This document shows positions 1 to 64,000 of a stretch of 64,000 nt of DNA, in pieces. Under the pieces are notes generated by a model. That model ran no database searches and was not told the DNA's origin. It was given only the letters and a program-made list of their open reading frames with translations. Source of the stretch: Macrostomum hystrix (taxonomy: Eukaryota; Animalia; Platyhelminthes). Made by a program: the position numbers and the translations under genes. The DNA is taken from positions 3,287,708-3,351,707 of the forward strand of contig CATNEN010000010.1 in assembly GCA_950097015.1 (NCBI GenBank). Reading direction: 5' to 3'. Each line of letters opens with the position of its first letter. The first letter of the stretch is position 1.

Positions 1-1
1 C

Positions 2-328
2 TCCGTTGTTCCAAGAGCCCGCGGCAGTATTCCAGGTGTTTCCTCCGTTGTTCCAAGAGTTCACGTCATTATTCCAGGTGTTTCCTCCGTTGTTCCAAGA
101 ACCCGCGGCAGTATTCCAGGTGTTTCCTCCGTTGTTCAGGGCATTGCCAGTATTTCTCCAGACCATTTTTCCATTTGTCCTGGTCCAGCTATTGTCCAAA
201 TCAGAATTTGAGGCCATGCTGCTTCTCCGGTAATCGTTTCTCAACGGAGTTGAATCAACAGCGACCAGGATCAGCGCCAGTGCTGCCACTTGAAGCAGGC
301 GTCTTGTGCAGCCGACTGCTGGGGCCAT
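2..328 (-). CDS. 5' part of a putative secreted Trp/Asn/Gly-rich heptad-repeat protein (runs off window edge)
   Basis: Hand translation from ATG at 328 (ACCATGG context) is open to base 2: MAPAVGCTRRLLQVAALALILVAVDS-TPLRNDYRRSS...NNGGNTWNTAAGSWNNGGNTWNNDVNSWNNGGNTWNTAAGSWNNG. Signal-peptide-like hydrophobic N-terminus, 42-bp/14-aa repeat. Not in the ORF track because no stop lies inside the window. Confidence 0.7.
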   Translation of the reverse strand, partial: MAPAVGCTRRLLQVAALALILVAVDSTPLRNDYRRSSMASNSDLDNSWTRTNGKMVWRNTGNALNNGGNTWNTAAGSWNNGGNTWNNDVNSWNNGGNTWNTAAGSWNNG

Positions 329-736
329 GGTCGATTCTACCTTGTGGCAGGTACTTAAGGTACTTAAAAGTTTGCTTAGGGTCCAACAAGAGCTCGATAT
401 CTTATTGTGTCAGCTTGGCCAATATAAATACCCTTTGCAAGCCGAGTAGTGGGTACTTTTGGAGTGTCGGCATCAACGTGCCATCGCTGAAACCGGATAA
501 AACCTGATTATCTGCACGCATTAGAAGAAATTTCAGGGAAAAAAAATTCGCTGCAGCCAGGTGCAGGCTTGGCAATTAGCAAATTCGCTCTTCACGAGGA
601 GTCGAAGAGATTGAATCGCGAAAAGTTATTCAATAATTTGCGAACGCTCTTAACAAGCTACCAAAGCCAGCGTTTAGCGACCCTTGATTGAAAGCGAAAG
701 GGGCGCGAGCCATTTTCCACTTCCTGGTGAAACACA

Positions 737-1694
737 GGTGAAATGCTTCTGTTCACTTTCCCGGTGAAATGCTTCAGTACACTTTCCCGGTGAAATCCTT
801 CTATAAAATTTCCCGGTGAAATGCTTCTGTACACTTTCCCGATGAAATGCTTCAGTACACTTTCTCGGTGAAATGCTTCAGTACACTTTCCCGGTGAAAT
901 CCTTCTATAAAATTTCCCGGTGAAATGCTTCTGTACACTTTCCCGATGAAATGCTTCAGTACACTTTCCCGGTGAAATGCTTCAGTACACTTTCCCGGTG
1001 AAATGCTTCAGTACACTTTCCCGGTGAAATGCTTCAGTACACTTTCCCGATGAAATGCTTCAGTACACTTTCCCGGTGAAATGCTTCAGTACACTTTCTC
1101 GGTGAAATGCTTCAGTACACTTTCCCGGTGAAATCCTTCTATAAAATTTCCCGGTGAAATGCTTCTGTACACTTTCCCGATGAAATGCTTCAGTACACTT
1201 TCCCGGTGAAATGCTTCAGTACACTTTCCCGGTGAAATGCTTCAGTACACTTTCCCGATGAAATGCTTCAGTACACTTTCCCGGTGAAATGCTTCAGTAC
1301 ACTTTCCCGGTGAAATGCTTCAGTACACTTTCCCGGTGAAATGCTTCAGTACACTTTCCCGGTGAAATGCTTCAGTACACTTTCCCGGTGAAATGCTTCT
1401 GTACACTTTCCCGGTGAAATGCTTCAGTACACTTTCCCGGTGAAATGCTTCTGTACACTTTCCCGGTGAAATGCTTCAGTACACTTTCCCGGTGAAATGC
1501 TTCTGTACACTTTCCCGGTGAAATGCTTCTGTACACTTTCCCGGTGAAATGCTTCAGTACACTTTCCCGGTGAAATGCTTCAGTACACTTTCCCGGTGAA
1601 ATGCTTCTGTACACTTTCCCGGTGAAATGCTTCTGTACACTTTCCCTGTTAAATCCTTCTATAAAATTTCCCGGTGAAATGCTTCTGTACACTT
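737..1694. repeat. 26-bp minisatellite (ACTTTCCCGGTGAAATGCTTCAGTAC)n, with further copies at ~1803-1875
   Basis: Tandem units read directly; ORF 1372..1701 repeats every 26 aa (3 units). Confidence 0.95.
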
Positions 1695-2029
1695 CAAGCA
1701 TTATGTGTACAGAAGTACTCTATATGGGGTTGCGCCCCATATAGAGTACATTTGGGGCGCATACGCCTCATTCTCTCTCTCTCTCTCTTTTCTCTGTCCT
1801 GACTTCTGTACACTTTCCCTGTTAAATCCTTCTATAAAATTTCCCGGTGAAATACTCCTGTACACTTTCCCGGTAAAATCATTCCTAAGACTTTCACTAT
1901 GAGCATTTTTCTGTTCAGTAACTGCCAAGTGATTACTTGCTACTCATCGGAAGGCAAAGTATTGGATTAATAGAATTTTCTTTTGGAGTAAAAAATACTA
2001 GCAGAAAGTCGAAATACTGAAGAAAAGAT

Positions 2030-2340
2030 CATGCTCACAAGACTTGAGCAATCGATTTTACTGCCTACCATTCCAGGAAGTGCGCTGCGGATGCTGGGAG
2101 GGCTGCATGCTCCGGGATCCGAGATGGGATTTGGCTGATTCCCTTAGGGGAGATTCTTCCTACAGCGCTGGAGGAGGAGTCAGGAAAGTTTATCTCTAGC
2201 TGCAGCTACGGGAATCCCTATTGACTTTTGGCCAGTGGGCTGAGCAAAGCGGCCTACAGAACACTTCGACCAGCCTGGGATCGATATTCGTTCGTGGCAA
2301 TGCCTCTGCACTGCTTCGTCCCTACATCGCTGCGCCTGAC
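2030..2340 (+). mobile_element. Possible degenerate 3' remnant of a CRE/R2-like non-LTR retrotransposon (RLE domain end)
   Basis: Broken frames give KT*AIDFT...AADAGRAA...ILPTALE...SLGSIFVRGNASALL, resembling the order of motifs (WDVT, AA..AA.RK, PIAVE, QRGNA) at the end of RLE-type ORFs. Similarity judged by eye only. Confidence 0.3.
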
Positions 2341-3289
2341 TATTTTGTGCGGGCTGTAACTCGCCAATTAATCTCTCACTAAAACTTGCCCCACGATCAA
2401 GCGCACAGACTCTGGGACATTGTCGAATGACTCACTCCGTTGAGCTGATCAGCTTTGCGACTCTCGTTAATCCGTCGCGGATTTAATAATGCTAGCACCG
2501 GCCATCCCAAAAAATGCTTGCAGGAACCCAACTTTCTCACCCACCCTCCGTGTGACTCCATAGAAACCCTCCCCCGACTAACAAGCAGAGCTCATTGCTT
2601 TTAGAAGGGCTTTTAGAACGGCAATAATGACGTAACACGCGATATCACACAGCTCGCAATATCAACAGCATGCGGCTGTGCCCTAAAGCGATGGATCAAA
2701 GGCAATCAAGTTGCTATAGACTGAGACTGCAAGATTGCGTCAATCATCTTTACTATACCAAGCTTTAGTCTTCGGTCACCAGTTCTTCCCGGCACCATCA
2801 GCCACACTCCCCTTCTGTGACTTCCTTCTCCCATCTCTGCCACCATGAGGCCCTTTTATCTCGCTCTGCAATATATCTTCTCACTCTCCCTTCCAGCCTC
2901 CTTCTATCCTATATATTTCCCTATCTCTATCCACCATTTCTTCCCCGCTATAATCTCTTTAATTTTGCTTTCTACTGTTCTCGTATTTTATTTATTTCAC
3001 AATTCATTATTTGATCCGTCCGTCTCAGGGCTTGAAATCCGTTTGTGATTTCTGTTCGGCAAGCATTTCCTACCAAATGCTCGTTATAAATTTCACAAGA
3101 CAGACGCCTTGAATTCTTCATGGACTTAAGGACAGGCGCTGAGCTGTCTGTGTGTTGTGCAATTATGGATCCCTGTCCGTGCATGTCCCAGTCACAGGTA
3201 TGCGGCAAACAGCAAACAGAACAACAGCTGCGACAGACAACCCAACCTGGACCAAACAATAACACTGGAGCATCAGCTGCCGCTTCAGC

Positions 3290-3417
<128 letters not shown>

Positions 3418-3479
3418 CGAATGTAAAGAAACCACGCACACAGAGTAGGAATCTCTCTTAATTGCAAGTTGAATCTGTC

Positions 3480-3518
3480 GACCAATATTTCGGCCCTTTC
3501 TGGGCCTTCGTCAGGGTC
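3480..3518 (-). ncRNA. Minimal type I hammerhead ribozyme (Penelope-like-element type)
   Basis: Minus strand: GACC-CUGACGA-A-GGCCC(AGAAA)GGGCC-GAAA-UAUU/GGUC. Core CUGANGA and GAAA, 5-bp stem II, 4-bp stem I (GACC/GGUC), loopless self-complementary stem III (AUAU); predicted cut between 3484 and 3483. Confidence 0.7.
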
Positions 3519-4670
3519 CGTTTATTTGAAGAGATAGATAGATAGATAGATAGATAGATATGTAGATAGATCCATGAATTCCATGAATCATTCACTGTTC
3601 AAAAATTTCCCGAGACTCTCGTTCGCGCTTGACAAGCAGACTCCAGCAGGCCACCTGCAATTCGCACTGCGAGCGCGCCAGTCTTTGTCCCGTCAGTGTC
3701 TTTGTTATCAGCCGGCCCTTGACAACCTGGCAACCAGAAATTCTGCTTCAGCTTGTCTTCTTGCGCTACAAATAAGTGGCAGCTAGTTTATATCATTGGG
3801 GGCCAATGAGGTTTGGACACAAATAAATAAGCAGATTTCCTGTTCCGCTTACATGACTGCCTGAGTGCGCCAATTCAGAATGACAAATCTTTTTGAACTG
3901 CTGAGTCACTGCCGAGACGGCTCTAGAATAACTTCCAGTTCAGCCCCTTCATTAGCTTTAGGAAATGAATAGCATCAGCCAAGACAGCCGAGAACAGGTG
4001 TGAGGCTTGGATGAATGCTTTGTACGCAGCCTTCTAGCACAAAAGGCGGCAGCAACAGCAACAGCAGCAGCGGATAGATGGGCCAGCTGATGGGAGGCTA
4101 TCAGCAGGCAGCACATTGTGCACCGTCTGTCAGCTTAACAAAAAGCGGGGGCTCCATGTTAGAGGCAGTAAAACTGAGCGGAGAGGAAGGTTCTCACACG
4201 GCCTGCTCAGAGGGGGGTCGCGTAGGCCAGCCACCTCCGCGGTTCCCACTCCGCTCAGCTGGGTTCGCGTTGTTGCCGTGGGACCCGCGTTGTTGGCACC
4301 CCTGGGAAAATTTCATCGCTTAGTCCAGTTGCGATGCGAATTTACCAAGTCCACCTGCCGCCTTCCACCCTGCTTATCGAGTTAAAACTGCCTTTGCAAA
4401 CCAGATGAAGCCTTGTGTTCCCATGCTGCCTTGGGGCCCAGCAACCCCCTGGAAACAGGAAATTCCACTGGCGGTGACTGACTCATGTTGCTAGCAATTT
4501 ACTCCGCTTGGCGTGTCTGTGCGATAAGCAAGTTTATCTGCTCAGCAACCTCACACCTGCCTGACTGTCTACTCCTGGGTCTGCGCGTGTCTTTTTGTTT
4601 GTTTCTTCTGTGAGCTTAGAGTCCATACACCTGACAGCTTGCCACTCATTCACAAGCTTCCAATTGATCT

Positions 4671-5255
4671 ACCTCCTACTCTCACAGCTGCGCCTCCTAC
4701 TCTCAAAGCTGTACCTCCTGCTCTCACAGCTGCACCTCCTGCTCTCACAGCTGTACCTCCTGCTCTCACAGCTGCGCCTCCTACTCTCAAAGCTGTACCT
4801 CCTACTCTCACAGCTGTGCCTCCTGCTCTCACAGCTGTACCTCCTGCTCTCACAGCTGCACCTCCTACTCTCAAAGCTGTACCTCCTGCTCTCACAGCTG
4901 TACCTCCTGCTCTCACAGCTGTACCTCCTGCTCTCACAGCTGCACCTCCTACTCTCAAAGCTGTACCTCCTGCTCTCACAGCTGTGCCTCCTGCTCTCAC
5001 AGCTGCACCTCCTACTCTCACAGCTGTACCTCCTGCTCTCACAGCTGCGCCTCCTGCTCTCACAGCTGCACCTCCTGCTCTCACAGCTGCACCTCCTGCT
5101 CTCACAGCTGTACCTCCTGCTCTCACAGCTGCGCCTCCTACTCTCAAAGCTGTACCTCCTGCTCTCACAGCTGTGCCTCCTGCTCTCACAGCTGCACCTC
5201 CTACTCTCACAGCTGTACCTCCTACTCTCACAGCTGTACCCCCTTACTCTCACAG
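4671..5255. repeat. 21-bp minisatellite (CCTCCTGCTCTCACAGCTGTA)n
   Basis: Direct reading; explains ORFs 4595-5557, 4639-5283, 4650-5231, 4669-5268. Confidence 0.95.
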
Positions 5256-6179
5256 CTTTATCTCTCACAGCTCCACTTTTTAACTCTCACAGATTCACCT
5301 CTTACTTCATGTTGCCTATTTCCAGCCTGGGTATCTATCCATTAAATTGGCAAGTTGCACCTGACTCGAGCCTATGTGCAGTCCGATCCGGGTGCAAGGG
5401 TGTCGTTGTTTGCAGCTGTCAATCAATTATGCTAATTCAACAAACTTTCTTGCCATTTATCGAATTCTACAATACTTCTGTATTTATGTTTGCACCTCCC
5501 TTTGTGGAGACGCTCGTATCGAAAGCAATGAAATTTTCTTCTTCATCACTAAATTAAATGCTTAAGTACCTTTAAATCAGCGAGTGTATATTTCTGTGCT
5601 GTGACAACTCGATGGCAAAGTTTTGTATTTACAGTGAGTGACAGTAGGCATATCAAAGCAATATATAGCAGGCTTGAGACATTAAATAGTTTTTATTGGG
5701 AAGAAAAATCAACAGCTGTGATTTCTTAACAGGAAGAATGCGTGCCAGCAGTGGGCAGTGCAGCTGTGACAGTTGAATTCTATTAGGGCAATCTGCGGAT
5801 ATAGCTAAACGGTTGCTATGGGCAGCTGACACGGCGATAGCAGCAGAGTTCTTCAGGTGCGGCCCGCAATCAAAGTGGCCGATAACTGAAACACAAATCA
5901 GCCACATCGAAATAATTTTAGGGACTCAACTAGAACAAAGGAAAGATGAAATTCTAGAAGGTTGATAGACTCCCAAATTACTCACCGGTGATAGCACTGC
6001 TCAGTAGTGCCGGTCAATGCGACTTTCGACTGTAATCCTCAGATAATCCTTCGCTCAGCGAAATCTGGGCCTGCGGGTGGGACATTGTTTAGAGTTGAGA
6101 ATCGAGGATTATCCGGTGATTTTGTAGATTCAAATCCCAACACCTAGTTTCTTATTTGGCGCATTTCATCTTTCATTAT

Positions 6180-6704
6180 TCACCGACAATGTCCCATAGA
6201 ATTCGGCCTTCTTAGTCCCAATCTCCATGGCAACAGCCATGGCAACAGAGAAGGCAGGCAAATCCCAGCACTCACACTCAGCGTCTGGGTCTGCGCCGGC
6301 AGAAGCGACGAGGACAACAATGGCGAGGCCTGCCTGATGGGCTCAGGGCAGGAAGCTGCCGCACAGTTGACGTCGGCAAACGGCCTCCTGACTGCGGCGG
6401 AGGCCGCGGCCAGCGCAGCCGCCCGGTAGAAGTCGCCGGTGAGCTGGTCGGTGAGCTGCTCCTCCAGATCGATGATGTAATCGATGGCGGCCTGCAGGAT
6501 CTGCAGCTGGCCGCGGTGGCACTCGGAGCTGACGCCGGCCTTGGCCAGCCAGGGAATCGAGCGGTGCAGCTGCTCGAAGCTCTCGACCACGTCGCACATC
6601 TCCTCCTCGTTGGCGAAGTCGGCCCGGTTGAAATTCTCGGAGTAGCAAGCCGACGGTGCCGGTGCCGCCGCCGCCTGGTCCTTGACTTTGGTCTGGGTCT
6701 CCAT
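6180..6704 (-). CDS. Id/extramacrochaetae-like HLH protein lacking a basic region
   Basis: From ATG 6704: METQTK...EEEMCDVVESFEQLHRSIPW...QLQILQAAIDYIIDLEEQL matches the Id/emc helix-loop-helix pattern (EM..CYSKLKELVP...VEILQHVIDYILDL) with acidic, not basic, residues upstream. A GTGAGT donor at 6275 could replace the C-terminus. Confidence 0.75.
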   Translation of the reverse strand: METQTKVKDQAAAAPAPSACYSENFNRADFANEEEMCDVVESFEQLHRSIPWLAKAGVSSECHRGQLQILQAAIDYIIDLEEQLTDQLTGDFYRAAALAAASAAVRRPFADVNCAAASCPEPIRQASPLLSSSLLPAQTQTLSVSAGICLPSLLPWLLPWRLGLRRPNSMGHCR

Positions 6705-6899
6705 TCTGAGTTGACTGAGAGTTGCTATGCGAGATGGAAAGAGAAGGTTTGAGTAGGCCTGGGGCTTGTGGAGAAAGGTCGGGGAAATCGCAGTCAAGGC
6801 CAAACTTGTGCACGCCTCGTTTTATCCTAGGGACGGATCTGGTTGGGGAGGGCGCGAGAGGATGCGCGGGGTTGCGCCGAACGAACAGGCCCTGGGGTC

Positions 6900-6970
6900 T
6901 GACAGCCAATGAGAGCGCATCTGGCTGGCAGTGCGGTCACAGCTGCGCACCCCATTTTAGGGCGGAAGGG
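6900..6970 (-). promoter_or_regulatory. Candidate proximal promoter elements of the Id-like gene (CCAAT 6906-6910, GGGCGG 6960-6965)
   Basis: Motifs 200-260 bp upstream of the ATG; position only. Confidence 0.25.
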
Positions 6971-7499
6971 AAGTGAAGGAGAGGGAGGTAGGGGAGACGC
7001 GTGAGGCTGGCAGCACCTGGCACTCCAGCCAGCCCTGCAGCTTTAGGGAGAAAGTTTAGCATAAGCATGATGAGGCCGATGATTGGAACAAGGGACGCTG
7101 GCAGTTAAGCGAGGGGGATTTTGGAATCTATCGCATCCCATCCACCCCAAGCTGCACCTGCTGCCCCGCAGTCACTCCGCATCCCCACCTGCCTTGCAGG
7201 TCCTCATCACTGCTCAGTGCACTGCATGTATTATGCAGCAGCGAGGCGGGAACAGCCAGGTGCGGAGTGTGACTGGTGCCGCTCAGCTGCAGCTGACGGC
7301 ACACCTGGCCTGCGAATTCAGCATTCAAAAGACCGCACACCGGGGACACCGCTGCGTGGCAGTCAAAGAGATGAGACCCCACACTGGCAAACTCGGCCAG
7401 CGCTCTTGCATATTTGATTTTGTTACTTCTATAGAAAATGTAACCCAAATTTACTGCCATTACACCGAAACTGAGTTCCTCAACTATAACAAAACTATA

Positions 7500-8893
7500 A
7501 TCCCAAAATGACTATTCTTTGAGGTTCCTAAACAATCCCAAAATGAACATTCGTTTAGGTTCCTAAACAATCCCAAAATGACCATTCTTTAAGGTTCCTA
7601 AACAATCCAAAAATGACCATTCTTTAAGGTTCCTAAACAATCCAAAAATGACCATTCTTTTAGGTTCCTAAACAATCCAAAAATGACCATTCTTTTAGGT
7701 TCCTAAACAATCCCAAAATGACCATTCTTTAAGGTTCCTAAACAATCCAAAAATGACCATTCTTTTAGGTTCCTAAACAATCCAAAAATGACCATTCTTT
7801 TAGGTTCCTAAACAATCCCAAAATGACCATTCTTTAAGGTTCCTAAACAATCCAAAAATGACCATTCTTTTAGGTTCCTAAACAATCCCAAAATGAACAT
7901 TCTTTTAGGTTCCTAAACAATCCCAAAAATGACCATTCTTTTAGGTTCCTAAACAATCCCAAAATGACCATTCTTTTAGGTTCCTAAACAATCCAAAAAT
8001 GACCATTCTTTTAGGTTCCTAAACAATCCAAAAATGACCATTCTTTTAGGTTCCTAAACAATCCCAAAATGACCATTCTTTAAGGTTCCTAAACAATCCA
8101 AAAATGACCATTCTTTTAGGTTCCTAAACAATCCAAAAATGACCATTCTTTTAGGTTCCTAAACAATCCCAAAATGACCATTCTTTAAGGTTCCTAAACA
8201 ATCCAAAAATGACCATTCTTTTAGGTTCCTAAACAATCCCAAAATGAACATTCTTTTAGGTTCCTAAACAATCCCAAAAATGACCATTCTTTTAGGTTCC
8301 TAAACAATCCCAAAATGACCATTCTTTTAGGTTCCTAACAATCCCAAAAATGACCATTCTTTTAGGTTCCTAAACAATCCCAAAATGACCATTCTTTTAG
8401 GTTCCTAAACAATCCCAAAATGACCATTCTTTAAGGTTCCTAAACAATCCAAAAATGACCATTCTTTTAGGTTCCTAAACAATCCCAAAATGACCATTCT
8501 TTAAGGTTCCTAAACAATCCCAAAATGACCATTCTTTAAGGTTCCTAAACAATCCAAAAATGACCATTCTTTTAGGTTCCTAAACAATCCCAAAATGAAC
8601 ATTCTTTTAGGTTCCTAAACAATCCCAAAAATGACCATTCTTTTAGGTTCCTAAACAATCCCAAAATGACCATTCTTTTAGGTTCCTAAACAATCCCAAA
8701 AATGACCATTCTTTTAGGTTCCTAAACAATCCCAAAATGACCATTCTTTTAGGTTCCTAAACAATCCCAAAATGACCATTCTTTAAGGTTCCTAAACAAT
8801 CCAAAAATGACCATTCTTTTAGGTTCCTAAACAATCCCAAAATGACCATTCTTTAAGGTTCCTAAACAATCCCAAAATGACCATTCTTTTAGG
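7500..8893. repeat. 35-bp minisatellite (CCCAAAATGACCATTCTTTTAGGTTCCTAAACAAT)n
   Basis: About 40 tandem units, no spacers. Confidence 0.95.
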
Positions 8894-9401
8894 TCCACAA
8901 AATAACACAAAAGCAACACAAAGAGCCGAAGTCGTGAGTAAAATGGTGTCTGTTGAGTCTACTATATTGATTAATTAACAATTTGTTTATAGAAAGCAAT
9001 GCAACGCAGAGCAATTCGATCCGACAATGCTTCAAGCATGAGGAAATGTAGCGAGATGCTTGCGCAGGAAGGAAGCCCCGCATGCAGTCTATGTCTGGGT
9101 TGCTGCATACTTTTTCTAAATATATACATATTGTACTAACACCTGTAGGAATCTGAATTGGTTGTATGCGAAACAAAGTTTTATACTCTCCTATTCAAAC
9201 TCTCCACGTCCCACGAAGTCTGCTTGATTTAATCAGGCCCCTCCAAGTTGGTGAATTTGTGGCTGAAAAATGATACAGCAACTTAACTATAAAGTTACTT
9301 CATTGTCTGGACTGCATATGAGAGTTTATCAGACTGGAATCTGTGTACAGCTGCCCTGACCCAGTTTCTGACATTAGGCGGCTTTTCACGTGTCCTGGTG
9401 T

Positions 9402-10190
9402 CTAGAATGAGATTCTTCTAGTCTAGTATGAGATTCTTCTAGTCTAGAATGAGATTCTTCTAGTCTAGTATGAGATTCTTCTAGTCTAGAATGAGATTCT
9501 TCTAGTCTAGTATGAGATTCTTCTAGTCTAGAATGAGATTCTTCTAGTCTAGTATGAGATTCTTCTAGTCTAGAATGAGATTCTTCTAGTCTAGAATGAG
9601 ATTCTTCTAGTCTAGTATGAGATTCTTCTAGTCTAGAATGAGATTCTTCTAGTCTAGTATGAGATTCTTCTAGTCTAGAATGAGATTCTTCTAGTCTAGA
9701 ATGAGATTCTTCTAGTCTAGAATGAGATTCTTCTAGTCTAGAATGAGATTCTTCTAGTCTAGAATGAGATTCTTCTAGTCTAGAATGAGATTCTTCTAGT
9801 CTAGAATGAGATTCTTCTAGCCTAGTATGAGATTCTTCTAGTCTAGTATGAGATTCTTCTAGTCTAGTATGAGATTCTTCTAGTCTAGTATGAGATTCTT
9901 CTAGTCTAGTATGAGATTCTTCTAGTCTAGTATGAGATTCTTCTAGTCTAGAATGAGATTCTTCTAGTCTAGTATGAGATTCTTCTAGTCTATTATGAGA
10001 TTCTTCTAGTCTATTATCAGATTCTTCTAGTCTAGTATGAGATTCTTCTAGTAAAGTATGAGATTCTTTTTGCCTAGAATGAGATTATTCTATCCTAGGG
10101 TGAGTTTATCTATCCTAGGGTGATATTATCTATCCTAGGGTGAGATTATTTATCCTAGGGTAAGATTATCTATCCTAGGGTGAGATTCTT
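9402..10190. repeat. 21-bp minisatellite (CTAGTCTAGAATGAGATTCTT)n grading into a degenerate 20-bp unit at 10080-10190
   Basis: Direct reading. Confidence 0.95.
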
Positions 10191-10435
10191 TTAGTCAAAA
10201 ACAAGATTCGTAAAATTGATGTAAATCGAGGACAATATTCTGAAAATCGCGTCTGGCTTCGTGTTAAAGATTGAGATCAACATAGGCCATTCAAGTATAT
10301 ACAGTGCAGGTTCTGAGGTCATGCGTGGCCTCTCAAATCTCGCAGTCTGTCGCCCGAGTTGTCTCCAATGGCTATGCTAAAATTGGGGCTGAATCGTCCC
10401 CATCTGACAGAGGTTGCGCAGACGGCATTCTTCAT

Positions 10436-10575
10436 TCAGTCCGCTAATGAGCTGCCCGTATGGTCGCCTTTGATCTCCACGGGTCCACACCATCGGAGGC
10501 TGAACTGCCGCGGCAGCTGCAGCTGACTGGCCGACTGGCTCTCGTCATCGCTCAGCGGCTCTGGCGGCGCATGTG
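10436..10575 (-). CDS. Possible orphan terminal exon of an unidentified gene
   Basis: TTTTCTTTAG acceptor (AG 10577-10576) followed by a GC-rich open frame (APPEPLSDDESQSASQLQLPRQFSLRW...LAD*). No homology recognised and upstream exons not identified. Confidence 0.2.
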
Positions 10576-11030
10576 CTAAAGAAAAACACACCAGAGACTG
10601 TAGCGCAGACCAAACTATGAAACAGACACACTCGCTCACTTAAAGAAACAGCTGGCAGCTGTGCGGATCTTTGGTTAGAAAGCGGAGCCTTTCCCAGGCG
10701 GTGGGGATAATTATCCCCCCTTCTGGTAAAATGGATTCAACAATTTTGCCCAATTCAGTCTGCTTCGCCAGCCTGTATGCTGTGGGTCAGTCTTGACAGC
10801 AGCTGGGACTGGGATATCAGGCGCGGGGATTTCAGCCGTGCAGTTGGCGCCGAGGCTCAGCGCTGCCCCGCCACAATGCTTCGATACGTTCCATCGGCGC
10901 AAGCGCAAACGGTGAATCCCGATTGATTATTCAGCGAACAGAATAACAAATTAATTTTTATTAACAGAAACACGAGAGTTTAATGCCCATAATCACACAA
11001 TGAAGCACAGGAAAACTCCATTGGAAAAAT

Positions 11031-11637
11031 CCTAGACTTCACAGATCCTAGACTTCACAGATCCTAAACTTCACAGATCCTAGACTTCACAGATCCTAGA
11101 CTTCACAGATCCTAGACTTCACAGATCCCAGACTTCACAGATCCTAGACTTCACAGATCCTAAACTTCACAGATCCTAAACTTCACAGATCCTAGACTTC
11201 ACAGATCCTAGACTTCACAGATCCTAGACTTCACAGATCCTATATAGACTTCACAGATCCTAGACTTCACAGATCCTAGACTTCACAGATCCTAGACTTC
11301 ACAGATCCTAGACTTCACAGATCCTAGACTTCACAGATCCTATATAGACTTCACAGATCCTAGACTTCACAGATCCTAGACTTCACAGATCCTAGACTTC
11401 ACAGATCCTAGACTTCACAGATCCTAGACTTCACAGATCCTAGACTTCACAGATCCTAGACTTCACAGATCCTAGACTTCACAGATCCTAGACTTCACAG
11501 ATCCTAGACTTCACAGATCCTAGACTTCACAGATCCTAGACTTCACAGATCCTAGACTTCACAGATCCTAGACTTCACAGATCCTAGACTTCACAGATCC
11601 TAGACTTCACAGATCCTAAACTTCACAGATCCTAAAC
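11031..11637. repeat. 16-bp minisatellite (CTTCACAGATCCTAGA)n
   Basis: Direct reading. Confidence 0.95.
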
Positions 11638-12439
11638 TGTCTTAAATGAAACCCAGCAGATCTGCAGAACAGGTGACCTGGTCGGTCCTTGTTAATTAAA
11701 AAGCAGTCCCGCTACCCAATAAATTTTCTGAAGCAGGCAGCTCCGGCCCCTTGGGTCGCGGCGCGTGACGTTCCGCGTTTTCTAACATCCCCGAGAGCTG
11801 CTAGTTTCCTTCGCCAGTTGCTTGGCTCTCTTATCAGCTCGGGTTAAAGACTGCGGGATCAGGCTGAAGAGAGAGACGTGACCGCAGCATTCGGATCTGA
11901 CACAGCAAATTTATATTCAAATTTGAGGAGTATATAATACTTCTAAGGACTATATGCATGACCAAGCTTTCTCCCCAGCATTACAAAGCAAGCCGGTCTC
12001 TGACTGAGGAAATCTCTGGCTTCACTTTTGCCTACACAAAGTCAGACAGGAAACTGCTAATCTTCACAGTCGAGCTGTCTTCTAGGCCAAGGCTGTCCTT
12101 CTCTCAGTGGGAAATTGGAAATGCTCTATGGCCACTTCCCGGATGGTGTTAGCGGCCTGGCGCTGGTGTTGACACAGGGCAAACACTGACTGGGATTCAA
12201 ATCAATCTGGAATTTTGCAGCCTATACTATGGCCTCATATTTGGCCTCACTAAAGCTCAGCTGGAGCATGGGTGCTGGGTGCGCAGGATATCTCTCTGGA
12301 ATTTAATGAGGAAACTGTAGGAAGGAAGGGAGCGAAAGTTGTCAGGTGAAGACGTACGGAAGCTTATGGACATTAATAGCGACAATAGCAAGAGTGCTCA
12401 AATATAGGTAAAGGAAAGAAACGGAGAGAGGCGAGGAAT

Positions 12440-12815
12440 AGAGATAGAAAAAGAGATGAGAATGAGGAGACGGACGAGAGAGGAAGAGAAAGGAGGAGAC
12501 GGAAGAGAGAGGAAGAGAGAGGAAGAGAGAGGAAGAGAGAGGAGAGGAAGAGAAAGGGGGAGAAAGGAGGAGAAAGGAAGAGAGAGGAAGAGAAGGCAAG
12601 AGGGAGGAAGAGAAAGCAAGAGGGAGGAAGAGAAAGCAAGAGAGAGGAAGAGAAAGCAAGAGAGAGGAAGAGAAAGGAGGAGAAAAGAAGAGAGAGGAAG
12701 AGAGAGGAACAGAGAGGAAGAGAGAGGAAGAGAGAGGAGAGGAAGAGAAAGGAGGAGAAAGGAAGAGAGAGGAAGAGAGAGGAACAGAGAGGAAGAGAGA
12801 GGAAGAGAGAGGGGA
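12440..12815. repeat. Polypurine low-complexity tract (GAGGAAGAGA-like)
   Basis: About 375 bp almost entirely A/G on the plus strand. Confidence 0.9.
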
Positions 12816-14020
12816 ATGGATGAGGGGCAAGGAGAAGCATGGGCAGGTGGGTGAGACAGGGGTGCAGAGGATCAGCTGGTGTGAGGTGTCAGGCAGGTGG
12901 TGGGTGGGCTTAAAACAGGACAGGCAGACAGTTCTGAAGCAGCAATGCAAGAAATCAAAGCAATTATTATCAGGCTCAGCGGCTAACAAAATCTTCGATG
13001 GGTGGTTTTGCTGGCCACACGAGCTGCATCAGCTAATGCGGGCTGACCCAGTTGATAGCCCGGATGACACAGAGGAGTCTGCGGGAGCTGCAGGGCTGCA
13101 TCATTTTTTATTGCTTTAGCGCTGAAGCAGGCCGCGCTGGCTCACTATTAGCTAAATGGGCCCAGAAACCGGACGTGTGCGGAGCGTGAGACCAGTTTGA
13201 GCGTGTTATCATCTCCTTATAATTTTGCTAAACTTGGTTCGGATTCGGATCAGCTAGCAGGGAGGTCGGTGCTAGCAGACTTAATTCTGGTCAATTTAGG
13301 ATAGCGATAGCTAATGTAAACAGTGCACCAAACAGGAAGTGAGTGATTGCATGGTTATGGCCTAATTACTACTAGTAAACCTCAATTTGCCGTCTGTTCC
13401 GCTTGTGTATATATTACAAAGACCCAGATAGCAATATAGTCTTGCTTGCCCCTGCAAGCAGCATCCATTAATGTGGCATTGGCCCCGTGTTTGGCTCCTG
13501 CAGGCTGAGCTACAAAGACCGGGGCTGGACCCCTCCGCTGTGATAATACGAGGGAGGCATTTTCGCCTTTGTGTTATTTTATAACTCCCCTAGAAAACCT
13601 AGCATTTTTAGGAAAGGTAATAAACTTTTATTACAAAGACTGCATTTCAATTAAATTTTCTATTCAATTATTGAAATGAAGGTGCTAAACTAGCTGCTAG
13701 GCGCTGGCTCCGGGTGATTGTGTATCCCGCAGGGCATAACAAAACTGAAAACGAAAACTGAATTGAAAATTCCACTGCGGGGTAAAAGCGTTTGCTTTGG
13801 TAGAAGCGACAAATGGGCCCGCGGTGCCATATTGGAACAGTATGCTTTGGCTGTTGTTGATGCGCCCAAGGGCTAGCTCGAACTCCAGTGTGCTAGCTCA
13901 GGCCCCATTTGCACTGGGTCTGTGTTGCGCAACTGTAGGCGGCAATAGCAGCTGGAAGTCTTCATTTAATTAAATTGCTTTCCAAAGCAAATTACATCTG
14001 TTTTTCTGCCTTGCCCTTTA

Positions 14021-16858
14021 ATGGCTAGGTCTAGCTGTCCAATGGCTATGTCTAGCTGTCAAAGGGCTAGGTCTAGCTGTCAGAGGGCTAGGTTGGCTGT
14101 CAAAGGGCTAGGTCTAGCTGTCAAAGGGCTAGGTCTAGCTGTCAAAGGGCTAGGTCTAGCTGTCAAAGGGCTAGGTCTAGCTGTCAAAGGGCTAGGTCTA
14201 GCTGTCAAAGGGCTAGGTCTAGCTGTCAAAGGGCTAGGTCTAGCTGTCAAAGGGCTATGTCTAGCTGTCAAAGGGCTAGGTCTAGCTGTCAAAGGGCTAG
14301 GTTGGCTGTCAAAGGGCTAGGTCTAGCTGTCAAAGGGCTAGGTTGGCTGTCAAAGGGCTAGGTCTAGCTGTCAAAGGGCTAGGTCTAGCTGTCAAAGGGC
14401 TAGGTCTAGCTGTCAAAGGGCTATGTCTAGCTGTCAAAGGGCTAGGTCTAGCTGTCAAAGGGCTAGGTTGGCTGTCAAAGGGCTAGGTCTAGCTGTCAAA
14501 GGGCTAGGTCTAGCTGTCAAAGGGCTAGGTCTAGCTGTCAAAGGGCTGGGTTTAGCTGTCAAAGGGCTATGTCTAGCTGTCAAAGGGCTAGGTCTAGCTG
14601 TCAAAGGGCTAGGTCTAGCTGTCAAAGGGCTATGTCTAGCTGTCAAAGGGCTAGGTCTAGCTGTCAAAGGGCTAGGTTGGCTGTCAAAGGGCTAGGTCTA
14701 GCTGTCAAAGGGCTAGGTTGGCTGTCAAAGGGCTAGGTCTAGCTGTCAAAGGGCTAGGTTGGCTGTCAAAGGGCTAGGTCTAGCTGTCAAAGGGCTAGGT
14801 CTAGCTGTCAAAGGGCTAGGTCTAGCTGTCAAAGGGCTATGTCTAGCTGTCAAAGGGCTAGGTCTAGCTGTCAAAGGGCTAGGTTGGCTGTCAAAGGGCT
14901 AGGTCTAGCTGTCAAAGGGCTAGGTCTAGCTGTCAAAGGGCTAGGTCTAGCTGTCAAAGGGCTGGGTTTATCTGTCAAAGGGCTATGTCTAGCTGTCAAA
15001 GGGCTAGGTCTAGCTGTCAAAGGGCTAGGTCTAGCTGTCAAAGGGCTAGGTTGGCTGTCAAAGGGCTAGGTCTAGCTGTCAAAGGGCTAGGTCTAGCTGT
15101 CAAAGGGCTAGGTTGGCTGTCAAAGGGCTAGGTCTAGCTGTCAAAGGCTAGGTCTAGCTGTCAAAGGGCTAGGTCTAGCTGTCAAAGGGCTGGGTTTAGC
15201 TGTCAAAGGGCTATGTCTAGCTGTCAAAGGGCTAGGTCTAGCTGTCAAAGGGCTAGGTCTAGCTGTCAAAGGGCTATGTCTAGCTGTCAAAGGGCTAGGT
15301 CTAGCTGTCAAAGGGCTAGGTTGGCTGTCAAAGGGCTAGGTCTAGCTGTCAAAGGGCTAGGTTGGCTGTCAAAGGGCTAGGTCTAGCTGTCAAAGGGCTA
15401 GGTCTAGCTGTCAAAGGGCTAGGTCTAGCTGTCAAAGGGCTATGTCTAGCTGTCAAAGGGCTAGGTCTAGCTGTCAAAGGGCTAGGTTGGCTGTCAAAGG
15501 GCTAGGTCTAGCTGTCAAAGGGCTAGGTTGGCTGTCAAAGGGCTAGGTCTAGCTGTCAAAGGGCTAGGTCTAGCTGTCAAAGGGCTAGGTCTAGCTGTCA
15601 AAGGGCTATGTCTAGCTGTCAAAGGGCTAGGTCTAGCTGTCAAAGGGCTAGGTTGGCTGTCAAAGGGCTAGGTTGGCTGTCAAAGGGCTAGGTCTAGCTG
15701 TCAAAGGGCTAGGTCTAGCTGTCAAAGGGCTAGGTCTAGCTGTCAAAGGGCTGGGTTTAGCTGTCAAAGGGCTATGTCTAGCTGTCAAAGGGCTAGGTCT
15801 AGCTGTCAAAGGGCTAGGTCTAGCTGTCAAAGGGCTAGGTTGGCTGTCAAAGGGCTAGGTCTAGCTGTCAAAGGGCTAGGTCTAGCTGTCAAAGGGCTAG
15901 GTCTAGCTGTCAAAGGGCTGGGTTTAGCTGTCAAAGGGCTATGTCTAGCTGTCAAAGGGCTAGGTCTAGCTGTCAAAGGGCTAGGTCTAGCTGTCAAAGG
16001 GCTATGTCTAGCTGTCAAAGGGCTAGGTCTAGCTGTCAAAGGGCTAGGTTGGCTGTCAAAGGGCTAGGTCTAGCTGTCAAAGGGCTAGGTTGGCTGTCAA
16101 AGGGCTAGGTCTAGCTGTCAAAGGGCTAGGTCTAGCTGTCAAAGGGCTAGGTCTAGCTGTCAAAGGGCTATGTCTAGCTGTCAAAGGGCTAGGTCTAGCT
16201 GTCAAAGGGCTAGGTTGGCTGTCAAAGGGCTAGGTCTAGCTGTCAAAGGGCTAGGTTGGCTGTCAAAGGGCTAGGTCTAGCTGTCAAAGGGCTAGGTCTA
16301 GCTGTCAAAGGGCTAGGTCTAGCTGTCAAAGGGCTATGTCTAGCTGTCAAAGGGCTAGGTCTAGCTGTCAAAGGGCTAGGTTGGCTGTCAAAGGGCTAGG
16401 TTGGCTGTCAAAGGGCTAGGTCTAGCTGTCAAAGGGCTAGGTCTAGCTGTCAAAGGGCTAGGTCTAGCTGTCAAAGGGCTGGGTTTAGCTGTCAAAGGGC
16501 TATGTCTAGCTGTCAAAGGGCTAGGTCTAGCTGTCAAAGGGCTAGGTCTAGCTGTCAAAGGGCTAGGTTGGCTGTCAAAGGGCTAGGTCTAGCTGTCAAA
16601 GGGCTAGGTCTAGCTGTCAAAGGGCTAGGTCTAGCTGTCAAAGGGCTGGGTTTAGCTGTCAAAGGGCTATGTCTAGCTGTCAAAGGGCTAGGTCTAGCTG
16701 TCAAAGGGCTATGTCTAGCTGTCAAAGGGCTATGTCTAGCTGTCAAAGGGCTAGGTCTAGCTGTCAAAGGGCTATGTCTAGCTGTCAAAGGGCTAGGTCT
16801 AGCTGTCAAAGGGCTATGTCTAGCTGTCAAAGGGCTAGGTCTAGTTGTCAAAGGGCTA
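14021..16858. repeat. 21-bp minisatellite (GGGCTAGGTCTAGCTGTCAAA)n with a 20-bp variant and higher-order structure
   Basis: About 135 units; identical ORF pairs offset by 728 bp (15673/16401, 15774/16502, 15827/16555). Confidence 0.97.
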
Positions 16859-17089
16859 CTCATATCCGTCCAAGTGCTAGGTCCAGCTGTCCAGGGGCCA
16901 GGTCTAATCTGTCTAGCTACCTAACATCTGTGTGTGTTTATCAGTTTATCAGTGCTGTGTCATGTCTGATGTGTGACATGCGCATTTTATAATAATCTTT
17001 ATGCTTCGAATTCAGAGCCAAAATTCAGAAATTAATATTCACTAATTTCTAGTGAGTGATCGGATATAAAGGGCGCCATAATTAATACA

Positions 17090-17186
17090 GGGGACTACTA
17101 AATACTTAAACAAAGTAATATTAGATCTAATACGTAATAGTAATAGTAATTCCAATAGTACTGGTTTATAGTATTTAGTAGTCCCC
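17090..17186. other. 97-bp inverted repeat (17-bp perfect arms) with an internal 14-bp palindrome; MITE-like or hairpin
   Basis: GGGGACTACTAAATACT (17090-17106) and AGTATTTAGTAGTCCCC (17170-17186); TATTAGATCTAATA at 17119-17132. Confidence 0.6.
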
Positions 17187-19614
17187 GAAGTAAAATGTAA
17201 ATTATACTCATTTGTTGCCTATGTGATAGTAGTGTGTTGTGTACTTGTCCATGATAATATACTTAACCGAATGGATAATAAACATGAAAACTTTGTCCTA
17301 TTTATTTAGCACTCGCACTTACAAAAATTAAAAAACTTAATAGTTTTTTTTCTAGAATATAGGCCCTAGTATTTCAATCCTAAGTTGTCTTTGTTTCGTT
17401 GAGAAAGTCAGGGCAGATGTACAATGCACCTGTATGATCGTGTGCCTTGAGTACAGTAACTGTGTGCGTGGGTGCTCCCGAGTTTTTAAAAGGAGTTAAA
17501 GCATAAAAAAACAAGGCGACTTTCTCCTTAAAGCCTAACTACAGTATCTCACTGAGCAAATAGCTTCTGGCTTTGAAATGCTAAAACGTGACCAATGTGT
17601 CAAGTTAGATCGTAATAAAAATTGCTGGCCCGCGAGTTTAAATTCGGATTTATCAAAATTACTTACGATGTGACATTTTTTATAACAAAAAAAATTTTCT
17701 TTTTGGCCTACAAGCTAACTCGCTGCTGAAGGCAAAAGTGTAAGTTTTACCGAATAAGTAAGTTAAAGTACTAAGTACCAGTAGTGGTCCTTGCTGTCGC
17801 TTTCTGAGTTCTGGGGTGAGGTAGGCCTACTTTGCTGCTCCACTATTCAGGTCCCTTCATGTATATCTGAAATGAATAGGCCCTAGGCCTAAACTTTGTT
17901 TGAATTTCATTAGGCCTAATATTCACTTTTATCTTATGATCCCCTACACACATTTCTACACACAAGTGATTGTATTACCCTCTTTCTGCTTTTTCTTACA
18001 ATCCATACCATACCTATTTCATAGGCCCTATGCTTCATAACAGTAAGGGATCGTGACACAAAGGTGAATATATAGCTCCTCTTCTTGATTTTCTCATCTA
18101 TTGCTGCAATTGCTGTTGATGTTTTAGCTTTCATTAGAAATGTTTCAGAATTGAGGTGATGGCTGTTTGAATTACATTTTGAACAATACTTCTGGATCTG
18201 CATTGTTTTGTTTATTCATTTCAATAGGGATCATATGGCTTGTATAACACAATAATGCAAAACTGGGGATTGTAACACAACAATACTATAGGCATAGGAT
18301 ATGCCAACTGAAACTCTTCTAGTTTACTGTAGTAAATAGTGCTTATCTTTTGATATAACATAAGGCTATATAGATTTATTAGTTTATTATTATTCTGAGT
18401 TTAAAAGTAGGCCTAAGACATTTTTTCCTTTTAAATGTATAAGTATATTTAGGCCTACTTTAATTCAATGATCATTCATTATCTTAGCATTTTCAGTTCC
18501 AGTAACCATGAAATATAGCCATTGGCCACACAAATTACAAATAAACATGTCTTACTATTTTCAAACTCACAAACAAGATAAGAGAATTATCAAGCATTGT
18601 AACAAACCTATAAGCTTTACAAAACTATGTTGCACTTATAGAGTCAAATATAAGACACTTCTCACATGCTATCTGTGTTGCATTTATATTTTTTATTTAT
18701 CATTAGTATGCTATTTTAGGAAATAGTATGCATAAAGTATGTTTTATATATAGCTGTCATTGTTTTATATATTTATAATAAAATATTTTAAAATATTTAA
18801 ATATTATTGCAATAGTGTATTTGTTTATAGCTTTAAAATTATGTTCTCAAAACCAGAGACCCAATGATGTAAAAGTATCATGAGACTAGTTATTTGTGCT
18901 AATTTAATTGTTATACATAAAGTGTTAATTTATCCTCACTTGTCTTTAAATGAAAATTAACTATTGTCATGAAATTGCCTGTCACAAACTAAATTTTTCT
19001 TGAGTTTGGCATTGCTTGACTCAAACTTAAACAATGCTAAAATAAGCTGTCACTGAGTTTTGTGGAAGTCTTAAGTTAGTATTTCAGATTAAATTATACA
19101 TGGGGTAAGATAAAGAAAAAAGTGCACTACAAGAGAAGACTTGAAGAGAAGTTTTAATATGTTGGCTACTTAAGTAATATATTTATATAGCAAAGAGAAT
19201 ACATAAGTAAATATATGACATTGCTAAATATTAAAAAGCAGAAAAATGGTTACACACCATCAAATTTGTGACAGAACATCTGATTAATTGCTTATCATCT
19301 AGCTATAGCAGTCGAGCTTTTATAGATAAGAACAAACATAACGAAATGCAAAAAACCTTATTATGAGACTTGCTTGTGCAGCGATCAGCATCACATTCAA
19401 TAAAATATAGCACTATAAAAAGAAATATCAGAATGTTGAATAAACAACAGTCATGCAATCACACATAGTATAGTAATTTGCAGTAATTTGTGGTTATAAA
19501 TTTAGTTAAGTCTCTCTTGTCAGGATGCCAGCAGTCAACACTAAACTCTGTTAACTAGATTTTGCTTTACAATTTGCAGCTCTCCAGCTGTGCACTGCCA
19601 GCTAAAGCGAATCA

Positions 19615-22600
19615 ATGAGCGACCACAGCCTGGAAGCAGTTCTCGGCACTCCGACATCATCGTCGGCGCCAACTTGTGCTCGAACCCCCAGCTCCATCCG
19701 CACCGGCTGGTTTGTGGCCACGCCTACGCGTGTCTCCGTGCCCGGCGCCACCATCGATGTTCATGACGTGTTAGTGTTGACCCACTTCGCCAAGCAGCCG
19801 CTGGTGGACTTTGGCCGAGTGCCGATGGGCCGCCTGGCCACTCAGCGGCTGCTCATCCAGAATCCGCACGCCTACGATCAGGAGGTGCGCATCAGCCGCC
19901 TGCCCGGCGAAAAGTGTGGCATCGCCTGCGTCGAGCAGGAGTTTGTTGTCAACGCCGAGGGCGAGTACATGCTCACGCTGACCTGGACTCCGCAGCGGCC
20001 TGGTGGCATGCGCGAGCTGGCCGCATTCCGCGTTGGCGACGTCTACAATCTGCAGGCGGTGCTGCTGGGCATGGCTGTGGAGGTCCCAGCCGCCAGCCAT
20101 GGCAGGAAGCGGAAGACCTGGGTGGAGCAGCGGCTGGCGGGGAAGGAGAACGATGGCGATGACAACGCAGCCGCTGTGCCATCGCCAGTGTTCAACGTGG
20201 CCAAGGCTCGCCTAGCTTCCGGTCCCGGCGGCTTATCTAGACGCCTGCAGACCTCCTTGATGCTGCCAGCGACGCCGGAGGAGGCACCGTTGGTGACGTC
20301 AACTTCGTCAGTTTCAGTTAGCGACGCTACGGTGGCGGCCAGTAAGAAGCCGCGCCTAGCCGAAGTTTCATTCAGCGGCAGCGGCGGCAGCGCGGCTTCC
20401 AGTCTGCTTTCGCATCTACTGCACTCCAGACTGGCTGCTCGGCTGCGGCCGAAGCACCATCCGGAGAGTCCGGTGGAACGATTCCGCCGGCGGCACAGTC
20501 TGCGCAGCACCCTGACTGGCCGGTTCGCGTCCTCCGCTGCTTCTGCAGCGAGAACTTCTGCCGCGGCTGCGGCGGCTTCACCGTCCGAGCAGGCGATCAG
20601 CAGCCCGCTGAGCGGTCGCATTGTTAAGCGTCGAAAGTCGAATAGAGCGCGAGTCAACGCGTCGACTGCGGCAGCGTCCGTGGCCGGATCCGCCGTTAAG
20701 TGCATTGTCGAGTCGCCCTCGGCCACCTTAGTCGACGCGTCCGATTTGAGCGGCCTGTCCATGCTGGCTCCGACAACTCCAAAGGCATCGACAGCTGCTT
20801 CGATGACCGCGGCGGAGCAGCGAAGCTGCAGCACCTACTATGATGAGCGCTGGCGGGAGAAACAGGTGAGTTGCAATTTGTGTCCTTTACCAAGACACTT
20901 AACTCTGCCTTGATTCAGTTCACCAGCTGTTAAAAGGGTACCAGCATCAGCTGGGGTAATTGAGGGTGAGTGTGGCGCCCCGAGTCCATGGACTGAACAG
21001 CCGTACGCAGCCTTCAGATGCGCTGCGCAATAGCTGCAGCTGTGCTGTCAGCTGCACATCTGGCCCACTTAGGGCAGTTGTAATAAAAAGTGATATTTTT
21101 ATTAATTAATATTAAGTGGTGGATTGACAGTTGATGGGATTGATTTTAAAGTGGCGATCGAGAGGTGATTAAAATGAGTTGGTGGTTTGACAGTCGAGTG
21201 AGATATTTAAGTGACGGACAACAGGATCAAAGGCAAATAGGTAAATTCCACAGAAATTCCTGCGTGTTTCCTTCAGGAGTTCGGTCTGCAGCAGTGGCTG
21301 AACTACTTGCTGACGCCCGGACTGGCTCTGCGCTGCTGCCAGGGCGAGGAGCCGGCACCACCGGCGTCGACAGCCAACTCTGTCGCCGATGTGACCGCAG
21401 TAGCCGCTGGCGCAACCACCGGGCCAGCGCCAACCAAGGAGGCCATGTCGCTGCGCGCCTATGCCGACTTTCGCGCCCTGGCAGCCCTGCGCAGCCGAGG
21501 TCGACGGCTGATCGGCTGCGAGAGCTTCGTGTCCGTGATCTGCCGCGTTGAGCGAGAGGTAATGCTTGAGCGGATTCAGAGATCCTCAGATTCTTCCGAA
21601 ATTCTGATCCCATTGGCCTATTTCCAGATTAGGCCAAGCCCAGATCCAGATTCTACATTTATTCTAGATCCTCAGATTCCGCCTGATCCCACATTTCCGC
21701 ATTCTGCCTGATCCCACATTTCCAGATTCTGCCTGATCCCACATTTCCGCATTCTGTCTGATCCCTCATTTCCAGATTCTGTATGATTCCACATTTACAG
21801 ATTCCGCCTGATCCCACATTTCCGGATTCTGTCTGATCCCACATTTCCGGATTCCGCCTAATCCCACATTTCCGGATTCTGTCTGATCCCACATTTCCGG
21901 ATTCCGCCTGATCCCTCATTTCCGGATTCTGTCTGATCCCTCATTTCCGGATTCTGTCTGATCCCTCATTTCCGGATTCTGTCTGATCCCTCATTTCCGG
22001 ATTCTGTCTGATCCCACATTTCCGCATTCTGTCTGATCCCTCATTTCCAGATTCTGTCTGATCCCACATTTCCGGATTCCGCCTAATCCCAAATTTCCGG
22101 ATTCTGTCTGATCCCTCATTTCCGGATTTCGCCTGATCCCTCATTTCCGGATTCTGTCTGATCCCTCATTTCCGGATTCTGTCTGATCCCTCATTTCCGG
22201 ATTCCGCCTGATCCCAGATTTCCGGATCTGTCTGATCCCTCATTTCTGGATTCTGTCTGATCCCACATTTCCGGATTCTGTCTGATCCCACATTTCCGGA
22301 TTCTGTCTGATCCCTCATTTCCGGATTCTGTCTGATCCCTCATTTCCGGATTCTGTCTGATCCCTCATTTCCGGATTCCGCCTGACCCCACATTTCCGGA
22401 TTCCGCCTGACCCCACATTTCCGGATTCTGTCTGATCCCACATTTCCGGATTCTGTCTGATCCCTCATTTCCGGATTCCGCCTGACCCCACATTTCCGGA
22501 TTCTGCCTGATCCCACATTTCCGGATTCTGTCTGATCCCTCATTTCCGGATTCCGCCTGCTTCCTGATCCCTGATTCCCAAACGCTTTCTACGTCCTCAT

Positions 22601-25600
22601 TAAGGACTACCATTTGTTTCTCTGCATTTTCCACCCCTTCCAGGTGAGCGAGGGCCGCCTTAGAGTCCGGTCTGATGTCTGCTTCCGCGCCGACAGGGGT
22701 CTCCGGGCCCGCCTTACAGATCTGTACCTGGCCTTTCACCCGCTCTGGCTGCGCCTCGCACTCGAGTCGCTATTCGGCGAGCCAATCCTTGCCCCGGCCG
22801 CGTCTTCCTCCGCTGACACTGGCGGGGCTGCCGGGCGTCGAACTCCGCTGAGATCCTTTCTGCAGTCTCGGGTGCTGTGGAGCCCCGGCCTGGCTGACCG
22901 CTTTGCCATGCCCGGAGTCTGCAACCTGTACAGGAAGGGTTTTGACGCTGAGCTGGCCAAGTGAGTGCGCGCCTGTCTGTGTCTGTCGTCTGTCTGTCGT
23001 CTGTCTGTCGTCTGTCTGACTGTCTGTCTGTCATTGTACCGTTCATCGACCTGCCCTGTCCCCAGATACGTGCTGAACAAATTCCTGGCCATTGTGTATT
23101 TCTTGGACCGAGCAAAAACCGAGCGCGTGATCGACTTCGATCCGTGTCTGTTTGCCAAGCGCTCTCCGCATAAGTGCACGAAAGATGTAGTGACCAGCTT
23201 CACCAGGGACTACCTGGCTGGCGAGGGCGACGTCATTAAGCACCTGGGCTACCTGGGTTACCGGTTGTGCCACGCGCAGAAGCCGTTGGACGAATTCCAG
23301 TTCGGAGTCACTAACCTGGCTGTGGATCTACGCGACGGAATTCGCCTCTGCCGGACACTCGAGATCCTCACCGGCGGCCGGGCGGCCCTGTCCGGCCGGC
23401 TGCGATGTCCGGCCATCAGCCGGCTACAAAAGATTCGCAACTGTCAAGTGGCTTTCGAGGAGCTTCGCGGACTGGGCGTGTCGCTGGATTGGACCTCCGG
23501 TGAGTGCCCATCTGTCGTACATTGCATTGGCTATATCATTTCAGCCATTCTATTACCTTACTTTCTTTACCTTGTATTAGTTAGGTATCCATCTGGGATC
23601 TGGAATCTGGGATCTGGGATCTAGGATCTGGGATCTAGGATCTGGGATCTAGGATCTGGAATCTGGGATCTGGGATCTAGGATCTAGGATCTGGGATCTA
23701 AGATCTAGGATCTAGGATCTAGGATCTGGGATCTAGGATCTGGGATCTAGGATCTGGGATCTAGGATCTGGGATCTAGGATCTGGGATCTAGGATCTGGG
23801 ATCTAGGATCTAGGATCTGGGATCTAGGATCTGGGAGCTAGGATCTGGGATCTAGGATCTGGTATCTAGGATCTGGGATCATGTAGTAGTTAATTAATCA
23901 AGATAGTACATTATATATTATCTTCACCACTAAAGATTTGATAATTTTCCGAAGTTATCATGCCATTCTATTGACCTCCCTTACCTCCATGACTTCATCC
24001 CTACTCCAGGCAACCCGATCGACCCGCGCGATATTGTTGACGGCCACAGAGAGAAAACACTAAGCCTACTCTGGCGCTGCCTGGCTCGCTTTGCCCTGGC
24101 CGAGGATCCCAAGCTAGTTGGCCGCCTCCTTTTCGAAATCCGCGCCCTTCGACGCGCCCTCCACGACCGCGGCGCCGCTTGCCCGCCGGCCCCCACCGAC
24201 CCGAAACCGGCCAGCCTCCTGCCCTGCTGGGCCGCCTGCGTGGCCGCCTTCGATTGGCCAGCTGGTCTACCGCCTCCGGCCGAGGACGATAGTCGCGTTG
24301 TCATGCGGTTGCTAAGGCACTACTGCGCCGCGCCACCGGCCTCCAGCGCCGAAGAGGATCAAGATTGGCGCACCGTGTCTGAACGGTTAGCTGAGCTGGG
24401 ACAGTGTCCGGCGCTCATTCTGCCGACTTCGTCAGACCGGCCGGACCGCAGCATGCTGCTCGCTCAGCTGGCCGCCCTGGCTGGCTGCCTGTTGAATCTC
24501 AACACCGAGTCCCGAGCCGCTCGCGTCATTCAGGCGGCCTGGCGCCGGCGTCGGGCACAGCGCACCGGTCCACCCGCCGCGCAGGAAGATCGCGTCGACG
24601 CGCTGCCAGCAGAAAATGCTAGCTGCTTCGTCGCTACCGTCACCGATTTCGGCATCGGCTTCTGGCCCGGCACACCTGGGCCGTCCTGCAAGCCGGCCGA
24701 CACTCCGGTCCGCTGCCTGCGCGACGAGGAGGCGGCTCGACGCTCCGCGGCCGCAAGCTCCATCCAGCGCTGGTATCGGTACGGGCGGCAGATCCGTCTG
24801 GGCCGGATTCGACGCGAGATTGAGCGGCGCCGGCGTCGGCGAGCAATCCTGGTCATCCTGACCAATTATCGGATTAGCAGGCGTAATCGGGCTTTCGCGG
24901 CGCTGCAGAGTCACGTGACAAGCTGGCTGGCTCGCAGACTGGCAGCAGCGTTGTGCATTCAAGAGGTTTGGAGGGCGCATCGATTGAGACGGATGGAACG
25001 CGAGAGGCTTGCACGAGTGCATGCTGCTTGCACTGTACAGCGGGCATGGCGCCTGTTCTGCACTAGACGGAGGGAGCAGGAGAGGCTAGAACGACAACGG
25101 CTTGAGCAAGAGCGGCTCGAGCAGGAAAGGTTGGAATGCGAACGGCTTGAGCACGAGCGACTTGAGAAGGAACGGCTCGAGCAGGAACGACTTGAGCAGG
25201 AATGGCTTGAGCGGGAGCGAATTGAGCAGGAACGGCTTGAGCAGGAGCGACTTGAGCAGGAACGGTTTGAGCGGGAGCGAATTGAGCAGGAACGGCTTGA
25301 GCAGGAACGGCTTGAGCAGGAGAGGCTCGAGCAGGAACGGCTTCAGCAGGAACGGCTTGAGCAGGAACGGTTTGAGCGGGAGCGAATTGAGCAGGAACGG
25401 CTTGAGCAGGAACGGCTTGAGCAGGAGAGGCTCGAGCAGGAACGGCTCGAGCAGGAACGGCTTGAGCAGGAATGGCTTGAGCAGGAGAGGCTCGAGCAGG
25501 AACGGCTTGAGCAGGAGCGGCTTGAGCTGGAGCGACTGGAACGAGAACGGCTTGAGCAGGAGCGGCTTGAGCAGGAGCGGCTTGAGCAGGAGCGGCTTGA

Positions 25601-27878
25601 GCTGGAGCGACTGGAACGAGAACGGCTTGACCAGGAACGGCTTGAACAGAAACGGCTTGAACAAGAACGCCTTGAGCAGGAACGCCTTGAGCAGGAACGC
25701 CTTGAGCAGGAACGGATTGACAAGGAACGGATTGAGCAGGAACGCCTTGAGCAGCAACGCCTTGAGCAGCAACGCCTTAAACAAGAACGGATTGAGCAGG
25801 AACGCCTTGAGCAGCAACGCCTTAAACAAGAACGGATTGAGCAGGAACGGCTTGAACAAGAACGGATTGAGCAACAACGCATAGAACGGGAACGCCTTGA
25901 GCAGGAGCGGCTTGAGCAGGAACGGCTTGAGCAGGAACGGCTTGAGCAGGCGCGACTTGAACAGGAACGTTTTGAGCTGGAGCGAATTGAACAGGAACGA
26001 CTTGAGCAGGAGAGACTCGAGCAGGAGCAACTTGAGCAGCAGAAAAGGGATCAAGTAAGGCTGGAGCTTCAGCGTCAATCTGAGAGCCTTGCCGCCTGCC
26101 GCATCCAACGTGCCTGGCGTGGCTTAGTTGCCAGGCGACTCAGACGCCAGCAATCGGAGCAGGAGCAGCGTAGTCGGGCGGCCACGACTCTGCAGGCGGC
26201 CTTCCGCGGCTGGCGAGTTCGCGCCCGCTGCCAGGTGGCCGCCATGCCGCAGTTGCGTCGTCGAATCTCTGCGGCTTACGCCGACGCCTGTCGCTACCCG
26301 GAACGGCGCCTCCTGGCGCGCGCTCGATCGGCGCTCCGTTTCGCGCGCCAGCAACCGCCAGCGGCTGTGGCCCAGCAGCTGGCCGACCTGCGCGCCGGCA
26401 CTAGCCACTCCGCCAAGCTGTGCGAACTGCTCTGCAGCCAGGTGAGACTGCGGTTGTCTTTGGGGAGAAAAGCTTATTTAATTGAAAACGTGCAAGCCTA
26501 TAAAAGCTATTCACTACCGCAAACCAATCTGCGCAGGCTGGCGCAGTCTCCGCCCTGTTCGCACTGATGGCCGGCTGCAACCGGAGCCTGCCGCACCAGT
26601 ACATTGTGCTGCACAGTGTGCAGGTGCTACACAATCTCATTCGGCACTCGGCCACCGCCGCCAGCGTGGCCAAAGAGTGTCCGGCCAATGCTGGCGACGT
26701 CTTGACCGACGCTTTGGTGTCCGGCGCGGTTGTTCGGGCCTCTCCGTTGCAACAGGTGAGCTGGCGTGTTCCTTGACGACTGACCTGTTGACATGTGAGA
26801 GAGGCAAATGAGCAGTGTGAGACAGTCAAGGGATAAGGTGAGACAGAAATAGGATAAGGTGAGACAGTCAAGGGATAAGTGAGACAGAAATAGGATAAGG
26901 TGAGACAGAAATAGGATAAGGTGAGACAGAAATTGGATAAGGTGAGACAGAAATTGGATAAGTTGAGACAGAAATTTGATAAGGTGAGACAGAAATTGGA
27001 TAAGGTGAGACAGAAATAGGATAAGGTGAGACAGAAATTGGATAAGGTGAGACAGAAATAGGATAAGGTGAGACAGAAATAGGATAAGGTGAGACAGTCA
27101 AGGGATAAGTGAGACAGAAATAGGATAAGGTGAGACAGAAATAGGATAAGGTGAGACAGAAATTGGATAAGGTGAGACAGAAATTGGATAAGGTGAGACA
27201 GAAATTGGATAAGGTGAGACAGAAATTGGATAAGGTGAGACAGAAATAGGATAAGGTGAGACAGAAATTGGATAAGGTGAGACAGAAATAGGATAAGGTG
27301 AGACAGAAATTGGATAAGGTGAGACAGAAATAGGATAAGGTGAGACAGAAATAGGATAAGGTGAGACAGAAATTGGATAAGATGAGACAGAAATAGGATA
27401 AGGTGAGACAGAAATTGGATAAGGTGAGACAGAAATAGGATAAGGTGAGACAGAAATTGGATAAGGTGAGACAGAAATAGGATAAGGTGAGACAGAAATA
27501 GGATAAGGTGAGACAGTCAAGGGATAAGGTGAGGCAGGAAGGCAGGATATTGTGATGGGACAGACAAGCCTAACTCCCCTCGCCCACCCCGCCACGCCGC
27601 TGAAGGAGCTGGTGAAGGCCTGCGCCGGCCTGCTGGCTTCGCTGGTGTCCAGCGGCTTCGCCCTGTCCCGCCGGGCCACGGTCCGCCTGCGGGAGACCCG
27701 AGACGCCCTCCTGAGGCGGGCCGGCCTGGAGGAGAGCCGCCTGGTCAGCCAGTTAAAGGCCTCGGGCGCCCTGCTGGTTCGCGTGGAGCCGGACTGGGTG
27801 ATGAAACGGTCAGCCAACCAGCACATGGCCAGCCCCATCACTGCCGTTACCTACCTGTGCGAGCTGCTGCACCACTGA
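19615..27878 (+). CDS. ASPM: Abnormal spindle-like microcephaly-associated protein (ASPM/Asp) orthologue, ~1735 aa
   Basis: Exons 19615-20865, 21277-21558, 22644-22960, 23066-23499, 24010-26441, 26537-26755, 27606-27878; GT-AG introns, phases consistent, total 5208 nt. ASH domain ([15 protein letters not shown]), YDERWREKQ|[16 protein letters not shown] domain ([35 protein letters not shown]), second degenerate CH, IQ motifs, CNRSLP HEAT/Arm region, C-terminal EPDWV..PITAV. The last acceptor (AAG at 27603-27605) is the least certain. Confidence 0.92.
21640..22560. repeat. 25-bp intronic minisatellite (GATCCCACATTTCCGGATTCTGTCT)n, ASPM intron 2
   Basis: Direct reading; period 25 (21910, 21935, 21960). 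Confidence 0.95.
23590..23881. repeat. 7/14-bp intronic repeat (GGATCTG GGATCTA)n, ASPM intron 4
   Basis: Direct reading. Confidence 0.93.
25078..26043 (+). repeat. Coding 15-bp/pentapeptide repeat (LEQER)n, ~65 units, inside ASPM exon 5
   Basis: In frame with flanking IQ motifs, no stops, extensive synonymous codon variation between units. Confidence 0.85.
26815..27535. repeat. 21-bp intronic minisatellite (GAGACAGAAATAGGATAAGGT)n, ASPM intron 6
   Basis: Direct reading; most units contain AAG|GTGAGA. Confidence 0.95.
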
Positions 27879-27949
27879 CTCTAGATCCTCACTTTCTCAT
27901 GCATGTTTCCATCACTCTAATTTCTCATTTTTTTGTCTGCTTTCCTTGC

Positions 27950-29348
27950 ACCCTTCTCATTTCCTCACATTTCTCATGTCTCTGTCAACCATCTCTCATT
28001 TCCTCACATTTCTCATGTCTCTGTCAACCATCTCTCATTTCCTCACGTTTCTCATGTCTCTGTCAACCATCTCTCATTTCCTCACGTTTCTCATGTCTCT
28101 GTCAACCATCTCTCATTTCCTCACGTTTCTCATGTCTCTGTCAACCATCTCTCATTTCCTCACGTTTCTCATGTCTCTGTCAACCATCTCTCATTTCCTC
28201 ACGTTTCTCATGTCTCTGTCAACCATCTCTCATTTCCTCACGTTTCTCATGTCTCTGTCAACCTTGTCTCATTTCCTCCCGTTTCTCATGTCTCTGTCAA
28301 CCTTGTCTCATTTCCTTACGTTTATCATGTCTCTGTCAATCTTGTCTCATTTCCTCACGTTTCTCATGTCTCTGTCAATCTTCTCTCATTTCCTCACGTT
28401 TATCATGTCTCTGTCAACCATCTCTCATTTCCTCACGTTTCTCATGTCTCTGTCAATCTTCTCTCATTTCCTCACGTTTCTCATGTCTCTGTCAATCTTC
28501 TCTCATTTCCTCACGTTTATCATGTCTCTGTCAACCATCTCTCATTTCCTCACGTTTCTCATGTCTCTGTCAACCATCTCTCATTTCCTCACGTTTCTCA
28601 TGTCTCTGTCAACCATCTCTCATTTCCTCACGTTTCTCATGTCTCTGTCAATCTTCTCTCATTTCCTCACGTTTATCATGTCTCTGTCAACCATCTCTCA
28701 TTTCCTCACGTTTCTCATGTCTCTGTCAACCATCTCTCATTTCCTCACGTTTCTCATGTCTCTGTCAACCTTGTCTCATTTCCTCACGTTTATCATGTCT
28801 CTGTCAATCTTCTCTCATTTCCTCACGTTTCTCATGTCTCTGTCAACCTTGTCTCATTTCCTCACGTTTATCATGTCTCTGTCAATCTTCTCTCATTTCC
28901 TCACGTTTCTCATGTCTCTGTCAACCTTGTCTCATTTCCTCACGTTTATCATGTCTCTGTCAATCTTCTCTCATTTCCTCACGTTTCTCATGTCTCTGTC
29001 AACCTTGTCTCATTTCCTCACGTTTATCATGTCTCTGTCAACCATCTCTCATTTCCTCACGTTTCTCATGTCTCTGTCAACCTTGTCTCATTTCCTCCCG
29101 TTTCTCATGTCTCTGTCAACCTTGTCTCATTTCCTTACGTTTATCATGTCTCTGTCAACCTTGTCTCATTTCCTCACGTTTCTCATGTCTCTGTCAATCT
29201 TCTCTCATTTCCTCACGTTTATCATGTCTCTGTCAACCATCTCTCATTTTCTTCACGTTTCTCATGTCTCTGTCAATCTTCTCTCATTTCCTCACGTTTC
29301 TCATGTCTCTGTCAACCATCTCTCATTTCCTCACGTTTCTCATGTCTC
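27950..29348. repeat. 39-bp pyrimidine-rich minisatellite (CTCATGTCTCTGTCAACCATCTCTCATTTCCTCACGTTT)n
   Basis: 13-aa periodicity in three spurious ORFs; begins ~70 bp after the ASPM stop. Confidence 0.96.
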
Positions 29349-30296
29349 GTGTGTCTTTTGCATATAATTTATCGCAGTCCGTGTTACAATCTATTACTCT
29401 CTGTGAGTCTGTACTCAGGCGAAATTGGCTCTGATGTCTAAACAAATTATTTCTGACATTCGCGCATGCCAAACAACCCGTGTCTTTTTAATGATATATT
29501 TACACAATTTACATTTGCAATCATTTTAGTACAAATGCAAATTCTGGCAGCGCAATTCTCTATTAATTTTAGTGTCGATCCGCCTATTTAATTTTCTCAG
29601 CTGTGCAAGTTTTGTCCATTTTTCATTTTTTTAGAGAATTTTTGCGTTGAGCATCTGCGCGATTGATTAGAGCAGGCGCTGACTATGAAGATGCCGAAGC
29701 ATTTAAACCGTTGGATTTAGGTATAGTTACTCACGCCGTTTACTCGCAAGCGACACTAGCGGTAAATTCTTGGCTAGCGAGGCATTTTTAAGGCATGGTT
29801 GTACTAACTTTCGCGCAGCTGCTCAGAACATAATAAAAGCCCACACAGCTATTTGTTTATTTTGCTACTTTTTTTCGCGCTGCTTAATACCATTTATAAT
29901 CATTCATATTTTCCGTATTAAATATTCTGCCATTCAGTAATGGTCAGGAATCCTATTTTTAGGGGCTATTTTGCTATACATACTACTCGCAATTTATTTC
30001 TAGCTACGATTGCATTCAATTAGTACGGTGTGCAATTTATTCTATTTCTACATTTAGTCTGGCATTTTCTGCTTATCTACGTCGGCGAGAGCTTAAGAAA
30101 ATGTTGCTTTGATCTTACTGATCTGCTGTAAGCATTTTCGTTCTTATTAATTATGTCAATTATACACACTGACTTACTGTGAGTAGCAGTGTGAGTCTGT
30201 GACTTATTAACAATTACCAAATTGAAAAAAAATGGGTACTGATTTTTATAAAAATAATATTTCATATGTAGCTGGAATCGTAAAAGCCAAAGGTTG

Positions 30297-31250
30297 TAGT
30301 CGAAGCAGGATCTGCCAATAGAATCGAAGCAGGATCTGTCAATGGAATCGAAGCAGGATCTGCCAATAGAATCGAAGCAGAATCTGCCAATAGAATCGAA
30401 GCAGGATCTGTCAATGGAATCGAAGCAGGATCTGTCAATAGAATCGAAGCAGGATCTGTCAATTGAATCGAAGCAGGATCTGTCAATAGAATCGAAGCAG
30501 GATCTGTCAATTGAATCGAAGCAGGATCTGCCAATTGAATCGAAGCAGGATCTGTCAATTGAATCGAAGCAGGATCTGTCAATGGAATCTAAGCAAAATC
30601 TGCCAATAGAATCGAAGCAAAATCTGCCAATAGAATCGAAGCAAAATCTGCCAATAGAATCGAAGCAGGATCTGCCAATAGAATCGAAGCAGGATCTGCC
30701 AATAGAATCGAAGCAGAATCTGCCAATAGAATCGAAGCAAAATCTGTCAATTGAATCGAAGCAGGATCTGCCAATTGAATCGAGGCAGGATCTGTCAATG
30801 GAATCGAAGCAGGATCTGCCAATAGAATCGAAGCAGAATCTGCCAATTGAATCGAAGCAGGATCTGTCAATGGAATCTAAGCAAAATCTGCCAATAGAAT
30901 CGAAGCAAAATCTGCCAATAGAATCGAAGCAAAATCTGCCAATAGAATCGAAGCAGGATCTGCCAATAGAATCGAAGCAGAATCTGCCAATAGAATCGAA
31001 GCAGGATCTGTCAATGGAATCGAAGCAGGATCTGTCAATAGAATCGAAGCAGGATCTGTCAATAGAATCGAAGCAGGATCTGTCAATTGAATCGAAGCAG
31101 GATCTGCCAATAGAATCGAAGCAAAATCTGCCAATAGAATCGAAGCAGGATCTGCCAATAGAATCGAAGCAGGATCTGTCAATAGAATCGAAGCAGGGTC
31201 TGTCAATAGAATCGCAGCAGGGTCTGTCAATGGAATCGCAGCAAGATGAC
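30297..31250. repeat. 24-bp minisatellite (AATAGAATCGAAGCAGGATCTGCC)n
   Basis: 8-aa periodicity in ORFs 30077-31264 and 30342-31343. Confidence 0.95.
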
Positions 31251-31866
31251 CAATCGAATCGCATCAGGAACTGTATAGTTAGAATTTTTCTTGTGAGTCG
31301 TAGAATTTTTCGCGGCAGGAATCGCGCTAGAAAAAAAACTTAACACGAAACAACATTTTCGTTATTGTGACTCTTGTCAGTGGAGGTGAGTGCATCTCAA
31401 ATCCTCCAATCTAAATTTATTCGTTATTATATTTTTGTAAATTAAAATCTACGCGCTCTACAGCACATCGAGAGTTTTAGGCCAGTATTAAACTAGACGC
31501 GCTCGCTACTACTCACCAGCAGTAGTGTGTTCAGAGTTTTTGATAGTGACAATTTTTATACAACAAAGTAAATACGAGTAAAAGTATTAAAGCATAAAAC
31601 TGCACCACATAGTCACAAATATATAGTTTCTAAAACATTGATCAAAATATTTTGATGGACGGATATCTCAGCAGTTTTGTAGTGGCGCACCCTTCATGCT
31701 ACTCAGTAAGAAGTAGAACCGCGCGTAAAAATAAGCATAATTCTAAGAATATAAAATATGGCTTAATTGGAATCATTAGAATCAGGAAATATTTTCAGTT
31801 TCTGAGTCCTGCACAAAAAGCAAATAGCGTTTGCTCGGCTGTTCTGTTCGGGTCGTGCATCTCTGC

Positions 31867-34800
31867 TCAAGTCAGCAGCTCCGGCTTCTTCTCCTCTGGC
31901 GGCGGTGGCGCACGAGCCTCCTCCAGCTCCTTCTTCAGCGCTTCGAGCTGCAATGAGTATAATGAGCATAGTTAGCATTGTTTGATATTATGTACTCAAG
32001 GATGATTAGAGTGAACTCAAATACCGGTTAGAGTGAACTCAAATACCGGTTAGAGTGGACTCGAATGCTGGTTAGAGTGAACTCAAATACCGGTTAGAGT
32101 GAACCCTCAAATTCTGGTGAACTCAAATTCTGGTTAGAGTGAACTCAAATGCTGATTAGAGTGACCTCAAATGCTGCTTAGAGTGAACTATTAGATGTGA
32201 AAATATAACTGAAATATTAGGAGTGGAAAGTGAGTACATTGCTCAAATTTGAGTAGGCTAAGATGAGGGGAATGCTGACCTTGGCTGCCAGAATCGCCTC
32301 GCGCTCCTTCGACGCCTGCAGTTCCAGCTCGGCTGTCACCTGCCTGTCCTCCGCCTCCGTGGCTCGCAGCTCGGCCTCCCTGAGCTGGCCTTGCAGCTGC
32401 TGCACGGCGCCGAGGGCTTCGAAGGCTCGGCCGGCGTCAGGAGTCTGTGCTCGGACGCCCGGCTCCATGACGACGACGTCCTGCGGAGGCGATTCCGGCG
32501 ACTGCGACAGGCTGCGCGAGTGCACATTAAGGTCCGGTCCAATGGCCTGCACGGTTTCATCCAGCGGCTCCTCCTGCTGCTGCTGTTGCTGCTGGGGAAG
32601 TGGAGTCTCCGGTGCATCTGGCTCCACTGCCTCTGCTGCTTCTGGGGAAGCGAACTCAACTTTTTGCTGCTTCTGCTGCCTGAAATCGAGGTAATTGATT
32701 GCTCAACTTGTATAATTACTAAGTTTGGACTTAAAAACTCGTGACACTCAAGTCCAACTCCACGCAAGCCAGGTGTCTTAAAAGAGCTTGTTTACCCGTC
32801 AGCAGCCTGCTCAGCTGGCTCGGCTGCCTGACTGGCGTCCGACGTTTCGAATCGCCGACCCTGCAGAGCCAGCAGTGAGTCCTCGATCGGCATCGTCGGC
32901 TGCGTCGCCTGGCTACTTTGCGTCGGCTGGCGCGGATCCCGTGTCAGGTTGGCCACGAGAGTGGGATCCGGGATCATGTGGTAGGGAAAGCCCAGATCCT
33001 CCAGGATGCAGGTGGCCGCGTGGCACCAGTCGCGGGCCTCACTCTGCGGATGATCGAGTCGATCGAATGGGGGAGAGAGTTAGATAGGCACAATGTGGTT
33101 GGCGGAGTGGGCTTTGCGGAGTGGGGTTGGCGAAGTGAGGCTGGCGGAGTGGGGTTTGGCTAAGTGCGGTTGGCGGAGTGGGGCTGGCGGAGTGCATGGG
33201 GTTGGTGGAGTGCGGGGCTGGCGGAGTGGGGTTTGGCTAAGTGCGGTTGGCGGAGTGGGGCTGGCGGAGTGCATGGGGTTGGTGGAGTGCGGGGCTGGCG
33301 GAGTGGGGTCGAAGAAGTGCGGTTGGCGGAGTGGGGTTGTTGGTGGGTATGGCGGAGTGAGATTGGCAGAGATTGAGAGTCGGGTAGTGGGGCTGGGGTT
33401 GTGTGATGGGCAGGGTTGGCGGGGTGGGGTTGGCGGAGTGGGGTTGTTAAAGAAGGCTGAAAATCCGGAAGTTTTAACAAAGCTGTGAACCAAGGCGTAG
33501 TTCTGGTTTGGCATTCTAAAAATGTAATGAACTAGATAGACGTGGATCTGTGAATTGTTGTGTAGGGCATCTAAGCGGGTTTGAATCGGACTGTGGGCAC
33601 AGAGAAAATAGGCAGTGCACATTTGAGCAACACTGATAGCAGAAATAGTTTATAAGTGCTGTGACTGTGGCTGTGAATACATTAACATCGCAGTGCAATA
33701 TATAAATAGACTGCGCATAGCCAAGAAAGTTTATGCAGGTTGTGAAAATACAGAATAAAGCAGTTTAGCCGAACTTCAAAAGTTTTCTCTGGAGCGACTC
33801 GGTATTGTTCATACTTATGAATCTTTCAGATTTAGAAATTCGACTTTAAAAAATGTAATAATGCGACTGTTGTGACTTGTTGCTTACAATGTGCCACGAT
33901 AATATCACAGTTCCAGATATTCTTAGAAATAGGTGACTGAGTGATTAATATCAATTGATGGAGCACTCGAGCTAACCTTGCTTGAAACCTGCGCATTGGA
34001 AGCTAAAGTTGAATGACCTGGAACAGGAGCGCAAAGCGATAAGAAAAACATTTTCCACGGAAGACGCACAACTTAGTGACAGGAGAACAACAGGGAAGCA
34101 CTCGAACCAGCGAGTGAGTCTGTAAGCGGTTGAGAACCTTTTGGCCCTATATATTAACATTTAAAGGAATTCGAATTCTACTATGTCAAATTATAACAGA
34201 ATATAGTCGCTCTAACCTATGAGCAGTTTAAGTCTATTCATTCGAAGCCCTTAAATAACTACTTTTCATTCTTAACAAACTTTTCAAATCGTCGTTTTGG
34301 ATTTTTGGCGCGATTTCAAACTTTGCTTACGACGCAAGTTGGTCCCAATAAGCAAAAAATCCGGAAATTCTAGGAAACAGAAAGCACACTCGAATATCGC
34401 ACCGTAAACTGACTTTCACTTTGATTGTCTGAGGCTGATTATCCTCTGAAAATTTTTTTTCCGCTTGACGATGCGATGACGATGCGATGACAGATCGCTT
34501 TAAGGTATCTTGCTTTGAGAAGCCATTTCTTTGAAAACAAGAAAGTGAGGCACAGAGACAAATAAAATAGTTGTACAGTCTCGGAGTGCACGCCAGTTGC
34601 GGCACTGTTCAAACGGGTGCAGGAACTCAAAACAGGAAACTAAAATCAAATAAAAATTGTGGCTACGTTAAACAGAAATTTGAAAATATCTAATAAGATG
34701 ATGGAGATGTTGCATTTTTGTTTGTCTCTGCATTCAAGTTTTACCGGAATTTTGTTGGCCACGGACTGCAGCTCCCTAATTCGCTCCTCATCCCGCTGTG

Positions 34801-37800
34801 GCTGCCAGCGGCAAAGATCAAAAAATTGTTGGAATACGAGCATAATAAGGTGTTTTCGTGTTTCTTTTGAAACTAAGCAACTTGTTGTAGACCGTTTACT
34901 AAAACAAAAAGCGACGTGAATTCAGATATTTCCACTGTCGGCAGGGCAATGCGATGTTGATGTTCTTAAGTTCGGATGTAATTTGAGGAACAAATACATA
35001 AGCCAGACATGCATTACAATCAGATACTGCTTGGCTCAATGTTCTCACTCACCTTCATCCTAATGAGCTCAGCCTGCTCGCTATCGAAATCCTCGTCCTT
35101 GACGGCCATTCGCTGCGCCACAATGCCGCTGACAATCACGGAGCAGGAGTCAGCCAAGTACACGGTGAACTTGGTCAGCCACTCGCCCAGCTCTTTGAAC
35201 GAGGCCAGCAGTTCCTCCGGAGTGGCCGAGGCCATCAGGGCAGCCTGGTGAGCCTCCTGGCTGTTGCCGGGATAATCAGGGGCCAGGCGCAGCAGCGACT
35301 GGATCATCCAGCGAAGCATGCCTGTGTGCAGCTGCTTGGCCGACTCCGTCATGCGCGTGTCCTCACTGTCGATGCCGCTGGCCACCTTGTTGGCCCACTT
35401 GCCCACCTCAGTCACCACCATGTTGGGGTCCAGACTGGGCTCTCGCTGATTCGCTGGCAGATCCTCCTTTGCTGTGCTCCCAACCTGGAAGAGATTCGAG
35501 TATGGGAATCAGCTTCGAGTCGCTTTCGATCCTTTATACATCTTTTAACTGAGTTCAGTCACGCGAAGAAAAGCGTTTACTCGTAAAATTGCGTCTCTAA
35601 TGGCGTCTCTAATAGCATCTCTAATAGCGTCTCTAATAGCGTCTCTAATGGCGTCTCTGATAGCGTCTCTAATAGCGTCTCTGATAGCGTCTCTGATAGC
35701 GTCTCTAATGGCGTCTCTTATAGCGTCTCTAATAGCGTCTCTTATAGCGTCTCTAATAGCGTCTCTGATGGTGTCTCTAATAGTGTCTCTAATGGCGTCT
35801 CTAATAGCATCTCTAATAGCGTCTCTAATAGCGTCTCTAATAGCGTCTCTAATAGCGTCTCTGATGGTGTCTCTAATAGCGTCTCTGATGATGTCTCTAA
35901 TAGCGTCTCTAATAGCGTCTCTAATAGTGTCTCTAATAGTGTCTCTAATAGCGTCTCTAATGGCGTCTCTGATAGCGTCTCTAATGGCGTCTCTTATAGC
36001 GTCTCTAATGGCGTCTCTAATAGCATCTCTAATAGCGTCTCTAATAGCGTCTCTAATAGCGTCTCTAATAGCGTCTCTGATGGTGTCTCTAATAGCGTCT
36101 CTGATGATGTCTCTAATAGCGTCTCTAATAGCGTCTCTAATAGTGTCTCTAATAGTGTCTCTAATAGCGTCTCTAATGGCGTCTCTGATAGCGTCTCTAA
36201 TGGCGTCTCTTATAGCGTCTCTAATGGCGTCTCTAATAGCGTCTCTTATAGCGTCTCTTATTGCTTCTCTAGTAGCGTCAAAAGAGGCGTCGCTCTAAAA
36301 ATTTGCATCAACTTTTTGTTATGGGTGAACACCTCCTTCGGCAAGGTGAGGGAGTGAGAAAAAGCGCTAAAAATAGCCCTTCATGACTCATTCGAGAGCC
36401 AAAAAAAACTCACTCATTGGAGAGCCAAAAAACTCACTCATTCGATTGATGCTAAAAATAGAAACAAACGTTATATACAGTGGGCAACAACCTCACTCCC
36501 AGGATGATGCTAAAAATAGCAGCCGGTGACTCACAGCCGCAATAGTCTCGTCAATGATAGCCAGCCAATCCTCGATCAGGGTGTAGAAGCGAGTCCACTC
36601 CTGCTCGGGCAGCAGCTTGCCAGTGTTGAGCACCGACTGCAGCCGAGTCGTCCAGGTCTCCAGGATGTTCTGCAGATTGATGACGCCCCTGGCGACGCCA
36701 TTCTCTCCAATCAGGCGGATGTTCATCTGGCGCATCAGTTTTTCCACTAGAGAGGATACAGCGCTCATCGTTTTCTTCTCCGGAAACTCGGCGCCATCCT
36801 CTGCGCGATGCCGGGCGAACAGCGTGACGCAGGCGTCGTTCCAGGTGAGCATCAGGCGGCGCATGGAGGCCATGTTCTCCTGCAGGTCCAGCATGATGTC
36901 GCCGCCGAATGAGTTGGCCTCCTTGTTGAGCACGGCTTCCAGTTCGCGCAGGCGAGCGAGGATCTGGGCGGTGTTCTCCGCGGTCAAGAGGCCTTTTAGA
37001 CGGGCGGGAGCTTCGCTGAAAGATTTTTGGGCGGGAAAGTAGCCATGGTGAGGAGCGAAGCAAAATATAAAAGTACACGTGCTTAGGAGCAGTGCTTAAA
37101 TCAATTCACAAAGCACGCGTGCAAAAGTACAAGAGGCAAGCAAAATGGCAAAAACTTTGCAGAAAGCAACGGGTGCCTGGTCAGTTAAAAAAAAGTCGAA
37201 AATCAGACAAGCACTTGAAAACTAGTTCATTTTTAACATTTTTTCACATTTTCAAATGCGGTTAATTTCATGGCACGCGAAAATCAGGATTTACCGAATG
37301 TCATCAACGCTGCAAAATGGAGATCAATGGGCGAATTGCTTGGTACTTCATTCGCTTAAAATAAGTGATTGTACTTTAAGAAGGAATTGGCACCCTGGAA
37401 CAGCATTTCATGACAGTATGAGCACTCGCAGCCAGCTATGGGGTAATTCTGCTGATTACACTGACTCCCGAGCACACACGCACATACCCTGACTTTCTCA
37501 TCGTCAGGCACTGTACACTCTCATTGTGCCTTGGAGGTTGGCCCTTAAGGACGCAAATTGCACGGCAAGCCCCCCAAGCCTTCTCTCCCTAAAAGAATGT
37601 GGCCTCGCTGCGGAATCGAGCTCAGGGACCTTGGTGCGAGAGGCAAACACGTTAGACTGATCTGGCACTCACCCCCAACGGAAGCTCTAGGGAATTAACA
37701 GCCTTGCCCAAGGACGCAAATTGTCTCCGTGGGCTGCGAATCGAACCGCCGACCTCGATGAAAATTTCGGAGCTCAAACTACTCAGTGACATGCTCCCCA

Positions 37801-40758
37801 GTTTATAGCATGGCAACAAACTAATTCAAAGACCGAATCCCCGATGAGTTCAATGTGTGCTCTATGACAAAATCAACAATGACCGCACTCACAGGAACTG
37901 ATCCTCGAAGGTCTCCTGCAGGCTGGAGGTCAGCTGGCGCAATCGTCCCAGATTCTTTCGGCTGCTCTCGTCCCTGACGCGGAGGTGGCCAACGAAGGCG
38001 TCAACCTTCTCCCGCCAGGTGTCCACCAGGGCCTGCACCCTGGCCAGGTCCTCCGTGTCCCGCTCGGACAGCAGGACAGCGAAATGGCCGGCCAGGTGCT
38101 GCCACGCCTTCTCGGTCGCGTGCAGCCGCTTGCACGAAACCAGCTGAGTCTCTTCCATCACCTTCAGGGCCAGACAGTAGGCCGTGTGGCTCCACAGCTC
38201 GCGCTCCTCCGTCAGCTGGCTCACCTAGCGACGGGTTGGGGTGAAACGTGCACTTTTAGTGCCCTTTTAAAGCCTGTGATTAATGTTGATTGCAAAACCT
38301 GTATTTCTTACGATCAATGACCACCTGTATATCAATGACGACATGGGATCAATGACGACCTGTGATTAATGACCACCTGTGATTAATGACCACCTGTGAT
38401 TAATGACCACCTGTGATTAATGACCACCTGTGATAAATGAACACCTGTGATTAATGACCACCTGTGATTAATGACCACCTGTGATTAATGACCACCTGTG
38501 ATTAATGACCACCTGTGATTAATGACCACCTGTGATTAATGGACACCTGTGATTAATGACCACCTGTGTATCAGTGATCACCCGTGGCCCATGACCAGCA
38601 GATGTAGCCAGCCGCCTTACCTGAGCCTCCAACCGGGCCCTCTGCAGCTCGTAGAGTCCGTGATATTCACCCAGCAGGTCGGCGGACCTCTTGGCCTCCT
38701 CCAGCGCCTTTCGCAGCTCATCCTGGGTGGCCCTGGCCTCGCCGCTGATCTGCCTGTCGTGCTCCTTGACGTCGGCCAGCTCTGAAGTCAGCACCCCGAT
38801 GGTCGTCTTGAATCGGAGCAGCTCCTCGGTGAGGCGCCGGTCCAGAGCTCGCTGCGCCATCACCTCGTCGTGCAGACTCTTCACCTGGGCAGGCACCTTG
38901 GACAGCAGCAGGTTGTAGCGGCCGCGTAGGGTCGACAGCAGCTGGCCGCGCTCAACGCACTCCACCGTGACCTGGCGGATGAGCTCGTGGAACACAATGT
39001 TGTACACATCCTGCTCTCGCTTCACCAGATCCAGCAGGCGGTGCATCTGGGTCGGGCCGGACACTTCGAAGTCTTCGTCGACACCGACGCTGGCGAGCAT
39101 CTGGTCGAAGGTCTTGGATAGCTGCAGCACCTCCCAGCGGCTCGTCGGCTTCCTGGAGTGAGTCGAGTGTTCAACGATGAAGGAACAAAGTCAAGCCAAG
39201 ATGGTGAAGCTTTCACTTACAGTGACGGAAACATCACCAGGTGCTTCTCGTGGTCCTCTGGCAGAGTTGAATGGTCACTGAAATGTTAGCGAGGGCTAGC
39301 TTATTGTTTTATGTAAGAAACGCAGGTGCCAAAGTGGGAAAACAATGACAATGCAGTAAGGGAACGAGTGGCAGAGCGGACTGACGCTTTTGCCTCTCGC
39401 ACCAAGGTCCCTGAGCTCGATTCCGCGGCGAGGCAACATACTTGGGGGTTTGTTGTGCAATTTACGTCCTTGAGGGCCAACCTCCAAGGCACAGTGAGAG
39501 TGTGCACTGCCTGACGATGAGAATGTCAGGGCAGTGGTACACACCTGTGCAAATGTGTGCCCCACAGCCCTCCTGCAATTATTAATTATTAGTTAACAAG
39601 CGCGCAATATTATGAAGCGAGCGGTCGTCAGTTCGCTTCCACGGAATGACCACATTTACTTGACCAATTTACACTCAGATATACTCAAGCGAGTGGCGGA
39701 ACAAACCTTGGATTGTACTCAAGGCCGATCACGCCTTTGTTCTTCACCACGTGAAACTCCTCCGGTATGAGCGAGTCCGGCAGGCGCGCCTCCTTGGAGT
39801 CGCCCTGCTGAGCCTGCAGTCGGCGCCGCTGCTGCTTCTGCTTTCGCGCCTGCTCCCTGATCAGCGTCGGATCCGCGGGGTCGCCGGCTGACCCGGCCGT
39901 CGCCTTCGCCTCCGTCGACTTCACCGCGCTCGGCGCGTCGTATAGGAAAGAAATGTCCCTGCGGCAAGAGGTTCAAGGATCCGTTCAATTTTGCTGCTCA
40001 TTTACTCTACACTATACTCAATACTATTATAAGTAGTCAGTAACGAAAAAACATAAAAACTCACTTTCCAGCGCCACACACGCAGATTGTGGAGTCTGTG
40101 AGGTGCTTCAATTTCTCCCTCCGCTTGGGATAATTCCACACATTGGACGGCTTCGGTAGGGCGCGAGGCCGGACCAACGAGGAGGGCAGCTCAGCGCCGA
40201 CAAAGTCGGGCGGCTGGGTCAGGGAGAAGATCACCTCCTCAGGTAGGTAGTCATTGTGTGACTGGTCCTGCTGCTGCGGTTGCTTTTTCTTCTGCTGGTC
40301 TTCTGTTGGCCTGTTGGCTCCCGGCTTGATTTTCGGAAGAACTGTTCGAATGAAAGTGGTCGTTCATTCCGATCTTTCACGGCTGTTGGGGGTCGAATTG
40401 AAAAGCCAGAGTAATGCCCGATTCTGATTGGCTCGTGTGCGTATGTGGTTAGGGGTAAAGGAATGGGCAGAATCAGATTTCCTCCTTTCTGATTGGTCGG
40501 TGTTATTTAGGTTAATTTGAATGGCAGTACTGTAGTCTATTCTGATTGGTCGGTGCTGTTCAGGGTTAAATCGAAAGACAAAGTACTCGATTCTGATTGG
40601 TTGGTGCTGTTTAGGGTGGAATTAAAGGACTGAGTAGTGGTCGATTCTGATTGGCCAGTAGCTGACTCACCCTGATTCTGCACTCTCGGCGTGGGTCCTG
40701 CGCTGCCGCCAGGCGAAGCTGTGCCGCCGGCGCGAAATTCCACCAGCTGCGAAGTCAT
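31867..40758 (-). CDS. AXDND1: Axonemal dynein light chain domain-containing protein 1 orthologue, ~1059 aa
   Basis: Exons (transcription order) 40758-40671, 40341-40065, 39958-39707, 39277-39221, 39152-38621, 38224-37893, 37015-36535, 35484-35053, 33043-32796, 32679-32280, 31947-31867; GT-AG, phases consistent, total 3180 nt. Motifs NDYLPEEVIFSLT, VWNYPKRREKLKHL, GAGK|DISFLYD, LIPEEFHVVKNKGV, LVMFPSLKPTSRWEV, p28-like VYNIVFHELIRQVTVECVERGQLLSTLRGRY. Confidence 0.85.
32006..32188. repeat. 22-bp intronic minisatellite (TTAGAGTGAACTCAAATACCGG)n
   Basis: About 8 diverged units. Confidence 0.85.
33096..33445. repeat. G-rich intronic repeat (TGGCGGAGTGGGGT-like)
   Basis: Direct reading; many GG-GGGG runs on the plus strand. 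Confidence 0.85.
35595..36265. repeat. 12-bp intronic minisatellite (ATAGCGTCTCTA)n
   Basis: Explains the ASLI-repeat ORF 35600..36298. Confidence 0.95.
37487..37671 (-). mobile_element. tRNA-derived SINE, family A, copy 1
   Basis: Reverse complement aligns by eye with 39366-39531 (GCCTCTCGCACCAAGGTCCCTGAGCTCGATTCCGC...GGGCCAACCTCCAAGGCAC...CCTGACGATGAGAA.GTCAGG). Confidence 0.75.
37672..37799 (-). mobile_element. tRNA-derived SINE head, family B, directly upstream of SINE-A copy 1
   Basis: Minus strand GGGGAGC...GGCGGTTCGATTCGC (B box)...GCGTCCTTGGGCAAGGC, the post-tRNA motif common in metazoan SINEs. Confidence 0.6.
38318..38570. repeat. 17-bp intronic minisatellite (GATTAATGACCACCTGT)n
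   Basis: Direct reading. Confidence 0.93.
39360..39570 (+). mobile_element. tRNA-derived SINE, family A, copy 2
   Basis: GGGAACGAGTGGCAGAGCGG (A-box-like)...GAGCTCGATTCC (B-box-like); inverted homologue at 37487-37671. Confidence 0.75.
40420..40660 (-). promoter_or_regulatory. Cluster of five NF-Y-type RRCCAATCAG boxes in AXDND1 intron 1
   Basis: ATTGG at 40427, 40492, 40545, 40596, 40650, each within TCTGATTGG. Confidence 0.5.
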
Positions 40759-41563
40759 GTTCTGAAGCCGGCTGCTGGTTCAGCGGCTGGAATGAGTAAA
40801 ATTAGCGTAGGGCACGATCACAGGCCTCATTTTTTCTGACACTGTATCAGCTCTTTAAGTCTACCTGTCTCGATTCAGTCAAATAAACTAAATTTGATAC
40901 AGAAAAAAACAAAGACATGAGATTTGCGCAATAACCAAATGTCGCCAATTCTGGACAGTTTCTGTTACATAAAGAACACAAAGAAAGCCAAATCCAAAGT
41001 AGATAAAACAGTTAAACAAAATATCGTGCACTGCTCCGAGTCACACAAATCAATAAATTTATAGCACTAAAAACAGTAGGATTATCAGTTGATAACACAG
41101 GCTTGCAAGTAATTATATTTACTTTTATTGATTCGTAGAAGTTTAATATAATGCGCGGCAGAGTCAAATAAAAGTGCATCACTTCTCGCAGAAGCATTAA
41201 TAATCCATTTAGATTACTGTCAGTTGTAGTAAAATATGTCGGGATGTCACTAATTAGGTTAAGACTTTTGAAAAACTCATATCAGATAATAAAGGGACTC
41301 GCCTATAACAATATTATCGCAAAGAGAAGTACAGGAAGTGATTAATCAATAAGAAGAGGAATCTATCCCTAATTTATCTACTCGAGCTAGGATGAAGCCG
41401 AAGAAAAGGAAAAACGAACTCAGCGCACTGCTCAGCAGCTGCTCGGAGAAGCAGGCGAATTAAACAGCGGGGATTAGCGCAACAAATAAGCATAAAAAAG
41501 CCATCCCGCACATGGAACAGTTTTCAACAGCATGAGAATATCCGCGACTTGTTCGGCGATTGC

Positions 41564-42832
41564 TCAGTAGCGCTCATCCTGAATTCGAACCCGACGTATG
41601 CCGCGCTCGAGCCCCGCACCGCTGTCGTAGCCGTGGTCGTAGTCGTTTACACCGCGCCTAAGATAGGCATCGTACAGTCGATGCCGCAGCGGCGACTCGC
41701 CGCCAGTCCCGTGGTAGCCGTCGCGAGAGCAGCCGGACACGTAGGGCGAGGGAGCCCGGTAATCGTTCAGTTCTTCGCCGAACTCATAGCCGTAGTCTCG
41801 ACCAGCGCCGGCGCCGCCGTAGGGTCCGCGGCCTGATGTCGGCATCGATCGGCGAAGGTCGGATGAGGATCGGCTGCGCCGGAGGCTGCTCGACGACGCC
41901 GGCAGCCGGACAGGGCCGTGCGGCCCGCCCAGGCGCGTCAGCGTGTCGTGAAGTACCGGCTTCCGGCCGACCAAACTCTTGTCCACGTGTCGAACGACGA
42001 ACGGAGGCCGGCCGTCGACACGCACAGGAGCTGCCGGTGTCACTGGCGGTTGCCTTCGACGTAGACGAATCGCTCGGCGCTCCTCGGCTTCGAGATCGTC
42101 GCCATTGGCGCGCAGGGCGGCGGCCGCAGCGGCGGAGGCGAAGCGGCCTGGTGAGCGGCAGCGCATGACGGCTGCCAGAGTCTGCCGGCTGTAGCCAGGG
42201 CGCACGCGTCTTTGGCGTCGACGTCGGAGGCGTCGAGTAGGCGACAGCGTCGGTCCAGGGTCCGCATCTTCGTCATCTTCGTCGTCGTAATAGTCGTCGT
42301 CGTCGAGGCCGTCGCTGTCACCTCCGAGCAGATCAACTTCACAAGCCTGCGGTGTTGTCTGCTCAATGACGGCTCGAGTGCTGAACTCGAAGCGGGGCCC
42401 GGGACCAATGAAATCTACGGTGCGAATCAGCTGAGCCTGCCGGCTGCCGCGGTGGACAGCACAGCCGCTGGCCAGAGCCGCCGCAGTGCCGCCGGCCGGG
42501 TAGAGAAAATCTCTAGCACCGGCATCAAAATAGGCAAGCAGGCAGCCGCCCAGGTAGACATCCGTGACCTGGCGCAGCTCCACTGTCACTGGCAGCTCGT
42601 CCAGCATCTCCAATACGTCCTGAGGGTCGGCAGCCGGCCAGAACAGCTTTTCGAATACGAATCTCTCGTGCAGGCAGAGAGGAAATGCCGGCTCAACTAG
42701 TCGAGTTCGCTTGGCCTGGCCGAACATTTCGACCGTGAGGTAGAGCGGGTCTCGGTTGGGCAGCCATGTCGATGGCGAGGCAACGGACTCGATGCTCACC
42801 TCCACGGTGCACTTGAAGCCTCTGGGCGGCAT
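41564..42832 (-). CDS. SPATA6: SPATA6/SPATA6L family protein, intronless, 422 aa
   Basis: MPPRGFKCTVEVSIESVASP...LYLTVEMFGQAKRTRLVEPAFPLCLHERFVFEKLF...DPQDVLEML matches the SPATA6 N-terminal domain; later RPPFVVRHVD matches the family PPFV.RHVD motif. Confidence 0.85.
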   Translation of the reverse strand: MPPRGFKCTVEVSIESVASPSTWLPNRDPLYLTVEMFGQAKRTRLVEPAFPLCLHERFVFEKLFWPAADPQDVLEMLDELPVTVELRQVTDVYLGGCLLAYFDAGARDFLYPAGGTAAALASGCAVHRGSRQAQLIRTVDFIGPGPRFEFSTRAVIEQTTPQACEVDLLGGDSDGLDDDDYYDDEDDEDADPGPTLSPTRRLRRRRQRRVRPGYSRQTLAAVMRCRSPGRFASAAAAAALRANGDDLEAEERRAIRLRRRQPPVTPAAPVRVDGRPPFVVRHVDKSLVGRKPVLHDTLTRLGGPHGPVRLPASSSSLRRSRSSSDLRRSMPTSGRGPYGGAGAGRDYGYEFGEELNDYRAPSPYVSGCSRDGYHGTGGESPLRHRLYDAYLRRGVNDYDHGYDSGAGLERGIRRVRIQDERY

Positions 42833-45663
42833 CGCTCTGGTCTTGTAGGGTAACTGCAAGCATGTACCATTGCAGCTGTTTTAGAATAGCTATAGAATGT
42901 AATATAGAATATAGAGCTAGGTAGAAGAACATATAGTGACTCCAAAGTTATATAATAATAATTTAAACAAGAACAACTATAATAATATGACCATTAGATA
43001 CAGAGTACATTAGTAACTCTTAAAATAAGTCAGAAAAGTGTGTACTATGCAACAAAATTCCATCATTCAATCAGTCAAAACATTTTACTGATGCACTAGC
43101 AATATGAGTAGTTTAATGTTTAGTGCACCTCTACCACCTACTGATAATATAGAACTTCGTACTTCAAAAGCAGGATATACTTCAGTATTTAAGTATTTTT
43201 TGAAATTTTACAATGTCTGACAAAAAGCTAAGCTAACATTCACATTTCCACTAATTAACTGATGAAAGGCCAAATATCACTTACGATACATAGAGAGAGA
43301 TGCTTTAATCAAAGATAATTCTAACACACCAGCATCAAAGGCAATGCTAAGAAAATCAATCACTCAGTTATTTTGTGAGATATAATCTAATTGATATCTA
43401 CAACAAACAGATAGACCTGTGTGCTTAAAAAATCCAGCAATTTTCAAACAGAAAATAGTGTGTTCGCTTTCTTATGGCCACAGATTTGTGGCCTATGAGT
43501 CCTATGGCTTACTGGTATGATACTTAAGTTGTATTCAACTTTGAGTTGAAGTTTTATAAAATGTGTATTACTCAGAAAAATATAAGAAGTGGAAAGAATA
43601 TTTTAACATCAACAATAAAAATTATAATAGCAGATATAAACTATAATTTAGCTATTATTATTTACTATTAGTCCCGTGCTCGTTTACACTTCTGTAATTC
43701 TATCGACAAAAACACATAATGTAAACGAATTTAAAAAGGCGCTAAAATTCTCATGAACTCTATACGTTGTCTTAGTTATTTGTTTTAATAGTTGAATTTT
43801 GAACGTCAGAAATAACCATGTTTTCTGGAAACGCCCCTTTTTACAAATTCGCACGTGACGTTATTCATGTGTTTTAGATTCTGCAACTACTTAAAGAAAC
43901 TCGTATATTTTAAGCTTAAGAATTTTTTAACCTGGAGTGCAAAATTGTATACTTATAAATATTTATGTTTCTATGCGTCGTCATTACACAATCTGAACTC
44001 TTTTTGCTATCAATATTTATACTGCTAATTTCAATATCAATTATGTCAGTCTGACTTCAATTCAATGTCAGGAGCTCAGGACTGACTCAAGCATTATGTG
44101 CTTACCTGATTCAGTAGGTAACTTCTTACACAATAGTTTCAGGGCCTACTTGTCTTGGATGATAAATTTTTAATAAGATAATTAGCTGAATGGGCAATGT
44201 TCCTGCATTCCTGCATTCCTGCATTATATTATTTCGATCCGAATTGTAAGCAAGCAAACAAAAGCAAGTTTATTAAAGCAGTAAAGCAGGTCATGGCGCT
44301 TGAGAACCAGTAATACACAGCATAGTAATGGGTCAGTCAGCCAGTACAGAAAGTGGCCAGAACTTGAGTCGGTGCCAGAGGAACTTGCTGAGGTAGGCCC
44401 TAGGAGTCAAAAGGTATCTGGACACTTCGTCATCTTAAAACTTTGTCATCCAGATGACGATCTGTCCAATATCTCAGAGGGTGGATGGCAAAGAGATTTA
44501 GACTTGTGGACACTTCATCATCTATAAAACAAAAGTTTTCAAAGTTAGAACAGAACTACCCCTCCCTCCTCACATTGTGTTGGCACCTGGCATGTGTCAA
44601 AAAAGTTGTCTCTGGCCATTGGCCAACCTCTGTGACCTTGAGATCACTTACTGCGAGCTGTGCTACTGAAAATGATGCTGAGTCAAATATTCATTTTCAT
44701 GGATTGTCAAATAGTCAGCATGGTACCAGTGATTCAGATGATTTAGACATTTCCCAATCAGACACTACCATAAGCTGGCTAAGGAGTGCAGAATTTTTAC
44801 TTAGTTCAAAATTTTCCTAAACAAGCCTACTAATATTGAAGAAAGGCAGAGAGCTTTTTATTTATTTATATAGAATAGAACCTACATTCCCTTCCCTATT
44901 TGAATAGACTGTGGTATTATCATGGACACCACCAAGCCTCCGTTTGCTTGTTGTCATGGCATAGCATTTAGGCAATGCCATGTATAGTGGCCAGTGCAAT
45001 CCCAAGCAAGGATATGAAGTATGTAAATGGAGGAAGTCAACCCCAGTGCAATGTCCCTTAGGATTTGAAGATTGCTATGATGTACCATCTATGCCCTACC
45101 TTTAAGTAAAACTATTTTGTCACAATTTTTGGGATCAAAATGTTTCTAAAGTATATGGATTTTAGTGATTTAGATCATAATTAATATGTTTTTGAACCTA
45201 TATAAATATATGTAATTATACATAGTTATTTTTGTGCACTTTTTGGAGCTTACTAGGCCTATAATTAATGTTTTTTAATGCTGTAAATATACCCATAAGC
45301 TATTCCTTTTAGGATGTGGTAAACTGCTTTTGTGTTTGTAATTTTCTGGAGTTCTTTATAATATATGAACTATAATATACTTTCAAATATACTCGTATAT
45401 ACTGTTATTCTACCTCTGTCAACTCAGTGTAAGGTTACTAGTTATATTCAAGACTAGCTTGAGCCTGTAATTTCTATTTTTCAGAAGGCTAATTGGAATC
45501 AGTTAAATTCTAAGTGTACCAAAAGTTATTACAACTTATTATTACACAAATTTCAATAAATAATGGTAAAAAATAAGTTTATTATTCCAATCTATGTACA
45601 ATAGTTCATATCCATGTTTTTTGTTCTGATTAATAATATCCTAGACCTAATTTAAGCCTAGTT

Positions 45664-45767
45664 GACCAATCTACCATCCAGGGGCTAGCAGAATGGGCGG
45701 CAACACCTCCCCGCTGCATCCAAAGGATGCCCCTGCAGCTAAGCTAAGTCAAAGACCAATCTACCAT
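45664..45767. mobile_element. 76-bp GC-rich insert flanked by 14-bp direct repeats
   Basis: GACCAATCTACCAT at 45664-45677 and 45754-45767; insert contains CAGGGGC..GCCCCTG, GCATCC-AAA-GGATGC and A-box-like TAGCAGAATGG. Confidence 0.4.
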
Positions 45768-46168
45768 AGCAAGGTGTTGTATTTAATTTACAATAGTATT
45801 AACAGATAGCTAAATAATCAAGCTACTAACTAATATAGCTTAAGGTAAATAAAGCGGTGTATAACAATAAAGTCTATTAGTTATGTTTAAAGCTTTAAGC
45901 ATGCCAACTGATAATCTAAGTAAGCAGTGGATACAGTTGGATAAGAATAGCACTTGCATTTCAAGTTGACTTTGAAAGTGACTTCAGCATATAATTTTAT
46001 AGGCCTTAGTATAGCTATATTTCAAGGCTTTGTAAGGGTAGTTGATAGGTTATGCCTAAGTGAATAGCAAAAAATATCTAATTTAATATTAAAAGTTTAC
46101 TTCTTCAAACATAAAAGAATTTATTATTCGTTTGTTAGTAGTATGTAACGCACATATTGCTCTTTCAG

Positions 46169-49083
46169 GCTGCCCTATCCAAAACCGGCGTCTTTATTGT
46201 CGCCGCTAAGCGCACGCCATTTGGCGCATTCGGCGGCTCATTGAAGGACCACTCGGCCACTGACCTGGCCGAGGCCGCCTCCAGAGCCGCTCTGGAGGCC
46301 AGCGGAGGCGCCCAAGGACGCCGTCAGCTCCGTTGTGTTTGGCAACGTCATCCAGAGCCAGCGAGACACCGCCTTCCTATCCCGCCATGTGGCCGTCCGC
46401 CTTGGCCTGCCAATCTCCACGCCGGCCTTCAACGTGAACCGACTGTGCGGCTCCGGCTTCCAGTCCATTGTCAGCGGCACCAACGAGATTCTAGTTGGCG
46501 ACAGCAGTATTGTGATCGCCGGCGGAGCCGAGAGCATGAGCGGCACGCCCTACGCTGTCTGGGGCGTCCGGTTTGGCACCAAACTGGGCACGGACTACCA
46601 GCTAGTGGACCTGCTCTGGCACGGACTCATCGATCAGCAGATCAAGACGCCAATGGGTGTGACCGCGGAGAACTTGGCCGAAAAGTACAAACTGACCAGG
46701 CAGCAGTGCGACGAATTCGCCGTGCTGAGCCAGAGCCGCTGGCGAAAGGCGAACGCCGACGGCGCCTTCAAAGCCGAAATCGTGCCGATGCAGGTAAAAC
46801 TGTTCTTATTTAAAATAAACAGTTTCTTTTTTGGAAACCCAAATTCAGCACTTTGTCCTGAATTCAAAGATCCTAATCCGTAGTCCAAGATTTGGATCCT
46901 TAACTCCTAGATAATGATCCGTAACGATATTTCGATCTCTAAAGTCAAAGATCCCGATTTTTATATTCCAGATCCCGATCCATTAAGACTAAAATCCCGA
47001 TCCATAACTCCAAGATCCCTAATGCTTAACTCCAACATCCCGAATCCTTAACTCCAAGATCCCTATTGCTTAACTCCAAGATCCCTAATGCTTAACTCCA
47101 AGATTCCTAATGCTTAACTCCAAGATCCCTAATGCTTAACTCCAAGATCCCTAATGCTTAACTCCAAGATCCCTATGCTGAACTCCAAGATCCCGATCCT
47201 TAACTCCAAGATCCCTAATGCTTAACTCCAAGATCCCGAATCCTTAACTCCAAGATCCCTATGCTGAACTCCAAGATCCCGATCCATAACTCCAAGATCC
47301 CTAATGCTTAACTCCAAGATCCCGAATCCTTAACTCCAAGATCCCTATTGCTTAACTCCAAGATCCCTAATGCTTAACTCCAAGATCCCTAATGCTTAAC
47401 TCCAAGATCCCGAATCCTTAACTCCAAAATCCCGAATCCTTAACTCCAAGATCCCTAATGCTTAACTCCAAGATCCCTATGCTTAACTCCAAGATCCCTA
47501 TGCTTAACTCCAAGATCCTTAATGCTTAACTCCAAGATCCCTAATGCTTAACTCCAAGATCCCTAATGCTTAACTCCAAGATCCCGAATCCTTAACTCCA
47601 AAATCCCGAATCCTTAACTCCAAGATCCCTAATGCTTAACTCCAAGATCCCTATGCTTAACTCCAAGATCCCTATGCTTAACTCCAAGATCCCGATCCAT
47701 ATCTCCAAGATCCCGAATCTTTAACTCCAAGATCCCTAATGCTTAACTCCAAGATCCCGATCCATAACTCCAAGATCCCTATGCTTAACTCCAAGATCCT
47801 TAATGCTTAACTCCAAGATCCCTAATGCTTAACTCCAAGATCCCTAATGCTTAACTCCAAGATCCCGAATCCTTAACTCCAAAATCCCGAATCCTTAACT
47901 CCAAGATCCCTAATGCTTAACTCCAAGATCCCTATGCTTAACTCCAAGATCCCTATGCTTAACTCCAAGATCCCGATCCATATCTCCAAGATCCCGAATC
48001 TTTAACTCCAAGATCCCTAATGCTTAACTCCAAGATCCCTATGCTTAACTCCAAGTTCCCGATCCATAACTCCAAGATCCCTAATGCTCAACTCCAAGAT
48101 CCCGATCCTTAACTCCAAGATCCCTAATGCTTAACTCCAAGATCCCGAATCCTAAAACTCCAAGATCCCGATCCATAACTCCAAGATCCCGATCCATAAC
48201 TCCAAGATCCTGGATCCATAATTTCAAAATCCTGATCATTAACTCCAACTTCCTGATATTCTTCCTTTCGATTCTGGTCCTTAACTCCCAAGCTCTCTTG
48301 ATTCTGATCTTCTAAATCCCGGTCCTAAATTCCATGATTACAAAATCCGAAACTTCAAGATCGAGAATCCCAAGTTTCGAATCTTAAATACTTACATCGA
48401 CCCGATCTAAGCTTTAGAGATTTCTGTACTAATCCTTAGGATCTTGATCCCCATCTCCCTTGCCAACAAGCTCGATTCCCATAATCGAACAGAAATAAAC
48501 TTGCCGTTGCTGCCAGGTGAAGGGCAAGAAGGGCCCGGTGGAGTTCGCCACAGACGAGCATCCGCGCGAGGCCACGGCGGAGGCCATGGCCAAGCTGCCG
48601 CCTGTGTTCAAGAAGAATGGCGTTGTCAACGCCGGCAACGCCTCCGGCATCTGCGACGGCGCCGCAGCCGTTGTCCTGGCCTCCGAGTCGGCCGTCAAGC
48701 AGCACAAGCTGAAGCCGCTGGCCCGCCTGGTTGGCTACCACTTTGTCGGCTGCGACCCCAGCATCATGGGCATCGGGCCGGTGCCCGCCGTGCAGGGCCT
48801 GCTGGCCAAGACCAACCGCAGCCTGGCCCAAATCGACCTGGTCGAAGTGAACGAAGCCTTCGCTTCGCAGTACCTGGCCGTTGAACAGGAGCTGGGACTT
48901 GACCGCGCCGTTACCAATGTCAACGGTGGCGCCATCGCTCTGGGCCACCCGGTTGGCGCCAGCGGCAGCCGCATTATGGGCCATCTGGCACACGAGCTGC
49001 ACAGGCGCAATAAGAAGCTGGCCATTGGCACGGCCTGCATTGGCGGCGGTCAGGGCATCGCCATCATGATTGAGCGCTGCTAG
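46169..49083 (+). CDS. ACAA2: Mitochondrial 3-ketoacyl-CoA thiolase (ACAA2), one frameshift, no ATG found
   Basis: Exons 46169-46793 and 48517-49083. GVFIVAAKRTPFGAFGG, NRLCGSG (catalytic Cys), NEAFA, GHPVGASG (His), ACIGGGQG (Cys). Extra C at 46311-46313; removing it and adding Met gives 397 aa. Confidence 0.93.
46960..48240. repeat. 22-bp intronic minisatellite (AAGATCCCTAATGCTTAACTCC)n, ACAA2 intron
   Basis: Direct reading; degenerate margins at 46900-46990 and 48200-48360. Confidence 0.95.
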
Positions 49084-49496
49084 CAATAACTGCGTCTGGA
49101 ATTATTGTCCATCTTTTAGAATTTATACCTTCGAAAGGTTCCGAAAGTCTATTTCTGGTGAATGATTTTGATAACAAAGTTTTATTCTACCATGGTCGCT
49201 TGACAAAATCTAGTTTCGCATTATCTTAGGAAAGTTCATAATTTTTGGTGAAGCGGAAATGATCATATTCTTAAATAATTTTGACTGCAGTTTTTTGTCA
49301 AAATTGTTTTGCAACATAAAAAATTTTATATTCGTTATAAATTCGTTTGTTGATTCGTTTGCTTGTTTAATTGTACGAAAATAGAATAATTTACAATTGA
49401 ATAAATGATGCAATTTAAACGATAATGAGATATTACTGTTGTTTTCCTCTCCTTATAAAAATAACGCCAGAGTAGGTTTCATTTATTACGCACGTC

Positions 49497-51300
49497 TGGG
49501 TTAGATTTATCACACCTGAGCTTGAATTATCACCCCTGAGCTAGATTCATCACACCTGAGCTAGATTTATCACACCTGAGCTAGATTTATCACACCTGAG
49601 CTAGATTTATCACACCTGAGCTAGATTTATCACACCTGAGCTAGATTTATCACACCTGAGCTTGATTTATCAAACCTGAGCTAGATTTATCACACCTGAG
49701 CTAGATTTATCACGCCTGAGCTAGATTTATCACACCTGAGCTAGATTTATCACACCTGAGCTAGATTTATCACACCTGAGCTAGATTTATCACACCTGAG
49801 CTAGATTTATCACACCTGAGCTAGATTTATCACACCTAAGCTAGATTCATCACACCTGAGCTAGATTTATCACGCCTGAGCTAGATTTATCACACCTGAG
49901 CTAGATTTATCACATTTGAGCTAGATTTATCACGCCTGAGCTAGATTTATCACCCCTGAGCTAGATTTATCACGCCTGAGCTAGATCCATCACATCTGAG
50001 CTAGATTTATCACATCTGAGCTAGATTTATCACACCTGAGCTTGATTTATCAAACCTGAGCTATATTAATCACACCTGAGCTAGATTTATCACACCTGAG
50101 CTAGATTTATCACGCCTGAGCTAGATTCATCACACCTGAGCAAGATTTATCACGCCTGAGCTAGATTTATCACGCCTGAGCTAGATTTATCACACCTGAG
50201 CTAGATTTATCACATTTGAGCTAGATTTATCACGCCTGAGCTAGATTTATCACCCCTGAGCTAGATTTATCACGCCTGAGCTAGATCCATCACATCTGAG
50301 CTAGATTTATCACATCTGAGCTAGATTTATCACACCTGAGCTTGATTTATCAAACCTGAGCTATATTAATCACACCTGAGCTAGATTTATCACACCTGAG
50401 CTAGATTTATCACGCCTGAGCTAGATTCATCACACCTGAGCAAGATTTATCACGCCTGAGCTAGATTCATCACACCTGAGCTAGATTTATCACACCTGAG
50501 CTAGATTTATCACACCTGAGCTAGATTTATCACACCTGAGCTAGATTTATCACACCTGAGCTAGATTTATCACACCTAAGCTAGATTCATCACACCTGAG
50601 CTAGATTTATCACGCCTGAGCTAGATTTATCACACCTGAGCTAGATTTATCACATTTGAGCTAGATTTATCACGCCTGAGCTAGATTTATCACCCCTGAG
50701 CTAGATTTATCACGCCTGAGCTAGATTCATCACATCTGAGCTAGATTTATCACATCTGAGCTAGATTTATCACACCTGAGCTTGATTTATCAAACCTGAG
50801 CTATATTAATCAAACCTGAGTTAGATTTATCACGCCTGAGCTAGATTCATCACCCCTGAGCTAGATTCATCACACCTTGAGCTAGATTTATCACGCCTGA
50901 GCTAGATTCATCACATCTGAGCTAGATTTATCACATCTGAGCTAGATTTATCACGCCTGAGCTTGATTTATTACGCAAATCTGGGTTAGATTATCACGCC
51001 TGAGCTAGATTTATCCACCTGAGCTAGATTTATCACGCCTGAGCTAGATTTATCACGCCTGAGCTAGATTTATTACGCACGTCTGGTTTAGATTTATCAC
51101 ACCTGAGCTAGATTTATCATACCTGAGCTTGATTTATCACACCTGAGCTAGATTTATCACGCCCGAGCTAGATTTATCACGCCTGAGCTACATTTATTAC
51201 GCATGAGCTAGATTAATCACAGCTGAGTAGATTCATCAGGCCTGAGATAGATTCATCACACCGGAGTGAGTTTATTGCTCCTGAGCAATATTTATTACGC
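49497..51300. repeat. 20-bp minisatellite (CTAGATTTATCACACCTGAG)n with 300-bp higher-order duplication
   Basis: Period 20; 49861-50160 is identical to 50161-50460. Confidence 0.97.
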
Positions 51301-51559
51301 CACTGCTAGTTTTTTTTTCACACCTGAGCTAGATTTATGATGCATAAGCTAGTGTTTTTCATACCCTAACAAGATTTTTCACTCAGTCTATCTTTTTACA
51401 CCTGAAGTAGATTTTTTCATTACCTTAACAAAATTTTAATATTTCATTGTTTCACCTGAGCAAAATTTTTCACGTCCGGTCTAGTTATTTACTATTTCTT
51501 TTCATTACTTTCAGCGCACGGATAGCAACCCAAATACCTGTGATCCAGCACTTGCGAAA

Positions 51560-54500
51560 ATGGGCTTGTCAGGCCAGCAGCAGCAGAAGCAGCAGCCGCC
51601 TTCATCCTCGTCGTCAGTGTCAACGTCATCCTCAACAACCGCCGCCAGTCTGGGCACTGTGTACTTTGTTGAGCCAATCGGCGGCAGCCTGTACGGCCTG
51701 CTGCGCGAAGCCTTCGGCCTCATCGAAGGCGAGGCCAGCTGCCTGGCCGCCTGGCTGCCGGAAAGTCAGCTGCCAGCCGCCCTGGCCAAACTGCAGCAGC
51801 GTGGCGGCTCCAACAGCCGGGCCTACTTTGTGTTCGAAGAATTTCAGGGCGCCGCCTACGAGAAGGCGGCCGCGGCGCCCGGCTGCCGCCTGTTTGGTGC
51901 CCAGCTGCTGCTGAACTACCTTCGCGAAGACCTGCCGCTGCCCAAATGGGAAGTGCCGCTGTTCTCGGCTGCGCTCAAGGATTTACAGGCTAGTGCAGAT
52001 TTTGTGTCAGTTTGTTTTACTGATTACCTGTAGGTCTTACAAGTAGTTCCTCCTTTTTCTCTAGTGTCTCTTATGTCACAGTTCTATCTCTCCCCTGTAG
52101 CAGGTGTCTCCCCTGTCAACGGTGTCTCCCCTGTCTCCGGTGTCTCCCCTATCACAGGTGTCTCCCCAGATCACAGGTGTCTCCCCTGTCACCGGTGTCT
52201 CCCCAATTACAGGTGTCTTCCTTGTCACAAGTGTCTCCCCTGTCACAGGTGTCTCCCCTATCACAGGTGTCTCCCCTGTCACCGGTGTCTCCCCTATCAC
52301 AGGTGTCTTCCTTGTCACAAGTGTCTCCCCTGTCACAGGTGTCTCCCCTGTCTCCGGTGTCTCCCCTATCACAGGTGTCTCCCCTGTCTCCGGTGTCTCC
52401 CCTATCACAGGTGTCTCCCCTATCACAGGTGTCTCCCCTATCACAGGTGTCTCCCCTATCACAGGTGTCTCGCCTATCACTATCTATCTATCTATTTGCA
52501 GGGGGGCCCGGGGCACTTGTCGCACAAGCGACGGAGCGGCACGCCCCCAGACCGGCGAACTAGGCGCTTTTGCGCCCATCGCGCCGCCTCCCCTGAGCAG
52601 GCACCACACACAGCAGCACAGACCAGCCGGGGAGGGCAGGAGGCACCCAGAATAGGCAGCAGTGTCCCCCACCCCAGCCCCACACGCACATAGCAGACCA
52701 AGCCGGAAGGCTGATAAGAAATCAGTCCTCTGGGGGGGCCGGGTGATGAGTGTACACTTATCCAATCGCGCTGACGGAAGTCCAGAAAGCGCGCGGCGGT
52801 GTACACCCGCACTCCAGCCACCCCCCGCAAGGTCTCACGCCCCAGCGCCAACGCACACAACTCACACAACGCAGAACAGGCACACAGAAAGGTAGGAGCG
52901 AAGCTATTATTTCAAGCTTTGATTGCACGAAATATGGTGCACCTCCGCCGGTCGCTACTGTCCAAACCCCCCAACAAGTCCCGAAATTAATCGTGACTTA
53001 AAGGGTGAATCGAACTAGCGTCCTTTGGAGTGCGAGGCAGCGACGTTAGCCGCTGACCCACTCGCCCCCTTCTCGCCTATCACACGTGTCTCCCCTTTCA
53101 CAGGTGTCTCCCTTGTCACTGGTGCTTCCCACCTTTCGGACATGTCCCTTGTTTCTAGTCTGTAGACACGGCTAATACATGTATATTAATACAGGTAAAA
53201 CATGTATGAATGTATGACAGGTGTTGTCAATTTTGGCTGGTGTGATACTTAAAGCGTATGTTTATCCTTGTGTTAGCCTAATGCGCCACCCGCCACTCGC
53301 TCACCCGCAGATCTCTGTGTCGGGCATCGAAGATCGGTCCGCTGTGAAACGCAAAATACTCATGCTTCACGGCAACTTTCAGCCCGACCTCACCGACGAT
53401 GTCAACGTGCTGATCACCACCTGCACCAATTCCAAGAAATACCTGGTTGCTAAGCAGTTCAATATTCGAGTCCTGCTGCCCGAATGGCTTGACGCCCTGC
53501 TGGTCTGGTCCCGGAACCACAGCCCGGTTGAGCCCTTTGGCCTGCCGGACTTCAGCAAGTACGTTGTGCCACCATTTCACAATGTCACAGCTACCACAAC
53601 CAATTTTGAGCCGGCCGAGAAGAATTTGATCCAGCGCCTGATTGAGAAGAACGGCGGCCGCTACAACCGGCTCATTGGTTATTGGCGAGTGCACCCACCT
53701 CATTGTGAGCCGGCCCACCGGACAGAAGTTCCAGTACGCTCGCAACTGGAAAGTGAACTGCGTCAGCATGCAATGGGTGGTGGACAGCGACCGCAAGCAG
53801 TGCTGCCTGGACATTGCCGACTACCTGGTCACGGAGGACGCCAAGGCTGGCGCCAAGCCCAGCAACAGTTCCACTCCGGACAAGCAGCGAATGCCGCTGA
53901 CTGGCAAGGCCGCGCCCGATGTCAGCTGCCTGCTGGACCCGGACCGGACTCGCGTCAACGAGACGGTGTCCGTCGGCGCTGGGGAGCGCTCCGTCTGCTA
54001 TCCGTCATCCACTTCTGTGGCCGCTGTCGGACCTGTCGACAAGGAGAACAACTTCAGGGTGCCGGAGCCACCGCCACAGCCGCTTCGAGAGCTTCGCCTG
54101 CTGATCGCTTGCGGTCAGCCGGCTGAAATCCAACGCCTAGCGCTGATTGCGCGTCAACTCGGTGCCCAAGTTGCTTCAGCTGCCGCCGCGGCTTCCAATG
54201 TCGACGGCGAGGTAGACGTTGCCGTTGTGCTGGAAGCTGACCGGCTGGACGAGTTGCCGTCGGCCTTTCGATCCGGTGTCTTGGTGTCCAAGCAGTGGCT
54301 GCTGGATTGCTCCGAGAAGCAGCGACGCTTGGCCTGCGAGTCCTATGCGTTGCTATGGCGACAGCAGCAGTCGGCCACCGATGTGAATGATGTCAGTCAG
54401 AACCGGGACGCTGACGAGACCACGGTGAATCGCACGGCGATTGCCGCGAACGCAGCTGCGGCTGAAATGCTGGAGGAAAGCCTTAACATTCTGTGCGACT

Positions 54501-57440
54501 ATGTCCGAGAGGAGGAGGCGCAGCGGCAGCAGCAGCAACAAGAGGCTGATTGTGAAGAGGCAGATGAGGAGACCCAGCTGCCGCAGGCGCAAATGTCTGT
54601 AGCTGAAATGTCCACAGCTGCAGGCGTCATACCGGAGACGGAGCCCGCTGACGAGGCCGAAAATGGCGCTCCAGACACCCAGACATTCCTGGCCGGCCGT
54701 CGGGTTGGCATCCTCGGCCTGGAGCCGGCGGCTGCCTCAGCGGCTGCCCGAACCATCGCCCGGCTTGGCGGTCAGCTTGCCTCAGATTCCGACTCCGCTG
54801 CCGAGCTGGACGTTGCTGTACTGCCTGTTGTCTATCAACGAGGCAGCGGCGGAGCCAGTGAGGCCTGCCTACTCGCGGCTGACGAGCTCGTGACGGACGC
54901 TTGGCTAGCGGACTGCATTGAAGGTCCCGCAGTGCTGCTCGTGGATCCGGACTCAGAACCCTGGTACCGGCCCAGTGTCCTGCCTGCTGGCGCCTCTTCT
55001 AGGCCGCTGTCCGGCGTTGTACTGTGCGTCAGCGGCTTCGAAGTTCGAGATCGGGAGCGCGTGGCGGCTCTGGGCCGCGGCCTGGGCGCCATTGTACAGG
55101 ACAATCTGAGCAGGGTGAGCAAGCCAGACAGACAGCTTCGCATCACCACCCACCTGGTGCTGGCAGCCGCGAACGGGCAGAAATACTCTGCCGCCATGAG
55201 CTGGGGCAGCGTCCAGTGCGTCAGCAAGCACTGGCTGGGCGAGTGCGGCCGGCTCGGACGACGCGCGCCGGAGATCGAATTTCACATCGACTCGCTGGCC
55301 GCCTACGAGGAACGAAAGCGTCGGGAGGCCGCCGCTGCTGCAGCAATGTCCGCAAACTCAATGTCATCAGCGGCTGCGGCAACAACAACGGCTGTTGCTA
55401 TGGCAACGTCTACGATGGCTTCCGACTGCGTCCTGCCCGCAACCCAGCCATCTCCGATGCAGCAGCATCGGCAGGCCCAGCCGGTCAATCCTAATCGAGC
55501 AGCCATGGACAGCCCCAGTGTGTTCCTCCACAGCGGCTACCGGCCTCGCTTCGATCTGCAGGCCCTGAGCGCCGCCCTGCGCAGCCCGGCGCCCGGACCT
55601 CCTGCCGGCACGCCAGACTCGGTGCAATACGCCCGAGCCAGAAGAAACATTCGCCAGACCTGCCGGGCCCAGGGCAAGCGGGAGCTGCTGGCCCTGCTAC
55701 CGCCTCAGTCATCGGCTGCGGGCAACGCAGCTTCGTCAGCCGCTTCGTCTGTAGCCGAAGCCAACGGCGGCTTCGCCACGCCGCAGACGCCGCAGCAGGC
55801 GGCCGGCCTCCTGTCCGGGGTCACTGTCTACCTGAGCACTCGCCTGGGCGTCCAGAGATCCCGACTTGCCCAGATCGCCGAGTCCTTGGGCGCCCGGTCT
55901 CGCTGGCAGTGGGATCCGCGCTCTTGCACCCACTTCGTCTCCGAAGGTCCGCCAGCCCAGGATGCCGAGCTTCGCCGGGCGATGCAGCCAACGTCGCCGT
56001 CGTCAGCGTCACCCCGTCTAGTCAGCCCGGCCTGGCTGCTGCAGTGCAAACGGCTGCGGCGGCGACTTGACGAGCGCGACTTCCAGCCAACGACCGATTC
56101 AGCGACCACGCCGCAGACTGGACAGACTCCGGTGCAGAGCCGGCACAACCGCCACCGCCACCACCACAACCCACCTCATTCCAATGCGCCTCAGCTAGAG
56201 AGACGAGAGTCGCGAGCCAGCCTTCAAGAGCTCAGCAGCAAACTCGACTGCTTTGGTGGAGTCGGAGGCGACAGGGGCGTCACAGATGATGCTGATGCGT
56301 TTGATGGTGCTGGTTCGCATCTGCTGCCGCACCCGCCGGTGCTGCAGCAGCCCCCGCTGCCGACAGTCGCCTGGCTCAGAATCGCGCGCGCCAGCTGCTG
56401 GACACTGAGCCCGATGACCCAGCCATCGGCGGTCCCGAGCTCGCCGGCTCAATCGCCCCAGCCTCGTCGGCTGTTGGAGTCGCAACCGCTACAGTCGCCT
56501 CCGCCAGCGCATCGGCTGCATCCGCCGCTGCCGCCGCTGCTGTTCGACCTCACGAGCCACTGCTAGTTGGTTGGCGCTACACCGACTCGGATGGCGCCGC
56601 CCCCCGCCGCAGCCGCCTCCGCCCTGCCTGCTCAAGCCGCCGCCGCAGCCGCCTCCGACCGAACCGCCTCGCCTCTTCCAGCTGACCGGCCTGAGCGGCC
56701 CCGAGCGCGACCGACTGGTCAGCCAGATTGCCTGCCTCGGTGGCTCCCTGGTCTCGGCCGAGTCTGACGATCCCACTCACCTTGTCTGCGGTCGCCTATC
56801 GCGCAACGAGAAGCTGCTCCGCTGCGCCGCTGCTGGCCGCTGGGTTCTCCGCTCCGGCTACGTGGAAGCCTCGGCCAGAGCCGGCCGCTGGCTGCCAGAG
56901 GAGCCCTACGAGTGGGGCAGCGGCGCCTCCGCTGACGCCACCGCTGATGCTGAGACCCGCGCCCTGGCGTCTGCCTGCCGTCGCTGGCGCCAGCGCGGCG
57001 GTCGGGCATTTCGCGACTGGCGCGTCGCCCTGCTCTGCCCGCCGGACAAGCTGGCCAGCTTTCGCCGACTGCTGGAGGCTGGCGGCGGCCGGGTCATCTT
57101 CGAGGGCCCGAATTACCAGCTGGCCGCCTCCTCCGGTCTCACCCACGCCTTCTGCCAGCGCGGCAACTACGCCGGCTGCGCAGACACGCTGGCCGGCACC
57201 GGCGCCCACCTGGCCTGGCTGCGCATCGACTTTATCGCCGCCCACCTCGTTGACGAGAAGCCGCCGGATGCGGCGTCCTACCGACTGCCGACTGTCAGGA
57301 AGCGGCAGGGCGGAGGCGGCGGCAGCGGCGGTGGAGCCGACGATGACGAGCTGAGCGACTCGACATCGACGACTTCCAGTGCTCGAGACGGCGGCGGTTC
57401 CGTGGCCACCCGAGCGTCGAAACGAATTCGTCGGCGTTAA
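51560..57440 (+). CDS. TOPBP1: DNA topoisomerase II-binding protein 1 (TOPBP1/Mus101/Rad4) orthologue, three apparent frameshifts
   Basis: Exons 51560-51988 and 53311-57440. Nine BRCT-like units in the canonical order (BRCT0 FVFEEFQG..GCRLFGAQ; BRCT1 SKKYLVA..LLPEWL; BRCT2 CTHLIV..GQKFQYARNW; BRCT5 LSGVVLCVSGF; BRCT6; BRCT7/8 LSRNEKLL..AAGRWVL). Indels at ~53667 (+C), ~56351-56355 (-C), ~56600-56605 (-C); corrected length about 1519 aa. Confidence 0.92.
52085..52480. repeat. 18-bp intronic minisatellite (ACAGGTGTCTCCCCTATC)n, resuming at 53071-53120
   Basis: Direct reading; interrupted by a SINE insertion. Confidence 0.93.
52481..53070 (-). mobile_element. ~590-bp tRNA-headed SINE (family C) with (ATAG)n tail and 13-bp TSD
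   Basis: 5' GGGGGCGAGTGGGTCAGCGG (A box)...AGTTCGATTCA (B box); 3' CAAATAGATAGATAGATAG; TSD TCTCGCCTATCAC at 52468-52480 and 53071-53083. Confidence 0.8.
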
Positions 57441-58365
57441 TCATATCGTACAAAAAATGCGCGCTACTTACTACTTACTGCGCTACTTGTAGGTCAGTAG
57501 TGTCGATGCGCATTTTCTTTAATTTTTGCAGAAGATTTTAACCTTAAATTAGAGACTCATTCTAATATTGAAATCCTATTTTAAAATGCGCAAGCATGCC
57601 TGTATTTGACTATTTTATTTTGTACTTGTATTTTATTTTTAACTGTGCTGTCATGTGTTTGGACAGCGCAGTTGACTTCCAATGCCCTCTGCCTTCGATA
57701 GTAAATCTAAGAAGCTATTTCTAATAGCTCTATTTTTAAGTTGAAAATATTTTTGTTCACAATGGCTCAGTTTCGCAGTTTAGCTTAGCATATTACTACA
57801 AGTAATATAGTTTACAGCATAGTTTGCAACATTCTAACCAGTCTATTTGAATGGCATTTTCAGTTTTTTATCTTGTTATTTGAGACTGTGAGGGGGCTAA
57901 ATTTTCATGAATACTTTTCCATTGTTGGTCAGTTATTTATTTTTCTATTCCCATTTTCTTTTTTGTGCACTCTAAACTGTATTGAATAGTTTCAACTGGT
58001 GTTTTACTGCTAAAAAATTGTGCTTTTATTTGCTCTCTTTGGGTGCTCGCCAGAAGATTTCAGGCCAATGTGTCAATCTCTTCTTATATTTGTGCAATTT
58101 TCACTTTCTCGCGTATTGCTGCGTTTAAATGAAATTAAATAATCTCCTGAACCACACCCTCTACACCCGGTTTGTCTATCATTTTACAATTCCCCTTAAG
58201 AGTAACAAAATATGCGTTTTCTAAGCTTGTCATTTTTTTTCTCTAGATATTTTGCAATCAAAATCATAAACTCTTTAATCAAACCCTGCCTTGGCCACCG
58301 AAATTCGCTTTTCCTATTTTTTTTCTTACCGTAACATGGCTCAGTAAAAATTAATTGATCCTGGC

Positions 58366-59562
58366 ATTAGTAGTGCTGATATCAGGGATTAGTAGTGCTG
58401 AGATCAGGGATTAGTAGTGCTGAGATCAGGGATTAGTAGTGCTGAGATCAGGGATTAGTAGTGCTGAGATCCAGGGATTAGTAGTGCTGAGATCAGGGAT
58501 TAGTAGTACTGAGATCAGGGATTAGTAGTGCTGAGATCAGGGATTAGTAGTGCTGAGATCAGTGATTAGTAGTGCTGAGATCAGTGATTAGTAGTGCTGA
58601 GATCAGGGATTAGTAGTGCTGATATCAGGGATTAGTAGTGCTGAGATCAGGGATTAGTAGTGCTGAGATCAGGGATTAGTAGTGCTGATATCAGGGATTA
58701 GTAGGTGCTGAGATCAGGGATTAGTAGTGCTGAGATCAGGGATTAGTAGTGCTGAGATCAGGGATTAGTAGTGCTGAGATCAGGGATTAGTAGTGCTGAG
58801 ATCAGGGATTAGTAGTGCTGAGATCAGGGATTAGTAGTGCTGAGATCAGGGATTAGTAGTACTGAGATCAGGGATTAGTAGTGCTGAGATCAGGGATTAG
58901 TAGTGCTGAGATCAGTGATTAGTAGTGCTGAGATCAGTGATTAGTAGTGCTGAGATCAGGGATTAGTAGTGCTGATATCAGGGATTAGTAGTGCTGAGAT
59001 CAGGGAATTAGTAGTGCTGAGATCAGGGATTAGTAGTGCTGATATCAGGGATTAGTAGTGCTGAGATCAGGGATTAGTAGTGCTGAGATCAGGGATTAGT
59101 AGTGCTGAGATCAGGGATTAGTAGTGCTGATATCAGGGATTAGTAGTGCTGAGATCAGGGATTAGTAGTGCTGAGATCAGGGATTAGTAATGCTGAGATC
59201 AGGGATTAGTAGTGCTGAGATCAGGGATTAGTAGTGCTGAGATCAGGGATTAGTAGTGCTGAGATCAGTGATTAGTAGTGCTGAGATCAGGGATTAGTAG
59301 TGCTGAGATCAGGGATTAGTAGTGCTGAGATCAGGGATTAGTAGTGCTGATATCAGGGATTAGTAGTGCTGAGATCAGGGATTAGTAGTGCTGAGATCAG
59401 GGATTAGTAATGCTGAGATCAGGGATTAGTAGTGCTGAGATCAGGGATTAGTAGTGCTGAGATCAGGGATTAGTAGTGCTGAGATCAGTGATTAGTAGTG
59501 CTGAGATCAGGGATTAGTAGTGCTGAGATCAGGGATTAGTGGTGCTGAGATCAGGGATTAGA
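58366..59562. repeat. 22-bp minisatellite (GGGATTAGTAGTGCTGAGATCA)n
   Basis: Direct reading; period 22. Confidence 0.97.
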
Positions 59563-59924
59563 GTACTCGGGAGTTATCAGGACCAGGGAATAGGAGTATT
59601 AACATCATTCAATAGGTCCTAGTCATTGCGATCCATTGATTATTATGTTTTCTAAAAACCCAGCATTAATCTCTAACTGTTTCAGTCTATCCGTCACAAC
59701 TCGATGCTGAACCGCCTCTGGCCAGCGGGTCCTGACAGGCGGCGGCAGCGGCGGAGGCAGCAGCGCCGGCTTCTTCAGGGCTGCCAGAATCGTTTCTGGC
59801 GCCGCCAGACTTTCAGGTAGAAAAAAGGATGCCACGGAGGCCACTGTATTACTGGCAGTAGTATGCTAGTAGCATATCTGTCAAACCAACGCATCATCCA
59901 ATTCTCCCATTCCCGACGCAACAG

Positions 59925-61507
59925 GTCAATCCAAGCGTGCTAATCGACTCCTACCTGGAGTGGCCGGTCCGCCTGCTGGGCTCCCTGTCTGGTGTGCGCA
60001 GCAATCGGGACATCAGCAACCGGGCCTACCTGCTCAGCTTGGTAGACTCAATCGAGCGCGGTGTCCGCGGCTCCAGAGCTCCGCCAGTTGACGCCCTGCT
60101 CAGCCTCAGCGTGTCGGGCGTGAGGCTTGAGCGCCGGCCGCCGCCGACGCCGCCGCAACAGCAACAGCAAGCTGCAGCAGCCGTCCCAGCCAGATGTGCT
60201 GCTCAGGGTGCCTGTCTCCCAGCTACTCGCTGTCGCCTACGTTCGAGACTCCGACAGGCACCTGCTGGCTCTGCACTTCAGCCCTGACGCTGCGGGTACT
60301 AGCCAGCTCTGCGCAATGGCTGTCTATGCCAGGATTCACGCTCAGGTTAGTCTGTGAAAGGAAATGCTCTTAACCAGGCTAACCGGTGTTTGTGGATGTC
60401 AACCAGGCTAACCGGTGTTGGGGTTGTCAGCCAGGCTAACCGGTGTTTGTGGATGTCAACCAGGCTAACCGGTGTTGTGGATGTCAACCAGGCTAACCGG
60501 TGTTGGGGTTGTCAGCCAGGCTAACCGGTGTTGTGGATGTCAACCAGGCTAAACGGTGTTGTGGATGTCAACCAGGCTAAACGGTGTTGTGGATGTCAAC
60601 GAGGCTAATCGGTGTTCTGGATGTCAACCAGGCTAACCGGTGTTGTGGATGTCAACCAGGCTAACCGGTGTTGGGGTTGTCAGCCAGGCTAACCGGTGTT
60701 GTGGATGTCAACCAGGCTAAACGGTGTTGTGGATGTCAACCAGGCTAAACGGTGTTGTGGATGTCAACGAGGCTAATCGGTGTTCTGGATGTCAGCCAGG
60801 CTAACCGGTGTTGTGGATGTGACCAGGCTAACCGGTGTTGGGGTTGTCAACCGTAAATGACGTGCTGAGGCCAAGCCGTTAATCAATTTCAGCAAGTTAC
60901 TCCTTGTTTGTGCCTTTGTCTAGGAGGCCTGCGCGGTGGCCCGTCAGCTGCTGCAGCTGGCCTACACGGAGGCCACTCTGGAATTCTTCGACCGGGCTCT
61001 GGGCGGCGCCGCTTCAACAACTTCCGGCGCTCCGTCAGCTTCAGGCGCTTCAATCCTCGGCGTGCCCGGCGCTGGCAGCGGGGAGTCAAACGCCACCCCT
61101 GTGACATCGGACAACCAGCAGTCCGGTGTTCAACAGGCGGGACAGTCCCCAGGAGGCGGTCAGCAGCCTAGCTGGCAGCCTGGCCTCAAGCCTCACCAAG
61201 CAGGAGCTGGTACTGTTCGGTCAGCTGTTCAGTCCTGGTCCTCCGGCGCCTCCTCCTTCTCTGGCAGTGTCAGGCCCCAGCTGGAGCGCCTGTTCCCGGC
61301 CGAGCGCAGCCACCTCCTGCTAGGCCTCCGGCCCTTCATTCCAGCCAGGGACCAGGCGGCTTTCGACGACTTCCTGCACGACAGGGGGCTGCGACCGTCC
61401 GGCTACAGCCGCTCGGTCAGCATCGGCAGCACCGCCAGCAGCGGTCCGCAGTCGCGACTCCAGCGAGATCGACATGGATCAGGCCCTCGGCTCCATCGTA
61501 TGCTCAG
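59925..61507 (+). CDS. CCM2: Cerebral cavernous malformations 2 (malcavernin) orthologue, partial model with several frameshifts
   Basis: Exons 59925-60345 and 60924-61507; a further exon likely starts at 62634; first exon unresolved. PTB domain (VLIDSYLEWPVRLLGSL, DALLSLS, DVLLRVPV..LLAVAYVRD, QLAYTEATLEFFDRA) and harmonin-homology domain (LTKQELVLFGQL, LLLGLRPFIPARDQAAFDDFL). Confidence 0.8.
60373..60852. repeat. 28-bp intronic minisatellite (ACCAGGCTAACCGGTGTTGTGGATGTCA)n
   Basis: Period 28. Confidence 0.94.
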
Positions 61508-61544
61508 GTGCGCTGGTGTACTGCCGTGTAGTCTAGCCAATGCC

Positions 61545-62620
61545 CACATCCCCACACCCATCAAGCTCATCCCACACCCAGCTAGCCTCATCCTACACCC
61601 AGCTAGCCTCATCCAACATCCATCAAGCCTCATCCCACACCCAGCTAGCCTCATCCACACCCAGCTAGCCTCATCCCACACCCATCAAGCCTCATCCCAC
61701 ACCCAGCTAGCCTCATCCCACACCATCAAGCTCATCCCACACCCAGCTAGCCTCATCCCACACCCATCAAGCCTCATCCCACACCCAGCTAGTCTCATCC
61801 CACACCCAGCTAGCCTCATCCCACACCCAGCTAGCCTCATCCCATACCCAGCTAGCCTCATCCCACACCCATCAAGCCTCATCCCACATCCAGCTAGCCT
61901 CATCCAACATCCATCAAGCCTCATCCCACACCCAGCTAGCCTCATCCCACACCCAGCTAGCCTCATCCCACACCCATCAAGCCTCATCCCACACCCAGCT
62001 AGCCTCATCCCACACCCATCAAGCCTCTCCCACACCCAGCTAGTCTCATCCCACACCCAGCTAGCCTCATCCCACACCCAGCTAGCCTCATCCCATACCC
62101 AGCTAGCCTCATCCCACACCCATCAAGCCTCATCCCACATCCAGCTAGCCTCATCCCACGTCCAGCTAGCCTCATCCCACACCCATCAAGCCTCATCCCA
62201 CACCCAGCTAGCCTCATCTTACACCCAGCTAGCCTCATCCCACACCCAGCTAGCCTCATCCACACCCAGCTAGCCTCATCCCACACCCATCAAGCCTCAT
62301 CCCACACCCAGCTAGCCTCATCCCACACCCAGCTAGCCTCATCCCATACCCAGCTAGCCTCATCCCACACCCATCAAGCCTCATCCCACATCCAGCTAGC
62401 CTCATCCCACGTCCAGCTAGCCTCATCCCACACCCATCAAGCCTCATCCCACACCCAGCTAGCCTCATCCCACACCCAGCTAGGCCTCATCCCACACCCA
62501 GCTAGCCTCATCCCACACCCAGCTAGCCTCATCCCACACCCATCAAGCCTCATCCCACACCCAGCTAGCCTCATCCCACACCCAGCTAGCCTCATCCCAC
62601 ACCCAGCTAGCCTCATCCCA
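61545..62620. repeat. 21-bp intronic minisatellite (CCAGCTAGCCTCATCCCACAC)n
   Basis: Explains the HPASLIP tail of ORF 60936..62273. Confidence 0.95.
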
Positions 62621-63019
62621 TATATCTTTCCAGGTTCAGAGGCTGGACATGAGCCAGCAGCAGTTCGCTCAGCCCAGTTACTCCTCGCTCAGTCTCGTCA
62701 GTGGCCGCCTCCTCGGTTGTCGGCCGTTTCCGTCGGCCCGTCGGGCCGCTAACCCTCGGACTTGACGGCACTGGGCTGGACGACCCCGCCTTCATGGTGG
62801 CGCCAATGGACACCGGCCGGATTCCCGCCAACGAATTCTCTCCGATGGGGTCACGCGCACCGCTTCTAAGTGTGCATGATCGAAAGTTAACTGGGATTTC
62901 AGTTGGGCACTGCTGCCGCTTAGATTTATCCCAGCCCTGATCCCAGTCTCCTTCCTCCGGTCCGCCTGCCATTCTATCTTATCATCCCACTTGCAGTTCT
63001 CGCGCTTCCATTATCCCAC

Positions 63020-63590
63020 AATACTCGTATAATCCCCCTCCAGTCCGTTAATCCCTGGCATATAATCCCAATCCAGTCTGTTAATCCCTGGCCATATAAT
63101 CCCACTCCAGTCTTGTTAATCCCTGGCCATATATTCCCACTCCAGTCTGTTAATCCCTGGCCATATAATCCCACTCCAGCACGTTAATCCCTGGTCATAT
63201 AATCCCACTCCAGTCTTTTAAATCCCTGGCCATATAATCCCACTCCAGCACGTTAATCCATGGTCATATAATCCCACTCCAGTCTTTTAATCCCTGGCCA
63301 TATAATCCCACTCCAGCACGTTAATCCATCGCCATATAATCCACTCCCTTCCGGTAATCCCTGGCCTTACAATCTCAATCCTAGTTCGTTAATTCCCTGG
63401 CATATAGTCCCACTCCAGCACAGTAATCCATGGCCATATAATCCTACTCCAGCACGGTAATCCATGGCCATATAATCCCACTCCAGCACGGTAATCCATG
63501 GCCATATAATCCCACTCCAGCACGGTAATCCATGGCCATATAATCCCACTTCAGCACGTTAATCCATGGCCAATAGTCCCACTCCAGTCC
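63020..63590. repeat. ~34-bp minisatellite (CCATATAATCCCACTCCAGCACGGTAATCCATGG)n
   Basis: Period 34 at 63434/63468. Confidence 0.9.
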
Positions 63591-64000
63591 CTCAATATAC
63601 GACCCTCTCATCTCTCTAATCCCTAATCCACTGTGATGTCAAAAGTTCGCGTCAGTTTAAATTTTGTTTTTCTAGTGTTCATTTTAGCCTTTTGAATCAG
63701 CTTGTAAATTTGTTAAAAGCAAGTATTTGGACTTCTTGAATAATTTTTCACACTTCTTGATTATAATATCATGTAATTTTAGGCATGATTTTCCTGTCTG
63801 GCTGTGAGTTGAATTACCATGAAAATCTTTATAATCTGTCAAATTCAGCTTTCATTCTTATTAAAATTTCTTAATCTTAGCTAATTTACACTCTTTTGAC
63901 ATTGTCAAGCATTCCTTTGTGTCGTTTCTGTTGTTGTTAATTTGCAAAGCTAATATCAAACCTTGTTATGGAAACCATGTGTCACTTCTTTTATGTGCAA

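Follow-up and report, generated by a model that had tools for sequence, protein, structure and literature searches.

ASPM, Drosophila Asp and C. elegans ASPM-1 are proteins of the spindle pole and of microtubule minus ends, built from an ASH domain, calponin-homology (CH) domains, IQ motifs and a C-terminal Armadillo/HEAT-like region, in that order (an architecture reviewed in PMC10047693). The IQ motifs number 24 in Drosophila and 60 to 81 in mammals, and the same review says nothing of coiled coils or charged repeats in these proteins (PMC10047693). The role of the IQ array is unsettled; it may be a calmodulin-regulated switch or a stiff spacer. In the current study, we describe an ASPM gene of the flatworm Macrostomum hystrix, found in a 64,000-nucleotide stretch of genomic DNA (the window). 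The order of parts is the same, but by comparison with ASPM elsewhere the IQ array of Macrostomum is very short and degenerate, with about eight motifs, and it is split by an array of 255 to 350 aa built on the pentapeptide ERLEQ.

The lever arms of myosins VI, VIIa and X are lengthened by single alpha-helix (SAH, ER/K) domains placed after their IQ motifs. By analogy, the Macrostomum array would likewise be a long charged helix in line with IQ helices, a predicted spacer of fixed length, although it sits in a nonmotor protein and its single helix is a prediction. Salt bridges hold SAHs together, and their sequences abound in E, R and K (PMC5347031); INCENP supplies a mitotic SAH that also binds microtubules (PMC4571873). 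The array shares with SAHs the absence of a hydrophobic seam. It differs from them in being a strict five-residue repeat whose every unit contains Gln and Leu/Ile, in being net acidic (−45) where classical SAHs are near-neutral E/K/R sequences, and in being more hydrophobic, since a Leu or Ile recurs every five residues. The LERER repeat of Mena (ENAH) is also of a five-residue L-E-x-E-R type and is also lineage specific within a conserved cytoskeletal regulator; it is flanked by the EVH1 domain and the proline-rich region, comprises 13 to 15 units (91 to 121 aa), is charge balanced and binds the alpha5 integrin tail (PMC3514034). The array is longer (51 to 70 units), has Gln for one Arg and is hosted by ASPM rather than by an Ena/VASP protein; the resemblance is one of motif type only, with no homology implied.

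The gene that carries the array is an ASPM/Asp orthologue, as the first-pass annotation had proposed, with ASH and CH domains, six plus two IQ-like motifs and a conserved C-terminus. All of its exons lie on the + strand, its six real donors are all GTRAG or GTAAT, and exon arithmetic gives a protein of about 1,735 aa. Exon 1 (19615..20865; an ORF with ATG, donor CAG/GTGAGT) encodes the N-terminal ASH (ASPM-SPD2-Hydin) domain at residues 52-147 (Pfam PF15780, E=4.7e-21, 75 bits), and PF15780 was also matched in the M. lignano orthologue P0160. Exon 2 (21277..21558; acceptor TTCAG/, donor GAG/GTAATG) was placed by tblastn with residues 60-160 of M. lignano P0001 (72% identity), and exon 3 (22644..22960) by tblastn of the same protein and by its splice sites. 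Exon 4 (23066..23499) holds the first CH domain, identified by Pfam and by matches to ASPM proteins. The Pfam CH score is under the cut-off on the window ORF (19.8 bits, E=9.5e-4) and over it in P0160 (28.7 bits); against named ASPM proteins, the CH region gave phmmer E values of 1e-107 to 1e-54 at 35-45% identity. There were 1,712 relatives at E<=0.001, and the best ones carry the source names ASPM or abnormal spindle.

Exon 5 (24010..26441; 2,432 nt; acceptor CTCCAG/, donor CAG/GTGAGA) is an open frame that holds the end of the CH region, the IQ-like motifs, the array, two further IQ motifs and the start of the C-terminal region. The array lies within an ORF at 24240-26567, the exon limits are set by the splice sites, and the collinear M. 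lignano counterpart of the exon is L005:12807-15008. Pfam scored exon 5 at 28.5 bits for IQ (cut-off, 20.3) in three stretches. Exon 6 (26537..26755), 87% identical to P0001 residues 1085-1159, encodes a conserved C-terminal block with a CNRSLPHQ motif of a type also present in distant ASPM-like proteins, and exon 7 (27606..27878), placed by translation and its acceptor, is 81% identical to the end of P0001 and includes the stop codon. Pfam models gave zero matches in the C-terminal region (Armadillo/HEAT-like in ASPM); the C-terminus of the M. lignano protein could be aligned with those of Lottia, Schistosoma, Taenia, Mesocestoides and P0118. Tandem Repeats Finder also reported, with no strand assigned, minisatellites in intron 2 (25-mer x35, 21675..22553) and intron 6 (21-mer x34, 26817..27537), which served as noncoding controls, and a 7-mer x41 in intron 4 (23591..23880). 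In all, some 28 distinct tandem arrays occur in the window (32 listed rows, some overlapping).

The array itself occupies 25080..26039 (+), between the sixth and seventh motifs of the IQ array. Upstream, a motif search together with Pfam IQ placed six IQ-like motifs at 24522-24563, 24756-24797, 24843-24890, 24897-24938, 24948-24992 and 25026-25073 (+), a region (24522..25073) of net charge +28; downstream, two IQ motifs at 26094-26138 and 26184-26228 (+) coincide with the best Pfam IQ stretch. Tandem Repeats Finder described the repeat as 62.9 copies of period 15 with 79% matches (25096-26039), and read in the frame of its flanks it comprises 64 pentapeptides: ERLEQ 32 times, ERIEQ 8 times and 18 rarer variants. 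The resulting 320 aa are 36% E (37% E+D), 23% R+K, 18% Q and 21% L/I/F, with a net charge of −45. Much of this had been anticipated: the first-pass annotation counted about 65 pentapeptides, in frame within one exon, and we find 64 in the stop-free frame of exon 5; its limits (25078-26043) were a few bases off; its six IQ-like motifs before and two after are recovered if two degenerate motifs are added to the four plus two of a strict pattern; and its length of about 48 nm for a continuous helix is arithmetically right (320 aa × 0.15 nm).

The array is coding-like, is under purifying selection and is unique to ASPM loci in the genome. A two-unit DNA pattern occurred only in the two ASPM copies across the 220-Mb genome (21 matches, against 0 for a reversed control). 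Units vary with a period of three nucleotides (entropies of 0.55/0.21/0.99 at the three codon positions; permutation p=0.0036), a property absent from eight noncoding arrays of the window whose periods are multiples of 3 (p=0.12-0.95). The intron 6 minisatellite shows no such pattern. The synonymous variation noted earlier between units was borne out, with 75 synonymous against 42 nonsynonymous codon differences from the consensus, and the amino acid replacements are mostly conservative (L/I/F, E/Q/D and Q/R/K). No stop codon was found in 248 units from four arrays, and the IQ motifs upstream and downstream share the open frame. Part of the array is retained in transcript-guided gene models of M. 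lignano; these BOX15 models derive from a genome-guided transcriptome assembly (PMC5730564). On this evidence, it is very probable that the array belongs to an exon and is translated.

Comparison with M. lignano, one of the checks proposed at the outset, revealed two loci with arrays of 51 and 70 units, in the same position and phase and with the same consensus (GAG/GAA CGG CTT GAG CAG), in genes whose array flanks have diverged to a dS of 0.91-0.99 (dN, 0.09-0.18). The intronic minisatellites are wholly different between the two species, and that of intron 2 is absent as such in M. lignano. Within M. hystrix, a second, near-identical ASPM copy on contig C33 has 63 units and differs from the window array by whole units only (−6, +5, −1 and +1). 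The adjacent noncoding arrays, in contrast, differ 2-5 fold in copy number between the two copies; the intron 2 minisatellite is longer in the C33 copy, and the intron 6 minisatellite has only 7 copies there. Because the four arrays (64, 63, 51 and 70 units; 255-350 aa) vary from 51 to 70 units, any constraint on length must be loose. Some 260 further proteins of the ASPM family, 24 of them from parasitic flatworms, yielded no comparable repeat. As to whether this is an ASPM feature already described in related species, the repeat is present inside deposited M. lignano proteins, but these are labeled "hypothetical protein," and no published description of an ERLEQ repeat in ASPM was found in the literature searched. 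The locus offers a clean example of a minisatellite long held under protein-level selection, with unconserved intronic neighbors as controls. The earlier suggestion that the array was born from the minisatellite process seen in the introns is plausible, but the array is old: M. lignano has it too, and does not share the intronic arrays.

On balance, we think it somewhat more likely than not that this ASPM contains a translated 64-unit ERLEQ array that serves as a single, calmodulin-independent, acidic helical spacer, born by expansion of a seed. The strongest competitor, which we regard as rather unlikely, is that the array is translated but is a tolerated minisatellite expansion that by itself serves neither length nor structure, the 15-bp unit keeping the frame and the product being a harmless soluble helix. 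A genome rich in minisatellites (the 28 or so arrays of the window), the variable number of units, the block duplications visible inside the arrays and the automatic preservation of frame by a 15-bp period all favor this reading. Against it stand retention of the array at the same site in two species at a flank dS of about 1, when they have no intronic array in common, and the 3-periodic variation, synonymous excess and conservative replacements. Likewise, the copies within M. hystrix differ by one unit in net length, against the 2-5 fold changes in noncoding arrays.

As to structure, the first-pass annotation proposed a charged helix or coiled coil. The former is most likely the best structural reading of the array, on the basis of modeling, and the latter, in its canonical form, is not supported: the heptad (3.5-residue) hydrophobic spacing is not there. 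The hydrophobic signal is strongest at periods of 5.0 and 2.5 residues (0.19-0.20) and falls to about 0.015 at 3.5-3.6 residues; the normalized hydrophobic moment, 0.19 at period 5, drops to 0.013 at 100 degrees and to 0.017 at 102.9 degrees. There is therefore no amphipathic seam. Each unit contributes, as read from the sequence, one R(i)-E(i+4) pair and one E(i)-R(i+3) pair. In exon 5, AlphaFold2 predicted two helices, residues 309-525 and 552-740, that run without a break into IQ5-6 and IQ7-8 and reach a pLDDT of up to 90, but folded them as a hairpin about a low-confidence turn (526-551; mean pLDDT, 54.8). This was a single-sequence run, and such runs often turn long helices into hairpins; a single helix and an antiparallel pair are therefore not separated by the model.

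Taken at face value, the hairpin would suit a self-association module, in which an antiparallel hairpin or an intermolecular helical bundle dimerizes or clusters ASPM at microtubule minus ends. Leu, Ile or Phe at every fifth residue and the pLDDT of 80-90 on the paired parts of the model favor this idea, as does the Mena LERER repeat, which is a predicted coiled coil and possibly oligomerizes (PMC3514034). Nevertheless, we consider it distinctly unlikely: given the lack of any heptad or 3.6-residue signal, the leucines must spiral round the helix without forming a seam, like helices would repel one another at a net charge of −45, and hairpins are, as noted, a common AlphaFold2 outcome for long helices.

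It is also very unlikely, in our view, that most mature mRNAs have lost the array as an intron or "exitron," leaving a protein with a short IQ array. The M. lignano UniRef model P0002, which lacks the array and two IQ motifs, does join IQ6 to IQ8 over a 900-nt GT/AG-bounded gap (L005:13860-14759), and the transcript-guided models P0001 and P0160 fall 150 and 600 nt (10 and 40 units) short of the arrays at their own loci, which would fit partial removal and assembly collapse alike. But the P0002 donor reads GCATGG in M. hystrix, no GTRAG donor occurs between 24900 and the array end, and the coding signature and interspecies conservation of the peptide would go unexplained were the array never translated. 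Short-read assembly and repeat masking (methods in PMC5730564) may readily produce such gaps. Finally, a right-handed beta-helix like that of bacterial pentapeptide-repeat proteins (a compact rod of about 8 nm, against the 48-nm helix) is scarcely credible: such proteins are the sole solved-structure sequence matches (5dra, 2j8k and 4yei; E=6.5e-4 to 0.02), but with low alignment confidence and through Leu at every fifth residue alone, the inward-facing i-2 position is small in the A(D/N)LXX family and Glu in the array, a Pfam scan of the array (E up to 10) returned one unrelated family and no pentapeptide-repeat family, and AlphaFold2 predicts helix.

According to the helical-spacer reading that we favor, the 320 residues would form one long, net acidic, SAH-like alpha-helix of up to about 48 nm that binds no calmodulin and may continue the helices of the IQ motifs on either side. 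This helix would supply the distance that separates the C-terminal part from the microtubule-binding N-terminal/CH part, a length that in other ASPMs presumably comes from calmodulin-clad IQ motifs. The array may have originated from an ERL-type seed within the IQ spacers that expanded, and it would still be gaining and losing whole units and multiunit blocks. The array may have replaced the IQ array, as the first-pass annotation proposed. The IQ array is indeed weak and short (summed Pfam IQ scores of 20-28 bits in Macrostomum, against 86-214 bits in three parasitic flatworms), and the interval that separates the C-terminal block from the CH region would be about 480-490 aa if the array were left out; counting the array, it comes to 734-829 aa, which falls in the range of other (parasitic) flatworm ASPMs (666-967 aa). 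This is a correlation across few species, and the substitution itself is what we infer from it.

A broader and more tentative proposal, which we think has rather less than an even chance of being correct, is that the center of ASPM is primarily a rigid ruler of interchangeable chemistry, and that Macrostomum swapped most of a calmodulin-clad IQ rod for an acidic single helix from a coding minisatellite; the ASPM-like proteins P0118, P0258 and P0133 would have reached the same solution with nonrepetitive charged helices. If so, array length would set spindle-pole spacing and be tunable by gain and loss of units. With ASPM kept and the same interval filled by a predicted calmodulin-free helix, Macrostomum presents a natural substitution experiment, and a natural test of whether the middle part of ASPM is mainly a ruler. 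Because RNAi and transgenesis are available in M. lignano (PMC5730564), the function of the array can be tested in vivo; should it prove dispensable, the finding would be only a lineage-specific low-complexity insert.

P0118, P0258 and P0133 have, in this order, CH domains, a first IQ motif (none was detected in P0133), some 400 aa of charged, net acidic and helical sequence, a short IQ array and, at the C-terminus, the CNRS.PHQ block that Macrostomum also has. The charged stretch occupies the same place as the array, in line with the spacer idea, but is nonrepetitive and differs in composition (E/K rich or A/E/R rich). It probably arose independently, since these proteins have CH regions of low identity (about 30-37%) to that of Macrostomum.

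The array of 15-bp tandem units within exon 5 of the Macrostomum hystrix ASPM gene is, on five lines of evidence drawn from the sequence, very probably coding: a frame shared with the flanking IQ motifs, variation that follows codon position, an excess of synonymous differences, conservation between species, and the lack of a suitable splice donor. Tandem Repeats Finder places the array at 25096-26039 (62.9 copies, 79% matches), and when read in the frame of the surrounding ORF it comprises 64 pentapeptide units (25080-26039), with ERLEQ accounting for 32 and ERIEQ for 8, together with 18 rarer variants. A single stop-free frame (ORF 24240-26567) spans it, and in that frame four strict and two degenerate IQ motifs lie before the array and two strict ones after it. 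Mean entropy among the units was 0.55, 0.21, and 0.99 at codon positions 1, 2, and 3, respectively (permutation test, p=0.0036); in the same test, p was 0.12-0.95 for eight non-coding arrays in the window whose period is a multiple of three. Relative to the consensus, 75 codon differences were synonymous and 42 non-synonymous, the replacements being mostly conservative. The in-frame array with synonymous variation noted in the first-pass annotation was thus borne out by the unit count, the open frame, and the nature of the substitutions. The gene's six actual splice donors are each GTRAG or GTAAT, and there is no GTRAG-type donor from 24900 to the end of the array. We also considered, and rejected, a dispersed repeat family, since all 21 occurrences of the two-unit pattern across the 220 Mb of the genome fall inside the two ASPM copies (its reversed control occurs 0 times).

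The gene model consists of seven exons placed with Macrostomum lignano proteins as a guide and with splice signals: exon 1 (19615-20865, ASH domain), exon 2 (21277-21558), exon 3 (22644-22960), exon 4 (23066-23499, CH domain), exon 5 (24010-26441, IQ motifs and array), exon 6 (26537-26755), and exon 7 (27606-27878). Every intron is GT-AG, and the exons sum to 5,208 nt, or 1,735 codons plus a stop, which puts the array at residues 1119-1438 of the predicted protein. Each exon was searched on its own. Pfam recovered the ASH domain (E=4.7e-21) and the exon 5 IQ motifs (28.5 bits; cut-off, 20.3), while the CH domain, weak in the window, scores above threshold in the orthologue from M. lignano. When the M. 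lignano model without the repeat, P0002, served as the HMMER query, 1,712 relatives were returned at E<=0.001, and the best source-named ones are ASPM or abnormal spindle proteins of vertebrates, molluscs, annelids, insects, and parasitic flatworms. The C-terminal block, with its CNRSLPHQ motif, can be aligned to Lottia, Schistosoma, Taenia, and others; the nearest proteins are those of M. lignano (70-76% identity), and the domain architecture is that of ASPM/Asp as reviewed in PMC10047693. Downstream of ASPM, at 32217-39130 on the minus strand, lies a gene with axonemal dynein light chain-like ORFs; the gene downstream of ASPM in M. lignano matches Pfam Ax_dynein_light, so gene order seems to be conserved.

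In M. lignano the array occupies exactly the same site, between homologous IQ motifs and in the same phase, with 51 units at one locus (L005:13896-14660, within the exon at 12807-15008) and 70 at another (L009:7198-8247), and the DNA consensus of the units differs by one base between the two species. On either side of the array, the exon has diverged to dS=0.91-0.99 and dN=0.09-0.18. Beyond M. lignano, neither a period-5 repeat nor a 100-residue window exceeding 60% E/R/K/D/Q was found among the best 150 family cluster representatives, nor among about 110 further named relatives, 24 of them from trematodes and cestodes. Our literature search found no paper joining Macrostomum and ASPM and no use of the array pentapeptide (RLEQE and the like) as a motif name, and the ASPM review (PMC10047693) makes no mention of a coiled coil. 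Given this confinement to M. lignano among the relatives and the silence of the literature, we conclude that the feature sits in public databases as a "hypothetical protein" but is undescribed. That the same repeat might already be a described ASPM feature in a related species, a concern of the first-pass annotation, is answered by M. lignano, which has the array under that label.

The 320 residues of the array are 36% E, 21% R, 18% Q, and 21% L/I/F, with a net charge of -45, and lie between IQ regions of net charge +28 and +20. Hydrophobic periodicity has power only at 5 and 2.5 residues (0.19-0.20), falling to 0.013-0.017 at 3.5-3.6, and the array therefore lacks an amphipathic face or heptad seam. 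Two opposite-charge pairs are available in each unit, R(i)-E(i+4) and E(i)-R(i+3). In a run on the single sequence of exon 5 (mean pLDDT, 54.8), AlphaFold2 predicts helices at exon residues 309-525 and 552-740, with block-mean pLDDT of up to 90; one extends unbroken from IQ5-6 into the array, the other, also unbroken, from the array across IQ7-8. Taken together, the missing seam, the opposite-charge pairs, and the continuous predicted helices lead us to favor a single long SAH-like helix, which would lie in line with the IQ helices and measure up to about 48 nm. Of the charged helix or coiled coil of about 48 nm proposed initially, the helix agrees with the prediction, but the coiled coil sits poorly with the lack of a heptad seam. 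The composition is not that of a classical SAH. One rival is that the helix self-associates instead of being a monomer, and the AlphaFold2 model is a hairpin, folded back through a low-confidence turn in the middle. With neither an amphipathic face nor a seam to mediate it, however, self-association is rather unlikely. The closest working analogy for the favored single helix is found in myosins VI, VIIa, and X, in which an SAH following the IQ motifs lengthens the lever arm; there too a charged helix lies in line with IQ motifs. A further analogy is the SAH of INCENP, which acts as a tether in mitosis and binds microtubules as well (PMC4571873).

Another possibility is that the array is removed from the mRNA. 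The M. lignano annotation was built by genome-guided transcriptome assembly, in which StringTie/TACO was combined with mapped Trinity contigs and TransDecoder supplied the ORFs (PMC5730564), and the array is present in its NCBI models P0001 and P0160, which fall short of their own genomic loci by 10 and 40 units, respectively. The older UniRef model P0002 goes further: a 900-nt GT..AG gap (L005:13860-14759) takes out the entire array together with two IQ motifs. However, the site matching the donor of that gap reads GCATGG in the window, and no GTRAG donor is available from 24900 to the end of the array; we take P0002 as most probably a prediction or assembly gap and not as evidence of splicing. 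We infer that the gaps in all these models are collapse or masking artefacts of short-read, repeat-masked pipelines, and consider genuine removal very unlikely. On the question of splicing raised at the outset, two transcript-guided models keep the array in part and one model is without it. A search for transcript-derived proteins of 99-315 residues that run from the 3′ part of the array into the next IQ motifs gave no hit, so direct RNA evidence did not come from public assemblies. Separately, a strong donor-like sequence (CAA|GTAAGG) is present at 26055, inside exon 5 and 16 bases past the array; its use with the exon 6 acceptor was rejected, as 482 nt would be lost and the frame shifted. 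A pentapeptide-repeat beta-helix can be dismissed, since the inward i-2 position is Glu, the array alone matched no meaningful Pfam family (the pentapeptide family included), and the model is helical; the weak matches to such proteins, the only ones in a PDB sequence search, were rejected as periodicity artefacts.

Would a long helix serve as a spacer? Pfam IQ sums are weak in Macrostomum (20-28 bits) compared with Schistosoma japonicum (109), Taenia solium (86), and Opisthorchis felineus (214). Between the end of their first CH domain and the conserved C-terminal block, Macrostomum proteins have about 480-490 residues when the array is left out and 734-829 when it is counted, against 666-967 in five parasitic flatworms. 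Three distant ASPM-like proteins (P0118, from locus L006, P0258, and P0133) carry at the position of the array about 400 residues of helical sequence that is net acidic and not repetitive, which may be an independent parallel. In these proteins (P0118 being from Logan DRR671440) the acidic stretch precedes a short IQ array, and in P0118 and P0258 a first IQ motif stands before it. The weak IQ motifs, the spacing, and the acidic stretches make it a reasonable hypothesis that a helical spacer can take the place of IQ motifs, although they fall short of proof and the strong form of the idea is tentative and somewhat doubtful. Accordingly, the claim that the IQ array had been largely replaced is consistent with IQ weakness and spacing, which are a correlation and do not demonstrate substitution; the original observation is confirmed, and its interpretation is partly supported. 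The function of the array is directly testable, since a flatworm with transgenesis exists.

As to origin, inter-IQ spacers just upstream of the array (MERERLARV in the window and RIELERLRAERLERE in M. lignano) are plausible seeds. A multi-unit block recurs at 105-bp spacing within the arrays, and one of about 17-20 units occurs three times in L009, which shows growth by unequal exchange. Birth through the minisatellite process seen in the introns is consequently plausible as to kind, but the array, by sequence comparison, predates the split of M. hystrix and M. lignano, and its unit identity (79%) is below that of the intronic arrays (85-96%), which have neither period nor sequence in common between the two species.

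A block covering at least 5400-46900 of the window, including ASPM and an ACAA2-like gene, recurs inverted on contig C33 of the same genome (5001445-5040640) at 98-100% identity, and represents either a haplotype that was not collapsed or a segmental duplication of very recent date. The two copies differ 2-5 fold in the unit number of their non-coding minisatellites (window versus C33 locus L007: 26817-27537, 34 versus 7; 27955-29348, 36 versus 17; 30300-31273, 41 versus 34; 21675-22553, 35 versus at least 43), despite unique sequence that is ~99% identical, so the minisatellites turn over very fast. The exon flanks of the coding array differ at 2 of 1,239 bases, and the array itself by four whole-unit events (-6, +5, -1, and +1) that leave 64 versus 63 units. 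In this single comparison, the near-equal unit number is what a loosely constrained array length would give.
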